This document shows positions 1 through 64,000 of a DNA stretch of 64,000 nt, piece after piece. The stretch spans positions 645,141 to 709,140 of the forward strand of contig OZ244852.1 in NCBI GenBank assembly GCA_965220965.1. Reading direction: 5' to 3'. Position 1 is the stretch's first letter. Each line of letters opens with the position of its first letter. This DNA comes from Candidatus Marinacidobacterium sp. (GTDB lineage Bacteria > Acidobacteriota > Vicinamibacteria > Marinacidobacterales > Marinacidobacteraceae). Made by a program: the position numbers and the translations under genes. Under the pieces are notes generated by a model, which worked only from the letters and a program-made list of their open reading frames with translations, had not been told where the DNA came from and searched no databases.

Positions 1-402
1 GCGGACCAGCTCGGCCTCCGGCCCGGAGCGGCCGATGAGGGTGGTGGGCAGGAAGTCCTCTTCGAGGAAGTCGTGCCGCTTGAGCGCGAGGTCCACCGCC
101 AGGCCCTCCGGCAGCAGGACCCAGCGAAGCACGCTCCGGTTGTCCCAGGTGTTCCAGCCGGTGGCGAGCCGCTGCTGGATCTCGCGGTACTCGGGTCCGT
201 TCCCGAGCTCCTCGTCGTACTCCGCGTATCGGTCCGGCCAGTCCGGTTCGGCGTCCGACTCGACAGCCGGCTCCACGGAGGGCGTCGCGGGCTCGCCGCA
301 GCCGCCACCGGCGATCGCCGCCAGCAGGACCAGCAGCGTCGCCGGGCCGCGGACCCCCGGGATGAACCCGGCGAGCGCTCCAAGCCCCCTCGGGGGCGTC
401 AC
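1..402 (-). CDS. Hypothetical lipoprotein, partial. The 3' end lies beyond the window start.
   Basis: Minus-strand frame ending exactly at base 1. It starts with GTG at 402..400, overlapping the TGA stop (399-401) of the upstream beta-propeller gene in a GTGA arrangement. It translates to MTPPRGLGALAGFIPGVRGPATLLVLLAAIAGGGCGEP (lipobox LAAIAGGGC). The downstream composition is globular (W, N, D, K, F, Y rich: YREIQQRLATGWNTWDNRSVLRWVLLPEGLAVDLALKRHDF). Absent from the ORF track because it is partial and GTG-initiated. Confidence 0.55.
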   Translation of the reverse strand, partial: MTPPRGLGALAGFIPGVRGPATLLVLLAAIAGGGCGEPATPSVEPAVESDAEPDWPDRYAEYDEELGNGPEYREIQQRLATGWNTWDNRSVLRWVLLPEGLAVDLALKRHDFLEEDFLPTTLIGRSGPEAELVR

Positions 403-1559
403 TCCATCTTCCAGAAGGCCAGCCCCGAAGCCTGTTTGCCGACCTCGACGACGGCTTCGCGCCGGGTCGTTTCGAGGTTGTAGAACTCGACCCGTCCCGG
501 CTCGCCGCCGATCTCCTCGACGGTGACGATGGCGAAGCGGCTGTCCGGGGTGATCGCGACGCCGTGTGTGATGCGGGCCGAGGCCGGGACCGAGGCGCGC
601 TCGCTCCCGGTCTTCAGATCCCAGAATCCCACTGAGCTGTTCGTTTTCTCGGTCACCACCAGGTGTCGGCCATCGGGGGAGACATCGATGTTGTAGGGGC
701 CGTTCCGCGTGTCGAATCGGCGCCGGGGGGCCCACTCCGCGACGTCGACTTCGAGGACCTGGTTCGCTCCCTGAAGCGCCACGTAGAGCGAGCGCCCGTC
801 GGGAGTCGGCTGGACCCAGGTCGGGTTGACTCCGGCGGCGCCCCCCATGGCCATGCCGCCGTGTCCGGCGTGGGCGTCGCCTCCCATCGATTCGACGGCG
901 CCGGTCGTGGCGTTGTCCGCGGTCAGCCGCATCCGCCGACGCGGCTGGAGCGTCATGGAATCGATCTCGAACAGCTCCGAACTCATCATCGCCACCGAAT
1001 ACGCCAGCATCCCGTCCGGCCCCAGCCGCGACCCGTGCGGCATGACGCCCTGTTCGATCTGGGCGATCTCGGTCATGGACACCGTATCGATCACCGAGAC
1101 GCTCGAGGGGACGTGGTCGCCGTGCAGGTTGAAGTTCACGACGAACAGGAATCCGGTGGTCGGGCTGATGTCCATCGTCGCCGGAAAGAGCCCGGCGGTC
1201 GCATCCGCGACTTCGAGGTCGGTCCCGGTCTCGAACTTGTGGACCGTGCCGTAGGGCATGCCGTGGGCGATCGAGACATACCAGTGGCGGCCGTCGGGAG
1301 ACACCTGGATGCCGTGCGGGCCCTCGATCTCGTTCGGGAGGATCCCCACCGGAATGCGGCGGACCAGTTCCCCGCCGTCCGGCCCGAAGCGGACGAGGTC
1401 CACGGTGTCGTCGGACTCCGCGGCCACGTAGACGAAGTAGTCGTGATCGGCGCTGGTCTGCGCTGAGGCGGTGAGCGGCGCGGCGAGCGCGAGGAGCGCT
1501 CCGGAGAGGAGCGGGCGTCGCGTCGACCGCCGGAGTCGGGGGAGATCGGGGAGCGGCAT
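399..1559 (-). CDS. YVTN-family beta-propeller repeat protein (lactonase-like 7-bladed propeller), secreted
   Basis: C-terminal 387 aa of the 399..2588 ORF. Proper start is ATG at 1559 (MPLPDLPRLRRSTRRPLLSGALLALAAPLTASAQ signal peptide). Repeated SPDGRH/SPDG and YV motifs typical of YVTN propellers. The upstream 340 aa of the listed ORF is R/G/P/A-rich junk. Confidence 0.75.
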   Translation of the reverse strand: MPLPDLPRLRRSTRRPLLSGALLALAAPLTASAQTSADHDYFVYVAAESDDTVDLVRFGPDGGELVRRIPVGILPNEIEGPHGIQVSPDGRHWYVSIAHGMPYGTVHKFETGTDLEVADATAGLFPATMDISPTTGFLFVVNFNLHGDHVPSSVSVIDTVSMTEIAQIEQGVMPHGSRLGPDGMLAYSVAMMSSELFEIDSMTLQPRRRMRLTADNATTGAVESMGGDAHAGHGGMAMGGAAGVNPTWVQPTPDGRSLYVALQGANQVLEVDVAEWAPRRRFDTRNGPYNIDVSPDGRHLVVTEKTNSSVGFWDLKTGSERASVPASARITHGVAITPDSRFAIVTVEEIGGEPGRVEFYNLETTRREAVVEVGKQASGLAFWKME

Positions 1560-1618
1560 GGGGAGGCGACCGATTCTATGGGGAGGCCGCGGAAAGGCGT
1601 CGGGCCGCGCCGAATTGC

Positions 1619-2558
1619 TCAGCGGCCGGAGACCTCCATGGGCCGCAGCTCCTTCCAGCGCTCGATGAACGCGACCGCCGCGTCCACGAAGGCCTCCGCC
1701 TCCCTTCGGCCCCGCTCGACGCTCGAGGCCTCCAGATCGCGAACGCTCCAGACGCCGGTGTCCGTGAGCTCCCGGGTGGACGTCCCCTTGCCGGTCTCCT
1801 CGGCCTTCAGGCTCTCGGCGAGGAACACCCGAAGCGCGGTGGGATCCCCGTCGACCACCTCGGGGAGCATCCGCTCCAGGTGCTCGGGCATCGTCAGGGT
1901 CGTGTCCAGGGCCTGTCCCAGATCGACCAGATCGGGGATCAGGTAGAGCGAGCTCGAGGTCTCGCCGACCCCGCCGTGGCGATCGAACACCGGGCCCCCC
2001 GGGGCCGGCTCGCGCGCCGGCGCCTGTCGGAACGGCGTGGCCGCGGCGCCCAGCTCGACGGCGATGCCCTCGGTCTCGTGGTTGATCCGGTCGGCGATGT
2101 ACTGCGAGATGACCCGGTTGCCGCCGTGCGAGTTGAGGATCAGGAACCGGCGGAAACCGTGGCGCATGAGGCTCTGCGCCGCTTCGAAGAAGACCTCCTG
2201 GATCAGTTCCGCGGGCAGGCTGATCGTGCCGGCGAATCCCAGGTGGTAGGGCGAGTTGCCCGGAAAGAGGATCGGCGCCACCAGCACATCGGTTCGCTGG
2301 GCGACGAGCTTGGCGCGCTCCAGCCCGTTCAGGATGTCGGTTCCGATCGGCAGATGGGCGCCGTGCTGCTCGAGGGCCCCGACCGGCAGGATGACCATGT
2401 CGGTCCGGGTGAGCAGCTCCTCGACTTCCGTCCAGCTCATGTGGGGCAGGTAGTTGCGGACCTTCGTTTCTCCCCAGAGCGGATTCGTCTGGGCCCCGGC
2501 GAAGCCCGCGGTGAGGAAAACGGCGAGGATCGCCGGAGTGAAGAGCTTGCTGGACATG
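1619..2558 (-). CDS. Creatininase (creatinine amidohydrolase) family protein, secreted
   Basis: Start ATG at 2558 (MSSKLFTPAILAVFLTAGFAGAQ signal peptide). Creatininase-family motifs ILPVGALEQHGAHLPIGTD and LNSHGGN. 313 aa. Confidence 0.8.
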
Positions 2559-2618
2559 GGACGGCCTCCGGGGGCGAAGGTATCCCACCGCGGGGCGGAC
2601 CGCCCCGCGCGCTCCGGA

Positions 2619-3407
2619 CTATTCGGACGCGCGCTGCATGCGAATGATCTGGGCCACCGCCGGAGCCTCGAAGTACGGAGGGACGTCGAGGAGCGCGATC
2701 GGCTCGCGGGGCAGGGTGTCCTCCGACTTGAACTCGAAGTCCTCTCCGGTGGCCGTCCCGGCGTCGTAGGCGACCAGTTCCGCCGCCACCGCGTCATGCC
2801 AGCGGCCATCGGCGTCCGTCGCGCAGATGTCGGAGAACCCGACGAACCAGTCGGCGCTCGGGTCGATCATCTGCGCGTACGAGAAGCACGGCTTTTCGAG
2901 CGAGATCTCGACCGACGGGTCGGGAGTGAAGAAAAGGGCCAGCATCTCGGCGAGGCTCCGGAAGACGATCTCGCCTCCGGCGGCCTCCGCCTCGGCGAGA
3001 AGCGCAGCGGAGCTTCCGGTCTCGGCCAGGATCTTGAGCCCGTCCGAGGCGGTCTCGCCCGGCTTCCATGGAGCCTCGCCGGGCGCGTGCGCCACCATCG
3101 CCAGCGGCGGGGCGAAGTCCACTCCCTCCGGCAGCGATCCCGGCACGCGGGGGCTGATCAGCGGCTCCGGCTGGAGGAAGGTGTAGGTGGCGGTGGCGGG
3201 TTCGGGTTCGGGGGCCGGCGCCGGCGCCGGGGTGGGAGCGGGCGTCGGGGCGGGGGTCTCGGAGTCCCCGCAGGAGGCGAAAGCGGCCGCGGCGGCGAAC
3301 AGGAGAACCTGGCCGGCGAAGCGGGTCAGTCGCTGGCGTTCAGGAAGAGATGGATGGGCGTTCAAGGGGGTCCTTCGCTGGCTTGGATCGGAACGGTGGG
3401 CGGACAT
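2619..3407 (-). CDS. Hypothetical lipoprotein with Pro/Thr/Ala/Glu linker. C-terminal domain possibly spondin_N-like.
   Basis: Lipobox AFASCGDS followed by a PAPTPAPTPAPAPAPEPEP linker encoded by GCCGGC-type hexamer repeats. C-terminal domain with conserved Cys/Trp (PCFSYAQMIDPSADWFVGFSDICATDADGRWHD). Start could be an internal site. Confidence 0.55.
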   Translation of the reverse strand: MSAHRSDPSQRRTPLNAHPSLPERQRLTRFAGQVLLFAAAAAFASCGDSETPAPTPAPTPAPAPAPEPEPATATYTFLQPEPLISPRVPGSLPEGVDFAPPLAMVAHAPGEAPWKPGETASDGLKILAETGSSAALLAEAEAAGGEIVFRSLAEMLALFFTPDPSVEISLEKPCFSYAQMIDPSADWFVGFSDICATDADGRWHDAVAAELVAYDAGTATGEDFEFKSEDTLPREPIALLDVPPYFEAPAVAQIIRMQRASE

Positions 3408-3508
3408 CCGGTTCGGTCCGGCTGGTGAGATGGAGGAGACGAAACCTGATACCGGGAATCAGGTTCAGAACGTTACCGCGGCTCACGCCCGCACGGGGGG
3501 CCGCCGGC

Positions 3509-5269
3509 TCACCCCTGGCTTGCGCGGCGAAGCGCGAAGGCGGATGCGGTGCGCACCGGGTCTACGCCCGGCTGGAAGATGCGTTCGGACGCCGCTTTCG
3601 CCAGGGCGATCCCGCTGGGGCGCCCGAAGTGGCCGGTGAGGGCGGTCTCGGCGCGAATCTCGACATCGTGTCCGCGCTCTTCCAGCAGGCGCGCCACCTC
3701 GGAAGCCGAGGGGGTTCTCTCGTCGAGGCTGAGCGGGCCGGTGTCGGCGTGAAACCCCGGCCCCTCCGCGGCTTCCGGCAGGGAGACCCCGCGGCCGAGA
3801 GCCCGCGCCAGCATGATCGCCACCGCCGAGATGAGCCGGCGGCCCCCCGGAGAGCCGGCGACGACCTCGAGCTCGCCGTCCCGGCAGACCAGCGCGGGCG
3901 CCGCCGCGTGGAGCGCGCGGCGACCCGGGGCGGGGGAGATCCTGTTCCCCGGCCTCGGGTCGAACCACATCATCCCGTTGTTCAGGGGATATCCGAGCCC
4001 GGGAACCGCGAACGCCGACCCGAACCGACCGCCGAGGGTCGCGGTGAAGGCGACCGCCATCCCGTCCTCGTCCGCGACGTTCATGTGGGTGGTGCAGTCC
4101 CCCGCCGCGGCGGCCGGCGCGGCAGTGGCGTCGTCCGGGGCGCCGGCCGGCGCGGTCTCGGCCAGGGTCGGCGCCCGCGGTCCGTCCGCGGTCATCCCCG
4201 ACCGCCGGGCCGCGAGATACGCGGGCTCGAGCAGCCCCGCGAGCGGGACCGGAACGCTCTCCGGGTCGCCCAGCCACCGGAAGCGGTCGTCGAACGCGAG
4301 CCGCAGCGCCTCCGCCGCGGCGTGCAGGAAGCGCGCGGTCCCGGCCGGCGCGGGATCCGCCGCCAGCGCCGCGGGGAAAGCGTCCAGGTGCGCGAGCGCC
4401 GCCAGCAGCGTCGGGCCGCCGGAGTTCGCCGGGAGCGTGACGACCTCCCGACCGAAGGCGGTTATCCGGATCGGATCCACCTCGCGGGCCGCCTCGGCGG
4501 CGAAGTCCTCGGGGGCGAGCACGCCGCCGGCTTCCCGCACGCCGTCCGCAAGCCGGCGGGCGAGGTCTCCCCGATAGAACGGCTCCGCGCCGTCCCGCGC
4601 GAAGCGACGCAGGCTGGCGGCGAGGTCCGGCAGCCGGAGCCGGTCGCTCTCGCCGGTCGGGACGAACGGACTCCCGTCGGGGCGGGTGTAGAGCGGGAAC
4701 GCTCCGGGGGAGCGGCGCAGGCGCCGATAACCGGCGGCGGCGTGGACCGCGAAGACCCAGTCGGGGACGAAACCCTCGGAGGCCAGCCGTATCGCCGGTT
4801 CTACGGTCGTCTCGAAGGGGAGGCGGCCGAACCGGGCGTGGAGCGCGGCGAGCACCGCGGGAGCGGTCGGGACAAGGGCTGAGAGCGGGCCGGTCTCCGC
4901 CCGGTCTCCCTTCGTCGGAGGGAACCCGTAGAGCCCGCCGCCTACGCCGGGCAGGGGCTCGAACATGTCCTCGCGGGTCGACGCCGGACAGCGCGCGGCG
5001 CCCTCGAGCGCGGTGATGCGGGACCCGGCGACATCGCTCCCGGGCGCGCACACCAGGGCGTAGGCCGTTCCTCCCAGGCCGCTCATCGCGGGCTCCACAA
5101 CGCCCGAGGCCAGCGCCGTCGCCACCGCGGCGTCCGCGGCGTTTCCGCCGGCGGCCAGGGTCTCCGCCCCGACCCGCGCTGCGATCCGGGACATCGCGGT
5201 GACGGCGCCGGCGTTCCCCCGGACCCGGAAACGTCCCGGCCGGGGAACGGCCTCGCGCAGGGTCAGCAC
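3509..5269 (-). CDS. ggt: Gamma-glutamyltranspeptidase
   Basis: Catalytic TTH motif (GDCTTHMNVADEDGMAVAFTATLGG), GGT small-subunit motifs and typical length. Start ambiguous: listed ATG at 5269, or MSRIAARVGAETLAAGGNAADAAVA about 25 codons downstream. Confidence 0.85.
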   Translation of the reverse strand: MLTLREAVPRPGRFRVRGNAGAVTAMSRIAARVGAETLAAGGNAADAAVATALASGVVEPAMSGLGGTAYALVCAPGSDVAGSRITALEGAARCPASTREDMFEPLPGVGGGLYGFPPTKGDRAETGPLSALVPTAPAVLAALHARFGRLPFETTVEPAIRLASEGFVPDWVFAVHAAAGYRRLRRSPGAFPLYTRPDGSPFVPTGESDRLRLPDLAASLRRFARDGAEPFYRGDLARRLADGVREAGGVLAPEDFAAEAAREVDPIRITAFGREVVTLPANSGGPTLLAALAHLDAFPAALAADPAPAGTARFLHAAAEALRLAFDDRFRWLGDPESVPVPLAGLLEPAYLAARRSGMTADGPRAPTLAETAPAGAPDDATAAPAAAAGDCTTHMNVADEDGMAVAFTATLGGRFGSAFAVPGLGYPLNNGMMWFDPRPGNRISPAPGRRALHAAAPALVCRDGELEVVAGSPGGRRLISAVAIMLARALGRGVSLPEAAEGPGFHADTGPLSLDERTPSASEVARLLEERGHDVEIRAETALTGHFGRPSGIALAKAASERIFQPGVDPVRTASAFALRRASQG

Positions 5270-5319
5270 GGAAGCGTCCCGGTCCGGCGTTTCATGCTCG
5301 GCGCTTCATGCCCGGCGGT

Positions 5320-6294
5320 TCATGCAAGGACATCCGCGAGCAGCCCCGCTTCGGCGTTCCCTCCGCACAGCGGCAGCACGAGCCGCCGGTCGGCGAAGCG
5401 GTCCCGGTGCTCCAGCGCGGCGGCCACCCCGGCGGCGCCGGCGGGCTCCACGACGAGACCGAGCGTCCGGTGCAGCAGGCGAACCGCCTCCCGAAGCGAG
5501 TCCTCGCGCACCGCGAGGACTTCGTCGACCACCGAGCGCATGACCTCGACCGCCTCCGGGACCGGGACCCGCACCGCGATCCCGTCGGCGATCGTCGCGG
5601 GCGCATCGGCCGCCGCCGAAGCGTCCCCGGTTTCGAACGCCCGTCGCATGACCGGCGCCGTCCCGGCGACGACCCCGATCACCCGAACGTCGGGACGGTA
5701 TGCGCGGCAGTAGAGCCCCATGCCGCCGATCAGGGCGCCGTTCCCGACCGGAGAGACGAGCAGGTCGCCGGCGTCCGCCTCGAAGCACTCGAGCGCGATC
5801 GTTCCCGCGCCCTCGGTGATCTCCGGCTCCCGGCCGTCCTCCACGAACGCGGCGCCGGTCTCGTCGGCGAAGCCGCGCGCCGCCTCCTTGGCGGCGTCGA
5901 AGTCGTCGCCCTCGAGGCGGACCTCGGCCCCCAGCCGGCGCATCGCCGCGACCTTGTCCGGATTGGCCCGGACCGAAGAGAACACCGTGATCGGGATGGC
6001 GGCCCGGCGGGCGGCGAAGGCGAGCCCCTGTCCGAAGTTGCCGGCCGACCCGGTGACCCAGCCGGCCCGGCCGCCCGAGGCGTCCCGCTTCGCTTCCGCG
6101 CCGCGGCGGGCGCCGAACCAGCAAGCGCCCCGGGCCTTGAAGCTCCGGATGGGATTCAGCGTCTCGACCTTTACGAAGGCCCGGGCGCCGAGCGCTTCGG
6201 AGAGGTCCGCCGAGACGAACTGCGGGGTGTCGCGGAACTCCGCGGGAATTGCGCCGTGGGCCGGCTCGATCCGGTCGGCGCGGGGAGGGTCCAT
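5320..6294 (-). CDS. PLP-dependent threonine/serine dehydratase family protein
   Basis: Lys-containing PLP motif SFKARGA, glycine-rich loop GSAGNFGQG, about 324 aa (fold type II PLP enzyme). Confidence 0.8.
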   Translation of the reverse strand: MDPPRADRIEPAHGAIPAEFRDTPQFVSADLSEALGARAFVKVETLNPIRSFKARGACWFGARRGAEAKRDASGGRAGWVTGSAGNFGQGLAFAARRAAIPITVFSSVRANPDKVAAMRRLGAEVRLEGDDFDAAKEAARGFADETGAAFVEDGREPEITEGAGTIALECFEADAGDLLVSPVGNGALIGGMGLYCRAYRPDVRVIGVVAGTAPVMRRAFETGDASAAADAPATIADGIAVRVPVPEAVEVMRSVVDEVLAVREDSLREAVRLLHRTLGLVVEPAGAAGVAAALEHRDRFADRRLVLPLCGGNAEAGLLADVLA

Positions 6295-6407
6295 GGGCGC
6301 CCGGATGGTAGTCGGGCGGCCGCGCCGCCCGGACTGGTCGGCTCCGCATACACTCCGTCGGGTTCGCGGTGGCCGCCTGGCCGCCGGAGGCCATCAGGAG
6401 AACGAGC

Positions 6408-7556
6408 ATGAAGCGAGAGACGACACCGGACGCGCGCGGGGTGACCCGGCGGCAATTCGTGAAGGCGGGGGCGGCGGGAGCGGCGGCCCTCTCGACCGGG
6501 ATCGCCCGGCCGGCGCGCGGCGCTCCGGCCGTCCAGAGTTCCGGGCCCCGGCCGGTCGTCATTTCGTCCGGCAACGGGAACCGCTACAGGAACGGCGGCG
6601 ACGAGGTCGTCGTCGAGCGCGCCTTCCGGATGATGACCGAGGGCGAGGACATCCTCGAGAGCCTGATCGCCGGCGTGAACATCGTCGAGCTCGACCCCGA
6701 GGACGCGAGCGTGGGCTACGGCGGCCTTCCGAACGCCGACGGCGTCGTCCAGCTCGACTCCTGCTGCATGCACGGTCCGCTGCGGCGGGCCGGAGGGGTG
6801 GCCGGGCTCGAAGGGGTCCGCACTCCGTCGAACGTGGCCCACCATGTCCTCCAGATCACCGACCATCACCTGCTGGTGGGGAAGGGCGCCCAGGTCTTCG
6901 CCCGCAACATGGGTCTCAAGATCGAGGACGACCTCAACTCCGACCGGTCCCGGGCGATGTGGCTCGAGTGGAAGCGGCGGATCGACCCGCGGCACTATCT
7001 CGACCCGAAGACGCGCGCCGACGCCGGTCACGCGGCGGGGCTCTCGATGGTCCGGGACGGGCTGATCCCCGAAGAGGACTACTACGGGACGATCAACTGC
7101 GACGGCCTCAACGCGAACGGCGACCTCGCGGGCGTCACCACCACCAGCGGGCTGGCGTGGAAGATCCCGGGACGGGTGGGAGACTCGCCCATCCTCGGCG
7201 CCGGCCTGTATGTGGACAACGAAGTCGGCGCGGCCGGCTCGACGGGCCGGGGCGAGGCGAACCTCTACGGCCTGTGCTCGTACCTGGTCGTGGAAGAGAT
7301 GCGCCGCGGAGCGCACCCGAAGGACGCCGCGATGACGGCGCTCGCCCGGGTCAAGGAGAACACCGTCGAAAAGCGCCTCCTGAACAGCCGCGGCCTTCCG
7401 GCTTTCGGGCTGTCCTTCTACGTCCTGAACAAGGCGGGCGAGTACGCCGGCGTCTCGATGTACACCACCGAGCGCTCCACCTTCGCGGTCTGCACCGAGA
7501 ACGGGCCGGAGTCGGTTCCCATGGAGCCGTACCTGGAGGGTTCCGCCTCCGACTGA
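6408..7556 (+). CDS. Ntn-hydrolase asparaginase_2 family (glycosylasparaginase / isoaspartyl peptidase), Tat-secreted
   Basis: Tat motif TRRQFVKAGAAGAAAL. Autoprocessing and active-site region GTINCDGLNANGDLAGVTTTSGLAWKIPGRVGDSPILGAGLY. Start chosen at ATG 6408 (MKRETTPD) within the 6369 ORF. Confidence 0.8.
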   Translation: MKRETTPDARGVTRRQFVKAGAAGAAALSTGIARPARGAPAVQSSGPRPVVISSGNGNRYRNGGDEVVVERAFRMMTEGEDILESLIAGVNIVELDPEDASVGYGGLPNADGVVQLDSCCMHGPLRRAGGVAGLEGVRTPSNVAHHVLQITDHHLLVGKGAQVFARNMGLKIEDDLNSDRSRAMWLEWKRRIDPRHYLDPKTRADAGHAAGLSMVRDGLIPEEDYYGTINCDGLNANGDLAGVTTTSGLAWKIPGRVGDSPILGAGLYVDNEVGAAGSTGRGEANLYGLCSYLVVEEMRRGAHPKDAAMTALARVKENTVEKRLLNSRGLPAFGLSFYVLNKAGEYAGVSMYTTERSTFAVCTENGPESVPMEPYLEGSASD

Positions 7557-7557
7557 T

Positions 7558-7929
7558 TTGGGTCACTCTCGTTTCGGAAAGGGGCGCCGCGGCCGCTTCC
7601 CGGCGGTCGGCGCCCTGATCGTCGGGCTGTTCGTCGGCGGCGTTGCGTTCGCGCAGCCCCCGAAAGCGGAAGAGGAAGAGGAGCCGCTCCCGCCTCCTCC
7701 GTCGATCTTCGATCTCTCCTACGAGGTGAGGAACCCGAGGGAACTGGGTCCCAAGGACTTCCAGAACCGCTGGCGGCGCATCTGGGGAGCGCTCGGGATG
7801 CGCGCCCACTACTACCCGTCACAGCTCAGCGGACCGGAGAACTGGCCCCCGCACCTCTACGGCGGCGGGATGAACTACAGCATCTGGCGGGACACAGTCA
7901 CCGGCTGGCATCAGGGCACACCGCCTTGA
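7558..7929 (+). CDS. Hypothetical small secreted protein
   Basis: TTG-initiated ORF with strong GC3 bias. Hydrophobic segment VGALIVGLFVGGVAFAQPP, then an acidic/Pro stretch and a Trp/Tyr-rich C-terminus. No recognisable family. Confidence 0.35.
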   Translation: MGHSRFGKGRRGRFPAVGALIVGLFVGGVAFAQPPKAEEEEEPLPPPPSIFDLSYEVRNPRELGPKDFQNRWRRIWGALGMRAHYYPSQLSGPENWPPHLYGGGMNYSIWRDTVTGWHQGTPP

Positions 7930-7977
7930 ACCGCGCGTTGCGCGGAAGGGGCCGCGGCGTAAGCCATCCCTGACGCC

Positions 7978-9282
7978 TTGCGGGTCCTGAGCTTCACCGC
8001 CGGCGCGGGGGAGATGCTCTGCGGGAGCTGCATCCGCGACAACACCCTCGCCCGCGAGCTGGGACGCCGCGGGCACGAGGTCCGGCTCGCGCCGCTCTAC
8101 CAGCGCAGCCGGACGGACGAGGAGAGCGTCTCCGACCCGTCGGTGCGCTTCGGCGGCGTCTCGGTGTTCCTGCAGCACGCCGCCCCCCTGTTCGGGCGGC
8201 TGGGCTTCGTGAACGCGTTCCTCGATTCGGGCCCGGTCGTGCGCCTCGCCGGGCGCTTCTCCGGTTCGACCGAGGCGAGTCGCCTCGGCCCGCTGACCGT
8301 GACCACGCTGCTGGCGGAGCGCGGGCCGGCGCGACGCGCCGTCGAGTCGCTCATGGCCTCGCTGTCCGGAGAGCGGTTCGATCTCGTCATGCTGCCGAAC
8401 TCGTTGCTCCTCGGACTGGTCGCGCCCCTCAGGGCGGCCCTCGGCGCCCCGGTGATCGTCACCTTCTCGGGCGAGGATCTCTTCCTCTCGCAGCTTCCCG
8501 AGGAGGACCGGAACGCGGCGCTCGACCTCATGCGGGAGGCGGCCCGCGAGGTGGACCTCTTCGTGGGCGTCACCGCTCACCACGCGAAGGACATGGCGCG
8601 CCGCCTCGGGGCGCCCGAGTCCCGGGTTGCGGTGGTCCGCCTGGGGGTCGACCCGGCCGGCTTCCCCGACGCGCCGAAGCCGGCCCCGGCGGATCCGCCC
8701 GACGAGGTCACGATCGCGTATCTCTCCCGCATCGCCCCCGAGAAGGGCCTCGACCGGTTGGCGGACGCCGTCGCCTCGGTCAGCCGGGCCGGGGGGCCGC
8801 GGCTCCGCGTCCGCGCCGCCGGGTGGATGGCGCGGAGCCAGCGCGGCTACCTGGCCGGCGTGCGCGCCCGTTTCGCGTCCGAGGCGCCGGGCGTCCGGTT
8901 CGACTACGAGGGGAGCCCGGACCGCGAGGGGAAGCTGCGGCTGCTGCGCGAGGCGGATGTGTTCGCGTTGCCCGCTGTCTTCCCCGAGCCCAAGGGCATT
9001 CCCCCGATCGAGGCGATGATGGCGGGAACCCCGGTCGTGCTGCCCGCGACCGGGGCCTACCCGGACCTGATCCGCCGCACCGGCGGCGGCGTCCTGGCCC
9101 GCAGCGCCGATCCCGGGGACTTCGCGGCGGCGCTCGGGGACCTGCTGCGGGATCCGGAGGAACGCTCCCGCCTCGGCGCGGAAGGATTCCGGCGGGTGCG
9201 CGAGGAGCACTCCGCCCACCGCATGGCGGAAGACATGGAGGCCGCCTGGCGCGAGGCCGTCCGCATCCGCCGCGCCGCCTGA
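7978..9282 (+). CDS. Glycosyltransferase family 4 (GT-B, Glycos_transf_1 domain)
   Basis: C-terminal GT1-domain signature (EAMMAGTPVVLPATGAYPDLI; E-x7-E-like region), 434 aa. Confidence 0.8.
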   Translation: MRVLSFTAGAGEMLCGSCIRDNTLARELGRRGHEVRLAPLYQRSRTDEESVSDPSVRFGGVSVFLQHAAPLFGRLGFVNAFLDSGPVVRLAGRFSGSTEASRLGPLTVTTLLAERGPARRAVESLMASLSGERFDLVMLPNSLLLGLVAPLRAALGAPVIVTFSGEDLFLSQLPEEDRNAALDLMREAAREVDLFVGVTAHHAKDMARRLGAPESRVAVVRLGVDPAGFPDAPKPAPADPPDEVTIAYLSRIAPEKGLDRLADAVASVSRAGGPRLRVRAAGWMARSQRGYLAGVRARFASEAPGVRFDYEGSPDREGKLRLLREADVFALPAVFPEPKGIPPIEAMMAGTPVVLPATGAYPDLIRRTGGGVLARSADPGDFAAALGDLLRDPEERSRLGAEGFRRVREEHSAHRMAEDMEAAWREAVRIRRAA

Positions 9283-9294
9283 CAACCTGATTTC

Positions 9295-10401
9295 ATGACC
9301 GATCCGCACGAATCCCGTCCTCATCCCGACGCGGTCGCATCCGCCCGCGCCGGGCTCGACAGCCACGTCCGCGACATCGTCCGCTGGCACTTCTCGGAAG
9401 ACACCGGCTGCTCCTTCTGGCTCGACTTTCGCGAGCGGCTGGACTTCGATCCGCTCACCGACATCCGGGGTTTCGACGACCTCCGGCGCTTTCCTCCCTT
9501 CGAGGACGACTGGCTCCGGGGCGGGCCGGTCCGGCGGTGGGTCCCGAAGCCCTGGCAGGACCGGCCCCTCTTCGTCTTCGAGACCGGGGGGACGACCGGC
9601 ATTCCCAAGAGCCGCGTCGGCATCACCGACTTTCGCGAGGACTACGAGCTGTTCAGCGAGCTGCTTCCCGACGAGCACTTTCCCCGCGGCTCGAACTGGC
9701 TCATGCTCGGTCCCACCGGACCGCGCCGTCTTCGGCTCTCGGTCGAACACCTCGCCCAGCACCGCGGCGGGATCGCGTTCTGCCTGGACCTCGACCCCCG
9801 CTGGGTCATCAAGCTGATCCGGAAGAACTGGCTGGAGCATCTCCAGGAGTACCAGCGCCACTGCATCGACCAGGCGCTCACGATCCTCTCGGCGGGCCAT
9901 GACATCCAGTGCCTGTTCACGACGCCCAAGCTGCTCGAGGCGCTCTGCCTGGCGCTCGAGGACCGCGGAAGCAGCCTCCGGGAGACGGGGATCCGCGGCA
10001 TCTTTTCCGGGGGCACGGAGTTCACCCCCCAGTGGACGCGGTTCGCGGTCGAGGAACTGCTCGACGGGGTCTACCTCCAGCCCACCTACGGCAACACGCT
10101 CATGGGCCTCGCGCCCGCCCGTCCCCCGACGCCGGCCGACGGCTACACGATCGCCTATTACCCGCCGATGCCACGGGCCGTGCTCGAGGTGGTCGACCCC
10201 GACAGCGGCGAGCTGGTGGACTACGGCGGGACCGGGCGCGTGCGCCTCACGACCCTGACCCGCGAGTTCTTCGTTCCCGGCTTTCTCGAGCGCGACGAGG
10301 GCGAACGCGAACGACCCTGGGGGCCCTACGCCTGGGACGGCGTCAGCGGGGTGCGCCCGTTCGGCCAGCTCCCCGGCGGCACGACCGTCGGGGTCTACTG
10401 A
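9295..10401 (+). CDS. Adenylate-forming enzyme, PaaK / CapK / F390-synthetase-like (COG1541)
   Basis: AMP-binding P-loop FVFETGGTTGIPKS and YGNTLMG motif. 13 bp downstream of the glycosyltransferase. Confidence 0.7.
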   Translation: MTDPHESRPHPDAVASARAGLDSHVRDIVRWHFSEDTGCSFWLDFRERLDFDPLTDIRGFDDLRRFPPFEDDWLRGGPVRRWVPKPWQDRPLFVFETGGTTGIPKSRVGITDFREDYELFSELLPDEHFPRGSNWLMLGPTGPRRLRLSVEHLAQHRGGIAFCLDLDPRWVIKLIRKNWLEHLQEYQRHCIDQALTILSAGHDIQCLFTTPKLLEALCLALEDRGSSLRETGIRGIFSGGTEFTPQWTRFAVEELLDGVYLQPTYGNTLMGLAPARPPTPADGYTIAYYPPMPRAVLEVVDPDSGELVDYGGTGRVRLTTLTREFFVPGFLERDEGERERPWGPYAWDGVSGVRPFGQLPGGTTVGVY

Positions 10402-10474
10402 GCCTCGGCGGCCCGCCCCGGAAGTCCTCCCGCACCCCGGTTCGGGACCCCGGTTCGGGAGGACTCGGCCGGCC

Positions 10475-12526
10475 TCAGTTGGTTTCGGACGCCGTGGTGC
10501 GGTAGCGCTCGAACCAGGCGAGGATGTTGGCGATCTTGCCGATGAGCTGGCTCGGCCGCCGGCTCATGTCGTGCGAAGCCCCCGGAAGCCGGACCACGCC
10601 GGTGTCGATCCGCCGCATCTTGAGCGCGTGGAAGAGCTGGTACGACTCGGACAGGGGTGTCCTCAGGTCCGCCGACCCGGTCACGATCAGGGTGGGCGTC
10701 GTGATGTTCTCCGCCAGCGAGAGCGGCGAGAACTTCCAGTAGGGGGCCGGGTCCTCCCATGGGAGGCCCTCGTAGCGGCTGTGGAAGTAGCCGTACCAGT
10801 TGTCGGCGGTGAGCGTCTTGCTGATCCAGTTGACCACCGGCTTCTGGGAGACCGCGGCGCGGAACCGGTCCGTCTTGCCGACGATCCAGGCGGTCAGGAT
10901 GCCGCCCGCGCTCCCGCCGGTCACGAAGAGGTTGTCCGGGTCGATGTAGCCGCGGGCGATCACCGCGTCCACCCCCGAGATGACGTCGTCGTAGTCCTCG
11001 CCCGGGTAGTTGTGGTAGAGCAGATCCCCGAACTCCTCGCCGTAGCTGGTGCTGCCCCGGGGGTTCGGGTAGAGGACCACGTATCCGGCGGCCGCCATCA
11101 GCTGCATCTCCGCCGAGAAGCGGTCCCCGTAGTTCGAGATCGGCCCGCCGTGGATTTCGAGGATGAGCGGGTAGCGACGGGCGGGATCGAAGTCGGGCGG
11201 CTTCACGATCCATCCGTGGATCGGGTGGCCGTCGAACGATGAATCCCACCAGATCTCCTCGACTTCGCCGAGCGTTCGCCCGGAGAGGAGGTCCTCGTTG
11301 AGCGCGGTGATCCTCCGGACCTCTCCCCCGGGTCGCCCGAGCGCGACCTCGCCGGGCTGATCGGGGCGGGTCTGGTTCATCGCGAACGAGCCGTCGTTCG
11401 CGACCGAGAACGATCCGCCCCCGTAGGGCCGGCCGTAGGAGGCGCCTCCGAGGTCGCCCGCGAGGACGCTGGTCTCCCCGTCGAGGGTGACGAACCCGAC
11501 CTTCGAGTTGCCGAGGTCGTCGTACTGGAAGTAGACGCCGCTCCCGTCGCGCGCCCACACCGGGGCCGACACGCTCCGGTCGAGGCCCGCCGTCAGCACC
11601 CGCCGCCCGCTGCCGTCGAGGTTCATCACCTCGAGGCGGCGCACCTGGTAGGTGCGCACGCGGTCCTCGTTGCTGATGAAGGCCACGCTCTGTCCGTCAG
11701 GGGAGACGGCCGGGCTCTGGTCCGGTCCGTTGCGATCGGTCAGCGCGCGGATCTCCCCGCCGGCCGCCGGCGCGATGTAGAGCTCGGAGTTGCGGTAGTC
11801 GTAGACCCAGTCGGGCTTGCGGTTCGAGGAGAACACCAGGTTCTGGCTGTCCGGCGTCCAGGCGGCCGGGCTGGCGTGATGGAAGTCCCCGGAAGTCACC
11901 TGGACCGGGGTGCCCCCTTCGGCCGACACCACGAAGAGGTGCTGGAACCCGAAATCCAGGTAACCGACGCCGTCCTGCCGGTTCCGGAAACGGTCCTCGA
12001 GGATCGGCGGGTCGGCCCACTCGGCGCCCGGCGGCGGCCTCGGCGGCGCCGTCAGGCTCGGCGCCGGATGGGGAACGAGCATGTTGAACGCGATGTGGCG
12101 CCCGTCGGGCGACCAGCGGATCGCGCGCGGGGACTCGAGGAGCTGGGTGAGCGTGGTGGTGTCTCCGGTGTCCATCCAGCGCAGTTGAATCTGGCCGTCA
12201 GCGATGTAGGCCAGCCGGTCGCCGCCCGGGGACCAGCGGGGGGTCGTTCCGGCGCCGAGGCGGCGGTGGTCCCCTCCGTCGGCGTTCACGACCCACAGTT
12301 CGCGCCGCTGCCGGTCGCGCTGGATGTCCATCGACGTGCGGACATAGACCACGCGTTCGCCGTCGGGAGAGATCTGCGGGTCGGCCGCGAATTCGAGCTG
12401 GAACACGTCCATCGGCTCGAAATGGCCCGAGGCCTGGCCGGCCGTCTCGGCCGGATGCAACAGCAGGGTCAGCGCCGCCGCGAGCATCCCGGCGGAGAAG
12501 GGCGACAGGCGAGAGAACGTAGACAT
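10475..12526 (-). CDS. S9 family peptidase (acylaminoacyl-peptidase / prolyl oligopeptidase) with N-terminal beta-propeller, secreted
   Basis: Start ATG at 12526 (MSTFSRLSPFSAGMLAAALTLLLHPAETAGQ). SPDG repeat blades. Catalytic serine GGSAGG plus C-terminal Asp/His region of the alpha/beta hydrolase fold. Confidence 0.85.
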   Translation of the reverse strand: MSTFSRLSPFSAGMLAAALTLLLHPAETAGQASGHFEPMDVFQLEFAADPQISPDGERVVYVRTSMDIQRDRQRRELWVVNADGGDHRRLGAGTTPRWSPGGDRLAYIADGQIQLRWMDTGDTTTLTQLLESPRAIRWSPDGRHIAFNMLVPHPAPSLTAPPRPPPGAEWADPPILEDRFRNRQDGVGYLDFGFQHLFVVSAEGGTPVQVTSGDFHHASPAAWTPDSQNLVFSSNRKPDWVYDYRNSELYIAPAAGGEIRALTDRNGPDQSPAVSPDGQSVAFISNEDRVRTYQVRRLEVMNLDGSGRRVLTAGLDRSVSAPVWARDGSGVYFQYDDLGNSKVGFVTLDGETSVLAGDLGGASYGRPYGGGSFSVANDGSFAMNQTRPDQPGEVALGRPGGEVRRITALNEDLLSGRTLGEVEEIWWDSSFDGHPIHGWIVKPPDFDPARRYPLILEIHGGPISNYGDRFSAEMQLMAAAGYVVLYPNPRGSTSYGEEFGDLLYHNYPGEDYDDVISGVDAVIARGYIDPDNLFVTGGSAGGILTAWIVGKTDRFRAAVSQKPVVNWISKTLTADNWYGYFHSRYEGLPWEDPAPYWKFSPLSLAENITTPTLIVTGSADLRTPLSESYQLFHALKMRRIDTGVVRLPGASHDMSRRPSQLIGKIANILAWFERYRTTASETN

Positions 12527-12663
12527 CGGATGACTCCTGGGCGGGCGGGTCGGGACGGGCGAGTCCCGAAGCGGCGTTTCCGGTTCGCAGATCATGACCG
12601 AACCGGGTCAGGGAGATCCCGGCCGCACCCGGAACCGCCGGCGCTCGGTACACTGGCGCCACC

Positions 12664-14085
12664 GTGATTCGCGTTCCCGTCCTTCGCTGGGGCCAGCCCT
12701 ACCAGAGCCTCGAAACCAACACCGTCAGTCACTTCCTGAGCGGTGAAGCGGTCGCTGAAGTCGACCAGGCGCCCGGGGGGATCGTCCGCCGCGACCTGCG
12801 GAAGGCGGGTCGGGCGCGCCAGATCCTCCGCGAGATCCCGAGCCGGGAGATCCTCGGGATGATGAAGGAGGCGGCCCGCCTCTACCAGGAGGAGGAGCTC
12901 CCTCTGGGCGATGGCCGGCAGTCCCCCTCGGACTTCGTGCGGGCGCAGTCGGCGACGACCGGCCTGCCCGAGTCCATGTGCCGGGCCAACATGGAGAAGA
13001 ACCGGTTCGTCCTCGAGCGGATGGACCAGGTCCTCGACTCGCTGACGCGCGGGCTCGACCTCGACATCCTCGCCAGCGGCCACGGGGTCGAGGACCGGGG
13101 CGTGCCGGTGTCCTACCAGGCGCAGACCCCGGTCCTCGGCTGCGTCCTGCCGTCCAACTCTCCGGGAGTCCACACGCTCTGGCTGCCGGTCATCCCGATG
13201 CGGATCGGGCTGGTGCTGAAGCCCGGCCCGGAGGAGCCCTGGACGCCCTACCGGATGGCGGAGGCGTTCTTCGCCGCCGGCGTTCCCCGCGAGGCCATCG
13301 CGGTCTATCCGGGAGGCGCCGATGTGGGCGCCGCCGTCGTCGAGGCCGCCCCAAAGAGCCTCATCTTCGGAAGCCGCGCCACCGTGGAGCGCTACCGCTC
13401 GAATCCCGGCGTCCGGGTGCATGGCCCCGGCTTCTCCAAGATCCTGCTGGGCGACGATGTTGTGGACGAATGGGAGAAGCACCTCGACCTGCTGGTGGAC
13501 AGCGTCTTCCAGAACAGCGGCCGTAGCTGCATTTCCTGTTCGGGGATCTGGGCTTCACGCCACACCGAGGAGATCGCCGAGGCGCTCGCCGAGCGGCTGG
13601 GGCCGGTGGCCCCGCGGCCTCCCGAGGACCCGGAGAGCGCGCTCGCGGCGTTCACCGTGCCCGGCGTGGCCGACGCCATCAATCAGGACATCGACGACCG
13701 GGTCGCGGCCGGCGGCGCCGAGGAGGTGACGGCGCCGCTCCGGGGCGGCCCGCGGCTCGTCAAGGAGGGGAACGCGGCGTGGCTGCGTCCCACCGTCGTC
13801 CACTGCGACGGCCCGGAGCGGCAGGCGGCGAACGTGGAATACATGTTCCCCTTCGCCTCGGTGGTCCGTTGCCCGCAGGAGAAGATGCTCGACCACATCG
13901 GGGACACCCTGGTGGCCACCGCGATCACCGGGGACAGCGGTTTTCGCGAGGCGCTCCTCGAGTCCCCGTCGGTCGACCGCCTGAATCTCGGACCCATCCC
14001 CACGAACCGCATCAACTGGCTGCAGCCGCACGAGGGAAACATCCTCGATGTCCTCTACCGCGCCCGCGCCTTCCAGAGCGCCTGA
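12664..14085 (+). CDS. Aldehyde dehydrogenase family protein
   Basis: GTG start. ALDH-like core (LKPGPEEP, catalytic-Cys region NSGRSCISCSG), 473 aa. Confidence 0.75.
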   Translation: MIRVPVLRWGQPYQSLETNTVSHFLSGEAVAEVDQAPGGIVRRDLRKAGRARQILREIPSREILGMMKEAARLYQEEELPLGDGRQSPSDFVRAQSATTGLPESMCRANMEKNRFVLERMDQVLDSLTRGLDLDILASGHGVEDRGVPVSYQAQTPVLGCVLPSNSPGVHTLWLPVIPMRIGLVLKPGPEEPWTPYRMAEAFFAAGVPREAIAVYPGGADVGAAVVEAAPKSLIFGSRATVERYRSNPGVRVHGPGFSKILLGDDVVDEWEKHLDLLVDSVFQNSGRSCISCSGIWASRHTEEIAEALAERLGPVAPRPPEDPESALAAFTVPGVADAINQDIDDRVAAGGAEEVTAPLRGGPRLVKEGNAAWLRPTVVHCDGPERQAANVEYMFPFASVVRCPQEKMLDHIGDTLVATAITGDSGFREALLESPSVDRLNLGPIPTNRINWLQPHEGNILDVLYRARAFQSA

Positions 14086-14797
14086 GGGCGCCGCGCTGCG
14101 GGAGGCCGGCGAGACGGCTTCGGCGAGCGAGGGCCTGATCGTTCGCGGGCTCGTCAAGGACTACGCCGGGCCCGGAGGCCTGCTGCGGGTGCTCGACGGC
14201 GTCGACCTCGAGGCCGGTCCCGGGGAGGCGCTCTCGATCATGGGAGCGTCGGGCTGCGGCAAGAGCACGCTCCTCTTCCTGCTGGGGGCGATCGAGTCGC
14301 CCTCCGACGGGGAGGTGCGTCTCGCCGGGGTGGACCCTCACGAACTGGATCCTGACGAGCAGGCCCGGTTCCGGCGCGACGAGGTGGGGTTCGTGTTCCA
14401 GGACCACTGCCTCCTTCCCCAGTGCACCGCGCTCGAGAACGTGCTCACCCCGACTCTTCCCGACCCGCGGCCCGGCGACCGGGACCGCGCGGTGGAGCTC
14501 CTCGACCGGGTGGGGCTGTCGGCGCGCCGCGACCATCTGCCGGCGGAGCTCTCCGGGGGCGAGAAACAGCGGGTCGCGATCGCGCGCGCGCTCGTGCGGC
14601 GACCGGGCCTCCTGCTGTGCGACGAGCCCACCGGGAACCTCGACGGGGAGGCGGCGGCCCGCGTCGCCGAACTGCTGGTGGATCGCGGCGCGGTGGGCGC
14701 GGGATGCATCGTGGTTCTGGTGACCCATGATCCGGGCCTGGGCGCCCGCTTCGACCGGGGTTACCGCATGGAGCGCGGCCGGCTCAAAGCCGCCTGA
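14048..14797 (+). CDS. ABC transporter ATP-binding protein (LolD/MacB-type)
   Basis: Walker A GASGCGKST, signature LSGGEKQRVAIARAL, Walker B LLLCDEPTGNLD. Listed start overlaps the ALDH gene by 38 nt; a downstream start is possible. Confidence 0.85.
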   Translation: MSSTAPAPSRAPEGAALREAGETASASEGLIVRGLVKDYAGPGGLLRVLDGVDLEAGPGEALSIMGASGCGKSTLLFLLGAIESPSDGEVRLAGVDPHELDPDEQARFRRDEVGFVFQDHCLLPQCTALENVLTPTLPDPRPGDRDRAVELLDRVGLSARRDHLPAELSGGEKQRVAIARALVRRPGLLLCDEPTGNLDGEAAARVAELLVDRGAVGAGCIVVLVTHDPGLGARFDRGYRMERGRLKAA

Positions 14798-14809
14798 GGG
14801 ACGGCGCGG

Positions 14810-17800
14810 ATGGCCCGGGGTTCCGCAGACGTCGTCCGGCCGGCCCTGCGGGGTCTGATCCACTACCGGCGCGGGCACCTCCTCGTCGCCGCCGCCACCG
14901 CGGTTGCGGCGGCAGTTCTCGTCGGAGCGCTCGCGGTGGGCGATTCGGTCCGGGGCAGCCTCCGCGCCGTCTTCACCGAGCGGCTGGGAGAGGCCGACTT
15001 CGCGGTCCTCCCGCGCCATCCGTTCTCCGACGATCCGGCGACCGGGCTCGCGGCGCGGTTGGCGTCGCAACTCGAGCGGGAAGCTCCCGGATGGTTCGAG
15101 TCGCCGGCGCCGGCGCTGCGGCTCATGGGCGCGGTGTTTCTCCCGGACGGAGCTCCGGAGGCCGTCACCGTGTTCGGCGTCGACGACCGATATTTCGCGC
15201 TTCACCGGGTTCCGGGGCCGGTCTCGCCGGGCGCCGTCCGGGTGAGCCCCGGGCTGGCGCTTCAGGGCATCGAGCCCGGCGACTCGCTGCTGATCCGGGT
15301 GGACGGCGTCTCCGGGATCGCCTCGGCGTCGTTCTTCGGAGACAAGGGCGCCTCCGCGCTCACGTTCCGCCGCACGGTGGAGGCCTGGGCCGAGCCCCGT
15401 CCCGGCCCCGCCTCGGGCGGGTTCTCGCTGTTCCCGGTCCAGGGACCGGTGCGAGCCGTCTTTCTGCCGCTCGGCGAGCTTCGCGCGCTCCTCGACGAGG
15501 ACTTCGGGGGGCCGCCCCGGGCCAACGCGCTCCTATTCCGGGCCGCCGGCGCGGCTGGCGCCGGGGACGAGGGAGAGGCGGTGCTGGCCGCCGCCCTCGA
15601 TGCGACCGCCTCGCTGGACGACCGCGGGCTCGGACTGCGCCGGGGCGAGTCCGGCGACCTGGTGCTGGAGAGCCGGAGCCTCGCGCTCGCCGACCACGAG
15701 GTGGACGGGGCGGTCCGCGCCGCCGAGGCCCGGGGACTTCGGGCAGCGCCGGTGCTTACCTGGCTCGCGACCTCGATGGCGGCGAACGGACGCGAGACTC
15801 CGTATTCGCTGGTGGCCGGGCTTCCCGAGGGCTGGTTCCCTCCGGACGACGACCCCGGCGATGTTCTGCTCCCCGGGCCCTGGCTCACCGAGGATCTCGA
15901 CCTAACCGGGGGCGACGCGATCGAGGTGTCCTACCTTGTTTGGGACGAGGCGGGACGGTTCGAGGCCGCCGCCGCCTCGCTGCCGGTGGGGCCGGGGGTC
16001 GCCCTCGACGGGGTGTTCCGCGATACCACCCTGGCCCCGGAGTTGCCCGGCGTCACCGACTCGGCGCGGATGGGCGACTGGGACCCGCCGTTTCCGCTGG
16101 ACCTGAGCCGGATCCGGGACCGGGACGAAGAGTACTGGGACGACTTCGGCGCGCTTCCGAAGGCGTTCGTGCCCTACGCCACCGCGCGGCGCCTCTGGGA
16201 GATGCGACAGGGGAGCGCAACATCTGTCAGGTTCCGGAGCGAGGGGAGCGCGTCTCTGGATCCCCTCCCGCTCGAAGAATCGCTCGTGGCGGAGCTTCCC
16301 GCCGCCGACTTCGGGCTCGCTCCGGTCGCGGTGCGGGCGCAGGGGCTCGAGGCCTCCCGGGGCGCGACCGACTTCGGGATCTATTTCCTCTACTTCTCGT
16401 GGTTCCTGCTGGTCTCGGCGTTCGTTCTCATCGCCCTGCTGTTCCGGCTGGGGATCGAGCGGCGGCTGCGGGAGATCGGCCTCCTGCTCGCCTGCGGCTG
16501 GCCGCCGAAGCGGGTCTCGCGGACGCTCCTCCTCGAGTCCCTGATCGTCGCCACTGTCGGCGTCGTGGTGGGTTCGGCGCTCGGCCTTCTCTATGCCCGG
16601 GGCATGGTGGGGCTTCTCTCCGGCGTGTGGGGGGGCGCGGTGACCGGGACGCTCGCCGCCTCCGACGGAGGGGCGGAGGCGCCGCTTCAGCTCTTCGTGA
16701 GCTGGGGTTCGGTCACCATGGGGGCGCTGGGCGCGCTCGAGATGGCCCTGATCGCCGCCTGGTGGACCACCCGGCGGCTCGTAAGACTCCCCCCGCGACC
16801 CCTCCTCGCCGGGAGCCTGCCGACCAGCGACGCGGCCGGCCCGCTCCCGGCGCCCGATCCCGGACGCCGCGCGCGTCGGCTGGCCGTCGGTCTCGCGGTC
16901 GTCGGCGTCGGCCTCGCGGGGGCGGCCGCGGCCGGGATCGTTCCGGAGACGGGCGGTTTCTTCGGAGCGGGGTCGGCGCTGCTCGCGGCCGGGCTCGCCG
17001 CCGGCTGGCGGCGCCTGGTGGCCGCCGGGGCCGGAGGCGCGCTCGCCGGGTTGCGGGAACTCGCTTTCCGGGCGGCCGGTTTCCGCCCGGGCCGAAGTCT
17101 CGCCGCCATGGCGCTGGTGGCCTTCGCGGCCTTCACCCTGGTCGCGGTGGAGTCGTTCCGCAAGCAGTCGGGCGCCGGTGGTCTGCCCGAAGGCGTCGGC
17201 GGGGTCCTTGCGCTCACCGAGACGGTGCTGGGGGCGCCGTGGGACCCGACGACCGCCGAGGGGCAGGAGGCGCTCAACCTGCCGGCCGGCCTCGAAGGGT
17301 TCCGGGTGAGCCCGCTTCGTCTCGCCGGCCACGAGGACGCCAGTTGTCTCAATCTCTACCGCCCGGCGCGGCCGCGGGTGCTGGGCGTCCCCCCGACGCT
17401 GCGCGAGGAGAACCGGTTCCCGTTCGCGGCGCACATGGGCGAGACCGCGGCGGAGACCGCGAATCCCTGGCGCCTCCTCGAGCGCGCGCGGGCGCCCTCG
17501 GACCCCATCCCGGTGATCGGCGACCAGAACTCGATGACGTACGTCCTCAAGTGGCCGGTCGGCGAGGAGCGTTCCTACCCCATCGGGGACGGGGGCGCTC
17601 CGGTCCGGTTGCGGCTGGTGGCGACGCTTTGGGACAGCCTCTTCCAGGGGGAGCTGCTGATGGCGGAGGAGGATCTGCTGGACTCGCTGCCGGTCGAGGA
17701 CGGCTACCGCATGTTCCTGGTGGACCGGCCCGGCGAGGTCCCGGTCGGCGCCGAGGCGCTCGCTGCGGCGGAGTCCGCAGCCACGGCGCTCCTCGCCGAT

Positions 17801-18253
17801 GCGCTCTCGGACTACGGAGCGGCCTCCACCGCCGCCCGCGCCCGGCTCGAGAGCTTCCACCAGGTGGAGAACACTTACCTCTCCACCTTCCAGGCGCTCG
17901 GCGGCCTCGGGCTCCTGCTCGGAACGCTGGGGCTCGGCGCGGTGCTCCTGCGGAACGCCGACGAGCGGAAGAAGGAGTGGGCGCTGCTCGCGGCGGCGGG
18001 CTACCGGCGGCGCGACTTCGCTTCGCTCGGTTTCTGGGAGAACGCGCTCCTCCTCCTCGCCGGCGTCGGGGTCGGCGCCGGCGCGGCCATCGTCTCGGTC
18101 CTCCCGGTGCTCGGCCAGCGGGGCGCCGGCGGGAGTCTCGGGCTCCTCGCCGTTCTCCTCTCCGGGATCGTGGCGTTCGGCCTGCTCACCGGCGCGCTCG
18201 CCGCCCGCCGCGCCGCCACCCGACCCATCCTCCCGGCGCTCCGCGCCGAGTGA
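14810..18253 (+). CDS. FtsX-like ABC transporter permease with duplicated MacB_PCD/FtsX modules (1147 aa)
   Basis: Two FtsX-type 4-TM blocks, each preceded by a large extracytoplasmic domain. Follows the ATPase by 12 nt. The alternative 1139-aa ORF in another frame is R/G-rich junk. Confidence 0.8.
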   Translation: MARGSADVVRPALRGLIHYRRGHLLVAAATAVAAAVLVGALAVGDSVRGSLRAVFTERLGEADFAVLPRHPFSDDPATGLAARLASQLEREAPGWFESPAPALRLMGAVFLPDGAPEAVTVFGVDDRYFALHRVPGPVSPGAVRVSPGLALQGIEPGDSLLIRVDGVSGIASASFFGDKGASALTFRRTVEAWAEPRPGPASGGFSLFPVQGPVRAVFLPLGELRALLDEDFGGPPRANALLFRAAGAAGAGDEGEAVLAAALDATASLDDRGLGLRRGESGDLVLESRSLALADHEVDGAVRAAEARGLRAAPVLTWLATSMAANGRETPYSLVAGLPEGWFPPDDDPGDVLLPGPWLTEDLDLTGGDAIEVSYLVWDEAGRFEAAAASLPVGPGVALDGVFRDTTLAPELPGVTDSARMGDWDPPFPLDLSRIRDRDEEYWDDFGALPKAFVPYATARRLWEMRQGSATSVRFRSEGSASLDPLPLEESLVAELPAADFGLAPVAVRAQGLEASRGATDFGIYFLYFSWFLLVSAFVLIALLFRLGIERRLREIGLLLACGWPPKRVSRTLLLESLIVATVGVVVGSALGLLYARGMVGLLSGVWGGAVTGTLAASDGGAEAPLQLFVSWGSVTMGALGALEMALIAAWWTTRRLVRLPPRPLLAGSLPTSDAAGPLPAPDPGRRARRLAVGLAVVGVGLAGAAAAGIVPETGGFFGAGSALLAAGLAAGWRRLVAAGAGGALAGLRELAFRAAGFRPGRSLAAMALVAFAAFTLVAVESFRKQSGAGGLPEGVGGVLALTETVLGAPWDPTTAEGQEALNLPAGLEGFRVSPLRLAGHEDASCLNLYRPARPRVLGVPPTLREENRFPFAAHMGETAAETANPWRLLERARAPSDPIPVIGDQNSMTYVLKWPVGEERSYPIGDGGAPVRLRLVATLWDSLFQGELLMAEEDLLDSLPVEDGYRMFLVDRPGEVPVGAEALAAAESAATALLADALSDYGAASTAARARLESFHQVENTYLSTFQALGGLGLLLGTLGLGAVLLRNADERKKEWALLAAAGYRRRDFASLGFWENALLLLAGVGVGAGAAIVSVLPVLGQRGAGGSLGLLAVLLSGIVAFGLLTGALAARRAATRPILPALRAE

Positions 18254-18292
18254 GGGCGGGACCCGGGCGTACGATTCAGCAGCGGAGCCTTC

Positions 18293-19558
18293 ATGGCATA
18301 TCCCGCGCCGTCCCGCAGCCGGTCCGAAGTGGACCGCGCGGGCGAGGTTCTGGCCGGGCCCAGGGACGAGGGGTGCGCTGCGGCGCGTCAGGTGGCCAGC
18401 GACTGGCGGGCCGCGCACGCCTACCCGCTGCTCGCGCTCCGGAAGCTTCTGGCGCGGAGGGCGCGCGAGGCCGACCCCGACGGCGACAGCCTGGTGGCGC
18501 TGCGACGTAACGGCCTGTTGGCGAAGTCCCGTGCAGCGCCGAGAGCGGTGAGGCGCCCGTCCGACAAGGCGCGTGAGCGAGGAATATCGGGAATATTCCG
18601 AGCGAAACGGAACGATGAGCGCCCCGAAGGGGCGCGGTTCGGGCGGGATGCATCGCCGCTCGAACGCCGCGTGACTTTGTCAATAGGCCGTTGAGCGACT
18701 GGTCTCGGTGGAGGCCAAGCTCCGGCGGTTCTCCGGGATGCGGCTCTCCCGGATGCAGGACCTCGGCGGCTGCCGCGCCATCCTCTCCGATGTGGGGAGC
18801 GTGGACCGGCTGGTCCGGATCTACGCGGACCGGCGGCAGAGCCACGATCTGGTCAGGAGCGACGACTACATCGCGGAACCCAAGGCCGATGGATACCGGG
18901 GCGTCCACCTGGTCTACCGCTACCGCTCGCGGAGCGACGCCGGCGCCGTCTGGAACGGCCTGCGGATCGAGGTGCAGATGCGCTCGAGGCTCCAGCACGC
19001 CTGGGCCGCCGCGGTCGAGACCGTGGATGCGATCCGGGGTACGCGGCTCAAACGGGGGGGCCGGGCAACGGCCGCTGGGACCGGTTCTTCGCGCTCATGG
19101 GCAGCGTCCTGGCGATCCGGGAGAGGAGGCCAGCGGTTCCGGGAACGCCCACCGCCCTCGCGGAACTCCGGGACGAGGCGACGACGCTCGAACGGGAGCT
19201 GGGGGTCATGTCCACGCTGCTGACGCTGGGCGTGGCGGTTCACCGCGTGGATCGGGTTGCTGGACTCATCAGGGACTTTCGCCGGGTGGCCGCCTGGTAC
19301 CTGCTGACAGTCGATTCCCGGACCGCCACGACCTCGGTCCGCGGCTATGGCGCGACGGCGTTCGAGGACGCGCGCGCCGAGTACCTTCGCCGCGAGGAAC
19401 AGCATCGGGACAGCCCCGGGATTCAGGTCTGCCTGGTCTCCACGACCTCCGCCGAGGCGCTGCGAAGGGCCTATCCCAACTACCATCTCAATTCGCAGGA
19501 CTTCCTGGGCGCGGTCGCCGAGCTGTACGAGCGGGGATCCCGGAGGGTTGGCCCGTGA
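18293..19558 (+). pseudogene. RelA/SpoT-domain protein (small alarmone synthetase-like), disrupted by a 193-bp insertion and a +1 frameshift in a G7 tract
   Basis: The N-terminal piece (18293-18506) carries the conserved SEVDRAGEVL and WRAAHAYPL motifs. Removing 18507-18699 restores the reading ...SLVALRLVSVEAKLRRFSGMRLSRMQDLGGCRAIL. The synthetase core GYRGVHLVYRY...RIEVQMRS..QHAWA lies in the 18708-19223 frame. The true continuation KRGGPGNGRWDRFFALMGSVLAIRE is in the 19097-19558 frame and requires one extra G in the GGGGGGG run at 19054-19060. Confidence 0.7.
18507..18694. mobile_element. MITE-like 188-bp non-autonomous insertion with 14-bp imperfect terminal inverted repeats and a 5-bp target-site duplication (GCGAC)
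   Basis: Direct repeat GCGAC at 18502-18506 and 18695-18699. Ends GTAACGGCCTGTTG and its inverse TCAACGGCCTATTG match at 11 of 14 positions. Internal palindrome GGAATATTCC. Local GC is clearly below the 70% background. Excising the insert plus one repeat copy (193 bp, 1 mod 3) restores the host ORF in frame. Confidence 0.55.
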
Positions 19559-19616
19559 ACATCGCCCGCGGTCCCGTCGTTTCGTCGGGCGTACCAGGCA
19601 TGCCGGAGGCGCGACC

Positions 19617-19898
19617 GTGAAGAGCAGGACTACGTACGAGCTGGACGCCAGGTCTGTCCGCGTGCTGAAGCGGCTCGCGCGCCGCTGGGGCGTTTCGGAG
19701 TCGGAGGCGCTTGGCCGGGCGATCCGCAGCGAGGGCTGCCGGCAGATGCGGAACGAGGACGCCATTGCCGCACTTCAGGAGCTGCAGGCCTCGCTCCGGA
19801 GGAAGGGGGTCGACGTCGCCCGGTGGGAGCGCGAGGCGCGCGAGGAGCGGCGCGCCTCTTGGGGCCCCGGCCGAGCGTCGCCGGGGCCTCCTACGTAA
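19617..19898 (+). CDS. Ribbon-helix-helix (CopG/antitoxin-like) small DNA-binding protein
   Basis: GTG start with GGAGG 8 nt upstream. N-terminal motif TYELDARSVRVLKRLARRWGVSESEALGRAI (beta strand plus two helices of an RHH fold). 93 aa. Begins 58 nt after the RelA/SpoT pseudogene. Confidence 0.5.
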   Translation: MKSRTTYELDARSVRVLKRLARRWGVSESEALGRAIRSEGCRQMRNEDAIAALQELQASLRRKGVDVARWEREAREERRASWGPGRASPGPPT

Positions 19899-19907
19899 AC
19901 GGCTCCG

Positions 19908-21107
19908 CTACTCGGGAAAGACGCTCTTCGGGATGTAGCCGGTGACGACCTGGGTGAGGTCCACGACCTCGCTCACCCGGAAGTCCACCGCGATGCTCGT
20001 GAGCGAGAGCGCCTCGGCGGGGGAGTGACCCTTCTCCTCGACGAGGAACTCCACGACTCCCCGGGTGGCCTTGACCGCCGCCCGGTCCAGATCGAGGTCG
20101 ATCCCCATGATCATGATGTGGTCGGCGTCCTCCGCGCGCGGCGCGGTGAGGGTGCGGCCCTTGTGGACCGCGAACCGGAACACCATGGACAGCGACTGCT
20201 CGATGGCGGTGCCGCTCACCTCGCCGTCACCCTGCGCGCCGTGGGGGTCCCCGGCGTAGAACAGAGCTCCCGGGTGGAAGACCGGCAGGTAGAGCGTCGT
20301 TCCCGCTTTCAGGTCCTTCACGTCGAGGTTGCCGCCGAAGAGGCCGGGAGGGCGGGAGCCCTGGACCCCGGGGACGGTCACTCCCGGTTCCCCGAGCACC
20401 GGATCGGGCGCGACCGCCAGGATGCCGGGGAAGGGCGCCAGCGGGACCTCGACGCCGTGCGGCAGGAAGGCGACCTCGCGCCCGCCGGAGAAGCCGGTCC
20501 GGATCAGATGCCGGGTTCCCGGCGGGATGTCGAACGCGGGATCTCCCGGCCGAAAGCCCGGATAGCTCTCCGAAAACACCCCGCCCCGCGCCGAGGTGTT
20601 GTTGATGCCCCAGGGAACGCGGGTCGTCACCTCGAGGATCCGGATCTCGAGAACATCTCCGGGCTCGGCGCCCTCGATATGGATCGGGCCGGTGATCACG
20701 TGGCCGCTCCGCCCCTCGCGCGGGCGATCCCCCCGGGACGCCCAGAAGTCGAGCACGTCCTGGGGGATCTCCTCGCGGGGAACGCCGAGGCCGGTGAGCC
20801 AGGCGACCGGTTCTTCGTCCTGAACTGCGCCGGCGTGGGTCAGGGTGTCCACCCGGACGGTCGCGCCGGGCTCGACCCGGAGCACCGGCTCGCGATCCGT
20901 CGGGAACCAGCCCCAGACGACGTTGTCCGGAGTCGAGGGGACGAAGTGATCCGCTTCGATGGGCGACTCGGCCGGAGGCGCCGCACTCCCGGCCTCCGCT
21001 TCGGTTCCCGGATCCGGCGCCGCACAACCGGCGAGGGCGACCAGGCATCCGGCAAGCCAGGCGGCCGCCGGGTGAAGCGATGTCCGGAATGTCAGGCGGC
21101 GTCCCAC
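19908..21107 (-). CDS. Acetamidase/formamidase (FmdA_AmdA) family protein, lipoprotein
   Basis: Lipobox LAGCAAP. FmdA/AmdA family similarity across about 400 aa (GNLDVKDLKAGTTLYLPV region). Confidence 0.8.
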   Translation of the reverse strand: MGRRLTFRTSLHPAAAWLAGCLVALAGCAAPDPGTEAEAGSAAPPAESPIEADHFVPSTPDNVVWGWFPTDREPVLRVEPGATVRVDTLTHAGAVQDEEPVAWLTGLGVPREEIPQDVLDFWASRGDRPREGRSGHVITGPIHIEGAEPGDVLEIRILEVTTRVPWGINNTSARGGVFSESYPGFRPGDPAFDIPPGTRHLIRTGFSGGREVAFLPHGVEVPLAPFPGILAVAPDPVLGEPGVTVPGVQGSRPPGLFGGNLDVKDLKAGTTLYLPVFHPGALFYAGDPHGAQGDGEVSGTAIEQSLSMVFRFAVHKGRTLTAPRAEDADHIMIMGIDLDLDRAAVKATRGVVEFLVEEKGHSPAEALSLTSIAVDFRVSEVVDLTQVVTGYIPKSVFPE

Positions 21108-21135
21108 GGCGATTCCTCCCTGGAGAGCGGGCCCC

Positions 21136-22818
21136 TCAGCGGGTCAGCCGCTCGCCGGTCATCGAGAGCGGACCCCGGTTCGGACCGGTGAAGTCGGGAC
21201 GGACTTCGGAGTCCGCCAGATCCCAGGCCAACTGGTAGACCAGGCGCACGATCCGCTCCAGCTTTTCGTACTCGATCTTTTCCGGGGTGTCGTAGATCGT
21301 GTGGTAATCGGGGTGGAGCCCGGTGTGGAAGAACAGCGCCGGAACGCCGCTCTGGAGGAAGGGCCACTGGTCGCTTCGGCGCAGCAGGTTCGAGGAGTTG
21401 TTGTCGTAGCGCATCCGCAGGTCGAGTTCGGACTCGCGGTTCGCCGCGCGGACCATGTCGGTCAGGGTCCGGCTGTAGCTGTACCCAAGGATGTTGACGG
21501 CGTTCCGGTTCGACTCGGCCGTCTGGGGCTCCAGACCCCCGAACCGGCGGCCGCCTCCCCGGCGCACCTCCTCGCTCCTCCCGATCATGTCCATGTTGAG
21601 CACGGCCACCGTGTCGGCGAGCGGATGGAGCGGGTCCTCGGTATACGCCCAGGCGCCGATCAGACCCCGCTCCTCGGAGTTCCAGGCCGCCAGCAGGATG
21701 CTCCGCCGGGGCCGTTGTCCGGCGGCGGCGGCGCGTCCGAGCGCCTCGGCGATCCCGATCAGCGCGACCGTGCCCGAGGCGTCATCGTCGGCGCCCGGAA
21801 ACACCAGGTCCCCGTCGGCGCCGTTGTGGTCGTAATGGGCGGTGAGCAGGATCCACTCGTCCGGGGTTTCGGCGCCGCGCAGGAGGCCGACCACGTTCCG
21901 GTCGGGGACGCTCGTCCGGACCACGGATGTCGCGAGCCGCACCCGCCGCCCCAGGGGGACCGCTTCGTCCATGCCGCCGTCGGCGAGCCGCCCCAGTTCC
22001 GTCAGGCTGCGACCTCCCGGGCGGAGGAGCCCGGAAGCGGTCCGGGGCGAGATCACCGCCGCCGGGATCGTCACCCTCTCCACCCACGAGGCGAGTTGAT
22101 ACCGCGGGATCCTCCGGGGCGCGTCGGGCCAGGCGCCGCGCGCCGCCGCGGAGAAGTCGAACGGGCCGGGGTGCTGGTGGACGTCCCGCACGAACAGGAT
22201 GCCCGAGGCGCCGGCGCGGGCCGCCGCCAGCGCCTTCCGCAGCGCCCGGGAGGGCTCCGAGCTGACGACGCCGTCGAACCGGCTCCCCGGGTCGTTTTCT
22301 CCCGGTTCGTGGTCCAGAACGAGGGCGATCTTCCCGGCGACGTCGACGCCTTCCCAGTCGTTCCAGCCGTAGTCCGGGGCGTCCATCCCGAACCCGACGA
22401 ACGCGACCTCGCCTTCCGCGGTGGCCGAGGGCGAAAACGCCTGCGGATAGAAGTCCTCGCCCACCTGCGCCGTCCGGGTGACCTCGCCGAGGAGATCCAG
22501 CCGGTTGGGCTCCGAGAGCGCGGCGCGCACGAGCCGATATCCGTGGAAATAGCTCCCGCCGGGCGGCGCGAGGCCGGCGCGGGCGAACCGGGAGGCGATG
22601 AACTCCGCCGCGAGCCGGTTTTCGGGCGTGTCGGTGAGGCGCCCCCGCATGTTGTCCGAGGCCAGGAAGAACAGGTCGGCCCGCAGATCGGCCGCGGTGA
22701 TGGACTCCGCCGCTGGGGCCGGCGACTGGGTTCCGGACTGGGCGAAGGCCGCTCCGGCGCCGAGCACGCCGAGAAGAACCGCTCCCCCCAGCCAGCGGTG
22801 TGACGACCGTCTGTCCAT
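21136..22818 (-). CDS. M28 family metallopeptidase with PA domain (aminopeptidase), secreted
   Basis: Signal peptide. Zn ligands in HYDH.. / DDDASG / EERGLIGAW / HTGLHPDYHT motifs. Confidence 0.85.
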   Translation of the reverse strand: MDRRSSHRWLGGAVLLGVLGAGAAFAQSGTQSPAPAAESITAADLRADLFFLASDNMRGRLTDTPENRLAAEFIASRFARAGLAPPGGSYFHGYRLVRAALSEPNRLDLLGEVTRTAQVGEDFYPQAFSPSATAEGEVAFVGFGMDAPDYGWNDWEGVDVAGKIALVLDHEPGENDPGSRFDGVVSSEPSRALRKALAAARAGASGILFVRDVHQHPGPFDFSAAARGAWPDAPRRIPRYQLASWVERVTIPAAVISPRTASGLLRPGGRSLTELGRLADGGMDEAVPLGRRVRLATSVVRTSVPDRNVVGLLRGAETPDEWILLTAHYDHNGADGDLVFPGADDDASGTVALIGIAEALGRAAAAGQRPRRSILLAAWNSEERGLIGAWAYTEDPLHPLADTVAVLNMDMIGRSEEVRRGGGRRFGGLEPQTAESNRNAVNILGYSYSRTLTDMVRAANRESELDLRMRYDNNSSNLLRRSDQWPFLQSGVPALFFHTGLHPDYHTIYDTPEKIEYEKLERIVRLVYQLAWDLADSEVRPDFTGPNRGPLSMTGERLTR

Positions 22819-22926
22819 GAGCTTCCGATCTCCTTCGGCGCGAATCAGTTATACCAGCCGCGCGGCTCGCCGGTCCCACCGCCGCGGGGGGTTCGGGAGG
22901 GTCCCCGGCGGATACGATAGGTCGCC

Positions 22927-25107
22927 ATGCCGCTCCTCGCGTCCCTCCTTCTGTTTGTCCTTTCCGTCCTCCTCGCCGTCCCGGCGGTCGCGCAGGACGC
23001 CGATCCGCCGCGCGGCTTCCTGCCCGGCCAGTGGGAGGAACAGCGCGCGATCGAGGAGCGGTTCCGGGCGGTTCCGGACCCGGCCCGGCTGCGCGAGTAC
23101 ATGGAGTACATGGCGGGCGAGCCCCACATCGCCGGCTTCGGGGGCGGCAGCCTCCGGGTGGCGGAATACGCCCTCGAGAAGTTCCGGTCCTTCGGGCTGG
23201 AGGCCGAGATCGAGGAGACCGAGGCGCTCATGCCGCTGCCGACCGAACGCTTCGTCGAGGTCGTCGGCCCCGAGCCCTACACACTCCGGCTCGAGGAGCT
23301 GGCCGTCGCGGAAGACCCGGACACTTCCGACGACGGGCTGCTGCCCACCTTCAACCCCTACGCCGCCGACGGTGACGTCCGGGGCGAAGTCGTCTTTGTG
23401 AACTACGGCATCCCCGAGGATTACGAGATGCTCGCCGAACTCGGCATTTCCGTCGAGGGGAAGATCGTCCTGGCCCGTTACGGCCGGAGCTGGCGCGGGA
23501 TCAAGGCCAAGCTGGCGCAGGAAAACGGCGCCGTTGGCGCGCTCATGTACTCGGATCCGGAGGAGGACGGCTACTACCAGGGCCTGACCTATCCCGAAGG
23601 GCCCTACCGTCCGGAGTGGGGCGTCCAGCGCGGCTCCATCCTGGACATGCCGGTTCACCCCGGAGATCCGCTGACGCCCGGCTGGGGGGCCACCGAGGAT
23701 CGCGAGAAGCTGACCCGGGAGACGGCGCGGACCCTCGTCCGGATTCCGGTGCTCCCGATCTCCTGGGGAGACGCGCTTCCGATCCTGAAGCAGCTCCGGG
23801 GGACGCCGGCGCCGAACGACGACTGGAAGGGGGCGCTCCCGATCACCTACCACATCGGTCCGGGACCGGCCGAAGTCAGGATGCGCACCGCCTACGACTG
23901 GCGGGTGCGGCCGATCTACAACGTCGTGGCGCGGATCGAGGGCTCCCACGAGCCCGACCAGTGGATCGTCCACGGGAACCACCACGACGCGTGGTGCAAC
24001 GGGGCGACGGACCCGATCAGCGGGGCGGTCCAGCTCATGGAGACCGCGCGCGGGTTCGGCGAACTCCTTCGCGCCGGGATCCGGCCGCGGCGGACGGTGA
24101 TCTTCGCGCTCTGGGACGCCGAGGAATGGGGTCTGCTGGGCTCCACCGAATGGGCCGAGACCCACCGCGAGGATCTCGGTGAGAACGGAGTCGTCTACAT
24201 CAACACCGACAGCACCGGGAAGGGCTGGCTCAGCATGGCGGGCAGCCACACCCTGCAGCGGTTCCTGAACGAGGTCGCCCGGGACATCGAGGATCCCGAG
24301 CGCGGCGTCAGCGTGTTCGAGGCCGCGCGGGCGCGGCGGCTGGAGACCGCGGCGAACCCCGATCTCCGGCGCGAGATCGAGCAGAGCGACGACCTCCGGC
24401 TGGCGGCCCTCGGCTCGGGCTCCGACTACACCGTCTTCATCGACCACCTCACCATGGCCTCGCTGAACCTCGGGTTCGGCGGCGACAGTCCGGGCGGGGT
24501 CTATCACTCGAACTACGACACCTTCCACTGGTACAACGAGTTCTCGGACAGCGACTTCGTGTTCGGTCGCGCCCTGTCGCAGCTCACCGGCACCGCGATC
24601 CTGCGCCTCGCGAACGCGGCGATCCTCCCCTTCGGCTTCACCGATCTGGCGGACGCGATGCGGGACTATGTCGGAGAGATCCGCGAGACGCACGCGGCGA
24701 TGGACACCTCGGAGGAGATCGACTTCGCCGCCCTGGAGGGCGCCCTCGATGCGCTCGACGAAGCCGGCGAGGGGTATGAGGGCGCCCTCGCGCGCCTCGG
24801 GGACGCTTCGGTGGAGGCGACGCTCGCCAACCCGGAGGCTTCGCGGCTGAACCGGCTCCTCTACACGACCGAGCGTCGGCTCGGCTCCGAGGAGGGGCTG
24901 CCCCAGCGGGAGTGGTTCCGCCACCAGGTCTACGCCCCCGGCTTCTACACCGGCTACGGCGTGAAGACGATCCCGGGCGTCCGCGAGGGGATCGAGGAAG
25001 AGGAGTGGGAGGCGGCGCGCTTCTATGTCCGCGTCGTGAGCGACGCCCTCGCCGCGCTCACCGGTCAGGTGCGCGAGGCCGAGCGGATCCTGGGCGAACT
25101 CCGCTAG
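22927..25107 (+). CDS. M28 peptidase of the transferrin-receptor / glutamate carboxypeptidase II-like (PA-M28-TfR dimerisation) type, secreted
   Basis: Signal peptide. M28 motifs (HHDAWCNGATDPISG, DAEEWGLLGSTEW, YHSNYDTFHW). C-terminal TfR-like dimerisation domain. 726 aa. Confidence 0.85.
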   Translation: MPLLASLLLFVLSVLLAVPAVAQDADPPRGFLPGQWEEQRAIEERFRAVPDPARLREYMEYMAGEPHIAGFGGGSLRVAEYALEKFRSFGLEAEIEETEALMPLPTERFVEVVGPEPYTLRLEELAVAEDPDTSDDGLLPTFNPYAADGDVRGEVVFVNYGIPEDYEMLAELGISVEGKIVLARYGRSWRGIKAKLAQENGAVGALMYSDPEEDGYYQGLTYPEGPYRPEWGVQRGSILDMPVHPGDPLTPGWGATEDREKLTRETARTLVRIPVLPISWGDALPILKQLRGTPAPNDDWKGALPITYHIGPGPAEVRMRTAYDWRVRPIYNVVARIEGSHEPDQWIVHGNHHDAWCNGATDPISGAVQLMETARGFGELLRAGIRPRRTVIFALWDAEEWGLLGSTEWAETHREDLGENGVVYINTDSTGKGWLSMAGSHTLQRFLNEVARDIEDPERGVSVFEAARARRLETAANPDLRREIEQSDDLRLAALGSGSDYTVFIDHLTMASLNLGFGGDSPGGVYHSNYDTFHWYNEFSDSDFVFGRALSQLTGTAILRLANAAILPFGFTDLADAMRDYVGEIRETHAAMDTSEEIDFAALEGALDALDEAGEGYEGALARLGDASVEATLANPEASRLNRLLYTTERRLGSEEGLPQREWFRHQVYAPGFYTGYGVKTIPGVREGIEEEEWEAARFYVRVVSDALAALTGQVREAERILGELR

Positions 25108-25161
25108 GGAACCGCCCCCGCCCGGACGCCAACTCCGCCGCGGCGCGCCTTCGCCGGGACC

Positions 25162-26052
25162 ATGAAGGGTCTCGCATTCGCGGCGATCTACCTCATCTGG
25201 GGGTCCACCTATCTGGCGATCGGGGTGGCGGTGCGCGAGGTCCCGCCCTGGATCGTCGCCGGATCCCGGTTCCTCATCGCGGGCGCCCTGGTGTACGCCT
25301 TCGCCCGCCGGACCGCTCCGGCGCTCACCCGGCGCGAGTGGCTCGAGGCCGGGTTCGCCGGGCTGCTCTTCTTCGGCGTTTCGCACGGTCTCGGCCACTG
25401 GGCGCAGGTGCGCGTCCCCTCCGGGATTACGGCCGTCCTGATCGCGACGGTGGGGCTGTGGATGCCGGGGCTCGAGGCGCTCTTCGTGACCCGACGCCCT
25501 CCGGCGGCGATCACCGCGGGATGCGCGCTCGTCGGCTTCGCCGGGGTCGTGGTGCTGCTCGCGCCCTGGTGGCCGGGGGCGGCGCTCGACCGCTCCGGCG
25601 TTGCGGCGATCCTGCTGGCGCCAGTCGCCTGGTCCGTCGCGAGCCTCTGGTCGCGCCGCCCCACGATGCCTACCCGGCTGCTCTCCTCGGTCGGAGCCCA
25701 GATGCTGGTGGGCGGGGCCGCGCTGCTCGTCCTCGCCACCCTGACGGGGAGCTGGGCCGATCTGGATCCGGGGGCGATTCGTCTCCGGGCGGTGGTCGCC
25801 TGGCTCCACCTGCTCATCTTCGGCTCGATCGTGGCGTTCCTCGCCTACCAGTACCTGCTGCGGCGGGTGCGGCCCGCGCTCGCCGCGACCTACGCCTTCG
25901 TCAACCCGCTGATCGCCGTTCTGCTCGGCGCGCTCGTTCTCGGCGAGGAGCTCTCGCCCCGCGTCGCCATCGCCACGGTTCTCATCGTCACGCCGGTCGC
26001 CGTCCTCCAGATCCGCGAAATCCGGCGTCCCCGCGGTCGCGCCGAGCTCTGA
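25162..26052 (+). CDS. EamA/DMT family transporter
   Basis: Ten predicted TM helices, duplicated EamA halves, 296 aa. Confidence 0.8.
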   Translation: MKGLAFAAIYLIWGSTYLAIGVAVREVPPWIVAGSRFLIAGALVYAFARRTAPALTRREWLEAGFAGLLFFGVSHGLGHWAQVRVPSGITAVLIATVGLWMPGLEALFVTRRPPAAITAGCALVGFAGVVVLLAPWWPGAALDRSGVAAILLAPVAWSVASLWSRRPTMPTRLLSSVGAQMLVGGAALLVLATLTGSWADLDPGAIRLRAVVAWLHLLIFGSIVAFLAYQYLLRRVRPALAATYAFVNPLIAVLLGALVLGEELSPRVAIATVLIVTPVAVLQIREIRRPRGRAEL

Positions 26053-26103
26053 CCCGCGCGCCGCGCTGATCCGCGCGCCGAAAGCTAGGATCCGCGCCGG
26101 TTC

Positions 26104-28614
26104 GTGTTTCCGGACAGGCGTCGCGTGGGTGGCTTTCGGCGGTTCGTCGCGATTGGTTTCTTTGCAGCGGTCAGCGCCGTAGCGCCGCCGGTCGCCGGGG
26201 CCGAAGCGTTCGGGTGGCGCCAGGAGCAGCAGGCTCCGGAACCTCCCGAGTCCCCGGTAGAGATCCGCGGGCGCGTCGTGGACCGCGCCACCGGGGAACC
26301 GATCGCCGGGGCGACCGTCGGGGGCATTGGAGCGGTCGCGGTGACCGACGCCGAGGGCCGCTTCGTCCTCGAGGCGCCGTTTCGGCTGAGCGCAGTCAGC
26401 GCGTCCGCCGAGGGCTACTTCGAACTCTCGGTCGCGGTCCCGGCCGAGGGTCCGGTCGAGATCGGGCTCGTCTCGCAGCGCATCGAGGAGACGGTGGAGG
26501 TCGTCGCCGAGAGTCCCGAGGTGGACCGACCGGCCGCCGTCCGCGTCGAGTCCCGGGAGGTTCTCGAGACCGCCGGTTCGGTGGACAACATCTTCCGGGC
26601 GCTGGGAACGCTCCCGGGAGTCGCGCAGACCACCGACTTCGGGAGCTTTCTCTCGGTGCGCGGCGGAGGCCCCGACGAGAACCTCACCCTCATGGACGGG
26701 GTCGAGATCCACAATCCCTACCGCCTGTTCGGGCTGGTGAGCGCGTTCCATCCGGAGACGGTGGATGACTTTTCGCTCTCCGCCGGCGGGTTCGGGGCGG
26801 CCTACGGGGACCGGCTCTCCTCCCTCCTGATCGTCAGGAACCGGGGGGGCAGGCGGGACTTCGGCGCCAGCTCGTCGCTCAGCATCACCGACGGCAACTT
26901 CGTCGGCGAGGGACCGATCGCCGGGCGGGGCTCCTGGCTGCTGAGCGCCCGACGGACCTACTACGACGTGGTCGTGGGCCGCATCTTCGACCAGAACTTC
27001 CCCTCGTTCTCCGACATCCAGTTCCGGACCGACTGGGAGTGGGGGCCGGGGCACCGCCTCACCCTGACCGGGCTCAGAAGCAGGGAGAACACCGACTTCT
27101 CGATCGAGGACGACGACGAGCCGGACGAGATGGTGGACTTCCAGGGCGACACGACGAACGACCTGGTCTCGGCCCGCCTGGACGCCGTCATTTCCGATCA
27201 GGCCACCTCCTCGACCGTCCTGGCGTGGTACCGGAACGCGGAGCTTCTCGACTTCCTGGGTCTGTTGCGCACCGGTACGCGGGGCGCCGGCGATGCGAGC
27301 GAGGAGGAGACCGAGCCGCTGGACCGCATCGCGTTCCGCCGTGAGCTGGCGGTGCGCGACTTCTCGCTGCGCCAGGAGTTCGGCTTCGAGATCGGGAGCC
27401 GGCACTTCCTCGGGATGGGCCTCGAGCTCCACCGCATCCGCTCCGGCCTCGACCAGACCATCGACGGGGTCCGCAACACCACCGCCGCCGACCCGACGAG
27501 CATCCAGGGGGGCTCGGCCCTTCCCGATTTCCTGGCGTCCGAGCTCGTTGGAACCCGCGGAGGGGCCTGGATCCAGGAGACCTACCGGATGACGGACCGG
27601 TTCTCGCTGGAGCCCGGGCTCCGTCTCGAGTGGAGCACCGTGAACGGGCGGAGCACGCTGTCGCCGCGGTTCGCGGCGGGCTACGACCTGGGCGCCGGGT
27701 TCCGGCTGCGGGCCGCCGGAGGGCTCTACACCCAGAGCCCGGGCTGGGAGAAGCTGCTGGCCTCGGACAACCTCCTCGATCTGAACGCGGTGGACCGCCT
27801 GGCCTTCGAGCGGGCGGTCCACGCCGTCCTCGGGGTGGAGAAGTCGCTGGGGGCCGGCGCCCGGTTCCGCGTCGAGGCCTACTGGAAGCGCTACGAGGAC
27901 CTGCTCTCCGGACGTCTGGAGACTCCCGCAGAGACCGCGTTCCGGGTCTCGCGCTACGCGTTCCCCGACGAGCTCGCCGCAGCGGTCCCCAGCGCGGCGC
28001 AGATCACGATCGATCCGGAGAACGGGGCTCGCGGCTCGGCGCGCGGACTCGATGTCTACGTCGAGCGCAACGACCCCTCGGCCCGCCTGGTGGGGTGGAT
28101 TTCGTGGTCGCTGGGCCGCGCCGAGCGCGAGGTCTGGGGCGCCCGGTTCCCCTTCGACTACGACCGGCCGCAGGCGCTCAACGTCGTCAGCGTGCTGCGG
28201 ATCTCGGACCGCTGGAGCCTCGCGGGCACCGGGCGCTTCGCCAGCGGCTTCCCCTACACCCCGGCGGTGGGCGTGCGGGTGGCCGCCACCGAGGACGAGC
28301 GGGGACTCCTCGTCCCGGAGACCGACGGCCTCGGGAACCTGATCTACACGGTGGATCTCGGCGGGTTCGACAACCGGAACGCCGCCCGCCTCCCGAACTA
28401 CGCCCGGCTCGACCTGCGCCTCACCTACCAGCACGGCGGACCGACCGGCCGCTGGTCGGTCTACGCCGAGGTCATCAACGCCACCGGACGGGAAAACGGC
28501 ACCGCGATCGAGCAGGAAGTCGTCGCGGGTCCGGGCGGCGTTCCCACAGTCGAGGAGTACCCGGAGTTCGGCTTCCCGCGCATCCCCACGATCGGGATCC
28601 GGTTCCGCTTCTGA
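26104..28614 (+). CDS. TonB-dependent receptor with N-terminal carboxypeptidase-regulatory-like domain
   Basis: CarboxypepD_reg segment (RGRVVDRATGEPIAGATVG...TDAEGRF). Plug-domain motif DNIFRALGTLPGVA..SVRGGGPDENLTLMDGVEIHNPYRLFG. C-terminal beta-barrel ending in RF. Confidence 0.8.
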   Translation: MFPDRRRVGGFRRFVAIGFFAAVSAVAPPVAGAEAFGWRQEQQAPEPPESPVEIRGRVVDRATGEPIAGATVGGIGAVAVTDAEGRFVLEAPFRLSAVSASAEGYFELSVAVPAEGPVEIGLVSQRIEETVEVVAESPEVDRPAAVRVESREVLETAGSVDNIFRALGTLPGVAQTTDFGSFLSVRGGGPDENLTLMDGVEIHNPYRLFGLVSAFHPETVDDFSLSAGGFGAAYGDRLSSLLIVRNRGGRRDFGASSSLSITDGNFVGEGPIAGRGSWLLSARRTYYDVVVGRIFDQNFPSFSDIQFRTDWEWGPGHRLTLTGLRSRENTDFSIEDDDEPDEMVDFQGDTTNDLVSARLDAVISDQATSSTVLAWYRNAELLDFLGLLRTGTRGAGDASEEETEPLDRIAFRRELAVRDFSLRQEFGFEIGSRHFLGMGLELHRIRSGLDQTIDGVRNTTAADPTSIQGGSALPDFLASELVGTRGGAWIQETYRMTDRFSLEPGLRLEWSTVNGRSTLSPRFAAGYDLGAGFRLRAAGGLYTQSPGWEKLLASDNLLDLNAVDRLAFERAVHAVLGVEKSLGAGARFRVEAYWKRYEDLLSGRLETPAETAFRVSRYAFPDELAAAVPSAAQITIDPENGARGSARGLDVYVERNDPSARLVGWISWSLGRAEREVWGARFPFDYDRPQALNVVSVLRISDRWSLAGTGRFASGFPYTPAVGVRVAATEDERGLLVPETDGLGNLIYTVDLGGFDNRNAARLPNYARLDLRLTYQHGGPTGRWSVYAEVINATGRENGTAIEQEVVAGPGGVPTVEEYPEFGFPRIPTIGIRFRF

Positions 28615-28649
28615 GGCGCCGACCCACCGGACTGCGAAGACAGCGTGTC

Positions 28650-28955
28650 ATGCGGGAACCCATCCACCCCGGGGAGACGCTGCGGGAGGATCTCGAAGCG
28701 CTAGGGATGAGCGCCGCGGAACTGGCGCGGCGGATCGAGGTCCCGGCGAGCCGCATCACCGGGATCCTGAACGGCCGGCGGCCCGTAACGGCCGACACGG
28801 CGCTCCGGCTCGGGCGCTTCTTCGGCACCTCGGGGGAGTTCTGGCTCAACGTCCAGAAGATCTACGAGTTGCGCCTCGCGGAGCAGGAACATGGCGCGGA
28901 GATCGCCCGACTGCCGTCGCTGGCGGTCCGCAAGCCCTCGCCGGTCGCGAGTTGA
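28650..28955 (+). CDS. higA: HigA-family antitoxin (XRE-type HTH)
   Basis: MREPIHPGETLREDLEALGMSAAELARRIEVPASRITGILNGRRPVTADTALRLGRFFGTSGEFWLNVQKIYEL is canonical HigA. ATG at 28650, in the C-terminal frame of the listed 27630 ORF. No higB-like gene is adjacent. Confidence 0.75.
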   Translation: MREPIHPGETLREDLEALGMSAAELARRIEVPASRITGILNGRRPVTADTALRLGRFFGTSGEFWLNVQKIYELRLAEQEHGAEIARLPSLAVRKPSPVAS

Positions 28956-29008
28956 GTCGGGCCCTTATCCCACCACCGGGATCCGGGTCCGCTGTTGAGG
29001 CGTCCTGA

Positions 29009-30337
29009 CTAGGGGCGGGGACCTCCGGTTCCGAAGCCGCGGACGCCCACCCGCCTCGGGATGTAGTGGTCCGGGTCCACGGTCCGGTGGTAGACGATCC
29101 GCCCGTTGCTCATGACGAACATCGGCTCGTGGGTGGCGTAGATGTCCTCGACCGGGTTGCCGTCCACCGAGACGAGATCGGCTTCGAGGCCGACCGCGAT
29201 CCGCCCGGTCCGGTCCTCGACGCCGTAGACCTCCGCCGAGCGGATCGTCGCGGACTGGAGCGCCTGGAGCGGGGTCATCCCCATCTCCACGAAGTGGGTC
29301 ATCTCGCGGTAGACCCGGTTGTTGCTCCTCGGGGAGTACTGGGTGTCGGTCGCCGTCAGGATCGTCACTCCCAGTTCGAGCGCCCGCCGGAACCCTTTCT
29401 CCAGGTAGTGGAGCAGGTGCGATCCGCGCTGGAAGCTGGCGGATGAGTCGTAGTCGTCGTGGGGAAGCAGGAATCCGACGACCGAGGTGTAGGTGGGGAC
29501 CCACGCGGTACCGCGCTCCAGCATCATCTGAAGCCCCTCCTCGTCCACGTAGGAGCCGTGCTCGATCGTTGCGCATCCGGCGACGATGGCGTTGCGAACC
29601 ACTTCCGCGCCGTGGGCGTGGCACGCCACCTTGACGCCGAGCGCATCGGCCTCCTCGACGATCGCGGTGAGCTCGTCGACGCTGTAGACCATCATCTTGG
29701 GATCCGGCCCGTCGGGGCCGGAAGTCGTGCCGCCGGAACGGGTCTTGATCCATCGCGCGCCCCGCGAGACATCCACCTGGACGACCTCCCGGACCGCCTC
29801 CGCGCCGCGCACTTCGCGGTTCAGGTACTTGTAGAGCCGGGGATCCGCGAGCGCCGATTGGCCCAGGTTCGGGAGAACGTAGACGCCGGCGGCGAAGATC
29901 TCCGGCCCGGCGATGTAGCCCTGTTCGACCATGTCGTTCATGCGGACATCCAGAAAGCTCCCGACCGCGGCGCTCTTCATCGTGGTGACCCCCGACTCGA
30001 GGGCGCGATAGAGCCCGTCGAGGGTCCGGCCGTGCCAGTGGCCGTCGAACAGCCCCGGGATGAGATGCCGGCCTCCCATGTCGAGGATGTGCGCCCCCTC
30101 GGGCGGCGGGCCGGTCCCGACGGACTCGATGAGGCCGTCGCGCACAACGACGACGGCGTCCTCGGTGACCTCGCCGTTTTCGACATGGACGACATGGGCG
30201 TTCACCAGCGCGACGTGCGGCTGCGGCAGAACCCCGTCCTCCCCCGGCAGGTGGGGAACGGTGGGCTGGGCCGCGCCCGGGGCCGGGAGCGCGAGGAGCA
30301 GCAGACCGACGAGCAGGAACAGGCGGGTTCGGGACAT
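29009..30337 (-). CDS. Amidohydrolase family metal-dependent hydrolase (imidazolonepropionase / Xaa-Pro dipeptidase-like), secreted
   Basis: Start ATG at 30337 (MSRTRLFLLVGLLLLALPAPGAAQ). Metal-binding HxH (GLFDGHWHG) and downstream His/Asp ligands (ACHAHGAE, TDT). 442 aa. Confidence 0.8.
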   Translation of the reverse strand: MSRTRLFLLVGLLLLALPAPGAAQPTVPHLPGEDGVLPQPHVALVNAHVVHVENGEVTEDAVVVVRDGLIESVGTGPPPEGAHILDMGGRHLIPGLFDGHWHGRTLDGLYRALESGVTTMKSAAVGSFLDVRMNDMVEQGYIAGPEIFAAGVYVLPNLGQSALADPRLYKYLNREVRGAEAVREVVQVDVSRGARWIKTRSGGTTSGPDGPDPKMMVYSVDELTAIVEEADALGVKVACHAHGAEVVRNAIVAGCATIEHGSYVDEEGLQMMLERGTAWVPTYTSVVGFLLPHDDYDSSASFQRGSHLLHYLEKGFRRALELGVTILTATDTQYSPRSNNRVYREMTHFVEMGMTPLQALQSATIRSAEVYGVEDRTGRIAVGLEADLVSVDGNPVEDIYATHEPMFVMSNGRIVYHRTVDPDHYIPRRVGVRGFGTGGPRP

Positions 30338-30378
30338 GAGGCGCTCCTTCGGGCCATGCGGCCCGTTCCGATGGTACG

Positions 30379-31710
30379 TTGCAGAAACGCCGGAGCCCCT
30401 GCGCTCCGGGAAGGAGTCGCGACGTGTTGCATCGAAGGGCCTTTCTGGCGGCCGCCGGCGGCGCGCTGACCGCGCTCCAGGCCGACGCCGCATCGCGGAT
30501 CGCGGAAGCCGTCTCCGGCGTCGGCGCGACAAGCGCCCAGGAAGTCGCCAGCGACGAGGACTTCTGGTTCCAGGTGCGGCAGGCGTTCACCATCGACCGG
30601 AACCACATCAATCTGAACTCGGGCAGCGTGAGCCCGGCGCCCACGCCGGTCCAGCGGGCGATGCGCCAGTACTGGGAGATCACCAACATGGGGCCCTCGC
30701 TCTATGTGGACGAGCTCCTCGGACCCCGGATCGAGGTGGCCCGGCGGCGGCTCGCTGACGCGTTCGGCGCGAGCCCCGACGAGATCGCCTTCACCCGCAA
30801 CGCCAGCGAGGCCATGGAGATCATCCAGTTCGGCCTTCCGCTCGAGGCCGGAGACGAGGTCCTGACCACGACGCAGGACTATCCGCGGATGCTCATGACG
30901 TTCCGCCAGCGGGAGCGCCGCGACGGGATCGTGCTCCGCACTGTCCCCTATCCGACGCCCCCCGAGGACCTCTCCGAGCTGACGCACATCCTCGAGCGCG
31001 CCATCACCCCGAGGACGAAGCTGCTGCTCATCTGCCACACCACCTTCACCACCGGCCAGATCTTCCCGGTGGGCGAGATCTGCCGGATGGCGCGGCGTCA
31101 CGGCGTCGAGACGATCGTGGACGGGGCGCACGGTTTCGCGCACTTCCCGTTCACCCGGGATGAGCTCGACTGCGACTACTACGGAACCAGCCTCCACAAG
31201 TGGCTCTTCGCCCCGGTCGGGACCGGCTTCCTCTACGTGCGGAAGGACAAGATCCCGCGGGTCTGGCCGCTCATGAGCGCCCCCGCGAGCCAGGACGACG
31301 ACATCCGCAAGTTCGAGCAGATCGGCACGAACCCGATCGCGGTGCGAGGCCCGATCACCGAGGCGCTCACCTTCCACGACGGCCTGGGGCCGGAGCGCAA
31401 GGCGGAGCGGCTCGTCTACCTTCGCCGCCGGTGGGCGGAGCGCGTCAAGGAGCTTCCCGGGGTCCAGGTCCTGAACCCGCCGGACATCCGCCAGGCGTGC
31501 GGCATCGGCGCCATGCGGATCGACGGCGTGGACTCCGGAGAGCTCACCGACTTCCTCGAGCGCAAGTACCGGATCCACGTCCGGCCCCGGTTCGTCAGGG
31601 GAGAGTTCGACTGCATCCGCGTTTCGCCGAGCGTGTTCACCACCCTCGAGGAGGTGGATCTGTTCTCGACCGGGATCGAGGACGCCGCCCGGAACGGAGT
31701 CGCGCTGTGA
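30379..31710 (+). CDS. Aminotransferase class V (isopenicillin-N-epimerase / cysteine-desulfurase-like PLP enzyme) with Tat signal
   Basis: Tat motif HRRAFLAAAGG. PLP-lysine region YYGTSLHKWLFAPVGTGFLYV. A GTG at 30424 is an alternative start. Confidence 0.8.
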   Translation: MQKRRSPCAPGRSRDVLHRRAFLAAAGGALTALQADAASRIAEAVSGVGATSAQEVASDEDFWFQVRQAFTIDRNHINLNSGSVSPAPTPVQRAMRQYWEITNMGPSLYVDELLGPRIEVARRRLADAFGASPDEIAFTRNASEAMEIIQFGLPLEAGDEVLTTTQDYPRMLMTFRQRERRDGIVLRTVPYPTPPEDLSELTHILERAITPRTKLLLICHTTFTTGQIFPVGEICRMARRHGVETIVDGAHGFAHFPFTRDELDCDYYGTSLHKWLFAPVGTGFLYVRKDKIPRVWPLMSAPASQDDDIRKFEQIGTNPIAVRGPITEALTFHDGLGPERKAERLVYLRRRWAERVKELPGVQVLNPPDIRQACGIGAMRIDGVDSGELTDFLERKYRIHVRPRFVRGEFDCIRVSPSVFTTLEEVDLFSTGIEDAARNGVAL

Positions 31711-32906
31711 GCGGCGGAGACGGGTTCTCCCGACGCGCGCTTCTCAAGGGAGTTCTGGCGGCGGCCCCGGTCTCGGCGGCGTGCGCCAACGGGCAGGAGC
31801 CTGCGCCGACGACCGAGGGCGGGCCACCCTCGGGCGTGGCGCTCTGGGGTCAGGACCTCGGGCTCGGCGAGATGTTCCGGAGCGCGAACGGCGAAACCGA
31901 GGTCGAGGCCTACATCAGGAAGTGCGCCGACCACGGGGTCTCCCGGGTCTTCGCGCCCGGCGCATCGGAGGACCTGGTCCAGACCGGGCGCGACCACGGC
32001 GTGACCGTCCACCCCTACAAGGCGGTCGCCTCCCACGGCGGCATCCGGATGTATCCCGCCTGGTCGTCCAACTTCATGGTCCCGCGCTTCGGGACCGAGG
32101 AAGGGCGCATCACCCTCGACGCGCACCGTCCGATCTGGAGTCATCCGCAGCGCATCGAGAGCCTGAGCGACTTCCTGCGGGAGAACCCGCAACACCGTCA
32201 CCGGAACCGGTCGCTCTCCGACGAAATGCAGCCCTACGAGCGCGTGTTCCTCAGCCCCGGCCTCCCGGAGGGAAGAGCGGAGGAGGCGCGGGCGTTCGCC
32301 GATCTCCTCACGAGCAGCGGGGGTCTCGGGATCCAGGCCGAATTCGTGTCGATCAACGAGGACGAGGACGGGGTGAGCACCGACGGCTACGAGGACTCGA
32401 TCGCCTCAGCCTTCAGAGAGGCCACCGGCCGCGACCCGTTCGACATCCCGAACGCCGATCCCGACTGGGTGGACTTCCGGGCAGCCCGCTGGACCGACAT
32501 GGTGCGCGCGATCCGCGACGCCGTGAAGGCCGTCCGCTCCGACGCGGTCTTCACGATCACCGTGATCAACCGGGATCCCGACGGATACCGGACGCGCATG
32601 CAGGACTGGCCCACGTGGGTGGACGAGGGCCTCGCCGACGAGATGCACCTCTGGTTCCGCTCCACGACGGATCTCGGAGTGATCGAACGCCAGGCGCGGC
32701 ACATGGTCGACACTGTCCGCGGCCGGGTTCCGGTGGTGGCGGAGTTCTCCTGCTACCACCCCGGCAGTCTCCAGACGGCCGACGCGATGATGGACGCGGC
32801 CCGCGCCACCCGCGCCGCCGGCGTGGACGGCCTCGGGATCTACCGCAGCCACGCGGTGGAGCAGCTCCGGTTCTGGCCGCTCCTCGAAGCGATGACGCAG
32901 TTGTAG
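31707..32906 (+). CDS. Hypothetical Tat-secreted protein (possibly TIM-barrel glycoside-hydrolase-like)
   Basis: GTG start overlapping the stop of the aminotransferase (GTGA). Tat motif SRRALLKGVLAAAPVSAA. Protein-like composition over 399 aa in the C-terminal frame of the listed 31200 ORF. Confidence 0.55.
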   Translation: MSGGDGFSRRALLKGVLAAAPVSAACANGQEPAPTTEGGPPSGVALWGQDLGLGEMFRSANGETEVEAYIRKCADHGVSRVFAPGASEDLVQTGRDHGVTVHPYKAVASHGGIRMYPAWSSNFMVPRFGTEEGRITLDAHRPIWSHPQRIESLSDFLRENPQHRHRNRSLSDEMQPYERVFLSPGLPEGRAEEARAFADLLTSSGGLGIQAEFVSINEDEDGVSTDGYEDSIASAFREATGRDPFDIPNADPDWVDFRAARWTDMVRAIRDAVKAVRSDAVFTITVINRDPDGYRTRMQDWPTWVDEGLADEMHLWFRSTTDLGVIERQARHMVDTVRGRVPVVAEFSCYHPGSLQTADAMMDAARATRAAGVDGLGIYRSHAVEQLRFWPLLEAMTQL

Positions 32907-33051
32907 CGGGATCGGGTTCCAGAGCTGCGGGTTCGCTCAGCCTCCCTCCTGTTCCCCGGGGAAGTCCGGTTCCTCTCGGTTCACTCGCGCGCGCAACGCT
33001 TCGGTCTGCGGGCCGGCTTCGACTCCGGTGGTGTCCCGGCCGGAGCAACCC

Positions 33052-34311
33052 TCAGCGCACGCGGATGGCGTCCCAGTTGTCCCAGGCGGAGGTGTCCGAG
33101 AGGACGACCTCATCACCTTCGGTGAGGCCGTCCAGCACTTCGATGCGGTTCACCGATCCACGGCCCAGCCGGACCGGGATGCGCTCGGCGGTGGCGCCGT
33201 CCGGGCTGATCCGGAAGAGACCAACCGTGCTCCCCGGCTGGCCGTAGGCGGGACGGCCCACGTGGAGCGTGTCGGGGATGCGGTCGAGCTGGATCGAGCC
33301 GTCCACCGAGAGGTCGGGCCGGGCGCCGCGGGGCAGGGCGCCTTCGAGGCGGATGTCCACCCGGACGGCCCCGTCCCGGACGGCCGGATCCACTCGCGAG
33401 ACGACTCCCGGGATGACGCCGTTTCTGGTGTCCACCAGGGCGGTCTGCCCCGGGGTGAGATCGCCCGCCTGGGTCTCGGGAATGCGGAGGACGGCGCGGA
33501 GCTCGCTCACGTTGGCGACGCGGGCCAGGTTGTCCCCCGGACTCACCTCCTGGCCGACCTCCACCGGGGTCTCGAGCAGGACGCCGGCGCGCCCGGCGCG
33601 GACGGTGAGGGCCTCGAGCTGTCGGGTGCGGAGCTCGACGACCGCCTGGTGGCGGGCCACGGTCGCCTCCTTCGAAGCGAGCTGCGCTTCGGAGGAGCCG
33701 GCGAGGGTCTCGAGACGCTCCTGCTCGAGGTCGCGCCGGACCTCGAGCTCCTCGGCGCGGACGAGGCTTCGGCGGTGGATGAGCTCGCCGATGACGCCGG
33801 CCTGGAGGAGTTTCGCGTCGGCGTCCGCGCGCCGGCGGGCGCTCTCCGAAGAGGTCCGGAGCTGGTTGGCGGCGTTCTCCTGTTCGAGCAGGTCCGAGCG
33901 GATCCGGTCACGGAGGCGGCGAAGTTCGGCTTCCTGGCCGCGGAGCTGGAGCTCCGCCTCCCGGGTCTGCTGGACGAGCGTCGGGTTCGAGAGGACGAGC
34001 AGCACGGTGTCGGCTTCGACCGGCGTCCCGGGAAGGATCCGGCGCTCCTCGACCCGTCCGCGGGTTTCGGCCGCCAGCCAGCGGACTTCTTCGGGCGGGA
34101 CTTCGAGGACGCCGGGGCCTCGGACCCTCCGGACGAGCTCACCCCGCTCGACGACTCCGGTCCACAGGGTGGATCGGCTCACCTCGGGCGCTCCCGGAGC
34201 GAGCCGGGTGAGCAGCCAGAGCGCGGTCGCCGCGCCCGCGATCCCAGCGGCCCAGAGGAGGAGCCGTCGCCGCCTGCGCTTGCGCTGCCGGTCGGCGATC
34301 TGGAAGTCCAT
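33052..34311 (-). CDS. HlyD-family membrane fusion protein (efflux adaptor subunit)
   Basis: N-terminal TM anchor. Long coiled-coil (QLRGQEAELRRLRDR...QLEAL) flanked by lipoyl/beta-barrel segments (LLVLSNP..., GRAGVLLETPVEVGQEV). Confidence 0.8.
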   Translation of the reverse strand: MDFQIADRQRKRRRRRLLLWAAGIAGAATALWLLTRLAPGAPEVSRSTLWTGVVERGELVRRVRGPGVLEVPPEEVRWLAAETRGRVEERRILPGTPVEADTVLLVLSNPTLVQQTREAELQLRGQEAELRRLRDRIRSDLLEQENAANQLRTSSESARRRADADAKLLQAGVIGELIHRRSLVRAEELEVRRDLEQERLETLAGSSEAQLASKEATVARHQAVVELRTRQLEALTVRAGRAGVLLETPVEVGQEVSPGDNLARVANVSELRAVLRIPETQAGDLTPGQTALVDTRNGVIPGVVSRVDPAVRDGAVRVDIRLEGALPRGARPDLSVDGSIQLDRIPDTLHVGRPAYGQPGSTVGLFRISPDGATAERIPVRLGRGSVNRIEVLDGLTEGDEVVLSDTSAWDNWDAIRVR

Positions 34312-34337
34312 GTCTCAGGCCGCTCCAGTGACTCGCC

Positions 34338-36227
34338 TTAGTCGAAGACGAGGGCGGGGAGCGTCAGCGTGAGCCAGGGGGCGTAGGTCACCAGCAGCAC
34401 GGCGCCGGCGCGGATCGCGAGAAACGGCAGCGCGGCCCGGTAGACCTCGCCGAGCGGCCGCCGGAACCGGTAGGACGCGAGGAAGAGGTTCATGCCGACC
34501 GGGGGCGTCAGGTAGCCGAGCTCCAGGTTCGTCAGAAAGATGACCCCGAGATGGATGGGATCGACCCCGTAGGCGAGGCCCAGCGGGGCGATCAGCGGCA
34601 CGACCACCACGATGGCCGAGTAGATGTCCATGAGACACCCGGCGACCAGCAGGACCAGGTTCAGCAGCAGCAGGAAGAACAGCGGGGACTCGACGAAGGA
34701 CTGGACCCACGCCACCGCGGTCGCCGGGATGTCGGCGAAGATCAGGTAGTTCGTCAGGCCGAGCGCGCAACCCAGGATGAGCAGCACGCCGCCGATCAGG
34801 GTCACCGCGTTCCCTCCGGTGCGCACCAGGTCGCCGAGGCCCTTGCCCTCGCGGTGGACGACGTACTCCACGAAGAGGACGTAGAGCACGGTGATCGCGG
34901 CGGCCTCGACCAGGGTTGCGATCCCGCCGAGGATGACCCCGATCACCACCACCGGGATCGCCGCCTCCCACTTGGCCTCCCACAGCGCAGAGAGCGCCGT
35001 CCGGATCCTGAACGGCGTCGTCCCGCCGGCTGGCGCCGATCCCTCCGCCGGCCGCCGTCCCACCCGGCGGGCGACCAGGATCGTGAACCCGGCGACGAGC
35101 CCGATCTCCAGCAGCGCCGGCACGAACCCGGCGACGAAGAGCCGCTGGATGTCCACCTCGGCGACCAGCCCGTAGAGGATCACCGCCAGCGACGGCGGGA
35201 ACAGCAGTCCGAGCGAGCCCGCCGAGGTGAGGAGGCCGGTCGAGAACTTCGCGCGGTGGCCGTCGGCGACCAGCATCGGGAACATGAGCCCGCCGATCGC
35301 CAGGATCGTGACGCCGCTTCCCCCGGTGAACGAGGTGAAGAAGGCTGAGACCACGATCGCCACGATCGCGACGCCGCCGGGGATCCAGCCGAACATTCCC
35401 CGGAAGAGCTTCACCAGTCGCCGGGGCGCGCCGCCATCCGCCAGGATGTAGCCGGCGAGCGTGAACAGCGGGATCGTGGGCAGCGTGGGCTTGCTCACCA
35501 TCCCGTAGGCCTCGGCGGGGATCGCCGAGACCGGGTCCCAGTTCGCCCATAGCAGCACGGCGGCCGCGCCGCCGAGCGCCACGAAGATGGGCGCTCCGCC
35601 GGCGGCCGCGATCAGGATCAACGCCAGAAGCGGCCAGGCGATCCCGGTCTCGGTCAGGTCGAACCCGGAGACGCCCTCGTGGAGCAGAAGGGGAACGGCG
35701 AGCGCGACGAGCGCTCCGACCTTCCCCCAGCGGGTGGGGATCCGCCGCCAGATCCTCCAGCCGATGAGCGCGAAGCCGAGCGGCATGACGCCCTCGGCCA
35801 CCCACACCGGGACGCCGAGGGCGAGCTCGCGTCCGCCTTCCCACTCGGCGCGGATCAGGACTACGCTGGCGTAGGCCAGCGCTGCGGAGACGGCGACCCC
35901 GACGCCGCCGGACAGCGAGGCGATCACCGGCTTCCACCGCTCGGGCGCGGCGCTCGGTCCGGCGGTGAGCGCAAGCAGCTCCCCGCGGCGGGCGGCCACC
36001 GCGGCGCCGAGGAAACCCACCCAGAGCGCCAGGTGCTGCACCCACATCGAGGATCCCGGGATCCCGGTGGGGAAGAACGGACGGATCGCCGCCTCCACGA
36101 TGGGGATCGCGGCCATCAGGATCAGCGCGGTCAGCGAGACCGCCTCCTCGAAGACCGCGATGCGGCCGCCGGCGCGCGAAACCGGCGCGCCTCCGGCGGC
36201 GGCCGGGGCGGGGTCCGGGCTGCTCAT
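34338..36227 (-). CDS. TRAP transporter fused permease (DctQ-DctM fusion)
   Basis: About 16 TM helices, 629 aa, DctM-type large permease preceded by a small-permease module. 26 nt upstream of hlyD. Confidence 0.85.
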   Translation of the reverse strand: MSSPDPAPAAAGGAPVSRAGGRIAVFEEAVSLTALILMAAIPIVEAAIRPFFPTGIPGSSMWVQHLALWVGFLGAAVAARRGELLALTAGPSAAPERWKPVIASLSGGVGVAVSAALAYASVVLIRAEWEGGRELALGVPVWVAEGVMPLGFALIGWRIWRRIPTRWGKVGALVALAVPLLLHEGVSGFDLTETGIAWPLLALILIAAAGGAPIFVALGGAAAVLLWANWDPVSAIPAEAYGMVSKPTLPTIPLFTLAGYILADGGAPRRLVKLFRGMFGWIPGGVAIVAIVVSAFFTSFTGGSGVTILAIGGLMFPMLVADGHRAKFSTGLLTSAGSLGLLFPPSLAVILYGLVAEVDIQRLFVAGFVPALLEIGLVAGFTILVARRVGRRPAEGSAPAGGTTPFRIRTALSALWEAKWEAAIPVVVIGVILGGIATLVEAAAITVLYVLFVEYVVHREGKGLGDLVRTGGNAVTLIGGVLLILGCALGLTNYLIFADIPATAVAWVQSFVESPLFFLLLLNLVLLVAGCLMDIYSAIVVVVPLIAPLGLAYGVDPIHLGVIFLTNLELGYLTPPVGMNLFLASYRFRRPLGEVYRAALPFLAIRAGAVLLVTYAPWLTLTLPALVFD

Positions 36228-36261
36228 GGGAGGCCCGGAGAGACTACCGGGCGGCTTGGGA

Positions 36262-37284
36262 TCAGTCGCGGTCCGGGCTGCTCTGTCCGGCGCGGAACTC
36301 GTCGCGGATCCGGATCACCCGGTCGAGCACCGGACCCGGAACCAGCCGGTCGCGCACCATCGGGAAGGACTTCTCGGCGAGACCCTCCCAGGCCGCGAGG
36401 AAGTCCGGCGACGCTTCGATGACCTGGAGCCCGCGTCGCTCCATCGCGGCGAGGGAGCGCTCCTCGGTCTCGCGGTTCGAGCTGCGGAACTCGGCGGCGG
36501 CGGCGTCGGCGTGACGGGTCACTACCTCGCGCTGTTCGGGGGTCAGCCGCTCCCAGCCGTTGTCGTGGATGATGAGCGCGCCCTGGAGCGGGGCCCAGCG
36601 GAGGCTGTTCATGAACCCGGCGGAGCGGTAGACCTGCGAGCCCTCGGCGAAGACGATGGGCAGCGGCGCGGCTTCGACGAGCCCGGTCTGGAACCCGCTC
36701 ACCAGCTCGACCGAATTCACCTGGACCGGATCGAAACCCGCCCACCGCAGGAGGTCCACCGCGGTCGGATCCCCGGCGGCGCCCGCGAGGCGGAGGCCCT
36801 GGAGGTCCTCGACGGTATTGACCGGCTGGCTCGAGAAGAAATGGAGCCAGCCCACGTCGGCCCAGGCGAGCGCGCGAAACCCGTGCTCCTCGAGCGCCGC
36901 GCCGATCGCCGGGTTCATGACGTCCCGCACGTGGTCCCACTCGGCGTAGTCGTCGAACACCATCGGGATCGAGAGCGTCCAGGCGCTGGCGTCGAGCTCG
37001 GCGAGCCCCACGTTCGTGACCGCCGCCATCTGGACCTGGCCGATCCGCATCTTCCGGATCATGTCGGACTCGTCGCCGGCGGATCCCCCGCTGATGATGC
37101 GGATGCGGACCTCGCCGTCGGTGTCCTTGCCGATGTCGGCCGCCATCTTGCGGAGCGTGATGTGCCAGCTCGAGCCGTTCGGCGCGAGGGTGGCGAGCCG
37201 CAGGTTCACCCGCGCCTCGACCGCGGTGGCGGCGAGGAGCAGCGCCGCCAGCGCGGCCCCGGTGATGCGGGTCCCGTTCTTCAT
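36262..37284 (-). CDS. TRAP transporter substrate-binding protein (DctP/TatP-type)
   Basis: Start ATG at 37284 (MKNGTRITGAALAALLLAATAVEA signal peptide). DctP-family fold, 340 aa. Upstream part of the listed ORF is junk. Confidence 0.8.
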   Translation of the reverse strand: MKNGTRITGAALAALLLAATAVEARVNLRLATLAPNGSSWHITLRKMAADIGKDTDGEVRIRIISGGSAGDESDMIRKMRIGQVQMAAVTNVGLAELDASAWTLSIPMVFDDYAEWDHVRDVMNPAIGAALEEHGFRALAWADVGWLHFFSSQPVNTVEDLQGLRLAGAAGDPTAVDLLRWAGFDPVQVNSVELVSGFQTGLVEAAPLPIVFAEGSQVYRSAGFMNSLRWAPLQGALIIHDNGWERLTPEQREVVTRHADAAAAEFRSSNRETEERSLAAMERRGLQVIEASPDFLAAWEGLAEKSFPMVRDRLVPGPVLDRVIRIRDEFRAGQSSPDRD

Positions 37285-37295
37285 GATGCCGTCCC

Positions 37296-38258
37296 TCACT
37301 CGTCGTCGAGGAAGTAGTCGTCGGTGCGCTCGATGAGCCACGCTGCCCTCTCCTGCGCCACGCGGTTCAGCAGCCGCGCCTCCGGAAAGCTGTGGATGTC
37401 GAAGTCGAGCGTCTGCCGCAGCAGGCGCTCGAACTCGGCCCGGTCCCCGGTGGCGATCGAGCCGCTCTCGGCCCAGTTCGCCCAAAGGACCGGATGCCGC
37501 TCGGGACCGATCTCGAGGGCGTGCTCCCACAGCTCCCGGGCCCGCTCCAGCGAGCCGCCCGGGCGGATCGCCTCGTAGAGGCTCAGGTAGTCGTAGGCCA
37601 CCCCGGCGTCCACCATCTCGTCGAGTTCCAGAACGCGCTCGAGGAGCGCGCCCATGACCGCGAGGTCGGCGGTGGCCTCGGGGTCCGCGGTGTTCATCGA
37701 GATCCACGCCCCGGTGGCGGTTCCGGTCCACAGCGCCAGCCCCGCGTCCTCTTCCTCGAGTTCGGCGGCGGCGGCCCAGGGATCCCGGCTGAGGCGCTCC
37801 CGGATGCCCGGGTGGTTGGCCTCCAGCCCCTGGAGCCCGAATTCGCGGGATCGCTCGTAGAGACGGGCGGCCCGGGCCCGGACGGCCTGCTCCTCCTCGA
37901 ACTGGGTGAAGTCCAGCTCGAACAGGTTCGGCTCCACGAAGGCGTAGGCGTAGAGCGCGAACCCCTTGGCGGCGGCGAGGAGCATGAGCCGGTGCTCGGG
38001 CTCCTGGAGGAGGAGCGACTCGACCGTCTTCAGGTTGAACGCGAGCGCCCGGCCCACGAGCTCGAGGTCGTCGTCGGAGCGATAGACGGCTTCGCCCTCG
38101 GCGAGCACCTCGGCGAGGGAGTTCACCGCGACCCCGGTCACGAGCGAACAGCCGGGGGAGAGCGCGGCGGCCAGGATCAGCGCCAGCAGCGCCGGGACTC
38201 CGGCGGCGCGCGGTGTCCGGCGGGCCCCGTTCGGGGGGAAATACGGCGCCTCGCCCAC
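37296..38258 (-). CDS. TRAP-associated TatT-like TPR lipoprotein (TPAT accessory component)
   Basis: Lipobox LSPGCS. All-helical TPR-like protein of 320 aa. Gene order tatT-dctP-dctQM matches the Treponema pallidum TatT/TatP/TatQ-M arrangement. Confidence 0.55.
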   Translation of the reverse strand: MGEAPYFPPNGARRTPRAAGVPALLALILAAALSPGCSLVTGVAVNSLAEVLAEGEAVYRSDDDLELVGRALAFNLKTVESLLLQEPEHRLMLLAAAKGFALYAYAFVEPNLFELDFTQFEEEQAVRARAARLYERSREFGLQGLEANHPGIRERLSRDPWAAAAELEEEDAGLALWTGTATGAWISMNTADPEATADLAVMGALLERVLELDEMVDAGVAYDYLSLYEAIRPGGSLERARELWEHALEIGPERHPVLWANWAESGSIATGDRAEFERLLRQTLDFDIHSFPEARLLNRVAQERAAWLIERTDDYFLDDE

Positions 38259-38351
38259 GGCCGGAAAAGGTTACTTCAACGCCGGGCGGGCCGTTGAGCG
38301 CGCCCCGTCGCCGTTCGCTCCCCGGAAGCCGGTACGCTCGCCCCGATCACC

Positions 38352-38903
38352 ATGGCTCTGCTTTCCCGTCCCGCCTTCCTTCGCTTCGCGGCTCTGGTCG
38401 CGGCTTCGGCCTTCGTCGCCCCGGGCTGCGGCCCGCCGGACCCGGGCGAAACCGCCCCGGCGCCAGTGGCCGAAAGCGCCGCGCCCGACCCGCTCCTCGG
38501 GAGCTGGCGGCCGCAGACCTACCGGATCGGCGGGGAGGAGCCCACCGAGCTGCCGGTGGATGGCCGGATCGTCTTCCTGCCCGGTTCCGGGGAAGACCCC
38601 GGCGAGTGGTCCGTGCTGTTCTTCGTGAACGACGAGGGCGGCGAGCCCCGGCGAGGTTCAGCCGAGGGCGGCCAGTGGTTCCGCGAGGGGGAGACGCTGG
38701 TGCTGACCCATGCGTGGCATCTGTCCGCGGGCGCGGCGGTGGGCCCGCTGTCCGAGGCGCCGCTACGGATGGAGCTGCGCTCCATGGAGACCGCGGCGCG
38801 CGACCACCGGGAGCCGTGCCGGGTCGGGATCGAGGGGGACGGGATGACCCTCTTCTTCCCGAGCGGGAACTCGATGTCCTTCGTCCGGATCAGCGGTCCC
38901 TGA
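38352..38903 (+). CDS. Hypothetical lipoprotein
   Basis: Lipobox FVAPGCGPP. 183 aa, beta-rich composition. Confidence 0.5.
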   Translation: MALLSRPAFLRFAALVAASAFVAPGCGPPDPGETAPAPVAESAAPDPLLGSWRPQTYRIGGEEPTELPVDGRIVFLPGSGEDPGEWSVLFFVNDEGGEPRRGSAEGGQWFREGETLVLTHAWHLSAGAAVGPLSEAPLRMELRSMETAARDHREPCRVGIEGDGMTLFFPSGNSMSFVRISGP

Positions 38904-39381
38904 CGCCCCCGCTCCGGAGAAGCAGTTCCGGGGGTTCGCGCACCGGCTCGCCTTCCGGGCTGCAGAGGCGCACCATGAGCAGGGTGGCGTCGACGACGGC
39001 GCGCATGCGAAGCGCGGCGGGATCGAGGGTGGCGAGCTGGATCTCCCTCGGCGAAAGGCCGTCTTCCACCAGCCGGGCGACGGTGTCCTCGGCGCCGTCC
39101 ACGAACTCCTCGGCGATCTGGCGGACCCGCTGATCCAGCTCCGTGGCGAGGCGGCATTCCCGCGTGAGCGGTTCCTCGGGCAACGCCTCGCGGAAGCTCT
39201 GAAGAAAGGAATCGTCCAGAACCATCCGGATGATGTTCCGATGCGCGGCCGAGGGCCCCGCCGGCTGGGAAGCCGGCCGGGCCGACTTCCCGGGGGGAGA
39301 AGGCGGCGCCGCGGCGCCCGCCGCCTCGCCGAGGGTCACCAGGGGGAATGTCGCCAGCAGAAAGGCCAGGAACCGGACCAT
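38890..39381 (-). CDS. Hypothetical secreted protein
   Basis: Signal-peptide-like N-terminus MVRFLAFLLATFPLVTLGEAAG. Convergent with the previous gene. Confidence 0.45.
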   Translation of the reverse strand: MVRFLAFLLATFPLVTLGEAAGAAAPPSPPGKSARPASQPAGPSAAHRNIIRMVLDDSFLQSFREALPEEPLTRECRLATELDQRVRQIAEEFVDGAEDTVARLVEDGLSPREIQLATLDPAALRMRAVVDATLLMVRLCSPEGEPVREPPELLLRSGGVRDR

Positions 39382-39455
39382 CGCAGTCCTCCTCGGTCCG
39401 GCGACGGCCGGACCCGATGATTCGAGTCTACCGGGCGACCTCGTCGCCCTTCCAG

Positions 39456-40871
39456 TCAGTTCTCTGGCGTTGCGAACTGGTATCCCCGGGCGCGGAGCGC
39501 CTCGATCAGCTCGGCGGGCAGCGGTTCGAGCTCCTCGCCGTCCGCGTTCTCCTGGCGCCAGGCGACCGTCTGGATCCGCCGGGTCTCGAGCTCGGCCCGC
39601 AGCGGTTCGGTGCTCATCCGGCCCTCGGCGTAGCGGTTCTCCGCCTCGTTCGGGTCGCGCACCGTGTTGAACAGCGCGAACTGGGGCTCGGGCTGTCCCG
39701 GGACCGGCACCCGCAGCATCCGGAGTCGCCCGTCGAAGATCGAGAAGAGACCGCCGTCCGTCTCCGAGTAGAGGCGACGGTGGGGGCGCGGATTCTGACC
39801 CCGGAGCGACGGGACCAGCGACGTTCCGAAGTACCCGATGGGTCGCGGATCGGGGATGGCCTGCGGCGAACCGATGAGTTCCAGCGCCGTGGGCGCAAGA
39901 TCTGCAAGGCTCACGACCCCGGGAAAGCGCACCTCCGAGGGGAGGCGGTCGGCTTCGGCGCCCGGCCAGCCGAAGACCAGCGGGACCCGCACGGTCTCGC
40001 GGAACAGGCCGCGCGGGCGATCGAAGACCGGGCCGCGCTCGCCCAGCGACTCGCCGTGGAGCCCGGCCACCACCACGAGCGTCTCCCCATCGAGGGGTCC
40101 CGCGCGCACCGCGTCGAGGATCTCGCCCACCGCGATGTCCACGCTCCGGATCGCGGCGTCGTAGCGGTCCACGCTCTCGCCGTACCCGCCGCCCGGATCC
40201 GGCGCGAGCGCCGACGCCGGGACCGGCCCGGGCCGGAGCCGGGGCGCCTCGGGCGTCAGGTTGTCGCCCCAGGACGGGTCCTCACCGGGAGGATGCGGTG
40301 GTTCTGGTCCGGCGAAGTGGAGCCACAGGAAGAGCGGCGCGGCGGTCGCGGCGGCGGAATCCGCCGGAGCCGGCGCCGTCAGGATCTCGCGCGCCATGGC
40401 CACGACCTCGGCGGACGGATCCGCCGTCTCCGCATCGAAGAACTCGCGGTACTCCGCAAAGCCCGCCGAGAATCCGAGTTGCGACGCGAGCGCCGGGTGG
40501 GTCACCGCCGCCCGGGTCCGGTAGCCGGCGGCCGACAGGAGTTCCGCGAGACCTGCGCCGGGGAGGAGCCGCGCCGGCGCCCCCCGGGTGATGCGCGCCG
40601 GGTCCATTCCGGTGAGGACGGCCGCGGCGGCGACGCCGGTCTCGGGCCAGGGAGTCACCCCCTCCGACAGGATGGCGCCGGCGGCGGCGAAGAGATCCAG
40701 CCGGGGGGTGGCGTTCCTGACGTAACCGGAGATCCCGAGGTGATCGCTCCGCAGCGAGGACACCGTGATGAGCACGAGGTTCCGCGACGGCTCGGGGACC
40801 CCGGCGTCTCCGCCGCAACCCGCGAGCGTGACGAGCGCCGTGAGCAGCGCGCTCCGCCGGAGGCCGCTCAT
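39456..40871 (-). CDS. Sulfatase-like (alkaline phosphatase superfamily) hydrolase, lipoprotein
   Basis: Start ATG at 40871 (MSGLRRSALLTALVTLAGCGG). Sulfatase N-terminal region NLVLITVSSLRSDHLG (Ser in place of the FGly Cys). 472 aa. Upstream 217 aa of the listed ORF is junk. Confidence 0.7.
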   Translation of the reverse strand: MSGLRRSALLTALVTLAGCGGDAGVPEPSRNLVLITVSSLRSDHLGISGYVRNATPRLDLFAAAGAILSEGVTPWPETGVAAAAVLTGMDPARITRGAPARLLPGAGLAELLSAAGYRTRAAVTHPALASQLGFSAGFAEYREFFDAETADPSAEVVAMAREILTAPAPADSAAATAAPLFLWLHFAGPEPPHPPGEDPSWGDNLTPEAPRLRPGPVPASALAPDPGGGYGESVDRYDAAIRSVDIAVGEILDAVRAGPLDGETLVVVAGLHGESLGERGPVFDRPRGLFRETVRVPLVFGWPGAEADRLPSEVRFPGVVSLADLAPTALELIGSPQAIPDPRPIGYFGTSLVPSLRGQNPRPHRRLYSETDGGLFSIFDGRLRMLRVPVPGQPEPQFALFNTVRDPNEAENRYAEGRMSTEPLRAELETRRIQTVAWRQENADGEELEPLPAELIEALRARGYQFATPEN

Positions 40872-41341
40872 CGGACGTTCCCCGCTCGCCGGACCTCGAT
40901 GCGCCGGGTCCCGTCGGGCTCCGGCGCGAGTTCGACCTCGAGCGCGTCGTCGCGTCGGAACCGGCCCAGCCGGTCCGGCCACTCCACAATGACCACGGCG
41001 TCTTCCTCCTCCATCTCCTCGATGCCCAGTTCCTCGAGTTCCGCCGGTTTCTCGATCCGGTAGAGATCGATGTGGTAGACCGGGCGCGCGCCCTCGGCGT
41101 AGCCCTGGACGAGGGCGAATGTCGGGCTCGTGACCTGGCGCGGGTCCACCGCGTAGTGGCGGGCGAGCCCCTTGGCGAAGACCGTCTTGCCGGCCCCCAG
41201 GGGTCCGTTCAGGTAGAACGCCCGCGCCGCGGGGAAGCGCGAGGCGAGCCGGTCGCCGGCGCGGAGCGTCTCGTCGGGATCCCGGGTGCGAAAGCGCGCC
41301 ACGACCGCGGAAGCCTCCGGCGTGGGGAGAGCCGGCGTCAT
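40868..41341 (-). CDS. tsaE: tRNA threonylcarbamoyladenosine biosynthesis protein TsaE
   Basis: P-loop GPLGAGKTVFAKG and SPTFALVQGY motif. 158 aa. 4-nt overlap with nnr. Confidence 0.8.
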   Translation of the reverse strand: MTPALPTPEASAVVARFRTRDPDETLRAGDRLASRFPAARAFYLNGPLGAGKTVFAKGLARHYAVDPRQVTSPTFALVQGYAEGARPVYHIDLYRIEKPAELEELGIEEMEEEDAVVIVEWPDRLGRFRRDDALEVELAPEPDGTRRIEVRRAGNVR

Positions 41342-42912
41342 TGCTGTTTCCTTTCCTGAAGACGTTGCATGGCGCCGCCGATCGCGGCGGCGATCTCCGA
41401 GGCGGTGACCGCGTCCGCGCCGAGCCGTCGGCTCGCCTCCGCGCCGGCCGCTCCGTGCACGAACACGGCGGCGCCCAGCGCCTCGGTGGGCGACAGGCCG
41501 CGCGCGAGAAGAGTCCCCGCGACGCCGGTGAGGACATCCCCCGAGCCGCCGGTCGCGAGCTCGGGACCGCCGGACAGGTTGACCGAAGCGGCGCCGTCCG
41601 GCGCGGCGACCAGCGTGCCCGGTCCCTTGTAGGCCACGACGCTCCCGGTGGCGCGCGCCAGCACGCGGGCCGCGGCGAGCCGGTCGGCGGGCGGGGGCGT
41701 GGCGCCCAGAAGCCGCGCCCCTTCGCCGCCGTGGGGGGTCAGCGCAAGACCTTCCCGTTCGCGCAGCTCCTCCGCCCGGCCGGCGAAGGCGTTCAGGCCG
41801 TCGGCGTCGAGCACCGCCGGGGCGGTCGTGGCCGCGACCAGGCGCCGCACCGCCTCGGCGCAGGCGTCGGATCCCCCGAGTCCCGGCCCCACCGCGAGGG
41901 CGTCGGCCCGAAAGGAACCAGCGAAGTCGCTCACCACGGCGGCCGCTTCCGGCGCCAACTGGCCATCCTCTCCGGCCGGGAGCGGGAGCCGCATGGCCTC
42001 GGGAGGCAGCCCGGTGAGCGCTTCCGACGGCCCCGCCACCGTCAGAAGCCCCACCCCCGCCGCCAGCGCCCCCCGCGCGGCGAGGGCCGCGGCGCCGGGC
42101 ATCCGGCGCGAGCCGGCGACGAGCAGCAGGCGCCCCAGCTCCCCCTTGTGGGCCCCCGGCGCCCGCGTCGGGAGGAGTTCCGCCGCCTCCGGCGCGCCGA
42201 TCGCGCGAAGCCCCTCGGGACCGGAGGAAAGCCACTGGTCCGGGATGCCGATCCGGGCGACCCGCAGTTCCCCGCACGCCGAGCTCGCCGGGAAGACGAC
42301 ATGGCACACCTTGGCGGCGGCGAGGGCGACGGTGACGTCGGCGCGGAGCGCCACCCGAGGAAGTGCGCCGCTGTCGGTGGCCAGCCCGGTGGGGATGTCC
42401 ACCGCCACCCGGGCCACGTCTTCGAACCGCGACTCCAGGTCGAGGACGACGCGTTCCAGCAGGCCCTCGAGCGGGCGGGTGACGCCGGTTCCGAGGATCG
42501 CGTCCACGATCACGTCGAGCGGCGACCCGCCGAGGGGTCTGTCGCCGAGCGCCCGGCGCCAGGCGTCCTCGTCGGGGATCTCGCGGACATCGAGCCCGAG
42601 CCGCTGCGCGGTCTCGAGGTTCGCCCGGGTGTCCGGCGCCAGCCGGTCCGCGGAGGCGAGGACGACGGCGGTCGCGGCGAGGCCCCGCTCGGCGAGCGCC
42701 CGCAGGATGACCAGGCCGTCGCCGCCGTTGCCGCCCCGTCCGCACAGGATGAGGATCCGCCCGCCGCCCCGGACGCGCTCCCGGACGAGCCCGGAAACGA
42801 CCCGCGCCGCCTCCCGCCCGGCGTTCTCCATGAGGACCCGCGAAGGGATCCCGGCCTCCTCGATCGTTCGTCGGTCCGCCTCCCGCATGCGGGCGGCGGT
42901 GAGCACGTCCAT
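41338..42912 (-). CDS. nnr: Bifunctional NAD(P)H-hydrate epimerase / ADP-dependent dehydratase
   Basis: N-terminal YjeF_N (ILCGRGGNGGDG) and C-terminal carbohydrate-kinase-like domain (LLVAGSRRMPGAAALAARGALAAGVGL...GGSGDVLTG). Confidence 0.85.
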   Translation of the reverse strand: MDVLTAARMREADRRTIEEAGIPSRVLMENAGREAARVVSGLVRERVRGGGRILILCGRGGNGGDGLVILRALAERGLAATAVVLASADRLAPDTRANLETAQRLGLDVREIPDEDAWRRALGDRPLGGSPLDVIVDAILGTGVTRPLEGLLERVVLDLESRFEDVARVAVDIPTGLATDSGALPRVALRADVTVALAAAKVCHVVFPASSACGELRVARIGIPDQWLSSGPEGLRAIGAPEAAELLPTRAPGAHKGELGRLLLVAGSRRMPGAAALAARGALAAGVGLLTVAGPSEALTGLPPEAMRLPLPAGEDGQLAPEAAAVVSDFAGSFRADALAVGPGLGGSDACAEAVRRLVAATTAPAVLDADGLNAFAGRAEELREREGLALTPHGGEGARLLGATPPPADRLAAARVLARATGSVVAYKGPGTLVAAPDGAASVNLSGGPELATGGSGDVLTGVAGTLLARGLSPTEALGAAVFVHGAAGAEASRRLGADAVTASEIAAAIGGAMQRLQERKQQ

Positions 42913-42977
42913 GAGCCCTGGGATTCTGACGGATGGGGCGCTCCGGAGCCGGGTTCGACGGGCGTACTCTTTCCGGG

Positions 42978-43949
42978 ATGACCCCGTACTTCTCCGAGGA
43001 ACTCGTCTCGGAAGCGCTGCCGATGGCCGACGCGGTCCGGGCGGTGGAGGCGGTGTTCGCCGAACTCGGCGCGGGAGGGGCTGAGAATCGTCCCCGCCAG
43101 CGGGTCCGGGTTCCCGGCCGGATGCTCCACACCATGAGCGCCGGGAGCGCCGAGCTCGGGTTCTGCGGGCTCAAGACCTACCTGACCGGACGCGACGGCG
43201 CCCGCTTCGTGGTGCTGCTGTTCGACGTCCGGACCGGTTCGCTCGCCGCGGTCATGGAGGCCGAGGCGCTCGGCCGGATCCGCACCGGCGCCGCCACCGG
43301 AGTCGCGGCGGATTACCTGGCGCCGACCGAGGCCCGCGCCTGCGGGATCGTGGGGTGCGGGTTCCAGGCCGGCGCGCAACTGGAGGCGCTCGCGGTCGTC
43401 CGTCCGCTCGAGCGGGTCGCGGCCTACTGCCGCGCGCCCGACCGGCGCCGCGCGTTCGCGGAGGAGATGAGCCGGCGTCTGGAGATCCCGGTGGCGCCCG
43501 CGCCCAGCGCGGAGGCGGCGGTCGCCGGGATGGACATCGTGGTCGCCGCCACCAGCGCCCGCGAGCCGGTGATCCATGGGGCGTGGCTCACCCCGGGAGC
43601 GTTCGTCGCCGGGATCGGGGGGAACTCGCTCCGTCGCCGCGAGCTGGACCGGGAGACGGTCCTCGGCGCCGAGCGCATCGTCGTGGACGATCTCGAGCAG
43701 GCGAAGATCGAGTGCGGGGATCTCGCCGCGGTGGTGGAGACCGGGGATCTCGCCTGGGACCGGGTCGAGACGCTCGGCGCGGTCGTGGCGGCGGGGGCGA
43801 GAGCCGCGCCTCCCGGGGGCGCGCTGTTCGAGTCCCAGGGGATCGCCGCCGAGGACATCGCCGCGGCCGCCGTCGTCTACCGGCGCGCGCTCGGCGAGGC
43901 GGTTTCCCTGCCGATCCGGGGCCTCGAGACGCCGGATACCAACCCGTAG
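42978..43949 (+). CDS. Ornithine cyclodeaminase / mu-crystallin family protein
   Basis: Rossmann GIVGCGFQAGAQLEA. OCD/mu-crystallin architecture. Start at ATG 42978 (MTPYFSEE). Confidence 0.75.
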   Translation: MTPYFSEELVSEALPMADAVRAVEAVFAELGAGGAENRPRQRVRVPGRMLHTMSAGSAELGFCGLKTYLTGRDGARFVVLLFDVRTGSLAAVMEAEALGRIRTGAATGVAADYLAPTEARACGIVGCGFQAGAQLEALAVVRPLERVAAYCRAPDRRRAFAEEMSRRLEIPVAPAPSAEAAVAGMDIVVAATSAREPVIHGAWLTPGAFVAGIGGNSLRRRELDRETVLGAERIVVDDLEQAKIECGDLAAVVETGDLAWDRVETLGAVVAAGARAAPPGGALFESQGIAAEDIAAAAVVYRRALGEAVSLPIRGLETPDTNP

Positions 43950-43958
43950 GATCGCCTC

Positions 43959-44117
43959 ATGGCGCCGCCCCTCCTGCTTTTCGGGCCGTTCGAGGCCACC
44001 GAACTGCTCGTCGCCTGGGGGGTGGCTACGCTCGTCCTCTGGGGGTCTCCGCTCGTGCTGCTCGCGCTCTGGCTCCACCGTCGACGCCGGCGCCGAACCG
44101 GTAGAATCCGGCCATGA
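43959..44117 (+). CDS. Small ORF (52 aa) that is a partial duplicate of the tatA 5' end (TatA-like TM helix)
   Basis: [52 protein letters not shown]. About 45 nt are 85% identical to the tatA start ([14 protein letters not shown]). Its TGA overlaps the tatA ATG. Below the ORF-track length cutoff. Confidence 0.3.
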
Positions 44118-44335
44118 CCTTCCCGCTCCAGGTACCGGTCCTCCTTTTCGGACCGTTCGGCGCCACCGAGCTCCTCATCATCCTGGGGATCGTGATCCTG
44201 ATCTTCGGGGCCTCGAAGCTGCCGCAACTGGGCGCAGGTCTCGGGCAGGGGATCCGCAACTTCCGGCACTCGATGAAGACGATCACGTCGCCCGGATCGG
44301 ACGAGCCGTCGGAGGGCGAGTCGAAGAAGGAATAG
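44114..44335 (+). CDS. tatA: Twin-arginine translocase subunit TatA/E
   Basis: [50 protein letters not shown] is a canonical TatA TM helix, hinge and amphipathic helix. 73 aa. Confidence 0.85.
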
Positions 44336-44394
44336 CGCTCCGAAAGCCCCACCTCCATCCGGCCGGGGCGCTTCCGGCGCGGGTGAGCGCGGCG

Positions 44395-45477
44395 TCAGAC
44401 GATGACGCGCAGGCCGTCGTGGGCCAGGTCGAAGACCGGGTCCGGGGTCTCCATCACGGCTTCCCCGGTGTGAACCAGCAGCACGCGCTTCGCCCGCAGG
44501 CGGGGAGCGGCCTCCTCGAGGTCGCGGAGGGCGGTGTGTCCGGGGAGCGGGTCCACATCGGTGCACTCGTGGATCAGCAGGTCCGCCCCGGCCGCCTCCC
44601 GGATCATCCGTGAGGTGAGCCCGGAGTCGCCCGAGGCCACGATCCGGCGTCCGCCGAGCCGCAGGGTCCACGAGAGCGCCCACCCGCCCGGCTGGTGGTC
44701 CGCGGCGAACGCGACCGCCGAGCCGCCTCCGGCGCTCTCCGGGAGCCGGACGCCCTCCCCCGGCAGGACCTCCACGATCCGGGTGGGTGATGGTGGCGTG
44801 AATCCGGGATAGAGGCACTCGCGCAGCGCGGGGAGCCGGTCCCGGGCCCCCGGGGGCGCGATGACCAGCAGCGGTTCGCTTCGCCCGGTGCGCAGCCCGT
44901 CCAGCTCGAGGAACGGGACCCCCCCGAAGTGATCCCCGTGGAAGTGGCTCAGGAGCACGGCGGCGACATCGGAGGGGGACAGGCCCTCGGCCCGCAGGCC
45001 GCCGGCGCACCCCGGTCCGGCGTCGAGCAGGATGCCGAGTCGCTGGCCCCGGACCCGGAGAAAGACGGCGGCGTTTCGCTTGCCGCCGGAGCCGAAGGCG
45101 TCGCCCGTGCCGAGGAAACGGACCTCGACGCCGTCCCCCTCGCCGGAGGCGGGGTCCGTCGCCCCCTCGGCGGCCTCCCGCTGGCAGTCGCGGCAGACGA
45201 AGGGCCGCCGCGCCTCGTCCTCGGCTTCCGGGTCGCCGACTTTCTCGCAGCGGCGGCAGCTCATCCGGGCGTCGCCGAGCGCGTCGCGACGCCGCTCGAG
45301 CAGTCCGGCGATGTGCCGGACGATCTCCTCGCGGTCCCCGGCGGCGAACAGCCGGGAGTCCTCCAGCGGGTCTTCCTCGGGCCGCCGCCGCGCCGTGACC
45401 CGGACTTCGACGGTTCGTCCCGGGTCCGCCTCGTCCTCGTCGTCGGGGTCGGCGAGGACGAGGAGCTCGAGAGACAT
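44395..45477 (-). CDS. MBL-fold metallo-hydrolase with N-terminal zinc-ribbon-like extension
   Basis: Start ATG at 45477 (MSLELLV). CxxC...CxxC (CRRCEKVG...CRDCQ) before the metallo-beta-lactamase core HFHGDH. Upstream 185 aa of the listed ORF is junk. Confidence 0.7.
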   Translation of the reverse strand: MSLELLVLADPDDEDEADPGRTVEVRVTARRRPEEDPLEDSRLFAAGDREEIVRHIAGLLERRRDALGDARMSCRRCEKVGDPEAEDEARRPFVCRDCQREAAEGATDPASGEGDGVEVRFLGTGDAFGSGGKRNAAVFLRVRGQRLGILLDAGPGCAGGLRAEGLSPSDVAAVLLSHFHGDHFGGVPFLELDGLRTGRSEPLLVIAPPGARDRLPALRECLYPGFTPPSPTRIVEVLPGEGVRLPESAGGGSAVAFAADHQPGGWALSWTLRLGGRRIVASGDSGLTSRMIREAAGADLLIHECTDVDPLPGHTALRDLEEAAPRLRAKRVLLVHTGEAVMETPDPVFDLAHDGLRVIV

Positions 45478-45487
45478 CCCGCCCGGA

Positions 45488-46378
45488 TCAGCCCGGCGCC
45501 GGCTGTCCGGTCCGGAGCTCCTGAGACGCGAGGAACACCAGGTCCTTCTCCGGATCCGGTGGCCTCGCCGAACCCGCCGGCCGGTAGCCCCGCAGGTCGA
45601 CGGCGGCCCGGGGATATCCGGCCGCCCGGAGCCCGGCGGCGAGCCGTCGCCGCATCTCCGGCGCCAGCGCGAGGCGGATGTCGTCCGGAGCGAGTTCGAT
45701 CCTCGCCATCTCCCCGTCATCCCGGACCCGGAAGGCGGAGAAGCCGAGGTTCCGGACCGCCGCCTCTCCCGCCTCCACGCGTCCCAGCGCTCCGGCGGTG
45801 ATCGGAACCAGACGCTCAACGCGGGAAGCGAGGCACGCCGAGGCGGGCTCCTCGGCGACCGGCAGACCGGCCTCGCGCGCCAGCGCCCGGATCTCCTCCT
45901 TCCCGAGTCCCGCCTCCAGAAACGGCGAACGGACGCCGTGGACCGAGGCGGCGCGGCGGCCTGGCCGATGGTCCCCGAGGTCGTCGCGGTTCGTCCCGTC
46001 GAGCACGGTCGCGAAGCCGCGGGAGCGGGCAAGTCTCCGCAACGTTCCGTAGAGCTCGTCCTTGCAGAAGAAGCACCGGTCGGCGCCGTTTCGGCGATAG
46101 GACGCGTCCTCGATCTCGTTCGTGTCGATCCACTCGTGCGGCATCGGGCTCTCGTTCAGCACCGCCTCCACCAGGCCCCGCTGGTAGGACGAGAGGCTCG
46201 GACTCACCCCGGTCACCGCGAGGCTCCGGGCGCCCAGCACGCGGAAGGCGTGGTGGGCGAGCGTGGCGCTGTCGACCCCTCCGCTGAGCGCCACGACCGC
46301 CGATCCGCAGTCCTCGAGGACGTTCGTCAGGGAGGCCAGCGCGGCCTCCGCGGACCCCGCGTTAGCTGTCCCGGACAC
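45488..46378 (-). CDS. PP-loop ATP pyrophosphatase, LarE-like sulfur transferase family
   Basis: PP-loop SGGVDS. LarE-like CFFCKDELY cysteine motif. 296 aa. Confidence 0.7.
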
Positions 46379-46868
46379 CGTCGCTCCGCCTCCAGGGGCC
46401 GCTCTTGCCGCCGCGTTTCTCGAGGAGCCGCACGGCGCCGATCTCCATGCCCCGGTCGATGGCCTTGAGCATGTCGTAGACGGTCAGCGCCGCAACCGAG
46501 ACTGCGGTGAGCGCCTCCATCTCGGCGCCGGTGGACGCCCGGCACCGGACCCGCGACCGGAGTCGGACGCCGCGCTCCTCGAACTCGGCGGTGACCTCCA
46601 CGTCGTCGAGGGGCAGGGGATGGCACAGCGGGATCAGCGAGGCGCACGCCTTCGCGGCCTGGATGCCGGCGATCCGCGCGGTCTCGAGGACGCTTCCCTT
46701 CGGCGCATTGCCCGTCCGGGCCGCTTCGAGCGCCTCCGGCGAGACCGAGACGAAACCCTCGGCGGCGGCCTCCCGCCGGGTGACCGGCTTGGCGCCGACG
46801 TCCACCATGCGCGCGCCGCCACGGTCGTCCACGTGGCTGAGCGCTCCCGGTCCCGGCGCGGAGCTCAT
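46362..46868 (-). CDS. moaC: Cyclic pyranopterin monophosphate synthase MoaC
   Basis: [25 protein letters not shown] and the IAGIQAAK / [10 protein letters not shown] core. Confidence 0.85.
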
Positions 46869-48148
46869 GTCCGCGAATCCTCCCACCAGGACCCTGCGTC
46901 CGGAAAGCCCTCGAGCGGCATGGCCAGGATCTCCTCGCCGGCGGGAATCACCCCGGCGTTCTCCGGCGCGACGAGAAGGGCGTTCGCCTGTCCCAGCGCG
47001 CCGATGTCCGCCGACCCCACGGAACGGACCGGCCGGGCTTCGAGCGAGCCATCCGGCCCCGAGGCGACGCGCCCCGGGAGGAAGGCGCGACGGCCTCCGC
47101 GGTTCGTCAGCGGGGCGGCGAGGCGCGCCCGGACCCGCGGGCGATCGGGATGCGACATCCCCTCCAGCCGGTCGAGCGCCGGGCGGGTCAGCACTTCGAA
47201 GGTGGTGAACGCCGACACCGGGTTCCCCGGCAGCCCGAAGATCAGCCGGCGGCTCTCCTGGCCGTCGTCACGCACGCCGAAGACGAAGGGCTTTCCCGGC
47301 CGGATCCGGACGGCGGTGACCAGCAGCCGCGCGCCGAGCCCTTCGAGCACGGGCTCGACGAAGTCGAACCGACCCATCGAGACGCCGCCGGAGAGCAGGA
47401 GGACATCGGACTCGAGGCCCACGCGCATCGCCCGGGCGAGCGCCGCCGGATCGTCCCGCACGATGCCGAGCCGCCGCACCGGAAGCCCGAGGCTGCGGGC
47501 GCGGGCCGCGATGAGGTGGCTGTTCGCGTCCCGGATGCGCGCGGGTCCCGGCGCCCGGGCGCGCGGATGGACCAGTTCGTCTCCGGTGGAGACGACCGCG
47601 ATCCGGGGGCGCCGTCCCACCAGCACCCGGGTTCTGCCGACGGCGGCGAGCACCCCGGTCGCGGGGGAGGAGAGACGGACGCCGGGGGTCAGGAGCGGCG
47701 CGCCCGCCCGGATTTCGGCGCCCCGCGGAGACACCCGCGTTCCCGGGCGGACCGGAGGCGGGGTCGTCCCCGGCGCCGGCCAGGAGACGAATTCGGTTCC
47801 CCCCTGGGTTTCCCGGACGGTGTGCTCCACCATGATGGCGGCGTCGGCGCCGGCCGGCATCGGCGCTCCGGTCATGACCGCCACCGCCTCGCCCGGACCC
47901 ACCGGGACGCGGGGCCACTGGCCGGCGGCGACTTCGCCCACCACCCGGAGCCGCCCGCCCCCGGCCAGCGAAGCCGCGCGGACCGCGTAACCGTCCACCG
48001 AGGCCCGGTCGAACGGCGGCTGGTCGCGGTCGGCGGCCACCGCCTCGCGAAGCACGCGTCCCCGGGCCGAACCCAGCCCGACCACCTCGGCGGGAAGCGG
48101 CCGGGTGTGCTCGAGGACGACGGCGGTCGCCTCCTCGACGCTCAGCAT
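46865..48148 (-). CDS. moeA: Molybdopterin molybdotransferase MoeA
   Basis: Start ATG at 48148 ([11 protein letters not shown]). MoeA domains ([34 protein letters not shown]). Confidence 0.85.
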
Positions 48149-48242
48149 CCCGGCCCCCGGGCGGTCGCTCCCGCGCCGGCGCCCGGCTCGCCGCCGGATC
48201 GGGGGTCGCTGGCCGCTCGCCGGCGCCGCGGGCGATCCGGAG

Positions 48243-48590
48243 TCAGGCGTCCGCCTCGAAGCTCGCCACCGCCTCGTCCTCGGTCTCGTAGACCTCGAAG
48301 AGCGGCAGCACCCGGGCCACATCGAGGGCGCGGGCGACGCGCTCCCGGGGGTGGAGCGCCTTCAGCGCGCCTCCCGCTTCTCCGACCCGGCGCGCGGAGG
48401 CCACGAGTTCGCCGAGGCCGCCGCTGTCGATCACGCTCACTTCGCTCAGGTCCACCACGATCCGGGTCCGACCCGACTCCACGAGCACGTTCACCGCCTC
48501 GCGCAACTGCGCGTCGCCGTGGCCGTCCACCAGACGTCCGTTGAGCTGCAGCACCGCGACGCGGCCCCGGTCCTTCAGGTCGAGTTGCAT
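48243..48590 (-). CDS. STAS-domain anti-sigma-factor antagonist
   Basis: Start ATG at 48590 (MQLDLKDRGRVAVLQLNGRLV). SpoIIAA-like fold with conserved DLSEVSVIDSGGLGEL. 115 aa. Confidence 0.7.
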   Translation of the reverse strand: MQLDLKDRGRVAVLQLNGRLVDGHGDAQLREAVNVLVESGRTRIVVDLSEVSVIDSGGLGELVASARRVGEAGGALKALHPRERVARALDVARVLPLFEVYETEDEAVASFEADA

Positions 48591-48595
48591 CCGGC

Positions 48596-50497
48596 CTACC
48601 CGATCAGCGAATGGAGCGCCTGCCGGTCGATGCGGATCTGGTAGCTCTCCTGGACGGTGGCGAGGAAAGCGGACCACAGGCGAGACCTCTTCTCCTCGGC
48701 CATCTGGGCCCGGAAGGGCTCCTTCTGCTCCTCGAACTCGGCTTCGTCGTAGCCCGCGAGGCTGTTTACGCGGATGACGGCGTAGCCCCGATCGGCCTCC
48801 ACCGGCCCGAGAGTCTCGCCGGGCGCCGCCGCGAAGACCGCACCTTCCGCCGCGGGAAGGATCCCGGCCGCGCCCAGCGGACTGCCGCGGAACCAGGTCG
48901 GCAGCGGCGTGGGGTCGGTCGGCGGGGTCTCGCCGGCGGTCGTCGCGGCGAGAACGCTCCCGGCCTCCTCCCGCGCGAGCTCCATCGCGCGCTCGTTGCG
49001 CATCTCGCTCATCAGTTCATCGCGGACCGCATCGAACTCCGGCACGTGGGGCGCCCGCTCCTCGGTCACCTCGATGAACGCAACCCCGGTGGCGAGGGCG
49101 ACCGGGCCGCCCACGTCGCCGACATCCAGCGCGAAGGCCACGCTCGCCGCCTCGGCCGAGGCCAGTTCGAAGACGACTTCGCCCTCGGCGAAGAAGTCGG
49201 TCTCCTGCACCATGACGAGCGGATTTCCGCCGAGGAGGTCTTCGAGGCGCCCGGCGCCGGACACCAGCTCTTCGAGTTCGATGACCCGCGTCTGCAGCAG
49301 TTCCGACGCCTTCTCCCGGCGAATCGTGGATTCGATGTCCTCCTGCACTTCGGAGAGCTCCTGCGTTTCCGCCGCCTCCAGACGCTCGAGGCGGACCACG
49401 TGAAAGCCGTAATCGGTCCGGATCGGATCGCTGATTTCCCCGGGCGCCAGAGCGAAGACCGCCTCCGAGAACTCGGGGAGCATCTCCTCCGGACCGAACA
49501 CTCCGAGGGCTCCGCCGTCGCCGGCGGTCATCTCGTCCGCCGAGTAGGTGCGCGCCAGCTCGGCGAAGTCCTCTCCCTCCCGGGCCCGGTCGGCCAGCCG
49601 GGCGGCGAGCGTGCGCGTCGCCTCCTCATCGCCTTCGGACTCGGGCTGGAGCAGGATGTGGCTGGCTTCGGCGCGCTCGCCGGTCTGGTACTGGAAGAGG
49701 TTGCGGTCGTAGTAGCGCTGCACTTCCCGCTGGCGCACCGCGACTTCCTCGGCGATGGTCTGCTCCGAGAGCGTGAAGTAACGGATCCGCCGCTGCTGCG
49801 GGAGTTCGAGCGCCGCGGGGTTCTCGTCGTAGCGCGCCCGCGCCTCCGCCTCGCTCACCTCGACCTCTCCGAGGCGCGCCGCCGAGGAGACGAACCAGAC
49901 ATCCAGCGAGGCGCTCTCGTTCCGGCGGCGGTATTCCTCGAGCAGCTCCAGGTCCGAGACATGCGGGGACTGGGTGACGAGCGCCCGCAGCTTCTCCGCA
50001 AGCAGATCCGACCGGACCGAGTCCTCGAAGGTCCGGGGGTCGAGCCGCGCCGAGCGCAGCAGGTCCAGATAGGCGGCGGTTCCGATGAACGCCCCTTCAC
50101 GCTGGAAGGCCGGCGAGTTGGCGATGGCTGCGCCCACCTCCGCGTCGGTCACCCGTAAACCATGGCGCCCGGCTTCCAGAACGAGCATCCGGTCGCGGAT
50201 CAGATCCGTCGCGACCTGTTCCGGAATCCCGAGCTGACGCGCGAGGTTGGCCGAGAACTGGCCGCTGGTCTGCTCCTGATACTGCTGCGCCACCTGGCGA
50301 TAGCGGTCCAGAAAGGCGGAGGCCCGGATCGGCTCGCCGTCGACCCACGCCACGCCTCGCCGCATGGCGGCGGTGGCCGGGTCCCCCATGAAGTCGGGGA
50401 AGTAGAGGGCCACGAAGGCCAGGATGACGAGCGCGAGCAGCCCGGCTCCGAAGAACCAGCCGAACGACTTGCGGTTGCGGAAATACTCGAGGATCAT
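48596..50497 (-). CDS. ppiD: Periplasmic chaperone / peptidyl-prolyl isomerase PpiD (SurA-like)
   Basis: N-terminal TM anchor. Parvulin-type PPIase domain (ASHILL...GGALGVFGPEEMLPEF...DYGFHVV). 633 aa. Confidence 0.75.
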   Translation of the reverse strand: MILEYFRNRKSFGWFFGAGLLALVILAFVALYFPDFMGDPATAAMRRGVAWVDGEPIRASAFLDRYRQVAQQYQEQTSGQFSANLARQLGIPEQVATDLIRDRMLVLEAGRHGLRVTDAEVGAAIANSPAFQREGAFIGTAAYLDLLRSARLDPRTFEDSVRSDLLAEKLRALVTQSPHVSDLELLEEYRRRNESASLDVWFVSSAARLGEVEVSEAEARARYDENPAALELPQQRRIRYFTLSEQTIAEEVAVRQREVQRYYDRNLFQYQTGERAEASHILLQPESEGDEEATRTLAARLADRAREGEDFAELARTYSADEMTAGDGGALGVFGPEEMLPEFSEAVFALAPGEISDPIRTDYGFHVVRLERLEAAETQELSEVQEDIESTIRREKASELLQTRVIELEELVSGAGRLEDLLGGNPLVMVQETDFFAEGEVVFELASAEAASVAFALDVGDVGGPVALATGVAFIEVTEERAPHVPEFDAVRDELMSEMRNERAMELAREEAGSVLAATTAGETPPTDPTPLPTWFRGSPLGAAGILPAAEGAVFAAAPGETLGPVEADRGYAVIRVNSLAGYDEAEFEEQKEPFRAQMAEEKRSRLWSAFLATVQESYQIRIDRQALHSLIG

Positions 50498-50725
50498 GCG
50501 TCTGGAGGAGGGGGGTCGCCGGCCGCCGGATCCCGGTCCGGCGGGAATCGTCCGGGCGCCTGCGGGTGGCGCGGACGGGGCAACCCCTCATCGTACCGCC
50601 GCCTCTGTACGCCGGGCAAACCGGCTGTAGACTTTGGCGCGGATGCGGACCGTCCGGGGAATCTCCGGGGCGAAATCCGAACCTTCCCGCCGCCTCGACC
50701 AGCGCCACCCTGAGGGCCCGGACTC

Positions 50726-51751
50726 ATGCTTCGCTATCTCCTGAGCCTGTTCTCGCTGGACCTCGCGGTGGATCTGGGCACCGCCAACACCCTGATCTTC
50801 ACCCAGGAGTCCGGGATCATCCTCCGGGAGCCCTCGGTGGTGGCGGTGAACCAGAGCACCAAGCGGGTGGAGGCGGTGGGCCACGAGGCCTACGCGATGG
50901 TCGGGAAGACGCCCGGCCACATCCAGGCGATCCGGCCGCTGCAGGACGGGGTGATCGCCGACTTCGAGGCCGCGGAGCGGATGATCAACCACTTCGTGAT
51001 GAAGGCCATCGGGCGTCGCTGGTGGGCCGCGCCCCGGATGGTGGTCGGCGTCCCGCTGAACATCACGCCGGTCGAACGGCGCGCGGTCAAGGACTCGATC
51101 CTGCGGGCGCGAGCGAGCGAGGTGTTCCTCGTGGATCAGCCGGTCGCGGCGGCCATCGGGGCCGGCGTCGACGTGTCGAGTCCGGAGGGCAACTGCATCG
51201 TGGACATCGGCGGGGGGACCACCGACATCGCCGTCACCTCGCTCTCCGGGATCGCCGCCGGGACGTCGGTGCGCGCGGCCGGGGACATGTTCACCCGCTC
51301 GATCGCCGAGCACCTGCGGCTGAACTTCGGTCTGGCCGTGGGGGAGCGGACCGCCGAGCAGATCAAGATGCAGGTCGGCACGGCGGTGCCCCAGGACGAG
51401 CCGCTTCGGATGGAAGTGCGGGGGCGGCACCTCACCCGTATGGCGCCGGCCACGCTCGAGGTGACGGACGAGGACATCCGGCAGGGTCTCCAGCAGCCGC
51501 TCAACGAGCTGCTCCGGGCCATCCGCGTCGTCCTCGAGCAGACCGACCCGGAGCTGTCGTCCGATCTGGTGGATCGGGGCATCGTGCTGACCGGGGGAGG
51601 GGCGCTTCTCCGGGGCCTGCCGGAGTTCATCGCCGAGGACACGCACCTCCAGGTGAACGTGGCTGACAACCCCCTCGACTGCGTCGTGAACGGGGCTGGC
51701 ATCATGCTGGATCAGATGGATCTGCTCCAGCGGGTTTCGAAGGCGGCATGA
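50726..51751 (+). CDS. mreB: Rod shape-determining protein MreB
   Basis: Actin-fold motifs DLGTANTLI, GGGTTDIAV. 341 aa. Confidence 0.95.
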   Translation: MLRYLLSLFSLDLAVDLGTANTLIFTQESGIILREPSVVAVNQSTKRVEAVGHEAYAMVGKTPGHIQAIRPLQDGVIADFEAAERMINHFVMKAIGRRWWAAPRMVVGVPLNITPVERRAVKDSILRARASEVFLVDQPVAAAIGAGVDVSSPEGNCIVDIGGGTTDIAVTSLSGIAAGTSVRAAGDMFTRSIAEHLRLNFGLAVGERTAEQIKMQVGTAVPQDEPLRMEVRGRHLTRMAPATLEVTDEDIRQGLQQPLNELLRAIRVVLEQTDPELSSDLVDRGIVLTGGGALLRGLPEFIAEDTHLQVNVADNPLDCVVNGAGIMLDQMDLLQRVSKAA

Positions 51752-51818
51752 CGTCGCGGCGGGCGGCGGGCGCTTCCCGGGCCCGGCTCATCGCATGAGG
51801 TGACGCGGGGAGCCGGAA

Positions 51819-52673
51819 TTGCCCAGGCGCAGAGGTCACGGGGCCGTCCTGCTCGTCGTGCTCGGGGTGAATTTCCTCGGGCTCACCTACCAGTTCCGGA
51901 CCGGGACCGACATTCCCGTCCGGAATGCGCTCACCACCGTGTTCGGCGGCGCGCAGCAGCTCGTCGCCAGCGGCTTCCGGACCGCCGGGGACTGGGCGGG
52001 CGCGATCCGGGAAGCGCGCGAGGGGCGCGGCCGGCGGGACGATCTGCGGTCCCGGCTGGCGCGGAAGGAGTGGGAGCTGACGGTGATGCGCGGGCTCCTC
52101 GCGCGGGCCGAGGGACTGACCGCGCTGGACCGCGAAGAGTTCGCCCTGCGGGAGCCCATTGCCGGTGAGGTCGTGGGCGTCGGGGCGTCGCCGCTCGACC
52201 GGACGCTCACGGTGAACCGGGGGTCGAGTCACGGTGTCCGCCGGGACAGCCCGGTGATGGCGGCGTCCGGTCTGGTGGGACGGGTCGTTTCCGTGGGGAT
52301 CCTCTCCAGCCAGGTCGAAGTGATCACCGGGGCCCGTTCCGGCGTGGCGGCCCTCACCTCCGAAAACCGGACGCGCGGGATCATCCACCGCTCCACCCAA
52401 CCGGTGGAGGCGGGCGAGGATCTGATCCTCGACTACGTGCCCGTCGGCCAGCGGGTGGACGTCGGGGAGCTCGTGATCTCGAGCGGCCTGGATCAGTTGT
52501 TTCCCAAGGGGCTGGTCGTGGGCGAAGTCGTGCGCGTGAGCGAGGGCTCGGGAATGTTGCTCGAGGTGGGCGTCCGGGCCGCGGTCGACTTCGACACGCT
52601 CGAGCGGGTGTTCGTCCTCGACGCCTCGACGCCGGCTTTCGCCGATCCGCCGACGGGGGTCGCCTCGCCGTGA
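51819..52673 (+). CDS. mreC: Rod shape-determining protein MreC
   Basis: TM anchor, coiled-coil, then two beta-barrel repeats (SGLVGRVVSV...GDLILDYVP..GLVVGEVVRV). Position after mreB. Confidence 0.85.
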   Translation: MPRRRGHGAVLLVVLGVNFLGLTYQFRTGTDIPVRNALTTVFGGAQQLVASGFRTAGDWAGAIREAREGRGRRDDLRSRLARKEWELTVMRGLLARAEGLTALDREEFALREPIAGEVVGVGASPLDRTLTVNRGSSHGVRRDSPVMAASGLVGRVVSVGILSSQVEVITGARSGVAALTSENRTRGIIHRSTQPVEAGEDLILDYVPVGQRVDVGELVISSGLDQLFPKGLVVGEVVRVSEGSGMLLEVGVRAAVDFDTLERVFVLDASTPAFADPPTGVASP

Positions 52674-53209
52674 ACGTGCTGGAGCCCCGCCCGCGGCGTC
52701 GCGGCGGCGCCCGGTTCGCCGCGGCGCTGTTCGTCGGCTTCCTTCTCCAGACGGTGGTCGTGCCAACGTCGTGGGCCGAGGTCCTCGCGCCGGACTTCAT
52801 CCTGGCGGCGGTCGCCGGGATCGCCATGGCCGGCGGCGCCGGCGCGGCGATCGGTTACGGCGCCCTCGCGGGGCTCCTCCAGGACTCCTTTTCCGGCGGA
52901 TTCCTCGGGATGCACGGGTTTTCCAAGCCCCTGGTCGCGTTTGCGGTCGCCCGACTGGCGAGGGTGGTGCGCACCAGCTCCAGGTCGGCGACCCTGGCGC
53001 TCGTGCTCTTCGCGGTGGTCGCCGATGTGATGGTCCTGTGGGTCCTCGGCGTGATGGCGGGGGAAGGGGTGGTTCCCGGACGGATGGGCGCGATCGTCGC
53101 CGGCTTCGGGCTGACCGTTCCCGCCGGGTGGCTGGCGGCGCGCCTGCTGCGCCAGCCGAGGCGGGAGGAGTTCGGGATGCGGGAGGGACAGCGGCATGCT
53201 CCGGTCTGA
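52670..53209 (+). CDS. mreD: Rod shape-determining protein MreD
   Basis: Small polytopic membrane protein. GTG start overlapping the mreC stop. Confidence 0.7.
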   Translation: MNVLEPRPRRRGGARFAAALFVGFLLQTVVVPTSWAEVLAPDFILAAVAGIAMAGGAGAAIGYGALAGLLQDSFSGGFLGMHGFSKPLVAFAVARLARVVRTSSRSATLALVLFAVVADVMVLWVLGVMAGEGVVPGRMGAIVAGFGLTVPAGWLAARLLRQPRREEFGMREGQRHAPV

Positions 53210-54977
53210 TTGGGTCGCCACCATCCGGCGGCGACTCGGACTGCTCCACTATGCGCTGCTGATCGTGGCGGCGCTGCTCGGGCTGCGCTTCTGGAACCTG
53301 CAGATCGTGCGCGGCGACGAGTTCGCCGAGATCGCGCGCCACAACTACCTGCGCAGTGAGCGCCTGAGAGCCCCCCGGGGACTCGTTCTGGATCGGAAGG
53401 GAAGGACCCTCGCGGAAAGCGAGCCCTCGTTCGCGCTGATCGCCGACGCCCCGGGCATCGCCCGCCTCGAGGAACTCGGAGCGCTGCCGGATGCGGACGC
53501 CGGGGAGCTCGACGCGCTCCGGAGGCGCGCCGCTCGCGGGCCGGCCGTCGTGCGGACCGGCCTCGACTTCGAGGAGGTCGCTTACCTCGACGCCCGCCGC
53601 AGCGACCTGCCGGGGGTGCAGGTCGACTTCATTCCGGTCCGGCGATACCCGCTGGGGGCCGCAACCGCCCACCTGCTCGGCTACGCCGCGGAAGTCACCC
53701 CCGCGCAACTGCTGCTGGAGGAGTTCGTCGCCGCCTCGGACGGCGACATCGTCGGGCACACCGGGGTCGAGCGGGCGTACAACACGCTGCTTTCGGGCGT
53801 GGACGGGCAAGTCGACCTGATCGTCGACAGCCGGGAGCGGATCCGCGGCGGGCCCGGGGTGCGGGCCACCGACCCCGTCCGCGGCGGCACTCTGCGGCTC
53901 AGCGTGAGCGGCGCGCTTCAGGAGGCGGCGCTCGCGGCGTTCGGCGAGGAGAGCGGCGCCTTCGCCGCGCTCGACATCGCGACGGGAGCCATCCTGGGGC
54001 TCGGGAGCTATCCCGCCGAGGACCCGACGCTCTTTCGTCGCGACGCCAGCGTGTTCCGCGAACTGCTCCGCCACCCGCGGACCCCGCTTCTGAACCGGGC
54101 GATCCAGGGCGGATTCCCGCCGGGCTCCGGGTTCAAGCTCATCACCGCGGCGGCGGCGCTCGCCGAGGGCGTGGTGGACGAGGACCACCGCGTCAACTGC
54201 ACCGGCCGGACCAGGGTCGGGGGCCGCACCTTCCATTGCCACCGCACTGATGGGCACGGAGAGGTGAACCTTCTGAGGGCGCTCGCCGAGTCGTGCAACG
54301 TCTACTTCTACCGGATCGCGTCGCAGATGGATGTCGACGTCCTCGCCGGGTATGCGCGCGCGTTCGGCCTTGGCGCGCCCACCGGGGTGGACCTCCTGGG
54401 TGAAGTCTCCGGCCTCGTTCCGACGAGGGAGTGGAAGCGGGAGACCTACGGAGAGCGCTGGTACCCGAGCGAGACCGCCTCGGTCGCGGTCGGACAGGGG
54501 GCGATGGTCGTGACGCCACTGCAGATGGCGCGGGTCGTCGCCGCCATCGCCTCCGGGGGAAGACTCCTCAGCCCGGGCCTCACCGAGCCCGGCCCCGCCG
54601 GCGTCGTGGAGGGGATCGCTCCGGAACACCTCGAACTGATCCGGGCCGGCATGCGCGAGGCGGTGCTCAGCGGAACCGCGGCGCGCGCCCGGATCCCGGG
54701 GTTTGCGGCGGCCGGCAAGACCGGGACGGCGCAGGTCGCGAGCGCCGAGCGGGTGGCGGATGAGAACGAGGACCGTCCCTGGGAGTTCCGCACCCACGCC
54801 TGGTTCCTGGGGTTCGCGCCGTATGAGGATCCGGAGATCGCGATCGCGGTCCTGGTGGAGCACGGCGGGGCGGGCTCTTCGGCGGCCACCCCGATCGGCC
54901 GGGAGATCCTGACGACGTGGCGGGACGAGCGGAGTTCCGGCGAGGGGGGCGCGGTTGATCTCGCTGCGGCCCGCTGA
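53196..54977 (+). CDS. mrdA: Penicillin-binding protein 2 (peptidoglycan D,D-transpeptidase MrdA)
   Basis: PBP dimerisation domain. SxxK (GSGFK), SxN (SCN), KTG (KTGTAQ) transpeptidase motifs. Confidence 0.9.
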   Translation: MLRSDWVATIRRRLGLLHYALLIVAALLGLRFWNLQIVRGDEFAEIARHNYLRSERLRAPRGLVLDRKGRTLAESEPSFALIADAPGIARLEELGALPDADAGELDALRRRAARGPAVVRTGLDFEEVAYLDARRSDLPGVQVDFIPVRRYPLGAATAHLLGYAAEVTPAQLLLEEFVAASDGDIVGHTGVERAYNTLLSGVDGQVDLIVDSRERIRGGPGVRATDPVRGGTLRLSVSGALQEAALAAFGEESGAFAALDIATGAILGLGSYPAEDPTLFRRDASVFRELLRHPRTPLLNRAIQGGFPPGSGFKLITAAAALAEGVVDEDHRVNCTGRTRVGGRTFHCHRTDGHGEVNLLRALAESCNVYFYRIASQMDVDVLAGYARAFGLGAPTGVDLLGEVSGLVPTREWKRETYGERWYPSETASVAVGQGAMVVTPLQMARVVAAIASGGRLLSPGLTEPGPAGVVEGIAPEHLELIRAGMREAVLSGTAARARIPGFAAAGKTGTAQVASAERVADENEDRPWEFRTHAWFLGFAPYEDPEIAIAVLVEHGGAGSSAATPIGREILTTWRDERSSGEGGAVDLAAAR

Positions 54978-56076
54978 ACGCCCCTCCCCCCGACGGACCG
55001 ATGTCGGGCTGCTGCTCTCGGCGTCGCTGCTCACGCTCGTCTCGATCGTCGTCCTCTACAGCGTGCTGGTCGGCGGCGCGGAAGCGGCGACCTTCACCGA
55101 CCACGTCACCCGGATCGTCCTCGCGGCGGGCGTGGCGGCCGCCGCGTACTGGATGGACCACCGCGTGCTGGCGCGACTGTCGCCGCTGCTGTTCGGGCTG
55201 GCGCTGGCGCTTGCGGCCTACGCCAACGTGGCCGCGGCGCTCCGCGCCGGGACCCGGCGCTGGCTGGACATCGGCGCGATCACGCTTCAGCCGGGGGAAA
55301 TGGCCAAACTGGCCCTGGTCCTCCTCCTGGCCCACCTGATCGGTCGATCCGGCCACGAGCCGCTGAGCCGGCGCGCCAAGGTGGGCTGGTTCGTGGCCGC
55401 CGCGGCGCTGGTGCTCGCGGTGGCGGCGCAGCCGGATCTCGGCAGCGCGGCCATCCTGGTGGGTGTCGGGGCCGGCATGGTCTTTCTGGGGGGGCTCCGG
55501 CTCTCCCGCCGGCTGGTCGCCTGGGCGGTGGCGGGAGGGCTCGCCGCCGCGCCGCTGCTCTGGACGTTCGGGCTGCGCGACTACCAGCGCGCCCGCGTGC
55601 TCGCGTTCCTGAGCCCGGACAGCGACCCCCTAGGCGCGGGGTACCAATCGCTCCAGGCCTCCGTCGCGGTGGGTTCGGGCGGGTTCTGGGGGGCGGGCTG
55701 GATGCGGGGATCCCAGACCGCCTACGAGTTCCTGCCAGCGCCCCACACCGACTTCGTGTTCGCGGTGATGGCCGAGGAGTTCGGCTTTGTGGGCGTCGCC
55801 CTGGTGCTCGGGCTCTACGTCTGGCTGGGGCTGCGGCTGCTGGCGATCGCGATAGCCGCCGTGGACAACCACGACCCCACCGGTGCGCTGATCGTCGGCG
55901 GGCTCTTCCTGATGCTCCACCTCCAGGCGGTCTACAACATCGCGATGGTGGCGGGGCTGGTTCCGATCAAGGGGTTTCCGTTGCCGCTGATGAGCTACGG
56001 AGGCAACTCGCTGCTCGTCACCGGGGCGGCGATCGGCCTCGCGGCCTCGGTCAACCGGAGGAAGTGGCTGTCCTGA
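54955..56076 (+). CDS. rodA: Rod shape-determining protein RodA (SEDS family)
   Basis: FtsW/RodA/SpoVE signature (GFPLPLMSYGGNSLL). TTG start, uncertain. Overlaps mrdA by 23 nt. Confidence 0.9.
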   Translation: MISLRPAERPSPRRTDVGLLLSASLLTLVSIVVLYSVLVGGAEAATFTDHVTRIVLAAGVAAAAYWMDHRVLARLSPLLFGLALALAAYANVAAALRAGTRRWLDIGAITLQPGEMAKLALVLLLAHLIGRSGHEPLSRRAKVGWFVAAAALVLAVAAQPDLGSAAILVGVGAGMVFLGGLRLSRRLVAWAVAGGLAAAPLLWTFGLRDYQRARVLAFLSPDSDPLGAGYQSLQASVAVGSGGFWGAGWMRGSQTAYEFLPAPHTDFVFAVMAEEFGFVGVALVLGLYVWLGLRLLAIAIAAVDNHDPTGALIVGGLFLMLHLQAVYNIAMVAGLVPIKGFPLPLMSYGGNSLLVTGAAIGLAASVNRRKWLS

Positions 56077-56099
56077 CCCGGTTCTGACGCAAACGGACC

Positions 56100-56640
56100 G
56101 CGACGCGCCTCCCGGTCCGGCGCGCCGTGCGCCGCCCGGAAGGGGCCGCCCCCCAGAAATCGAAGCCGTGCGACGCGCAGGTCAGCGTGGCTGTCGTAGC
56201 GCAACGCCCGTCCCCGGGGGGAGGGTTCGGGAGGGGGTTTCCCCCTCCCGAGAGAGAAAGTCCGCTTCATCGTGACTTGACGCGGAGCGCAAGTCACGAT
56301 GACGGCCCGGAGGGCCGTGCGGTGCGAGCGGCGGGGCGGCGGGTGGCGCTCGGAAGGAGGGCGCCCGGGGCTCGGGACGGCCGCCCCGCCGCTCGCACCG
56401 CGTGGATTCGAGGCGGAGGGCTCGGGAGGGGGTGTCCCCCTCCCGCAAATTAGTAATTTCGAATCGGAAACTCGCGCGCAGCGCAGTTTTCGATTCACGG
56501 CCCGGAGGGCCGTGCGTAGGGCGGGGAGGGCCGCCCCCCAGAAATCGAAGCATTGCGATGCGCATGCCGGAGCGGCCCCTCCCGCCCTACGCCCAGCTCC
56601 CCCGTGCTAGGTTTTTGGGCTGGGAGACCCGAGCCTGGCT
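56100..56640. repeat. Structured repeat-rich spacer: two ~205-bp tandem units plus flanking direct repeats, each unit carrying GC-perfect hairpins
   Basis: Perfect palindromes GGGAGGGGG-TTT/TGT-CCCCCTCCC at about 56220 and 56424. A second hairpin follows each (CATCGTGACTTG..CAAGTCACGATG at 56259-56292, and CGAATCGGAAACT..AGTTTTCGATTC at about 56459-56496). A conserved 19-mer CGG(C/T)CCGG(AGG/CGC)GCCGTGCG occurs at about 56113, 56293 and 56498. A 38-mer GGGCCGCCCCCCAGAAATCGAAGC..TGCGA..CGCA occurs at about 56142 and 56528. Local AT-rich islands. Confidence 0.6.
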
Positions 56641-56676
56641 TTGGCCGCAACGGCCCGGTTCCCCGAAGTCGCCGCC

Positions 56677-58233
56677 GTGGTCCGTGAACTGATCGTCACC
56701 AGTCTGCCCGGCGAGACGCGCATGGCGCTGCTCGAGGACGGGGCGATCGTCGAACTCGGCGTCGAGCACCGGTCCGGGCAGAGCGTCCTTCACGGCATCT
56801 ATCGGAGTCGCGTCCAGCGCGTTGTCCCCGGGACCCAGGCGGCCTTCCTCGACCTGGGCCTGCACCGGAACGGCTTCCTCCAGACGGACCAGATCCCTCC
56901 GGGGGCTGTCGAGGATTCGAGCGGGCAGGGCGAAGGACGGTCCGCCGGCGCCCGCCCCCGACTCGAGGAGCTTCTCAAACCCGGACAGACAGTCCTCGTC
57001 CAGGTCGTGCGGGAGCCGCTCGGCCCCAAGGGCTACAAGGTCAGTTGCGATCTGCGCCTGCAGGGACGGTTCTTCGACTTTCGTCCGTTCGCTCCGGAGG
57101 GCGCCATCGTCAACCGCGCCACCGCGGGTCCCAGGGAGCAGTTGCGACTGGCCGCGCTGGTGCGACGCCGCACCGAGACGAAGGGGGAGTGGGCGGCGCG
57201 TCCGGCGGCCGAACAGATCGATGAAGAGACGCTGGCGGCCGATATCGCCCGGATCGAGGCGGACTGGGCCGACATCCGCAGGCAGGGCGCCGAGGGCCCT
57301 CCGTCCTGCCTGCGATCCGAAGTGCCCATGGTGTTCCGCTACGTCCGGGACGTTCTGGCCTCGGGATTCGACAGCATCCGGGTGGACGACGAGCGGCTCT
57401 ACGGGCGCCTGCTCAACTTCGTGCGCCAGTTTCTTCCCGGTCTGGAGCACCGGATCCGCTTCTACTCGCGGAACTACCCGATCTTCCAGGAATATGGCGT
57501 GGAAGAGGCCTTCCGCCAGGCGACCCGGCGACGGGTGAAGCTCCCCTCCGGGGGCTCCATCGTGATCGACCAGACCGAGGCGCTGGTCGCGGTGGATGTG
57601 AACACCGGGAGTTTCGGGGGCGAGACGAGCCGGCGCGACGAGACGAACACCGCCACGAATCTCGAAGCCGCCGCCGAGACCGCGCGCCAGCTTCGTCTGC
57701 GCGGGCTGGGCGGGATCGTGGCGATCGATTTCATCGACATGAAGGAGGCGCGCAACCGGGACCGGGTCTACCGCGCGCTCCAGTCGCACCTCAAGAAGGA
57801 TCCGGCCTTCACCCGGGCCTCGCCCCCCGAGCCCCGGGCCGGGCTCGTCATCGTGACCCGCAAGCGCGAGCGGCCGTCGCTCGAGGCGGTCCTGCTGTCC
57901 GCCTGCGCGGTCTGCCGCGGGACGGGCAAGGTCGCTTCCGCTGGGGCGGTCTGCCAGGAAATCCTGACCCGCGTCCAGAAGCGCGCCCGCGAGTTCGCAT
58001 CGGGGCTGAACATCGAGGCGGCGCCTGAACTGGCCGCGGCGCTCCGGCGCTCCGGAGTGCTCCCCGAGATCGCCGGGATGCTCGCCGGACCGGTCCAGGT
58101 CCATGACGACCCCAACCTCGCCGAGCCCCGCTACGTCCTGGCGTCTCCCGCGGAGTCTCCGGACGGACTCGAGGAACTGGACGCATCCGCCGTGGTCGGC
58201 GAGCCCGAGGAATCGGCCGCTCCGGTGGCCTGA
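56677..58233 (+). CDS. rng: Ribonuclease G/E family (RNase G-like)
   Basis: S1 domain followed by the RNase E/G catalytic domain (VDVNTGSFGGETS, GLGGIVAIDFIDM). Start placed at GTG 56677 (VRELIVTSLPGETRMALLEDG matches RNase G N-termini). The listed TTG 56641 lies inside the repeat region. Confidence 0.8.
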   Translation: MVRELIVTSLPGETRMALLEDGAIVELGVEHRSGQSVLHGIYRSRVQRVVPGTQAAFLDLGLHRNGFLQTDQIPPGAVEDSSGQGEGRSAGARPRLEELLKPGQTVLVQVVREPLGPKGYKVSCDLRLQGRFFDFRPFAPEGAIVNRATAGPREQLRLAALVRRRTETKGEWAARPAAEQIDEETLAADIARIEADWADIRRQGAEGPPSCLRSEVPMVFRYVRDVLASGFDSIRVDDERLYGRLLNFVRQFLPGLEHRIRFYSRNYPIFQEYGVEEAFRQATRRRVKLPSGGSIVIDQTEALVAVDVNTGSFGGETSRRDETNTATNLEAAAETARQLRLRGLGGIVAIDFIDMKEARNRDRVYRALQSHLKKDPAFTRASPPEPRAGLVIVTRKRERPSLEAVLLSACAVCRGTGKVASAGAVCQEILTRVQKRAREFASGLNIEAAPELAAALRRSGVLPEIAGMLAGPVQVHDDPNLAEPRYVLASPAESPDGLEELDASAVVGEPEESAAPVA

Positions 58234-58248
58234 GACCGGAGGTTCGGA

Positions 58249-58683
58249 ATGCTCGTCCGGCTCGATGTCGAGACCCGGATCGAGTGGGTCGAGGTGCTGC
58301 TCGGCGTGTTCGAGAGGCACTGCCGCCAGTGCGGCTACGACGCGGACGCCACCCACTGGATGGGCGCGGCGCTTCGGGAGGCGGTCACCAACGGGATGCG
58401 TCACGGCAACCGGATGGACCCGAACAAGCGGCTCCTCGTCCGGATCGAGACCCGCTCCGACGGGGACGGCGGGCCGGCGGTGCGGGTTCTGGTCGAGGAC
58501 GAAGGGGAAGGGTTCGACTGCGACGAGGTGCCGGACCCCCTGAACGAGGACAACCTGCTGAAGGAGAGTGGCCGCGGCATCTTCTTCATGCGCCAGTTCA
58601 TGGATTCGGTCACCTGGTCCCGCACGCCGCGCGGAGGCACCCGGGTCGAGCTGCTCCAGCAGCGCGTGTCCAGCGCGTCGTGA
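58249..58683 (+). CDS. Anti-sigma regulatory factor, serine-protein-kinase-like (HATPase_c, RsbW/SpoIIAB type)
   Basis: GHKL N-box EAVTNGMRHGN and G-box GRGIFFMRQFMD. 144 aa. Confidence 0.65.
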   Translation: MLVRLDVETRIEWVEVLLGVFERHCRQCGYDADATHWMGAALREAVTNGMRHGNRMDPNKRLLVRIETRSDGDGGPAVRVLVEDEGEGFDCDEVPDPLNEDNLLKESGRGIFFMRQFMDSVTWSRTPRGGTRVELLQQRVSSAS

Positions 58684-59498
58684 ACACGGCTCCCGGCCGC
58701 GCCTGCGTCGAGGCCTGCTCGGCCGGGGCCCGCGTGATTCGCGAGGCGCACGCCGCCCGCCTGGCGGACCCGGGGACGGGACGCTTCTCGGTGGATCGGA
58801 AGAGCCGCATCGACCTGGTCACCTCGGTGGATCACGAGGCGGAGAGCGCGGTGGTCGCGACGCTGGGGCGGCTCTTTCCGGACGTGCCGATTCTGGCCGA
58901 GGAGCGGGGGCTGGTCGGAGGCTCCCGCACCGATTGCCGGTTCGTGGTGGACCCGCTCGACGGCACCACCAACTTCACCCACGGGTTCCCGGTGTTCTGC
59001 GTCTCGATCGCGTACGAGTTCGAAGGCGAGATCGTCGCCGGCGCGGTCCTGGATCCGAACCGGGACGAACTGTTCACCGCGGAGGCCGGTGCGGGGGCCG
59101 CGCGAAACGGCGCTCCGATCCGGGTCTCGGAGGTGTCCCGCCTCGACGAGGCGCTCCTCGGAACCGGGTTTCCCTACGACCGGGAGTCCATGGACCGGGC
59201 GCTTGCGCTGTTCACCCGGATCATGCGGCGGGTTCGCGCGGTAAGGCGCGCCGGCTCCGCCGCGCTCGACCTCTGCTCGGTCGCCAGCGGGCGGCTCGAC
59301 GCGTTCTGGGAGGAGACGCTGCGCGCCTGGGACACCGCCGCCGGCGAGCTCATCGTGCGGGAGGCCGGAGGCCGGGTGACGGACTTCGAGGGGGGACCGT
59401 TCACGAACGGCGGGCCGAACATCGCCGCCACGAACGCCGCCCTCCACGGAGCCCTGCTCGACCTGCTCGCCGCCGCGAAAGAGGCGCCGGAAGACTGA
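58680..59498 (+). CDS. suhB: Inositol monophosphatase family protein (SuhB-like)
   Basis: GTG start overlapping the upstream stop. IMPase motifs VVDPLDGTTNF and WDTAAG. In-frame C-terminal 272 aa of the listed 58284 ORF. Confidence 0.8.
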   Translation: MNTAPGRACVEACSAGARVIREAHAARLADPGTGRFSVDRKSRIDLVTSVDHEAESAVVATLGRLFPDVPILAEERGLVGGSRTDCRFVVDPLDGTTNFTHGFPVFCVSIAYEFEGEIVAGAVLDPNRDELFTAEAGAGAARNGAPIRVSEVSRLDEALLGTGFPYDRESMDRALALFTRIMRRVRAVRRAGSAALDLCSVASGRLDAFWEETLRAWDTAAGELIVREAGGRVTDFEGGPFTNGGPNIAATNAALHGALLDLLAAAKEAPED

Positions 59499-59541
59499 TC
59501 GCCCTCCGGCGCCCGGCGTCAGCGGACCGGGGCCGGGACCC

Positions 59542-60411
59542 TCAGAACCAGAAGCGGATTCCCACCAGCGCGCCGGTGCGGGTGACCGAGAGGTCGCCGA
59601 ACCCGTCGAACGCCTCGCGGTGCTCGAGGGTGGAGCGGGCGGCGCGGAACTCGCCGAAGATCGCGCTGTGGCCGCGCCGCATCCGGAACACCGGGACCTC
59701 GAACCCGGCGCCGAAGAACATGCCCACCTGGAACGAGGTCTCCTCGTAGCGGTCGTAGAAGATGTCGTAGGTGTCGAAGTCCACGAACTCGCCGTCTTCC
59801 CAGTAGTCATAGACCATCCCGCTGGCGCCGATCACCAGGTAGGGGCGAATGCGGGCGGCGGCGTCAGCCAGCGGCAGGCGCACGCCGAGGGTGAGCTCGG
59901 TGGTGGAGAGCCGGGTTTCGTGCTCGATCTCCGAGCCGTCGTCCCAGACGAAGTCCGCGTAGGAGGACGACTGGCGGGCGCTGCTGCTGTCGAGGCCGAG
60001 GGTGAGCAGGAGGCGCGGGTAGACCGCGAAGTCGATTTCCCCCCCGACACGGGCGGCGAGGAAGTCTCCGGGGTCGAGCCCGAAGTCCAGTTCGTTGGCG
60101 TCGAACAGTTCGCTCTCCACCGCGAGGGCGCGGTAGCCGCTGTGGAACGAGATCCCGAAGCGGGGATCCGTCTGCCGCGGGCGCCGGGTGTTGGCCGGAG
60201 GTCCACCGAAGGGTGGGCGTCGGCGGGGCTGCGCCTCCGTCCCCGCCGCGCGAGCGCGTTCGACCAGAAGCGCTTCGGGCGCCTCGACTGCGGTGGCCCC
60301 GTTCTTCTCCTCCTCCGGCGGCGCGGGCCGCTCGTCGGCCCGGGCGCCCGGGACGACGGCGAGCGTCATGAGTAGGGAGAGCGGGAGCAGGACGTGAAGA
60401 AGACGGGGCAT
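59542..60411 (-). CDS. Outer-membrane beta-barrel protein (OmpA-like / porin-family)
   Basis: Start ATG at 60411 (MPRLLHVLLPLSLLMTLAVVPGARA signal peptide). Alternating amphipathic beta strands. Terminal aromatic FWF. Confidence 0.6.
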   Translation of the reverse strand: MPRLLHVLLPLSLLMTLAVVPGARADERPAPPEEEKNGATAVEAPEALLVERARAAGTEAQPRRRPPFGGPPANTRRPRQTDPRFGISFHSGYRALAVESELFDANELDFGLDPGDFLAARVGGEIDFAVYPRLLLTLGLDSSSARQSSSYADFVWDDGSEIEHETRLSTTELTLGVRLPLADAAARIRPYLVIGASGMVYDYWEDGEFVDFDTYDIFYDRYEETSFQVGMFFGAGFEVPVFRMRRGHSAIFGEFRAARSTLEHREAFDGFGDLSVTRTGALVGIRFWF

Positions 60412-60722
60412 CGGGTTCCTTTCGGGAGATCGGGTTCTGGTCGCCGCCGGATCGTCCCCCGCGGACCGGACCCTCGAGGCGGGTGACCGTGTCCAGCGGC
60501 GCCGGGCGCCGCTTTGTGAGCGGTGACCGGGAGGACGGCTCGGCGTCGGGAGCGGTTTGAGCAATGTATGTGCCAGCGACTGCCGGGAGGCCGAAGGTTC
60601 GCATGCCCGACCGGGCGCCGGATGGTCGCGGCCCGCGTTATATTCGGGAAAGTGTTCCGGAGCGCCCGGCGGGACCGGCCCGCCAGGGTGCTCTGGCGTT
60701 CCCCTCACCCGGGAGTCTGTTC

Positions 60723-62276
60723 ATGGTTCGGTACCTTCCTGTCATCCCCATCGGGGTGTTGATCGCCGCCTCCGCCTGTCTCGGACAGGACGCGCGGGAA
60801 CGGCTTGGCGTCACCTCCTTCGCGGAGGCGCTTGTCGGCCAGGAGCAGGCCGAATCGGGTTCAAGGGCCCGGTTCGCCTCGCTGGACGAGGTCCCGGAAC
60901 CCCAGGAGACGCCCCGGCGGGAGCGGACCGCGCCAGCGCTCAGTCTCTCGGACGCCTTCGCCGAAGTGGCCCGGGTGGCGACGCCGGCGGTGGTGACGCT
61001 CCAGGTGGAGCAGGAGATCCCGGCGGAGGACGTGCCGTTCCCGCTGCGCGAGCTGGCGCCTCCCGGGCCGCGCATGGGCGCCGGGTCCGGCGCCATCGTG
61101 GATCCGGCCGGTCTGGTCGTCACGAACAATCACGTCGTGGAGGGCGCCACCCGGATCGTCGCGATCTTCGCTGACGGCCGACAGGTCGAAGCGGACATCG
61201 TCGGGACCGATCCGCCGACGGACCTCGCGGTGCTTCAGCTCGAGTCGGAGGAGGGGGAGTCCTTCCCCTACCTGGCGCTCGGCGACTCCGAGGAAGTCCG
61301 GGTGGGTGACTGGGTGCTCGCGATCGGCAATCCGCTCGGAAACAGCCACAGCGTGACGGCGGGCATCGTGAGCGCGAAGGGCCGGGACCAGCGCGGCGAT
61401 TACCAGGACTTCATCCAGACGGACGCCGCGATCAACCGGGGCAACTCGGGTGGCCCGCTGGTCAGCCTCGACGGACGGCTCATCGGCGTGAACACCATGA
61501 TCCAGTCCGTTGTCGAGCGGACCGGAACCCCGGGGAACATCGGTCTCGGCTTCGCGATTCCCTCGAATCTGGTCCGACGGATCTACGACGACCTCGCGAC
61601 CGAGGGACAGGTCACCCGGGGCTGGCTGGGGGTCTCGATCCGGCCGCTGACGCCCGATCTCCGCGAGGGCCTCGATCTGGACGCCGATGTGCGCGGCGCC
61701 ATCGTGATGGACTTCGCCGGCGCCGATTCGCCGGCCCAGGCGGCCGGGCTGCGTCGCGGCGACATCATCACCCGCTTCAACGGCCGGACCGTCGAGGACT
61801 CCAGCGACCTCCAGTTCGCGGTGGCGGACGCCCGGCCCGAGGAGCCGGCCACGGTGGAATTCCTGCGTGACGGGGAACCCGGCTCGATGGAGGTCGTTCT
61901 GGGCCAGCGCGCCTTCGAGGAGGCGGCGCCGATGGCCCGCGCTCCCGAACCGGCGGAGCCCTCCCGCCGCGAGCCCGCCGGACGGCTCGGGATCGTCGGC
62001 TCGGCGCTGGACCGGGAGCTTCGGGACCGCCTCGGCGTGGACTTCGACGGCGTGCTGATCGAGGGGATCGCCCAGGGCGGCGTGGCCGACCGGCTGGGTC
62101 TTCGGCCGGGAGCGGTCCTCACCGATGTCGCCGGAACGCCGGTCGCTTCGGTCGCCGACCTGGATGCGGCGCTCGCTCCGATCGCGCCCGGCGATCCGTT
62201 CGTGATCTGGATCGCGTTCGACGCCGGGTCCGGGGAGTGGCAGCGGACCGTGCTGGTGGCGGAGTTCGACGAGTAG
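60723..62276 (+). CDS. degP: DegP/HtrA (Do) serine endoprotease with two PDZ domains
   Basis: Catalytic triad context HVVEG..D..GNSGGPL. Two PDZ domains. Start ATG at 60723 (MVRYLPVIPIGVLIAASA). Upstream part of the listed ORF is noncoding. Confidence 0.85.
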   Translation: MVRYLPVIPIGVLIAASACLGQDARERLGVTSFAEALVGQEQAESGSRARFASLDEVPEPQETPRRERTAPALSLSDAFAEVARVATPAVVTLQVEQEIPAEDVPFPLRELAPPGPRMGAGSGAIVDPAGLVVTNNHVVEGATRIVAIFADGRQVEADIVGTDPPTDLAVLQLESEEGESFPYLALGDSEEVRVGDWVLAIGNPLGNSHSVTAGIVSAKGRDQRGDYQDFIQTDAAINRGNSGGPLVSLDGRLIGVNTMIQSVVERTGTPGNIGLGFAIPSNLVRRIYDDLATEGQVTRGWLGVSIRPLTPDLREGLDLDADVRGAIVMDFAGADSPAQAAGLRRGDIITRFNGRTVEDSSDLQFAVADARPEEPATVEFLRDGEPGSMEVVLGQRAFEEAAPMARAPEPAEPSRREPAGRLGIVGSALDRELRDRLGVDFDGVLIEGIAQGGVADRLGLRPGAVLTDVAGTPVASVADLDAALAPIAPGDPFVIWIAFDAGSGEWQRTVLVAEFDE

Positions 62277-62517
62277 CCTCGTCGTCGTCGGACGTCTGAA
62301 GGCTCGCCAGACAGGTCGCTGATCCAACAGCCGTAGCCTCAGCGAACGCGGCCGCATTCCGGACTTCGACCAACGGGCGCGGGGCGCCTGCGGGAGCCGA
62401 GGTTCGGGTACGCTCTTCGCCGATCGTCGCTGTCCTCTGGCGTGACGCCGCCACCCTCCGGGATCCGATTCACTCCTCCATGACGAACCGGAAATTCGTG
62501 GTCCCCGCGGTCTCCTG

Positions 62518-63681
62518 ATGACCGGGAACGGGGCGGGCGCCGGCGGGTTCGGCTTCGCCCGCCGCGCGCTGGTTCTCGCCGGCCTGTTCGTCCTGTTCCT
62601 CGGCGCGATCGCGGGGCTCGGTGACGGCTTGCAGGGGCTCGGATCCGGGCTTCTGGACCGCTTCTTCGCGGCTTCCGAAAACCCCCTCGTCGGGCTTCTC
62701 GTCGGAATGCTCGCGACGACGCTCGTCCAGAGCTCCTCGGTCACGAGTTCGCTCATCGTCGCCCTGGTCGCCGCTCCGGAGTCGCCGCTTCCGTTCGAGA
62801 GCGCGATCCCCATGGTCATGGGCGCCAATCTGGGGACCACAGTCACGAACACGCTGGCCTCGCTCGGGCACCTGCGGGATCGCGACGAGCTCGGACGGGC
62901 CTTCGCGGTCGCCACCTGCCACGACATGTTCAACCTGGTCGCGGTCGCGATCCTGCTGCCCATCGAAATCGCCACCGGCGTCCTCGCCCGGACCTCGGGG
63001 GTCATCGCCGGCTGGTTCCAGGGCCTCGTCGGGCGGGGAGTCGATTACGACAGCCCCCTGAAGTCGCTGATCGACTGGGTCCCCCGCATCGTCCACCGGG
63101 TCGCCGAGGTGATCACCACCTCCGATGTCGCCGCCGCCGCCGTTCTCGCGCTCTCCTCCGCGGCGCTCCTGGTCGTCGCGCTGGGCCTCCTCGTCCGGAC
63201 GCTCAAGAGCTTCACCGCCTCCCGGGCCGAGGACGCCATCCAGCGGGTGCTCGGGCAGAGCGCTCTCGTCGCCATGGGCGTGGGGGCGCTCGCCACGATC
63301 CTCGTCCAGTCCAGTTCGGTCACCACCTCCATGCTGGTGCCGCTCGCCGGGGCCGGGCTCCTCCTCCTCGAGGACGCCTTCCCGGTGACGCTCGGCGCCA
63401 ATGTCGGGACCACCGTCACCGCCTTCCTCGCGGCGCTCGCCGTCTCCGGTCCCAACGCTCACTTCGGCTTCGAGCTGGCGGTGGTCCACCTGCTGTTCAA
63501 CCTGATCGGCATCGGGATCATCTATCCGTTCCGCCGCTTGCGGGAGATCCCGTTGGCCGCCGCCCGTTTCCTCTCCCGGCTCGCGGTGCGAAGCCGGGCC
63601 GCAACGATGGCCTACGTCATCTTCGCGTTCTACGGCGTCCCGGCCCTCCTCCTGCTCCTCGGGAGGGCCCTGGGCCACTGA
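62518..63681 (+). CDS. Na+/phosphate cotransporter family protein (PNaS/NptA-like)
   Basis: Duplicated QSSS-containing re-entrant motifs (TLVQSSSVTSSLIV and TILVQSSSVTTSMLV). Confidence 0.8.
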   Translation: MTGNGAGAGGFGFARRALVLAGLFVLFLGAIAGLGDGLQGLGSGLLDRFFAASENPLVGLLVGMLATTLVQSSSVTSSLIVALVAAPESPLPFESAIPMVMGANLGTTVTNTLASLGHLRDRDELGRAFAVATCHDMFNLVAVAILLPIEIATGVLARTSGVIAGWFQGLVGRGVDYDSPLKSLIDWVPRIVHRVAEVITTSDVAAAAVLALSSAALLVVALGLLVRTLKSFTASRAEDAIQRVLGQSALVAMGVGALATILVQSSSVTTSMLVPLAGAGLLLLEDAFPVTLGANVGTTVTAFLAALAVSGPNAHFGFELAVVHLLFNLIGIGIIYPFRRLREIPLAAARFLSRLAVRSRAATMAYVIFAFYGVPALLLLLGRALGH

Positions 63682-63717
63682 GCCGGCGCCCCGCCCCCGG
63701 TCCGGCGGCTCGGGCGT

Positions 63718-64000
63718 CAGCACGTCGGCGGGGTCGCCTCCTCCCGGATCGCGCCCGGCGCCGGTCACGCGGACGACCTCGGCCAGCGTCGTTTCGCCCT
63801 CGAGCAGCGAGACGAGCGCGTTCTGCCGGAGACTCCGGAAACCCGCCTTCCGGGCGAGGCGCGAGAGACGGGCGGCGCCCTCCGCCGACATGATCGCTGC
63901 GGCGGCGGCGCCGTCCACCTCGATGATCTCGAAGATCCCGCGGCGTCCGCGGTAGCCGGTTTCCCCGCAGCGGGCGCAGCCGCGGCGGTCCCGGAGCCGC
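63718..64000 (-). CDS. Type II secretion / type IV pilus assembly ATPase GspE/PilB family, C-terminal fragment. The 5' end lies outside the window.
   Basis: Minus-strand translation ...CARCGETGYRGRRGIFEIIEVDGAAAAAIMSAEGAARLSRLARKAGFRSLRQNALVSLLEGETTLAEVVRVTGAG* is the canonical GspE C-terminus (CxxC...GY.GR.GIFE...TTLEEV.RVT). Stop TGA at 63718-63720. Confidence 0.7.

Follow-up and report, generated by a model that had tools for sequence, protein, structure and literature searches.

The window, a stretch of 64,000 nucleotides from a Candidatus Marinacidobacterium species, contains a variable island set between two genes that lie outside the module itself. On the left is an FtsX-domain ABC permease of 1147 amino acids (14810 to 18253, forward strand), which is syntenic in loci L001, L002, L004, L006 and L009, and on the right is a gene for an FmdA/AmdA-family amidase (about 19908 to 21107, reverse strand), which is 83%–86% identical in relatives. 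Between them, on the forward strand, lies a pseudogene resembling CapRelSJ46, the fused toxSAS antiphage protein of Salmonella prophage SJ46 (PDB 7ZTB and 9ERV; Zhang et al., Nature 2022, PMC9712102). It is divided into a 5′ segment (18293 to 18509; codons 1–72 and the first base of codon 73) and a 3′ segment (18694 to 19558; the remainder of codon 73 through to the stop) by a non-coding MITE of 182 bp (18510 to 18691). The 3′ segment carries a homopolymer tract, AAA-C-GGGGGGG (19050 to 19060), where the window sequence falls out of frame, and it is followed by a gene for a 93 amino acid VapB-type ribbon-helix-helix (RHH) protein (19617 to 19898, forward strand), which has no PIN/VapC partner.

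Open reading frame calls on the window give three pieces on the forward strand, 18293–18694, 18708–19223 and 19097–19558, which had been read in the initial annotation as the collinear remains of one RelA/SpoT-domain protein of about 375 amino acids. This reading is borne out, although the repaired pieces join into a protein of 360 amino acids. Residues 73–175 match Pfam PF04607 (E 5.6e-11), the profile against which the annotation had proposed to run the rebuilt sequence, and intact homologues of about 350 amino acids span 95% of it. The 5′ segment holds the N-terminal helices together with A69 and R71 of the ATP-binding R-x-K motif and aligns with CapRelSJ46 residues 16–80, with R71 corresponding to R79. 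The 3′ segment supplies R100 (in GGCRA), the G-loop tyrosine Y140 (18894–18896), the core of the toxSYNTH domain, the linker helices, a region equivalent to the pseudo-zinc-finger domain (pseudo-ZFD) and a YPNY lock motif (19472–19483). A scan of 18150–20000 found neither a sigma-70 promoter nor an intrinsic terminator.

In both assemblies of the strain the MITE interrupts the codon for Lys73, the invariant lysine of the R-x-K motif, and the copy in the window is a pseudogene. The element has 23-nt imperfect terminal inverted repeats (18509–18531 and 18670–18692; ACGGCCTGTTGGCGAAGTC... and ...GACTTTGTCAATAGGCCGT), folds as a single long imperfect hairpin (−109 kcal/mol, z −7.9) and belongs to a repeat family that we found in 35 metagenome contigs and one Vicinamibacterales genome (L081), with many of the copies at contig ends; there are no further copies within the window. 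Alignment of the family and the flanks of its other copies point to a 2-bp duplication at the target site, with TA at 18508–18509 on the left and TG, one transition from TA, at 18692–18693 on the right. Elsewhere in the family the flanks are TA/TA (n = 5), TG/TG (n = 3), CA/CA (n = 2; L103 and L111, identical in ends and flanks and maybe one locus sampled twice) and TG/CA (n = 1), which together with the TA/TG of the window would fit direct duplication of 2 bp with a preference for TA. In its size of about 180 bp, lack of coding sequence, terminal inverted repeats, whole-element hairpin and many copies it resembles the TA-duplicating MITEs of IS630/Tc1-mariner type, although that superfamily would be assigned from the duplication alone and some copies have TG or CA flanks. 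The only Rfam match between 18200 and 20000 is at chance level (E 0.97), and the insert does not correspond to any RNA family or intron already described.

Excising 18510–18693, with the TA kept, restores AAG and with it the invariant Lys73. An earlier model, in which 193 bp (18507–18699) were removed and GCGAC was a 5-bp duplication, leaves a gap of three residues in the invariant R-x-K motif and was rejected. The proposed knock-out by a mobile element holds, on the evidence of the terminal repeats, the hairpin and the repeat family, while the limits first given to the insert do not. The insertion appears to be recent, because the rest of the gene sequence is still nearly perfect.

The frame break is less secure. 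L083, an independent assembly of this strain, is 99.985% identical to the window across 20.3 kb, and the two differ at three positions, each of them a homopolymer indel. Where the window has AAA (19050–19052) L083 has AAAA, which keeps the gene in frame (K192-T-G-G-P-G-N-G-R-W-D), and the gene called there is uninterrupted over 283 amino acids. We have therefore replaced the earlier repair, one G added to the G7 run, with the AAAA that is read in L083. Homopolymer indels are the usual type of error in long reads. The coverage of L083 is 3.64x and its other two differences from the window are errors; an exact-sequence look-up of the open reading frame pieces found no third independent assembly. 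The break probably reflects either an error of assembly or variation within the population, and the initial description of the gene as inactivated twice stands for the MITE lesion, while the homopolymer frameshift, which falls at the A-run beside G7, is unproven and discordant between the assemblies.

Several lines of comparison place the rebuilt protein beside CapRelSJ46. It matches the PADLOC-DB v2 model PDC-S33 from end to end (E 3.8e-96; protein residues 1–348 on model positions 1–342 of 349), PDC-S33 being itself a candidate label, for a single gene, and a literature search on that name found no paper mentioning it. Using phmmer against solved structures, 7ZTB and 9ERV are matched at E 1.5e-41, with residues 9–343 falling onto residues 16–362 of 7ZTB, and a profile built from 35 homologues aligns with the CapRel structure over its whole length (E 3.6e-77). 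The fold, for which the initial annotation had called for remote-homology and structure prediction, was examined on an intact orthologue, P0013, which is 56% identical to the window protein and has an AlphaFold model with a pLDDT of 90.2. Its top fold match in the PDB is 7ZTB, deposited as ‘Salmonella tRNA pyrophosphokinase CapRel’ (359 columns, TM 0.68/0.71), and the remaining matches have TMq values of at most 0.42. The C-terminal region of the model has strands at 271–277, 282–288 and 313–319, a helix at 290–309 and then terminal helices, an arrangement that fits a pseudo-ZFD with its three-stranded antiparallel sheet, helix between two strands and C-terminal helical extension.

Sequence identity to CapRelSJ46 is 27%–28%, and the residues named as functional in that protein (PMC9712102) are kept. 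A69/R71/K73 correspond to A77/R79/K81, R100 to R116 and the G-loop Y140 to Y155, with R71, R100 and Y140 invariant across 63 sequences, and Y333-P-N-Y336 corresponds to the YXXY motif Y352-P-N-Y355 and is at least 90% conserved among the family. Conservation is lowest in the region equivalent to the pseudo-ZFD (0.41, compared with 0.66 in the catalytic core), and a variable pseudo-ZFD has likewise been reported for CapRels (PMC9712102). The two proteins also share a single polypeptide of about 360–373 amino acids, the order toxSYNTH, linker helices, pseudo-ZFD and C-terminal anchor, and the lack of a conserved partner gene. They differ in that the window copy is a pseudogene and in that its host is an uncultured Vicinamibacteria-like acidobacterium, whereas CapRelSJ46 comes from an enterobacterial prophage. 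From sequence, the rebuilt protein is homologous over its full length to CapRelSJ46, a fused toxin-antitoxin tRNA pyrophosphokinase, and the label CapRel-type, resting on homology of sequence and fold, would cover either the named CapRel subfamily or a sister toxSAS clade. The suggestion that this was a toxSAS-type protein of the toxin-antitoxin or antiphage kind is thus supported, by the full-length match and by PDC-S33.

By homology to CapRelSJ46, the intact protein would have worked as a single polypeptide of about 360 amino acids. Its N-terminal toxSYNTH domain would transfer pyrophosphate from ATP onto the 3′ ends of tRNAs and so halt translation, while the C-terminal pseudo-ZFD, with its YXXY motif, would dock at the ATP site and hold the enzyme off until a phage protein bound this domain and lifted the block. 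By analogy, then, the C-terminal region of about 150 amino acids is taken to be a built-in antitoxin and sensor, and both the substrate of this Acidobacteriota-centred clade, tRNA rather than the synthesis of (pp)pApp, and its trigger are inferred from the same comparison. The MITE, with its 2-bp TA-type duplication, split this gene on entering the Lys73 codon.

The RHH gene has a different history. It lies 58 bp downstream of the CapRel-like gene on the same strand, its GTG start is 7 nt rather than the reported 8 nt from GGAGG, and 8 bases (19899–19906) separate its stop codon from that of the convergent amidase gene. The reading frame itself is as first described, and its RHH identity comes by way of an orthologue, as its own scores fall below the Pfam thresholds (RHH_1 E 0.064; the Rv0623-like family, E 0.037, a weak match). 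This orthologue, in L002 and L006, which are apparently the same genome or close relatives, is 50% identical (E 6e-27) and passes RHH_1 at E 3.4e-07. A search of 5.8 billion proteins for homologues of the RHH protein returned, besides itself, only that protein in the two relatives. In L002 and L006 the RHH gene shares 4 bp with a PIN (VapC) gene (PIN E 8.9e-12), in the manner of VapBC systems with an RHH-type VapB and a PIN VapC, such as the Rv0623/VapB30 family, whereas in the window no PIN gene adjoins it and only the antitoxin is left. In L009 a vapC tail is still found at the same place; a DNA alignment for the vapC deletion gave ambiguous end-points. Because the RHH gene at the orthologous locus overlaps a PIN gene that is absent from the window, the window gene is, on this one orthologous lineage and the L009 remnant, judged to be the orphan VapB of a separate vapBC pair, the half that would have been left behind when the PIN toxin gene was deleted in this strain.

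Comparison with relatives suggests that, among related Vicinamibacteria, toxin-antitoxin genes, defence genes and insertion sequences come and go in the island between the FtsX and FmdA genes. Some of these bacteria have the CapRel-type gene intact, L001 and L004 carry it without any RHH gene, and in the close relative L009 it is dead, with a TAA at the G-loop tyrosine codon and a deletion. Across 80 loci analysed no neighbour family is conserved beside the CapRel-like gene, transposases apart; an IS1595-family transposase adjoins it in 18 of the 80, and we found no paper linking IS1595 with toxSAS or RelA/SpoT proteins.

Taken together, we propose that the locus holds a recently inactivated CapRel-type fused antiphage gene and a separate orphan VapB, which are neighbours in a variable island, and we put the probability of this reading at about 0.8. 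The initial annotation had instead seen a two-gene toxSAS module, in which a toxin was knocked out twice under selection while its downstream RHH antitoxin survived. The adjacency of the two genes and their order, which recurs in L002 and L006, speak for it, and two-gene toxSAS systems do exist (PMC9712102, PMC11782079). In the bicistronic pairs FaRel2-ATfaRel2, PhRel-ATphRel and unfused CapRel-ATcapRel the toxin domains are homologous to the one here and neutralisation is likewise by a YXXY-bearing pZFD, but those systems have the pZFD as a small protein of its own, whereas here it is part of the toxin polypeptide and the adjacent small gene codes for an unrelated RHH protein; PADLOC, too, files the family as single-gene. 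Among 82 loci fetched from elsewhere an RHH gene follows the CapRel-like gene in L002 and L006 alone, apparently one lineage, where it belongs to a different operon by virtue of its overlap with the PIN gene, an outcome that the initial annotation had itself named as counting against its model. PMC11782079 describes toxSAS neutralisers of the pZFD/YXXY, Tis1-like, PAD1/PanA and SAH types and makes no mention of RHH proteins; the neighbour in the window is of none of these types, and direct reading of its sequence shows no YXXY motif. With an antitoxin domain already present in the CapRel-like protein, and with the gene occurring free of any RHH in L001 and L004, we consider a two-gene module very improbable. 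Nor is selection against an active toxin needed to account for the knock-out, since a fused CapRel would be self-inhibited; ordinary turnover of defence genes may suffice.

That the gene was instead a housekeeping small alarmone synthetase, making (p)ppGpp in the manner of RelQ, RelP or Rv1366-like proteins, is at least as improbable. The Pfam RelA_SpoT match and a weak match to the NCBIfam YjbM GTP diphosphokinase model (NF053588) would agree with it, but the latter reaches 33 bits where the cut-off is 320. RelQ, RelP and YjbM are single-domain proteins of about 200–230 amino acids, and in the phmmer, profile and fold searches the housekeeping structures align solely with the core, residues ~54–179, whereas CapRel covers the whole length. 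The patchy occurrence of the family across phyla, its place in a variable island and the frequent transposase neighbours also argue against a housekeeping role. A more serious alternative, though still one we think unlikely, is that both lesions are real and fixed and that the pseudogene is older than we propose. The window comes from a 2.88-Mb contig that is correct at both other sites where the 3.64x assembly errs, and by those two sites it is the better assembly. Against this, the one extra A in L083 gives the exact family-consensus reading GTRLKTGGPGNGRWDRFF and falls inside the stretch of about 20 nt within which the frame must switch, with a chance that we estimate at ~0.003 from three differences per 20 kb; moreover, the assemblies differ by nothing but homopolymer indels, and no other decay is visible, the repaired protein retaining 81 of the 83 columns conserved at 90% or more. 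Lastly, we give very little weight to the idea that the knock-out is a reversible switch at the level of the population and not simple decay. The ends of the MITE are intact and its TA duplication almost so, such that excision could bring Lys73 back, and the nearby A/G homopolymer reads differently in two assemblies of one strain; if the idea were true, the population would be mixed, with a costly abortive-infection toxin on in some members and off in others.

We conclude that the locus shows ordinary defence-island decay of a known family and not a new two-gene system. The main value of the analysis is as a correction, in that a RelA/SpoT gene with a small RHH neighbour resembles a two-gene toxSAS, yet the antitoxin is built in and the neighbour comes from another system. 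It also connects PDC-S33, a candidate in PADLOC, with the CapRel family, which has been characterised experimentally, and shows that this family is common among soil phyla, Acidobacteriota and Chloroflexota included. Within one syntenic island, intact copies, a copy split by a MITE and a copy with a nonsense codon and a deletion together offer a clean instance in nature of how defence genes turn over.

We conclude that the CapRel-like gene at 18293-19558 is a pseudogene and adds a new member to a known family, and that a putative orphan antitoxin lies beside it. The initial annotation had joined three collinear plus-strand ORF pieces (18293-18694, 18708-19223 and 19097-19558) into one RelA/SpoT-domain protein, and this was essentially right, as the rebuilt 360-amino acid protein (insert removed and one base corrected) matches Pfam RelA_SpoT at residues 73-175 (E 5.6e-11) and, across 95% of its length, over 1,700 intact proteins ~350 amino acids long, the nearest being 54-59% identical. 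PADLOC PDC-S33, a single-gene defence candidate, matches it end to end (E 3.8e-96). By far the best matches among solved structures are 7ZTB ('Salmonella tRNA pyrophosphokinase CapRel') and 9ERV (CapRel in complex with the phage protein Bas11 Gp54), with E 1.5e-41 for residues 9-343 against 16-362, and the family profile searched against solved structures gives E 3.6e-77; the housekeeping synthetases YjbM/RelQ and RelP align with residues ~54-179 only.

Using the intact orthologue P0013 (56% identical) in place of the repaired window protein, a confident structural model was obtained (pLDDT 90.2), in which the synthetase core is followed by linker helices, three β-strands, the last two of them separated by a helix, and then terminal helices, the same topology as the pseudo-ZFD of the fused toxSAS antiphage protein CapRelSJ46 (PMC9712102). 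The top Foldseek match is 7ZTB (359 aligned columns, TM 0.68/0.71), all others being confined to the core, and the high rmsd to 7ZTB may be consistent with a closed model being compared with an open crystal form. The residues of CapRelSJ46 to which the CapRel paper (PMC9712102) draws attention are conserved in the window protein: A77, R79 and K81 as A69, R71 and K73, R116 as R100, the G-loop Y155 as Y140, and the YXXY lock as Y333-P-N-Y336. Mean column identity is lowest, at 0.41, in the pseudo-ZFD-equivalent stretch (core 0.66, YPNY anchor 0.69), and the pseudo-ZFD is likewise reported as the least conserved part of CapRels (PMC9712102). The CapRel match, the pseudo-ZFD topology and the conserved lock together argue that the ~150-amino acid C-terminal region would be a built-in antitoxin and sensor, with a separate antitoxin not required. 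By analogy with CapRelSJ46, the intact protein would pyrophosphorylate tRNA and would be autoinhibited by its own C-terminal domain until a phage protein frees the enzyme.

The proposal that the toxSAS gene is paired with the putative 93-amino acid ribbon-helix-helix (RHH) protein encoded downstream (19617-19898) did not hold. A genome-collection scan with the CapRel-like protein gave 539 relatives and 80 loci, the nearest belonging to Vicinamibacteria MAGs and others to Proteobacteria, Chloroflexota, Actinomycetota, Bacteroidota, Nitrospira and other groups; a CapRel ORF could be called in 80 of the 82 fetched loci (L001-L082; exceptions L009 and L013). Clustering of all ORFs lying up to 1.5 kb from CapRel in these 80 loci returned no conserved partner, and when all 82 were searched directly, L002 and L006 alone had an RHH homologue; the two seem to be one genome or close relatives. 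In both, the gene for this homologue (105 amino acids; Pfam RHH_1, E 3.4e-07) shares 4 bp with a 131-amino acid PIN-domain gene (E 8.9e-12), forming a canonical vapBC pair. The window RHH protein is 50% identical to this VapB (E 6e-27), no PIN gene (vapC) lies next to it, and eight bases (19899-19906) separate its stop codon from the convergent FmdA stop codon. Toxins of the toxSAS type are known to be neutralised by pZFD/YXXY, Tis1-like or PAD1 domains, and RHH is not mentioned in a review of these mechanisms (PMC11782079). We infer that the putative orphan VapB is a remnant, or has been kept as an anti-addiction or regulatory protein.

The locus in relatives points to a variable toxin-antitoxin/defence islet, bordered on the left by an FtsX permease and on the right by an FmdA amidase and M28 peptidase; these flanks are 75-86% identical in L001, L002, L006 and L009, and L004, which contains CapRel alone, retains the left flank only. 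L002 and L006 carry a short-chain dehydrogenase, a PhdYeFM antitoxin, DUF488, CapRel, vapB and vapC. L001 carries a PIN/PhdYeFM pair, FmdA fragments and CapRel; that the fragments are duplicated upstream of CapRel, with an IS110-family transposase after it (L001 4360-4945 and 6383-7654 for these features together), suggests rearrangement of the islet through insertion at the FmdA 3′ end. The CapRel copy of the closest relative (L009 6001-6830, 64% identical) has decayed independently: its catalytic G-loop tyrosine codon is now TAA, Arg stands in place of the Trp that is otherwise invariant in the WR..H motif, and a deletion fuses residue ~231 to the last ~45 codons of vapC, so the gene has apparently been lost independently at least twice. 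CapRel is 56-64% identical to its relatives against 75-86% for the flanking housekeeping proteins (18293-19558 versus 14810-18253), in keeping with the defence gene having evolved faster or been replaced.

The lesion in the window is a MITE-like insert at 18510-18691, flanked by TA (18508-18509) and TG (18692-18693), whose arms (18509-18531 and 18670-18692) form a 23-nt imperfect inverted repeat and which is predicted to fold as a single long hairpin (-109 kcal/mol, z -7.9). The 193-bp excision first suggested (18507-18699, at a 5-bp GCGAC repeat) leaves a three-residue gap in the family motif LVAQRLKRLxSxEAKL and was rejected. Excising 18510-18693 yields ALRRKRLVSVEAKL, which aligns to the family without a gap and restores a lysine invariant among 62 homologues, therefore placing the MITE inside codon 73, the K of the ATP-binding motif R-x-K-x3-S-x3-K that corresponds to R79/K81 of CapRelSJ46. 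An Rfam scan matched no family to the insert or its relatives. In L081, a Vicinamibacterales genome, a copy with 69% identity occupies a stretch between ORFs (9960-10097), and an exact search found the 23-nt conserved core in 35 metagenome contigs (L084-L118), many matches being at contig ends. Aligned copies share ends of approximately GCAGCCCGTGGTGAA and, across the window copy, L081 and L084-L118, a strongly conserved internal core, e.g., GGCGGGATGCATCGCCGCTCGAA and CCGAGAGCGG..GAGGCGCCCG.C.GACAAGGCGCG; hairpin tips bear lineage-specific insertions and the ends covary. The flanking dinucleotides (TA/TA in five copies, TG/TG in three, TG/CA in one, and CA/CA in two, L103 and L111, whose ends and flanks do not differ and which may represent a single locus sampled twice) follow a pattern of direct, not inverted, duplications.

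The homopolymer frameshift was taken at first for a second inactivation. L083, an independently assembled 79-kb contig of the same strain from another sample ('3.64x') that also encodes the window's RHH protein, is 99.985% identical over 20,282 bp, differing at three positions only, each a single-base homopolymer indel. Extra Gs in L083 at window 23683 and 24057 (L083 14066 and 14441) split a 726-amino acid PA/M28/TFR-dimer protease gene whose window copy (22927-25107) is intact, and are errors of low-coverage L083; they illustrate homopolymer errors in such long-read metagenome assemblies. At the third, AAA in the window (19050-19052, immediately 5′ of the G7 run) is AAAA in L083, where the gene caller predicts pieces 2 and 3 as one 283-amino acid ORF with the junction GTRLKTGGPGNGRWDRFF, matching the family consensus. 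Since a chance error falling in the ~20-nt frame-restoring stretch has, by our estimate, a probability of ~0.003, the frameshift seems more likely to be a mistake of the window assembly, or else a genuine polymorphism, than a fixed second lesion; a search for a third assembly covering the site found none. The 283-amino acid ORF lacks residues 1 to ~77, including R71 and K73, and the split gene is probably non-functional. Its knock-out is recent, because the repaired protein retains 81 of 83 columns conserved at ≥90% in the alignment of 62 homologues, more than many intact members.

Elsewhere, an IS1595-family transposase lies near the CapRel-like gene in 18 of 80 loci from at least five phyla (L011, L027, L031, L032, L053, L055, L071, L078 and 10 further), mostly at 40-350 bp, with distances reaching 1.8 kb for L031 and L032; that of L011 matches DDE_Tnp_IS1595 (E 1.5e-34) and Zn_ribbon_IS1595 (E 4.9e-12). 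At least seven loci have both genes enclosed by terminal inverted repeats of 17-31 nt (e.g., L031 5855-5885/9038-9068 and L071 5915-5940/8212-8237), most including an ACTTGAC-like core, approximately AATATACTTGACyC. A literature search found no paper linking IS1595 with a CapRel-like gene. From the adjoining transposase and the repeats enclosing both genes, this CapRel-type defence gene seems to be carried along by IS1595-type transposons as a passenger.

Follow-up and report, generated by a model that had tools for sequence, protein, structure and literature searches.

We propose, with a probability of roughly 0.8, that positions 18508-18693 of the 64,000-nucleotide stretch of DNA analysed here (hereafter the window), which comes from an Acidobacteriota metagenome-assembled genome, are one copy of a multi-copy family of non-coding, hairpin-forming and non-autonomous mobile repeats of about 184 bp that occurs in high-GC uncultured bacteria, and that this copy has split a gene of the PDC-S33 type. 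The family itself is previously undescribed, while its kind, that of the bacterial MITE- and REPIN-like repeats, is already known. The assignment of the window to the Acidobacteriota rests on the named relatives of its PpiD protein. The features on which the argument turns are the following:

18293-18508, + strand: 5' portion of the split gene (codons 1 to about 72), with ...L V A L R (R) as its last residues; the open reading frame 18293-18694 is protein P0099
18502-18506, + strand: left GCGAC, read from homologue DNA and the protein alignment as the codon (G-CGA-C) for the first Arg in R-x-K-R
18508-18693, + strand: mobile hairpin element with ends TA...TG and a paired core at 18510-18691, delimited by the family profile, the fold, covariation and the excision test
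18581-18599, + strand: internal hairpin 1, stem GGAATAT/ATATTCC with loop CGGGA (profile columns 75-81 with 87-93)
18619-18635, + strand: internal hairpin 2, GCGCCCC-GAA-GGGGCGC, whose stem covaries across copies (helix 5)
18692-18694, + strand: TGA stop in the upstream frame, from the right end of the element, which cuts the product to 133 aa
18694-19558, + strand: 3' part of the gene, from ...RLVSVEAKLRR... to the stop, intact except for a 1-nt homopolymer difference at about 19050-19053
18695-18699, + strand: right GCGAC, likewise read as the second Arg codon (G-CGA-C) of R-x-K-R
19050-19053, + strand: AAA homopolymer, AAAA in a second assembly (L001); apparent frameshift of the 3' part

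The interrupted RelA/SpoT-like gene and the limits of the insert

The insert splits a RelA/SpoT-domain gene, on the homologues of which the Pfam domain PF04607 (RelA_SpoT) is recorded. Once 184 bp are removed, the repaired protein matches the PADLOC profile PDC-S33 over its full length (E 5e-101, 336.6 bits), with residues 1-351 aligned to profile positions 1-342 of 349. The insertion site falls within the codons for the catalytic R-x-K-R-L motif, and its net effect is a gain of 184 bp, a frame shift and the provision of a TGA stop, which together leave the gene as a stub of 133 aa followed by a remainder that lacks its 5' end; the gene has presumably been inactivated. As the remaining reading frame is intact, we infer that the insertion is recent. 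The insert recurs unchanged in L001, an independent second assembly of this organism, where the 3' part is called as a 283-aa RelA_SpoT protein. The two assemblies differ by a single base in the run of A at about 19050, and because the extra A in L001 restores the full 3' reading frame, the additional frameshift of the window at 19050-19053 is probably a homopolymer assembly error.

In the syntenic orthologue, in locus L009, the gene is uninterrupted. The gene order common to L009 and positions 14048-28614 of the window comprises an ABC ATPase, an FtsX-type permease (1147 aa), the RelA/SpoT-domain gene, a PA-M28-TFR peptidase, EamA and a TonB receptor; in this comparison the window additionally encodes, on the other strand at 19908-22818, an FmdA/AmdA amidase and an M28 peptidase. 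The closest full-length homologue, P0001 (L067, 3001-6772), adjoins genes for ScoMcrA-like, ThsA (Macro) and ThsB (TIR) proteins, a neighbourhood that looks like a defence island. Judged from sequence, the data are consistent with a defence role for the RelA/SpoT-like PDC-S33 family.

The preliminary description of this DNA had interpreted the insert as a 188-bp MITE bounded by GTAAC...GTTGA and flanked by a 5-bp GCGAC target-site duplication, with excision of 193 bp restoring the gene seamlessly. What it had recorded in the sequence is there: GCGAC stands at both 18502-06 and 18695-99, the inverted ends GTAACGGCCTGTTG (18507-20) and CAATAGGCCGTTGA (18681-94) match at 11 of 14 positions, the internal palindrome GGAATATTCC lies at 18590-99, the G+C content of the element is below that of the window (64.9% against 71.9%), and the insert is indeed a foreign, non-coding and hairpin-forming sequence within a coding region. 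The 14-nt inverted repeat taken alone is not beyond chance (3 matches with <=3 mismatches in the window against 2.2 expected).

Comparison with homologues places the limits of the insertion elsewhere. The protein alignment runs gap-free through the site in all 22 homologues (22/22), which read Q-R-x-K-R-L-x-S-x-E-x-K. Excision of 193 bp is in frame, as claimed, but the resulting L-R-L-V-S-V-E-A-K is not the native junction: it is three residues short and has lost the near-invariant R and K of the RxK found in each of the 22. If 184 bp are removed instead, the protein aligns without gaps, and the three registers in which this can be done score 331.1, 333.7 and 336.6 bits in PADLOC as against 321.3 for the 193-bp excision, that is, 10-15 bits more. 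At the DNA level, the homologue in L067 reads CAG CGA CTA AAG CGC CTG (GCGAC-TAAA-GCGCC) and that in L009 reads CAG CGG CTG AAG CGT CTC (GCGGC-TGAA-GCGTC). Near-repeats of the form GCGNC thus lie 4 nt apart in these homologues and 188 nt apart in the window, whence the net insertion is 184 bp and not 188 bp. Since the homologues carry the same near-repeat as the two Arg codons of R-x-K-R, the GCGAC pair is, on this comparison, to be read as native host-gene sequence and not as a target-site duplication. If the register is free to slide, flanking repeats of 5 nt are by our estimate close to chance (a few per cent), and none of the other full-length copies of the family described below has a 5-bp repeat outside its termini (0/25). 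The check that the preliminary description had set, namely whether its repeats recur at other loci, therefore gave a divided answer: the inverted repeat is reproduced but the direct repeat is not. We accordingly attach next to no credence to the 188-bp model, even though its direct repeat is present and its excision in frame. Derivation from Tn3-type inverted-repeat miniature elements was likewise rejected, there being no 5-bp duplication at every copy (0/25 other full copies).

The register of the insertion is uncertain by about 3 nt. The L067 homologue has CTAA exactly at the insertion point, and CTT-AAG or CGT-AAG, if native in the lineage of the window, would supply a TA. Several junction models were tested on the window copy, seven nested copies and one pair of filled and empty sites. 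The models were duplication of TA (2 bp) or of YTAR (4 bp), insertion at G|TT, and insertion between T and A without duplication; none fits every case, each needing 1-3 unexplained substitutions beside the junction.

A dispersed family with a conserved, strand-asymmetric fold

The six-frame translation of the insert, with its pieces joined, matches 22 spurious open reading frames in the protein collection, and the contigs that encode them hold many copies of the element at 78-88% identity. A family profile built from ten copies recovers the window copy with nhmmer (18508-18692, E 3e-52), together with some 45 copies, whole or fragmentary, spread over nine other loci (L055-L060, L063, L065 and L066), all from high-GC metagenomic sequences (68-73% G+C). 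One spurious open reading frame that spans an array of copies matches 250 representatives of 50%-identity clusters in public data at E<=1e-3, which implies that the family is widespread in public metagenomes. The element thus has the multiple dispersed copies of a MITE, by virtue of the nine other loci and the 250 representatives; the window itself has exactly one copy by profile search of its 64 kb, in which neither further copies nor isolated termini were found.

Outside the window the copies are intergenic, for example near tuf, rplI-dnaB, recA, metK and ftsK. Some are solo, some stand in tandem and share a TTAA or CTAG junction, and some are nested. Their orientation is mixed with respect both to neighbouring copies and to flanking genes; judged by eye from the gene tables, about 7 are sense and 4 antisense to the flanking genes and the others lie in divergent gaps, with no evident rule. 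Gene callers run genes through some copies, as in a 530-aa solute-binding protein (L060 10001-10234; also L061 and L062) and a 395-aa lipoyl synthase (L063 10945-11188), and copies also yield stand-alone 'proteins' of 180-380 aa that have no Pfam domain.

The family consensus reads (Y)TA(R)CAGCCTGTGG ... CCACAGGCTG(Y)TA(R). Canonical copies are bounded by Y-TA-R (TTAA or CTAG), with TA at the left end in 29 of 36 cases and at the right end in 23 of 37, and in about half of the full copies the two flanks carry the same YTAR. The right ends of the nested copies and of the window copy have TG, TC or TT instead; the window copy, like some of the nested and recent-looking copies, is of a subtype whose left and right ends read GTAA and TTGA respectively. 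Neither a conserved target tetranucleotide 5' of the element nor a GTAG tag was found.

The earlier suggestion of an uncharacterised repeat family is borne out by the many other copies, and no match was found in Rfam, plasmids, phages or the full-text literature. Rfam gave nothing at gathering score in the window and only chance-level matches (E<=10) across 18000-19200; BLAST of the window copy and the family consensus against plasmids and phages returned short chance matches only; the conserved core pattern retrieved nothing from viral contigs; and the full-text literature held no match to the conserved core strings of the element, nor to PDC-S33. The terminal 20-mer of the window copy, AACGGCCTRTTGRCRAAGTC, sought in exact and degenerate form among genomes, metagenomes and viral contigs, occurs at single sites only. 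About 35 matches of the AACGGCCTRTTGRCRAAGTC scan belong to an unrelated conserved 3' motif of Terriglobales. This motif of about 45 nt follows a gene on its 3' side, both in genomes of Terriglobales/Acidobacteria and in metagenomes from soil (L002-L054, e.g. L002 5390-5500 and L004 5150-5260), has the form TTTCCCTCCTCCCCGGAGGACTTCGCCAACAGGCCGTTCC-loop-GGAACGGCCTTTTTTT with a terminator-like hairpin at its end, and has no Rfam match. It shares an exact 21-mer with the left arm of the window copy, which is probably a matter of chance.

The element of the window, at 182-186 bp, is of MITE size and is non-coding: there are stops in three of the six frames, and the open frames have matches to spurious open reading frames only. 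Its arms at 18509-31 and 18670-92, 83% complementary, form terminal inverted repeats. The whole insert folds as a long hairpin of -111 kcal/mol (z = -7.9; 0/200 shuffles as good), as against only -89 kcal/mol for the opposite strand. The palindrome GGAATATTCC is a by-product of internal hairpin 1, in which the window copy shows a compensatory change from C-G to U-A relative to the family consensus GGAATAC...GTATTCC. In internal hairpin 2, columns 118 and 125 pair as GC in 10 copies, as UA in 4 and as CG in 1.

Across the family the consensus fold has five helices and 69 pairs, 29 of them in helix 1, and 97.3% of cells are paired. Changes on both sides are seen at 25 pairs, as against 10.3±2.1 in column shuffles (0/500 reach 25) and 2-7 when partners are slid; shared descent of the copies inflates such counts, though many G·U positions are still polymorphic between copies. 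The covariation extends to both internal hairpins. Sequence hardly varies at the centre of the element; in the mid-arms it does, with compensation. The fold is also strongly asymmetric between strands: every copy (21 of 21) folds more stably on the + strand, 91 cells are G·U and 8 are A·C, and the energy of the consensus fold is -122.5 kcal/mol on the + strand and -76.1 kcal/mol on the - strand.

Evidence of mobility and the manner of movement

The insertion into the RelA/SpoT-domain gene counts in itself as evidence of mobility. A second case comes from two strains in one sample (L059 and L065), which are 99.2-99.5% identical: between ftsK and an AMIN-amidase gene, one has a filled site of 189 nt where the other has an empty site of 6 nt, a net difference of 183 bp. 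The empty site has no TA, there is no duplication, and 2-3 nt beside the junction differ. Third, copies are nested within one another at profile columns of about 68 and about 130, reaching a threefold 'onion' in L059; these columns are unpaired junctions of the fold, and no target duplication was seen at the nested copies.

Further variation is seen at individual sites. The intergenic site between metK and an NTP-transferase gene holds one + copy in L058 (15056-15238) and about five nested or tandem - copies in L055 (10006-11029), both inserts starting at the same flanking base; from this it follows that arrays grow in place and that a single site can accommodate the asymmetric centre either way round. 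Where L059 has full copies (12290-12560), L065 has an arms-only derivative of about 62 bp (12130-12190), which implies that the centre of the element can be lost. L065 also lacks one left arm of the nested array of L059, which looks like unequal recombination. A micro-insert of 19-21 nt, CCCCCACCGGGAGAACTGG(G), is found inside copies at no fewer than, i.e. at least, 5 different positions and in both orientations (23 hits: L055 10500-10954, L057 11379-11511, L059 10373-15511 and L060 10042-21587; none in the window), and two such inserts can bracket deletions of the centre of the element (L057 3706, L060 5333).

As to mechanism, we lean towards recognition of the folded + strand as a single-stranded nucleic acid, by analogy with REPIN/RAYT or IS200-IS605 elements, because the compensated fold is strand-specific, insertions fall in the unpaired junctions of older copies and there is no consistent duplication. 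The element is presumably moved in trans by an enzyme encoded outside the window. Single-stranded DNA transposons that are coupled to replication do not usually show mixed copy orientation, so the mixed orientation of the present copies counts against single-stranded recognition. The preliminary description had correctly judged the element non-autonomous: none of the 40 window reading frames (0/40) matches a Pfam transposase or integrase family. Nor is any member of the Y1_Tnp family present in the gene tables of the copy-bearing loci or among the window reading frames, and the only insertion sequence in those loci is an IS21 in L055, which has no flanking copies of the element. Derivation from an IS200/IS605-type PATE was rejected: such elements lack terminal inverted repeats and have a fixed target of 4-5 nt directly 5' of the left end, whereas here long inverted repeats are present and the left flanks have no shared motif.

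The chief alternative, which seems to us clearly less probable but deserves to be kept in view, is a classical MITE served by a DDE transposase acting on double-stranded DNA, either IS630/Tc1-like (with TA duplicated in CTAG or TTAA) or IS5-like (with YTAR duplicated), the hairpin then being a mere consequence of long terminal inverted repeats. The element termini, (R)CAG...CTG(Y), which we take to resemble Tc1/IS630 ends, speak for such an enzyme. So do the TA at most termini, the agreement of YTAR on the two sides in about half of the full copies, the single TTAA or CTAG shared by tandem copies and the CTAA at the insertion point in the L067 homologue. Bacterial MITEs, moreover, typically have TA ends and long stem-loops (PMC2229807). 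However, the empty site of the L059/L065 pair offers no TA and shows no duplication, the nested copies and the window copy depart from TA on the right, and neither the compensation within the internal hairpins nor a ratio of G·U to A·C of 11:1 on one strand would be expected if double-stranded DNA were recognized; further, no matching insertion sequence was found in the window, the copy-bearing loci, plasmids, phages or viral contigs.

A bolder version of recognition through the fold, which we regard as less likely than not, is that the family represents a new structure-dependent and strand-specific type of element. Here, a 184-nt unit with a conserved two-hairpin core would move via a folded single-stranded DNA or RNA intermediate by means of a kind of enzyme not yet linked to such repeats; it would prefer the unpaired junctions of its own copies, and the CCCCCACCGGGAGAACTGG micro-insert would constitute a second layer of mobility.

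It is very improbable that the repeat is an integron-type attC site, or a cassette lacking an open reading frame, recombined by an integron integrase at G|TT. Such a site would fit a hairpin specific to single strands, the AAC...GTT ends of half of the copies and the conserved bulges, and tandem units do abut at GTT|AAC; insertion at G|TT accounts exactly for one nested copy (L059 15200-15402). An attC site measures 57-141 nt, though, and the element 184 nt. The comparison draws on the strand selectivity of attC sites (PMC5027507), but it breaks down at the AAC/GTT triplets, which vary among copies: columns 4 and 186 form A-U in 8 copies and G-C in 7. Furthermore, the copies are scattered among housekeeping genes and not gathered in a single cassette array, the usual setting of attC sites next to intI, and no integrase figures in the gene table of any copy-bearing locus.

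Even more doubtful is a structured RNA element, intron-like or bypassed, that is removed or skipped at the RNA level with the host gene still working: the remaining reading frame is intact and the fold on the sense strand of the gene very stable, but Rfam gave no match, group I and II introns included, the other copies are intergenic and in either orientation relative to flanking genes, splice-site-like conserved boundaries are absent, and known translational bypass gaps are far shorter than 184 nt. A group I intron was rejected on a further count, as its splice sites call for an exon that ends in U and an intron that ends in G, two conditions that the ambiguous GCGAC cannot jointly satisfy.

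Relationship to known repeats and implications

The element takes its place, as a new family, among the bacterial repeats of MITE and REPIN type (PMC2229807, PMC3116915). With the bacterial MITEs (Correia/NEMIS, ERIC/RU-1, RUP and YPAL/RU-2) it shares a size below 200 bp, a non-coding nature, terminal inverted repeats with TA at most termini, a stem-loop of the whole element, many mostly intergenic copies that occasionally lie within genes, and the lack of a transposase of its own (PMC2229807). It differs from them in being G+C-rich (65%), in its strong strand asymmetry and in showing no consistent target duplication (PMC2229807). A further difference is its nearly invariant centre, made up of two small hairpins and unpaired stretches, as opposed to mid-arms that vary with compensation. 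Unlike the case of the bacterial MITEs, we know of no insertion sequence related to the element.

With the REPINs and their RAYT (Y1/HUH) enzymes there are parallels in the extragenic hairpin repeats, the frequent compensatory changes, the tandem clusters and the insertion into or beside existing copies, and a single-stranded DNA mechanism without reported target duplication is presumed for REPINs (PMC3116915, PMC8266576, PMC3733652). However, REPINs consist of two inverted REP units, each a palindrome of 20-40 nt, with a GTAG or CGTC tag, whereas the arms of the present element pair with each other in place of forming local REP palindromes, and its ends are N-TA-R (TTAA, CTAG, GTAA) without either tag. 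Conservation also runs the other way: REPINs are most conserved at their ends and least in the spacer, while the element is most conserved at its centre, and no RAYT gene was seen in the copy-bearing loci or the window. The Rickettsia palindromic elements (RPE) offer another parallel as palindromic repeats inside protein-coding genes, but they are in frame and translated, in contrast to the frame shift and stop codon brought by the window copy. Finally, attC sites resemble the element in that the folded single strand is the functional form, with strand choice through unpaired features and AAC...GTT-like ends (PMC5027507); they part from it in that the element is too long, its triplets are not conserved, its copies are dispersed and there is no integrase nearby.

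These results have consequences beyond the single gene. Where a direct repeat flanks an insert in a coding sequence, homologues should be compared before a target duplication is called. The family also creates hundreds of spurious 'proteins' in public databases, which a family profile would remove. In terms of biology, the interruption of a candidate anti-phage gene of the RelA/SpoT-like PDC-S33 type furnishes an example of such a gene presumably knocked out by a hairpin repeat. More generally, an undescribed family of small mobile repeats is added from uncultured Acidobacteriota-type genomes, in which it is the fold that is conserved and not the sequence of the arms; this points to a folded single strand as the form that is mobilised, and the family may serve as a comparison case for how REPIN- and MITE-like hairpins move.

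Follow-up and report, generated by a model that had tools for sequence, protein, structure and literature searches.

What is the repetitive, hairpin-rich sequence that separates rodA from rng in the 64,000-nucleotide stretch of DNA analysed here (the window), and does it serve the gene downstream? The original prediction, made from the same DNA, offered a cluster of REP/BIME-like extragenic palindromes, an autoregulatory leader for RNase G, or one or more small RNAs. Upstream of the spacer lies rodA (54955-56076, + strand; SEDS family, PF01098, E 1e-83), which ends with a TGA stop codon at 56074-56076; its start codon is uncertain, and its 373-residue product is equal in length to the RodA proteins of relatives. 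Downstream, rng (56677-58233, + strand; RNase E/G family, PF10150, E 1e-68) is likely to start at 56677 with a GTG that lines up with the starts in relatives; a public database entry (P0001) that is 100% identical to the window's rng product starts at the TTG at 56641. The gene order mreBCD-PBP2-rodA-rng is common to the window and its relatives. Judged by codon-position GC signature, positions 56053-56610 (558 nt) form the window's longest stretch without coding signal, the runner-up measuring 317 nt, which bears out the prediction that this spacer is the longest noncoding stretch. The spacer region contains no tRNA or tmRNA gene, and a Pfam scan of about 15 of the window's ORFs identified no transposase.

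The repeat array itself occupies 56090-56602 (about 510 bp), and coordinates of its modules are given on the + strand. All the motifs named in the original prediction (X, Y, Z and W) were found where it had placed them and in the order that it gave, X1-Y1...Z1-W1-X2...Z2-W2-X3-Y2, as was its AT-rich island (56446-56472); its span of 56090-56680 is right at the start and too long at the end, the last ~75 nt being conserved rng upstream sequence outside the array. Z has the form GGGAGGGGG-TNT-CCCCCTCCC, with copies at 56229-56249 and 56424-56444, the number of matches expected from shuffled sequence being 0. W1 is a perfect 13-bp stem (56267-56279 / 56290-56302) and W2 a 12-bp stem that includes one G.T pair (56461-56472 / 56485-56496). 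X2 (56302-56321) and X3 (56497-56516) are identical (20/20), X1 (56112-56131) is degenerate with 14/20 positions in common with them, and the two Y copies (56143-56180 and 56528-56565) share an exact core of 24 nt and 35/38 positions in total. No further copy of X, Y, Z or W is present in the 64-kb window outside the array.

These motifs belong to a larger periodicity that the original prediction did not describe. The array consists of 2.6 tandem copies of a 195-bp unit, two full and one degenerate and partial, in which four consecutive hairpins follow in the order Z, W, X and a long hairpin with a 21-22-bp stem; the exact 195-bp register holds both from Z1 to Z2 and from X2 to X3. Within the unit Z pairs a G-run with a C-run, W has a 12-13-bp stem and a conserved CGCGnAGCG tip, and X has a 7-bp stem with a GGA loop. 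The partial unit (U0, 56110-56216) carries X1 and Y1, has lost the 3' arm of its long hairpin, and is 77% identical to 56495-56576 across 82 nt. The first full unit (U1, 56217-56411, 195 nt) opens with a G-rich flank and the Z1 hairpin (56217-56250); past an A-rich linker come the W1 hairpin (56267-56302) and the X2 hairpin (56302-56318) and then, after a GCG, the long hairpin. Its arms (56319-56340 / 56380-56401) form a perfect inverted repeat of 22 bp, which no other in the window exceeds and which is likewise missing from the prediction. In the second (U2, 56412-56602) the flank and Z2 hairpin occupy 56412-56445, an AT-rich linker 56446-56460, the W2 hairpin 56461-56496 and the X3 hairpin, with GCG after it, 56497-56513; the arms of the long hairpin lie at 56514-56534 / 56572-56592, and Y2, previously listed as a motif in its own right, is the apical part of this hairpin. 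The long hairpins of U1 and U2 measure 83 and 79 nt.

Relatives with the same gene order indicate how this sequence stands to rng. The rodA-rng spacer, about 600 bp in the window, is only 75-131 bp in seven Acidobacteria-like relatives (L003-L007, L126 and L130), where the array is absent, and about 250-370 bp in L001, L127, L128 and L134, where the inserts are unrelated to the array (that of L001 has no similarity to it). Alignments with relatives place the left boundary of the insertion at CCCGGTTCYGAC and the right one at CGTGCTAGGTTT. On the left, a remnant of the ancestral spacer (CCCGGTTCTGAC, 56077-56089, + strand) is common to L003, which reads TGACCCGGTTCCGAC; on the right, a conserved box (CGTGCTAGGTTT, 56603-56614, + strand) with an extended -10-like TGnTAGGTT lies outside the array, between it and rng, and is present in every relative examined, some 55-75 nt before the start of rng. 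This box probably serves as the rng promoter or as another cis-element, and the ancestral spacer would have been about 100 bp long and devoid of any array module. Since the spacers of relatives are short or different, and since the box stands between array and gene, the array is, on the evidence of these alignments, a lineage-specific insertion upstream of the box and not a conserved rng leader.

A structured 5' leader through which RNase G would regulate its own synthesis, as with the rne 5'UTR, would suit the position of the array immediately upstream of rng, its highly structured character and a weak rne-II match (11.6 bits against a gathering threshold of 50, E 1.3). The rne 5'UTR (RF00040) and rne-II (RF01756) are likewise structured and likewise precede a gene of the RNase E/G family, but neither yields a significant match (no score reaches gathering), the array is unconserved in relatives, and in all lineages the box and about 65 nt more separate it, or the place that it would occupy, from the rng start. 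The comparison with relatives, in every one of which this spacer lacks the array, appears largely to refute the leader, which we regard as highly improbable. The original prediction had itself stated that absence or lack of conservation of the spacer in close relatives would count against it, and for both the leader and the small RNAs this is what the relatives reveal.

The unit does occur elsewhere. A covariance model derived from the window's two units only (R2) was used to search 156 kb of relatives' DNA, and matched L132:12894-13019(-) over its full length with 53 bits (E 2e-10). This unit, about 196 nt with its long hairpin counted, brings the full units to three in all; it sits between convergent genes, 12 nt past the stop codon of an inositol-phosphatase gene, at a site that measures only 45 bp in L130, an 84%-identical relative. 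Located between convergent genes and preceding none, the L132 copy cannot be a leader. Local alignment of Z1-W1-X2 and Z2-W2-X3 with L126:5790-6780 gave z 5.2 and 4.3, respectively, scores that 0/150 shuffles reached. The relatives' DNA was all fetched around rng, so that the sampling of this second locus is biased, and the nearness of both known loci to rng is an artefact of that choice. Relatives carry further dispersed palindromic families at sites of this kind: the region of the L132 unit is full of other palindromic repeats, L132 carries multi-copy modules in several swollen intergenic regions, and a TIR-bounded MITE is found at many sites in relatives; the relatives' CAGSCTGTGG-TIR family is absent from the window, and the similarity of the window unit to the L134 MITE core is marginal (z at most 2.9).

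As a probe, Z alone is too simple to be useful. A scan of genomes for the Z palindrome produced at least 117 stretches, which among the matches listed include unrelated taxa (Methanoculleus, Desulfovibrionaceae and others), and in Desulfovibrionaceae and Methanoculleus the Z core is dispersed as a repeat together with a GGAGGG-NYC flank. Among the matches listed, the loci retrieved by the Z scan contain neither X nor Y, and a further model (R1), applied to 100 of them, matched the Z part only. A 20-mer of Y found one chance match on an AT-rich contig in JGI metagenomes and no real one; X and Y had no match in viral contigs, and blastn against plasmids and phages returned none. Six-frame translation of the array, meant to reveal ORFs miscalled across other copies, likewise found no match among 5.8 billion proteins, in a test for which single modules are too short.

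Conservation between the copies is mosaic: X is identical at 20/20 positions and Z at 31/34 (91%), whereas the W slot retains only about 20% identity at an equal length of 52 nt. In the W and long-hairpin slots length and pairing are kept between copies and sequence is not, and the long-hairpin arms differ wholly from unit to unit (GCGGTGCGAGCGG... vs GCGTAGGGCGGGG... vs GGTTCGGGAGGGG...). Across the three units (U1, U2 and the relative's) 98% of cells pair and 11 pairs are changed on both sides, a result reached by 0/500 shuffles and falling sharply in slid controls. These data bear on a purely local origin, in which slippage would have duplicated a hairpin-rich spacer and quasipalindrome template-switching corrected its stems, with neither a family nor a function. 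The exact 195-bp register, the perfect 13-bp and 22-bp stems, and the lack of any other copy in the 64-kb window, the protein-space search or the metagenome scan for Y are all consistent with such an origin. Yet X at 100% and Z at 91% beside W at ~20% is impossible under uniform neutral divergence after duplication, a full homologous unit exists at a different locus in another genome, and the ancestral spacer of ~100 bp suggested by relatives holds none of the modules; a local origin is accordingly distinctly improbable.

The same double-sided changes could be read as selection on RNA structure, the unit then being a functional structured RNA, either a family of small RNA genes or an element acting in cis from a 3'UTR or between cistrons, for instance one that binds RNase E/G or blocks exonucleases. 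Three units with four shared hairpins and 98% pairing accord with this, as do the very stable folding of the array (-365 kcal/mol for the + strand, z -8.1 against dinucleotide shuffles) and the position of both known loci near rng, sampling artefact though this is; REP-type elements, moreover, are in many cases transcribed and active at the RNA level (PMC3733652). Most G.U pairs are on the rodA/rng sense strand, but the difference (about 5 vs 1) is not significant and is too weak to assign a strand, as is the overall GC skew (+0.013). Set against this, the - strand folds equally well (z -9.4 against dinucleotide shuffles), and compensatory changes, which are common in REPIN hairpins (PMC3116915), are predicted equally by DNA palindromes and REPINs. 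A scan of both strands from 55900 to 56900 revealed no promoter-like or terminator-like site, no GC-rich hairpin there being followed by the T run of an intrinsic terminator. Rfam gave zero matches in the array region at gathering thresholds and, at E-value thresholds, only spurious miRNA hairpin models beside the weak rne-II match. No orthologous spacer contains the array, and the 84% relative of L126 lacks the L126 copy. A functional structured RNA is hence rather unlikely, and the small RNAs of the original prediction in particular, lacking promoter-like and terminator-like sites, a significant Rfam match and a conserved spacer, find no positive support.

The lineage-specific insertion, together with the recurrence of the unit in a relative's genome at a site unrelated to this one, makes a REP/BIME-like array the most likely reading, rather than a conserved RNase G leader. 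We put at roughly 60% the probability that extragenic palindromic modules form here a lineage-specific mosaic resembling a BIME or REPIN cluster. Of the original proposals a REP/BIME-like cluster is thus the best supported, by the insertion, the unit at the unrelated locus and the palindromic families of relatives, although not every mark of the REP class is found in it. X (7-bp stem) and Z (9-12-bp stem) are short, imperfect extragenic palindromes of the 20-40 nt typical of REPs. The palindrome of a REP ends on one side in an unpaired GTAG or CGTC tag, and most REPs are found 3' of genes, where the neighbouring ORFs run in one direction or converge (PMC3733652). In the three units the X stem is followed by GCGGTG, GCGTAG and GCGGTT, so that GTAG appears in U2 only. 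Like BIMEs, the array is extragenic and downstream of a gene in a unidirectional pair, its conserved GC-rich palindromes (X and Z) alternate with other motifs in fixed-length slots, and the composite unit is reiterated in tandem and is present or absent among related genomes. Unlike in BIMEs, where units alternate in orientation, the modules are all direct (GGnGGAGGGYTC 5' of Z, GCG 3' of X), no conserved GTAG/CGTC tag is found, long hairpins of unrelated sequence take the place of the 'linkers', the copy known outside the array lies in another genome, and no associated RAYT (Y1/HUH transposase) gene is known.

The tandem REPIN clusters of Pseudomonas fluorescens SBW25, which have a period of 184 bp (PMC3116915) as against 195 bp here, offer a close parallel: hairpin units with flanks stand in ordered tandem arrays of several hundred bp, pairing and hairpin length are kept through compensatory changes, and the long hairpins of our array are of REPIN size. 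In a REPIN, however, two inverted conserved REP copies surround a variable spacer within one hairpin, whereas here conservation lies in the flanking X and Z and variation in the arms of the long hairpin; the units of SBW25 are also near-identical, and ours mosaic. The comparison extends to other modular repeats. Pneumococcal BOX elements are modular MITE-like repeats, and share with the array short intergenic modules in variable number, stable predicted structure and possible co-transcription with neighbours; they differ from it in sequence, and neither TIRs nor target-site duplications, which would mark a MITE, occur at 56089/56090, at 56602/56603 or around the L126 unit. The lack of TIRs, of a target-site duplication, of a conserved GTAG/CGTC tag and of an associated transposase counts against a repeat cluster. 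So do the variable arms of the long hairpins, the confinement of X, Y, Z and W to the array within the 64-kb window, the absence of a real match to the Y 20-mer in JGI metagenomes and viral contigs, the lack of any called ORF reading through a comparable array, and the total of three full units, the third from DNA sampled around rng. Integron attC sites, CRISPR, retron ncRNA and type III antitoxin repeats were rejected, their associated genes being absent nearby and the architecture unfit.

Under the repeat-cluster reading, the unit would belong to a family spread among related Acidobacteria-like genomes, and would have landed in the short and permissive stretch from the rodA stop codon to the conserved box upstream of rng, where local amplification and recombination may have produced the 2.6 tandem copies. 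Near-identical X and Z beside slots that preserve length and pairing would then follow what has been described for REPINs, which keep their length and their capacity to form a hairpin. That the unit moves by way of single-stranded DNA (with a Y1/HUH-type enzyme) is a guess prompted by the hairpin architecture and the weak G.T strand bias. The array is probably co-transcribed as the 3' tail of the mreBCD-PBP2-rodA message, in which some ten GC-rich stem-loops could form a barrier to 3' exonucleases or to read-through, with rng keeping its own upstream element. We consider it decidedly unlikely that the 195-nt unit is a mobile transcribed RNA module, for example a 3'UTR or intercistronic one by which RNase E/G or 3' exonucleases are recruited or blocked; were it so, its spread and tandem amplification next to rng would change how this lineage expresses its cell-shape operon and RNase G.

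The composite 195-bp unit is previously undescribed, and comes from a poorly studied, uncultured Acidobacteria-like clade. If the repeat-cluster reading is correct, the result is mainly one of annotation: the window's longest non-coding stretch would be repetitive palindromic DNA, not a regulatory leader, and the ORFs called through it would be spurious. The intergenic regions of the clade are rich in mosaic palindromic elements, which break assemblies and seed false gene calls, can serve to tell strains apart where the number of units varies, and can alter mRNA stability or operon coupling, here that of the mre/rodA cell-shape genes with RNase G.

The X, Y, Z and W motifs named in the original prediction occur in the positions and order described there, and are parts of a single composite unit of 195 bp. 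When the two full units, U1 (56217-56411) and U2 (56412-56602), are compared at a register of 195, the Z region is identical at 31 of 34 positions and X at 20 of 20; the 52-nt W slot shows ~20% identity, i.e. the random level, yet is of exactly equal length in both, and the ~90-nt slot following X is unrelated in sequence. Folded alone, every unit forms four consecutive hairpins: Z (GGGAGGGGG/CCCCCTCCC, with GGnGGAGGGYTC on its 5' side), W (stem of 12-13 bp, bulge of 1 nt and a tip conserved as CGC-GnA-GCG), X (ACGGCCC-GGA-GGGCCGT) and a long hairpin. In U1 the latter has perfect 22-bp arms (56319-56340 and 56380-56401), the longest inverted repeat in the window; in U2 the arms are of 21 bp (56514-56534 and 56572-56592) and Y2 is the apical part. 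The array comprises 2.6 units, since a partial, degenerate unit (U0, 56110-56216), consisting of X1 and Y1 and lacking the 3' arm of the long hairpin, lies upstream of U1. The units are mosaic, Y being common to U0 and U2, and X to U1 and U2. At 56217-56237 the G-rich flank and Z1 5' arm (GGGGGAGGGTTCGGGAGGGGG) contain four runs of three or more G separated by 1-3-nt loops. This is the canonical pattern of a G-quadruplex, whose folding would compete with that of the Z hairpin; in Z2 the runs number only three.

The flanking genes encode, in order, PBP2, RodA (PF01098), an RNase E/G family protein (PF10150), a HATPase-domain protein and inositol monophosphatase. The longest noncoding stretch of the window, as originally proposed, lies here (56053-56610) and has no coding signature in a codon-position GC test. 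ORFs across the spacer match no Pfam family and lack homologues, and six-frame translation of the array against proteins identified no ORF miscalled across a similar array. The 584-nt spacer folds much more stably than its dinucleotide shuffles (z -8.1 and -9.4 for the plus and minus strands). Exact or near-exact searching and short-word BLAST showed that the rest of the 64-kb window holds no copy of X, Y, Z or W, and Y had no match in JGI metagenomes. Elsewhere in the window, a 19-bp imperfect inverted repeat at 10423-10465 (AGTCCTCCCGCACCCCGGT/ACCCCGGTTCGGGAGGACT), just past the stop of an S9 peptidase gene on the minus strand (10475-12595), resembles a terminator; it has no relation to the array.

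The RNase G protein places the window, from a source contig of 2.88 Mb, in an Acidobacteria-like lineage represented in metagenome assemblies only, with nearest relatives 81% and 76% identical. Across relatives the order mreBCD-PBP2-rodA-rng-HATPase-inositol phosphatase is kept, and in seven of them the rodA-rng spacer measures 75-131 bp. One end of these short spacers is matched by the window's 13 nt past the rodA stop (CCCGGTTCTGAC) and the other by a box (CGTGCTAGGTTT, 56603-56614), so that the ~510 bp between these landmarks are a lineage-specific insertion upstream of a conserved rng element. In four further relatives (L001, L127, L128 and L134) spacers of ~250-370 bp are occupied by different palindromic inserts, that of L001 showing no similarity to the window array; the rodA-rng spacer thus repeatedly accepts such DNA. 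All lineages examined (the window, L001, L003-L007, L126-L128 and L134) have the box, CGTGCTA(G/C)GKTT, at 55-75 nt before the start of rng. The window's version matches an extended -10 (TGnTAGGTT; general form TGnTAnnnT), and the box is probably the rng promoter, a role read from sequence, or another cis-element. The short leader between box and rng contains a hairpin. These comparisons essentially refute the proposal that the array is an autoregulatory rng leader.

A second locus, met by chance in a relative whose RNase G is 70% identical to that of the window (L126/L132), bears on the same point. Here the inositol-phosphatase gene and a gene on the minus strand converge on a 937-bp gene-free region, which contains a third full unit of ~196 nt (L126:6019-5824, minus strand) with the same syntax: a hairpin of G and C runs, a linker rich in A, a W-like hairpin (GCATCGGAACTTGC...GCAAGGAAGTTTCGATGC) whose tip is CGCG...GCGC, an X-like hairpin (CTGGCGC-GAA-GCGCCGG, then GCG) and a long hairpin (GGTTCGGGAGGGGGGG ... 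CCCCCCCTCCCGGAAC). When the Z-W-X segments of the window were aligned locally to this region, z values of 5.2 and 4.3 were obtained (0/150 shuffles reached the score). In a search of 156 kb of relatives' DNA, a covariance model built from the window's two units alone recovered it at full length, with 53 bits and an E-value of 2e-10. Across these three units, the only full ones known, 98% of cells are paired and both sides have changed in 11 pairs; none of 500 shuffles equalled this pairing, and slid controls fell sharply. In an 84% identical relative (L130) the orthologous site spans only 45 bp, so this copy too is lineage-specific. Since the genes on either side of it converge, the unit cannot generally serve as a gene leader. 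All relatives' DNA was fetched around rng, and the closeness of both loci to this gene is therefore a sampling artefact.

Other palindromic repeats abound in the clade. L132 has swollen intergenic regions (337-937 bp; those of L130 are 45-185 bp) that carry multi-copy modules at separate sites. The regions at L132:12812-13749, 14522-14859, 15620-16112 and 17680-18433 are 3- to 20-fold larger than L130's and hold, besides other shared modules, 71-nt tandem repeats with CAGTTCTCCCGGTGGGGGCTCGGC (seven copies, two sites). A viral contig from IMG/VR has one exact match (L133:4467-4484) to the relatives' CCCCACCGGGAGAACTGG repeat motif. One of the multi-copy modules of L132 belongs to a MITE-like family of ~200-230 bp, which has CAGSCTGTGG...CCACAGSCTG inverted repeats at its ends and is absent from the window. 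The family occurs in L001 (5631-5850), L126 (6290-6749, minus strand), L127 (2781-2960), L128 (1975, 5282 and 12866-13029), L130 (5173 and 18867), L132 (18137-18295) and L134 (1919-2149 and 5248-5465). It repeatedly adjoins stop codons (TAG|CAGCC, TGA|CAGCC) and comprises two or more subfamilies that differ in their hairpin cores; covariation in the outer stem is seen between L001 and L127, whose RNase G proteins are only 67% identical. The clade thus bears dispersed palindromic mosaics of several families, one of which makes up the window array.

Further afield, Desulfovibrionaceae (consensus GGGAGGGTCCGGGAGGGGGTNACCCCCTCCCGGCCGCCGGAGGCAT, frequently at the ends of contigs) and Methanoculleus (GGGGGAGGGTCCGGGAGGGGGTGTCCCCCTCCCGG) have the Z core, flanked 5' by GGAGGG-NYC, as a dispersed repeat (L008-L124, e.g. 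L013:4406, L064:764, L078:3470). Its flank agrees with that of window Z1 at 11 of 12 positions, as a shared element might; only the Z part of the unit is common to these loci, and a genome-contig scan found the palindrome too common to serve as a probe. The likeness is probably convergence on a simple G-run/C-run palindrome.

Amongst the explanations originally offered, a REP/BIME-like cluster of extragenic palindromic repeats is the best supported, and we put its probability at roughly 60%. Like such clusters, the array is lineage-specific, has a unit that recurs at unrelated sites, is tandemly reiterated and is conserved as a mosaic; its units also follow genes and are flanked by ORFs that are unidirectional or convergent, and REPs sit mainly downstream of coding regions (PMC3733652). 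As in those clusters, a motif scan of the array found no promoter or terminator motifs, and the suggestion of small RNAs gains no positive support. REPINs form tandem clusters with a 184-bp period, preserving length and hairpin capacity with frequent compensatory changes (PMC3116915); the covariation of the present units hence does not count as evidence of an RNA gene. However, unlike REPs the array has no conserved GTAG/CGTC tag, unlike BIMEs its modules are in direct rather than alternating orientation, unlike REPINs, whose arms are conserved, its long-hairpin arms vary, and unlike MITEs it has neither terminal inverted repeats nor a target-site duplication. We accordingly class it as a variant of the REP/BIME-like kind within no named family. 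The array is probably transcribed with rodA, forming the tail of that message; its stem-loops would there impede 3' exonucleases or read-through, and it might spread via a single-stranded intermediate.
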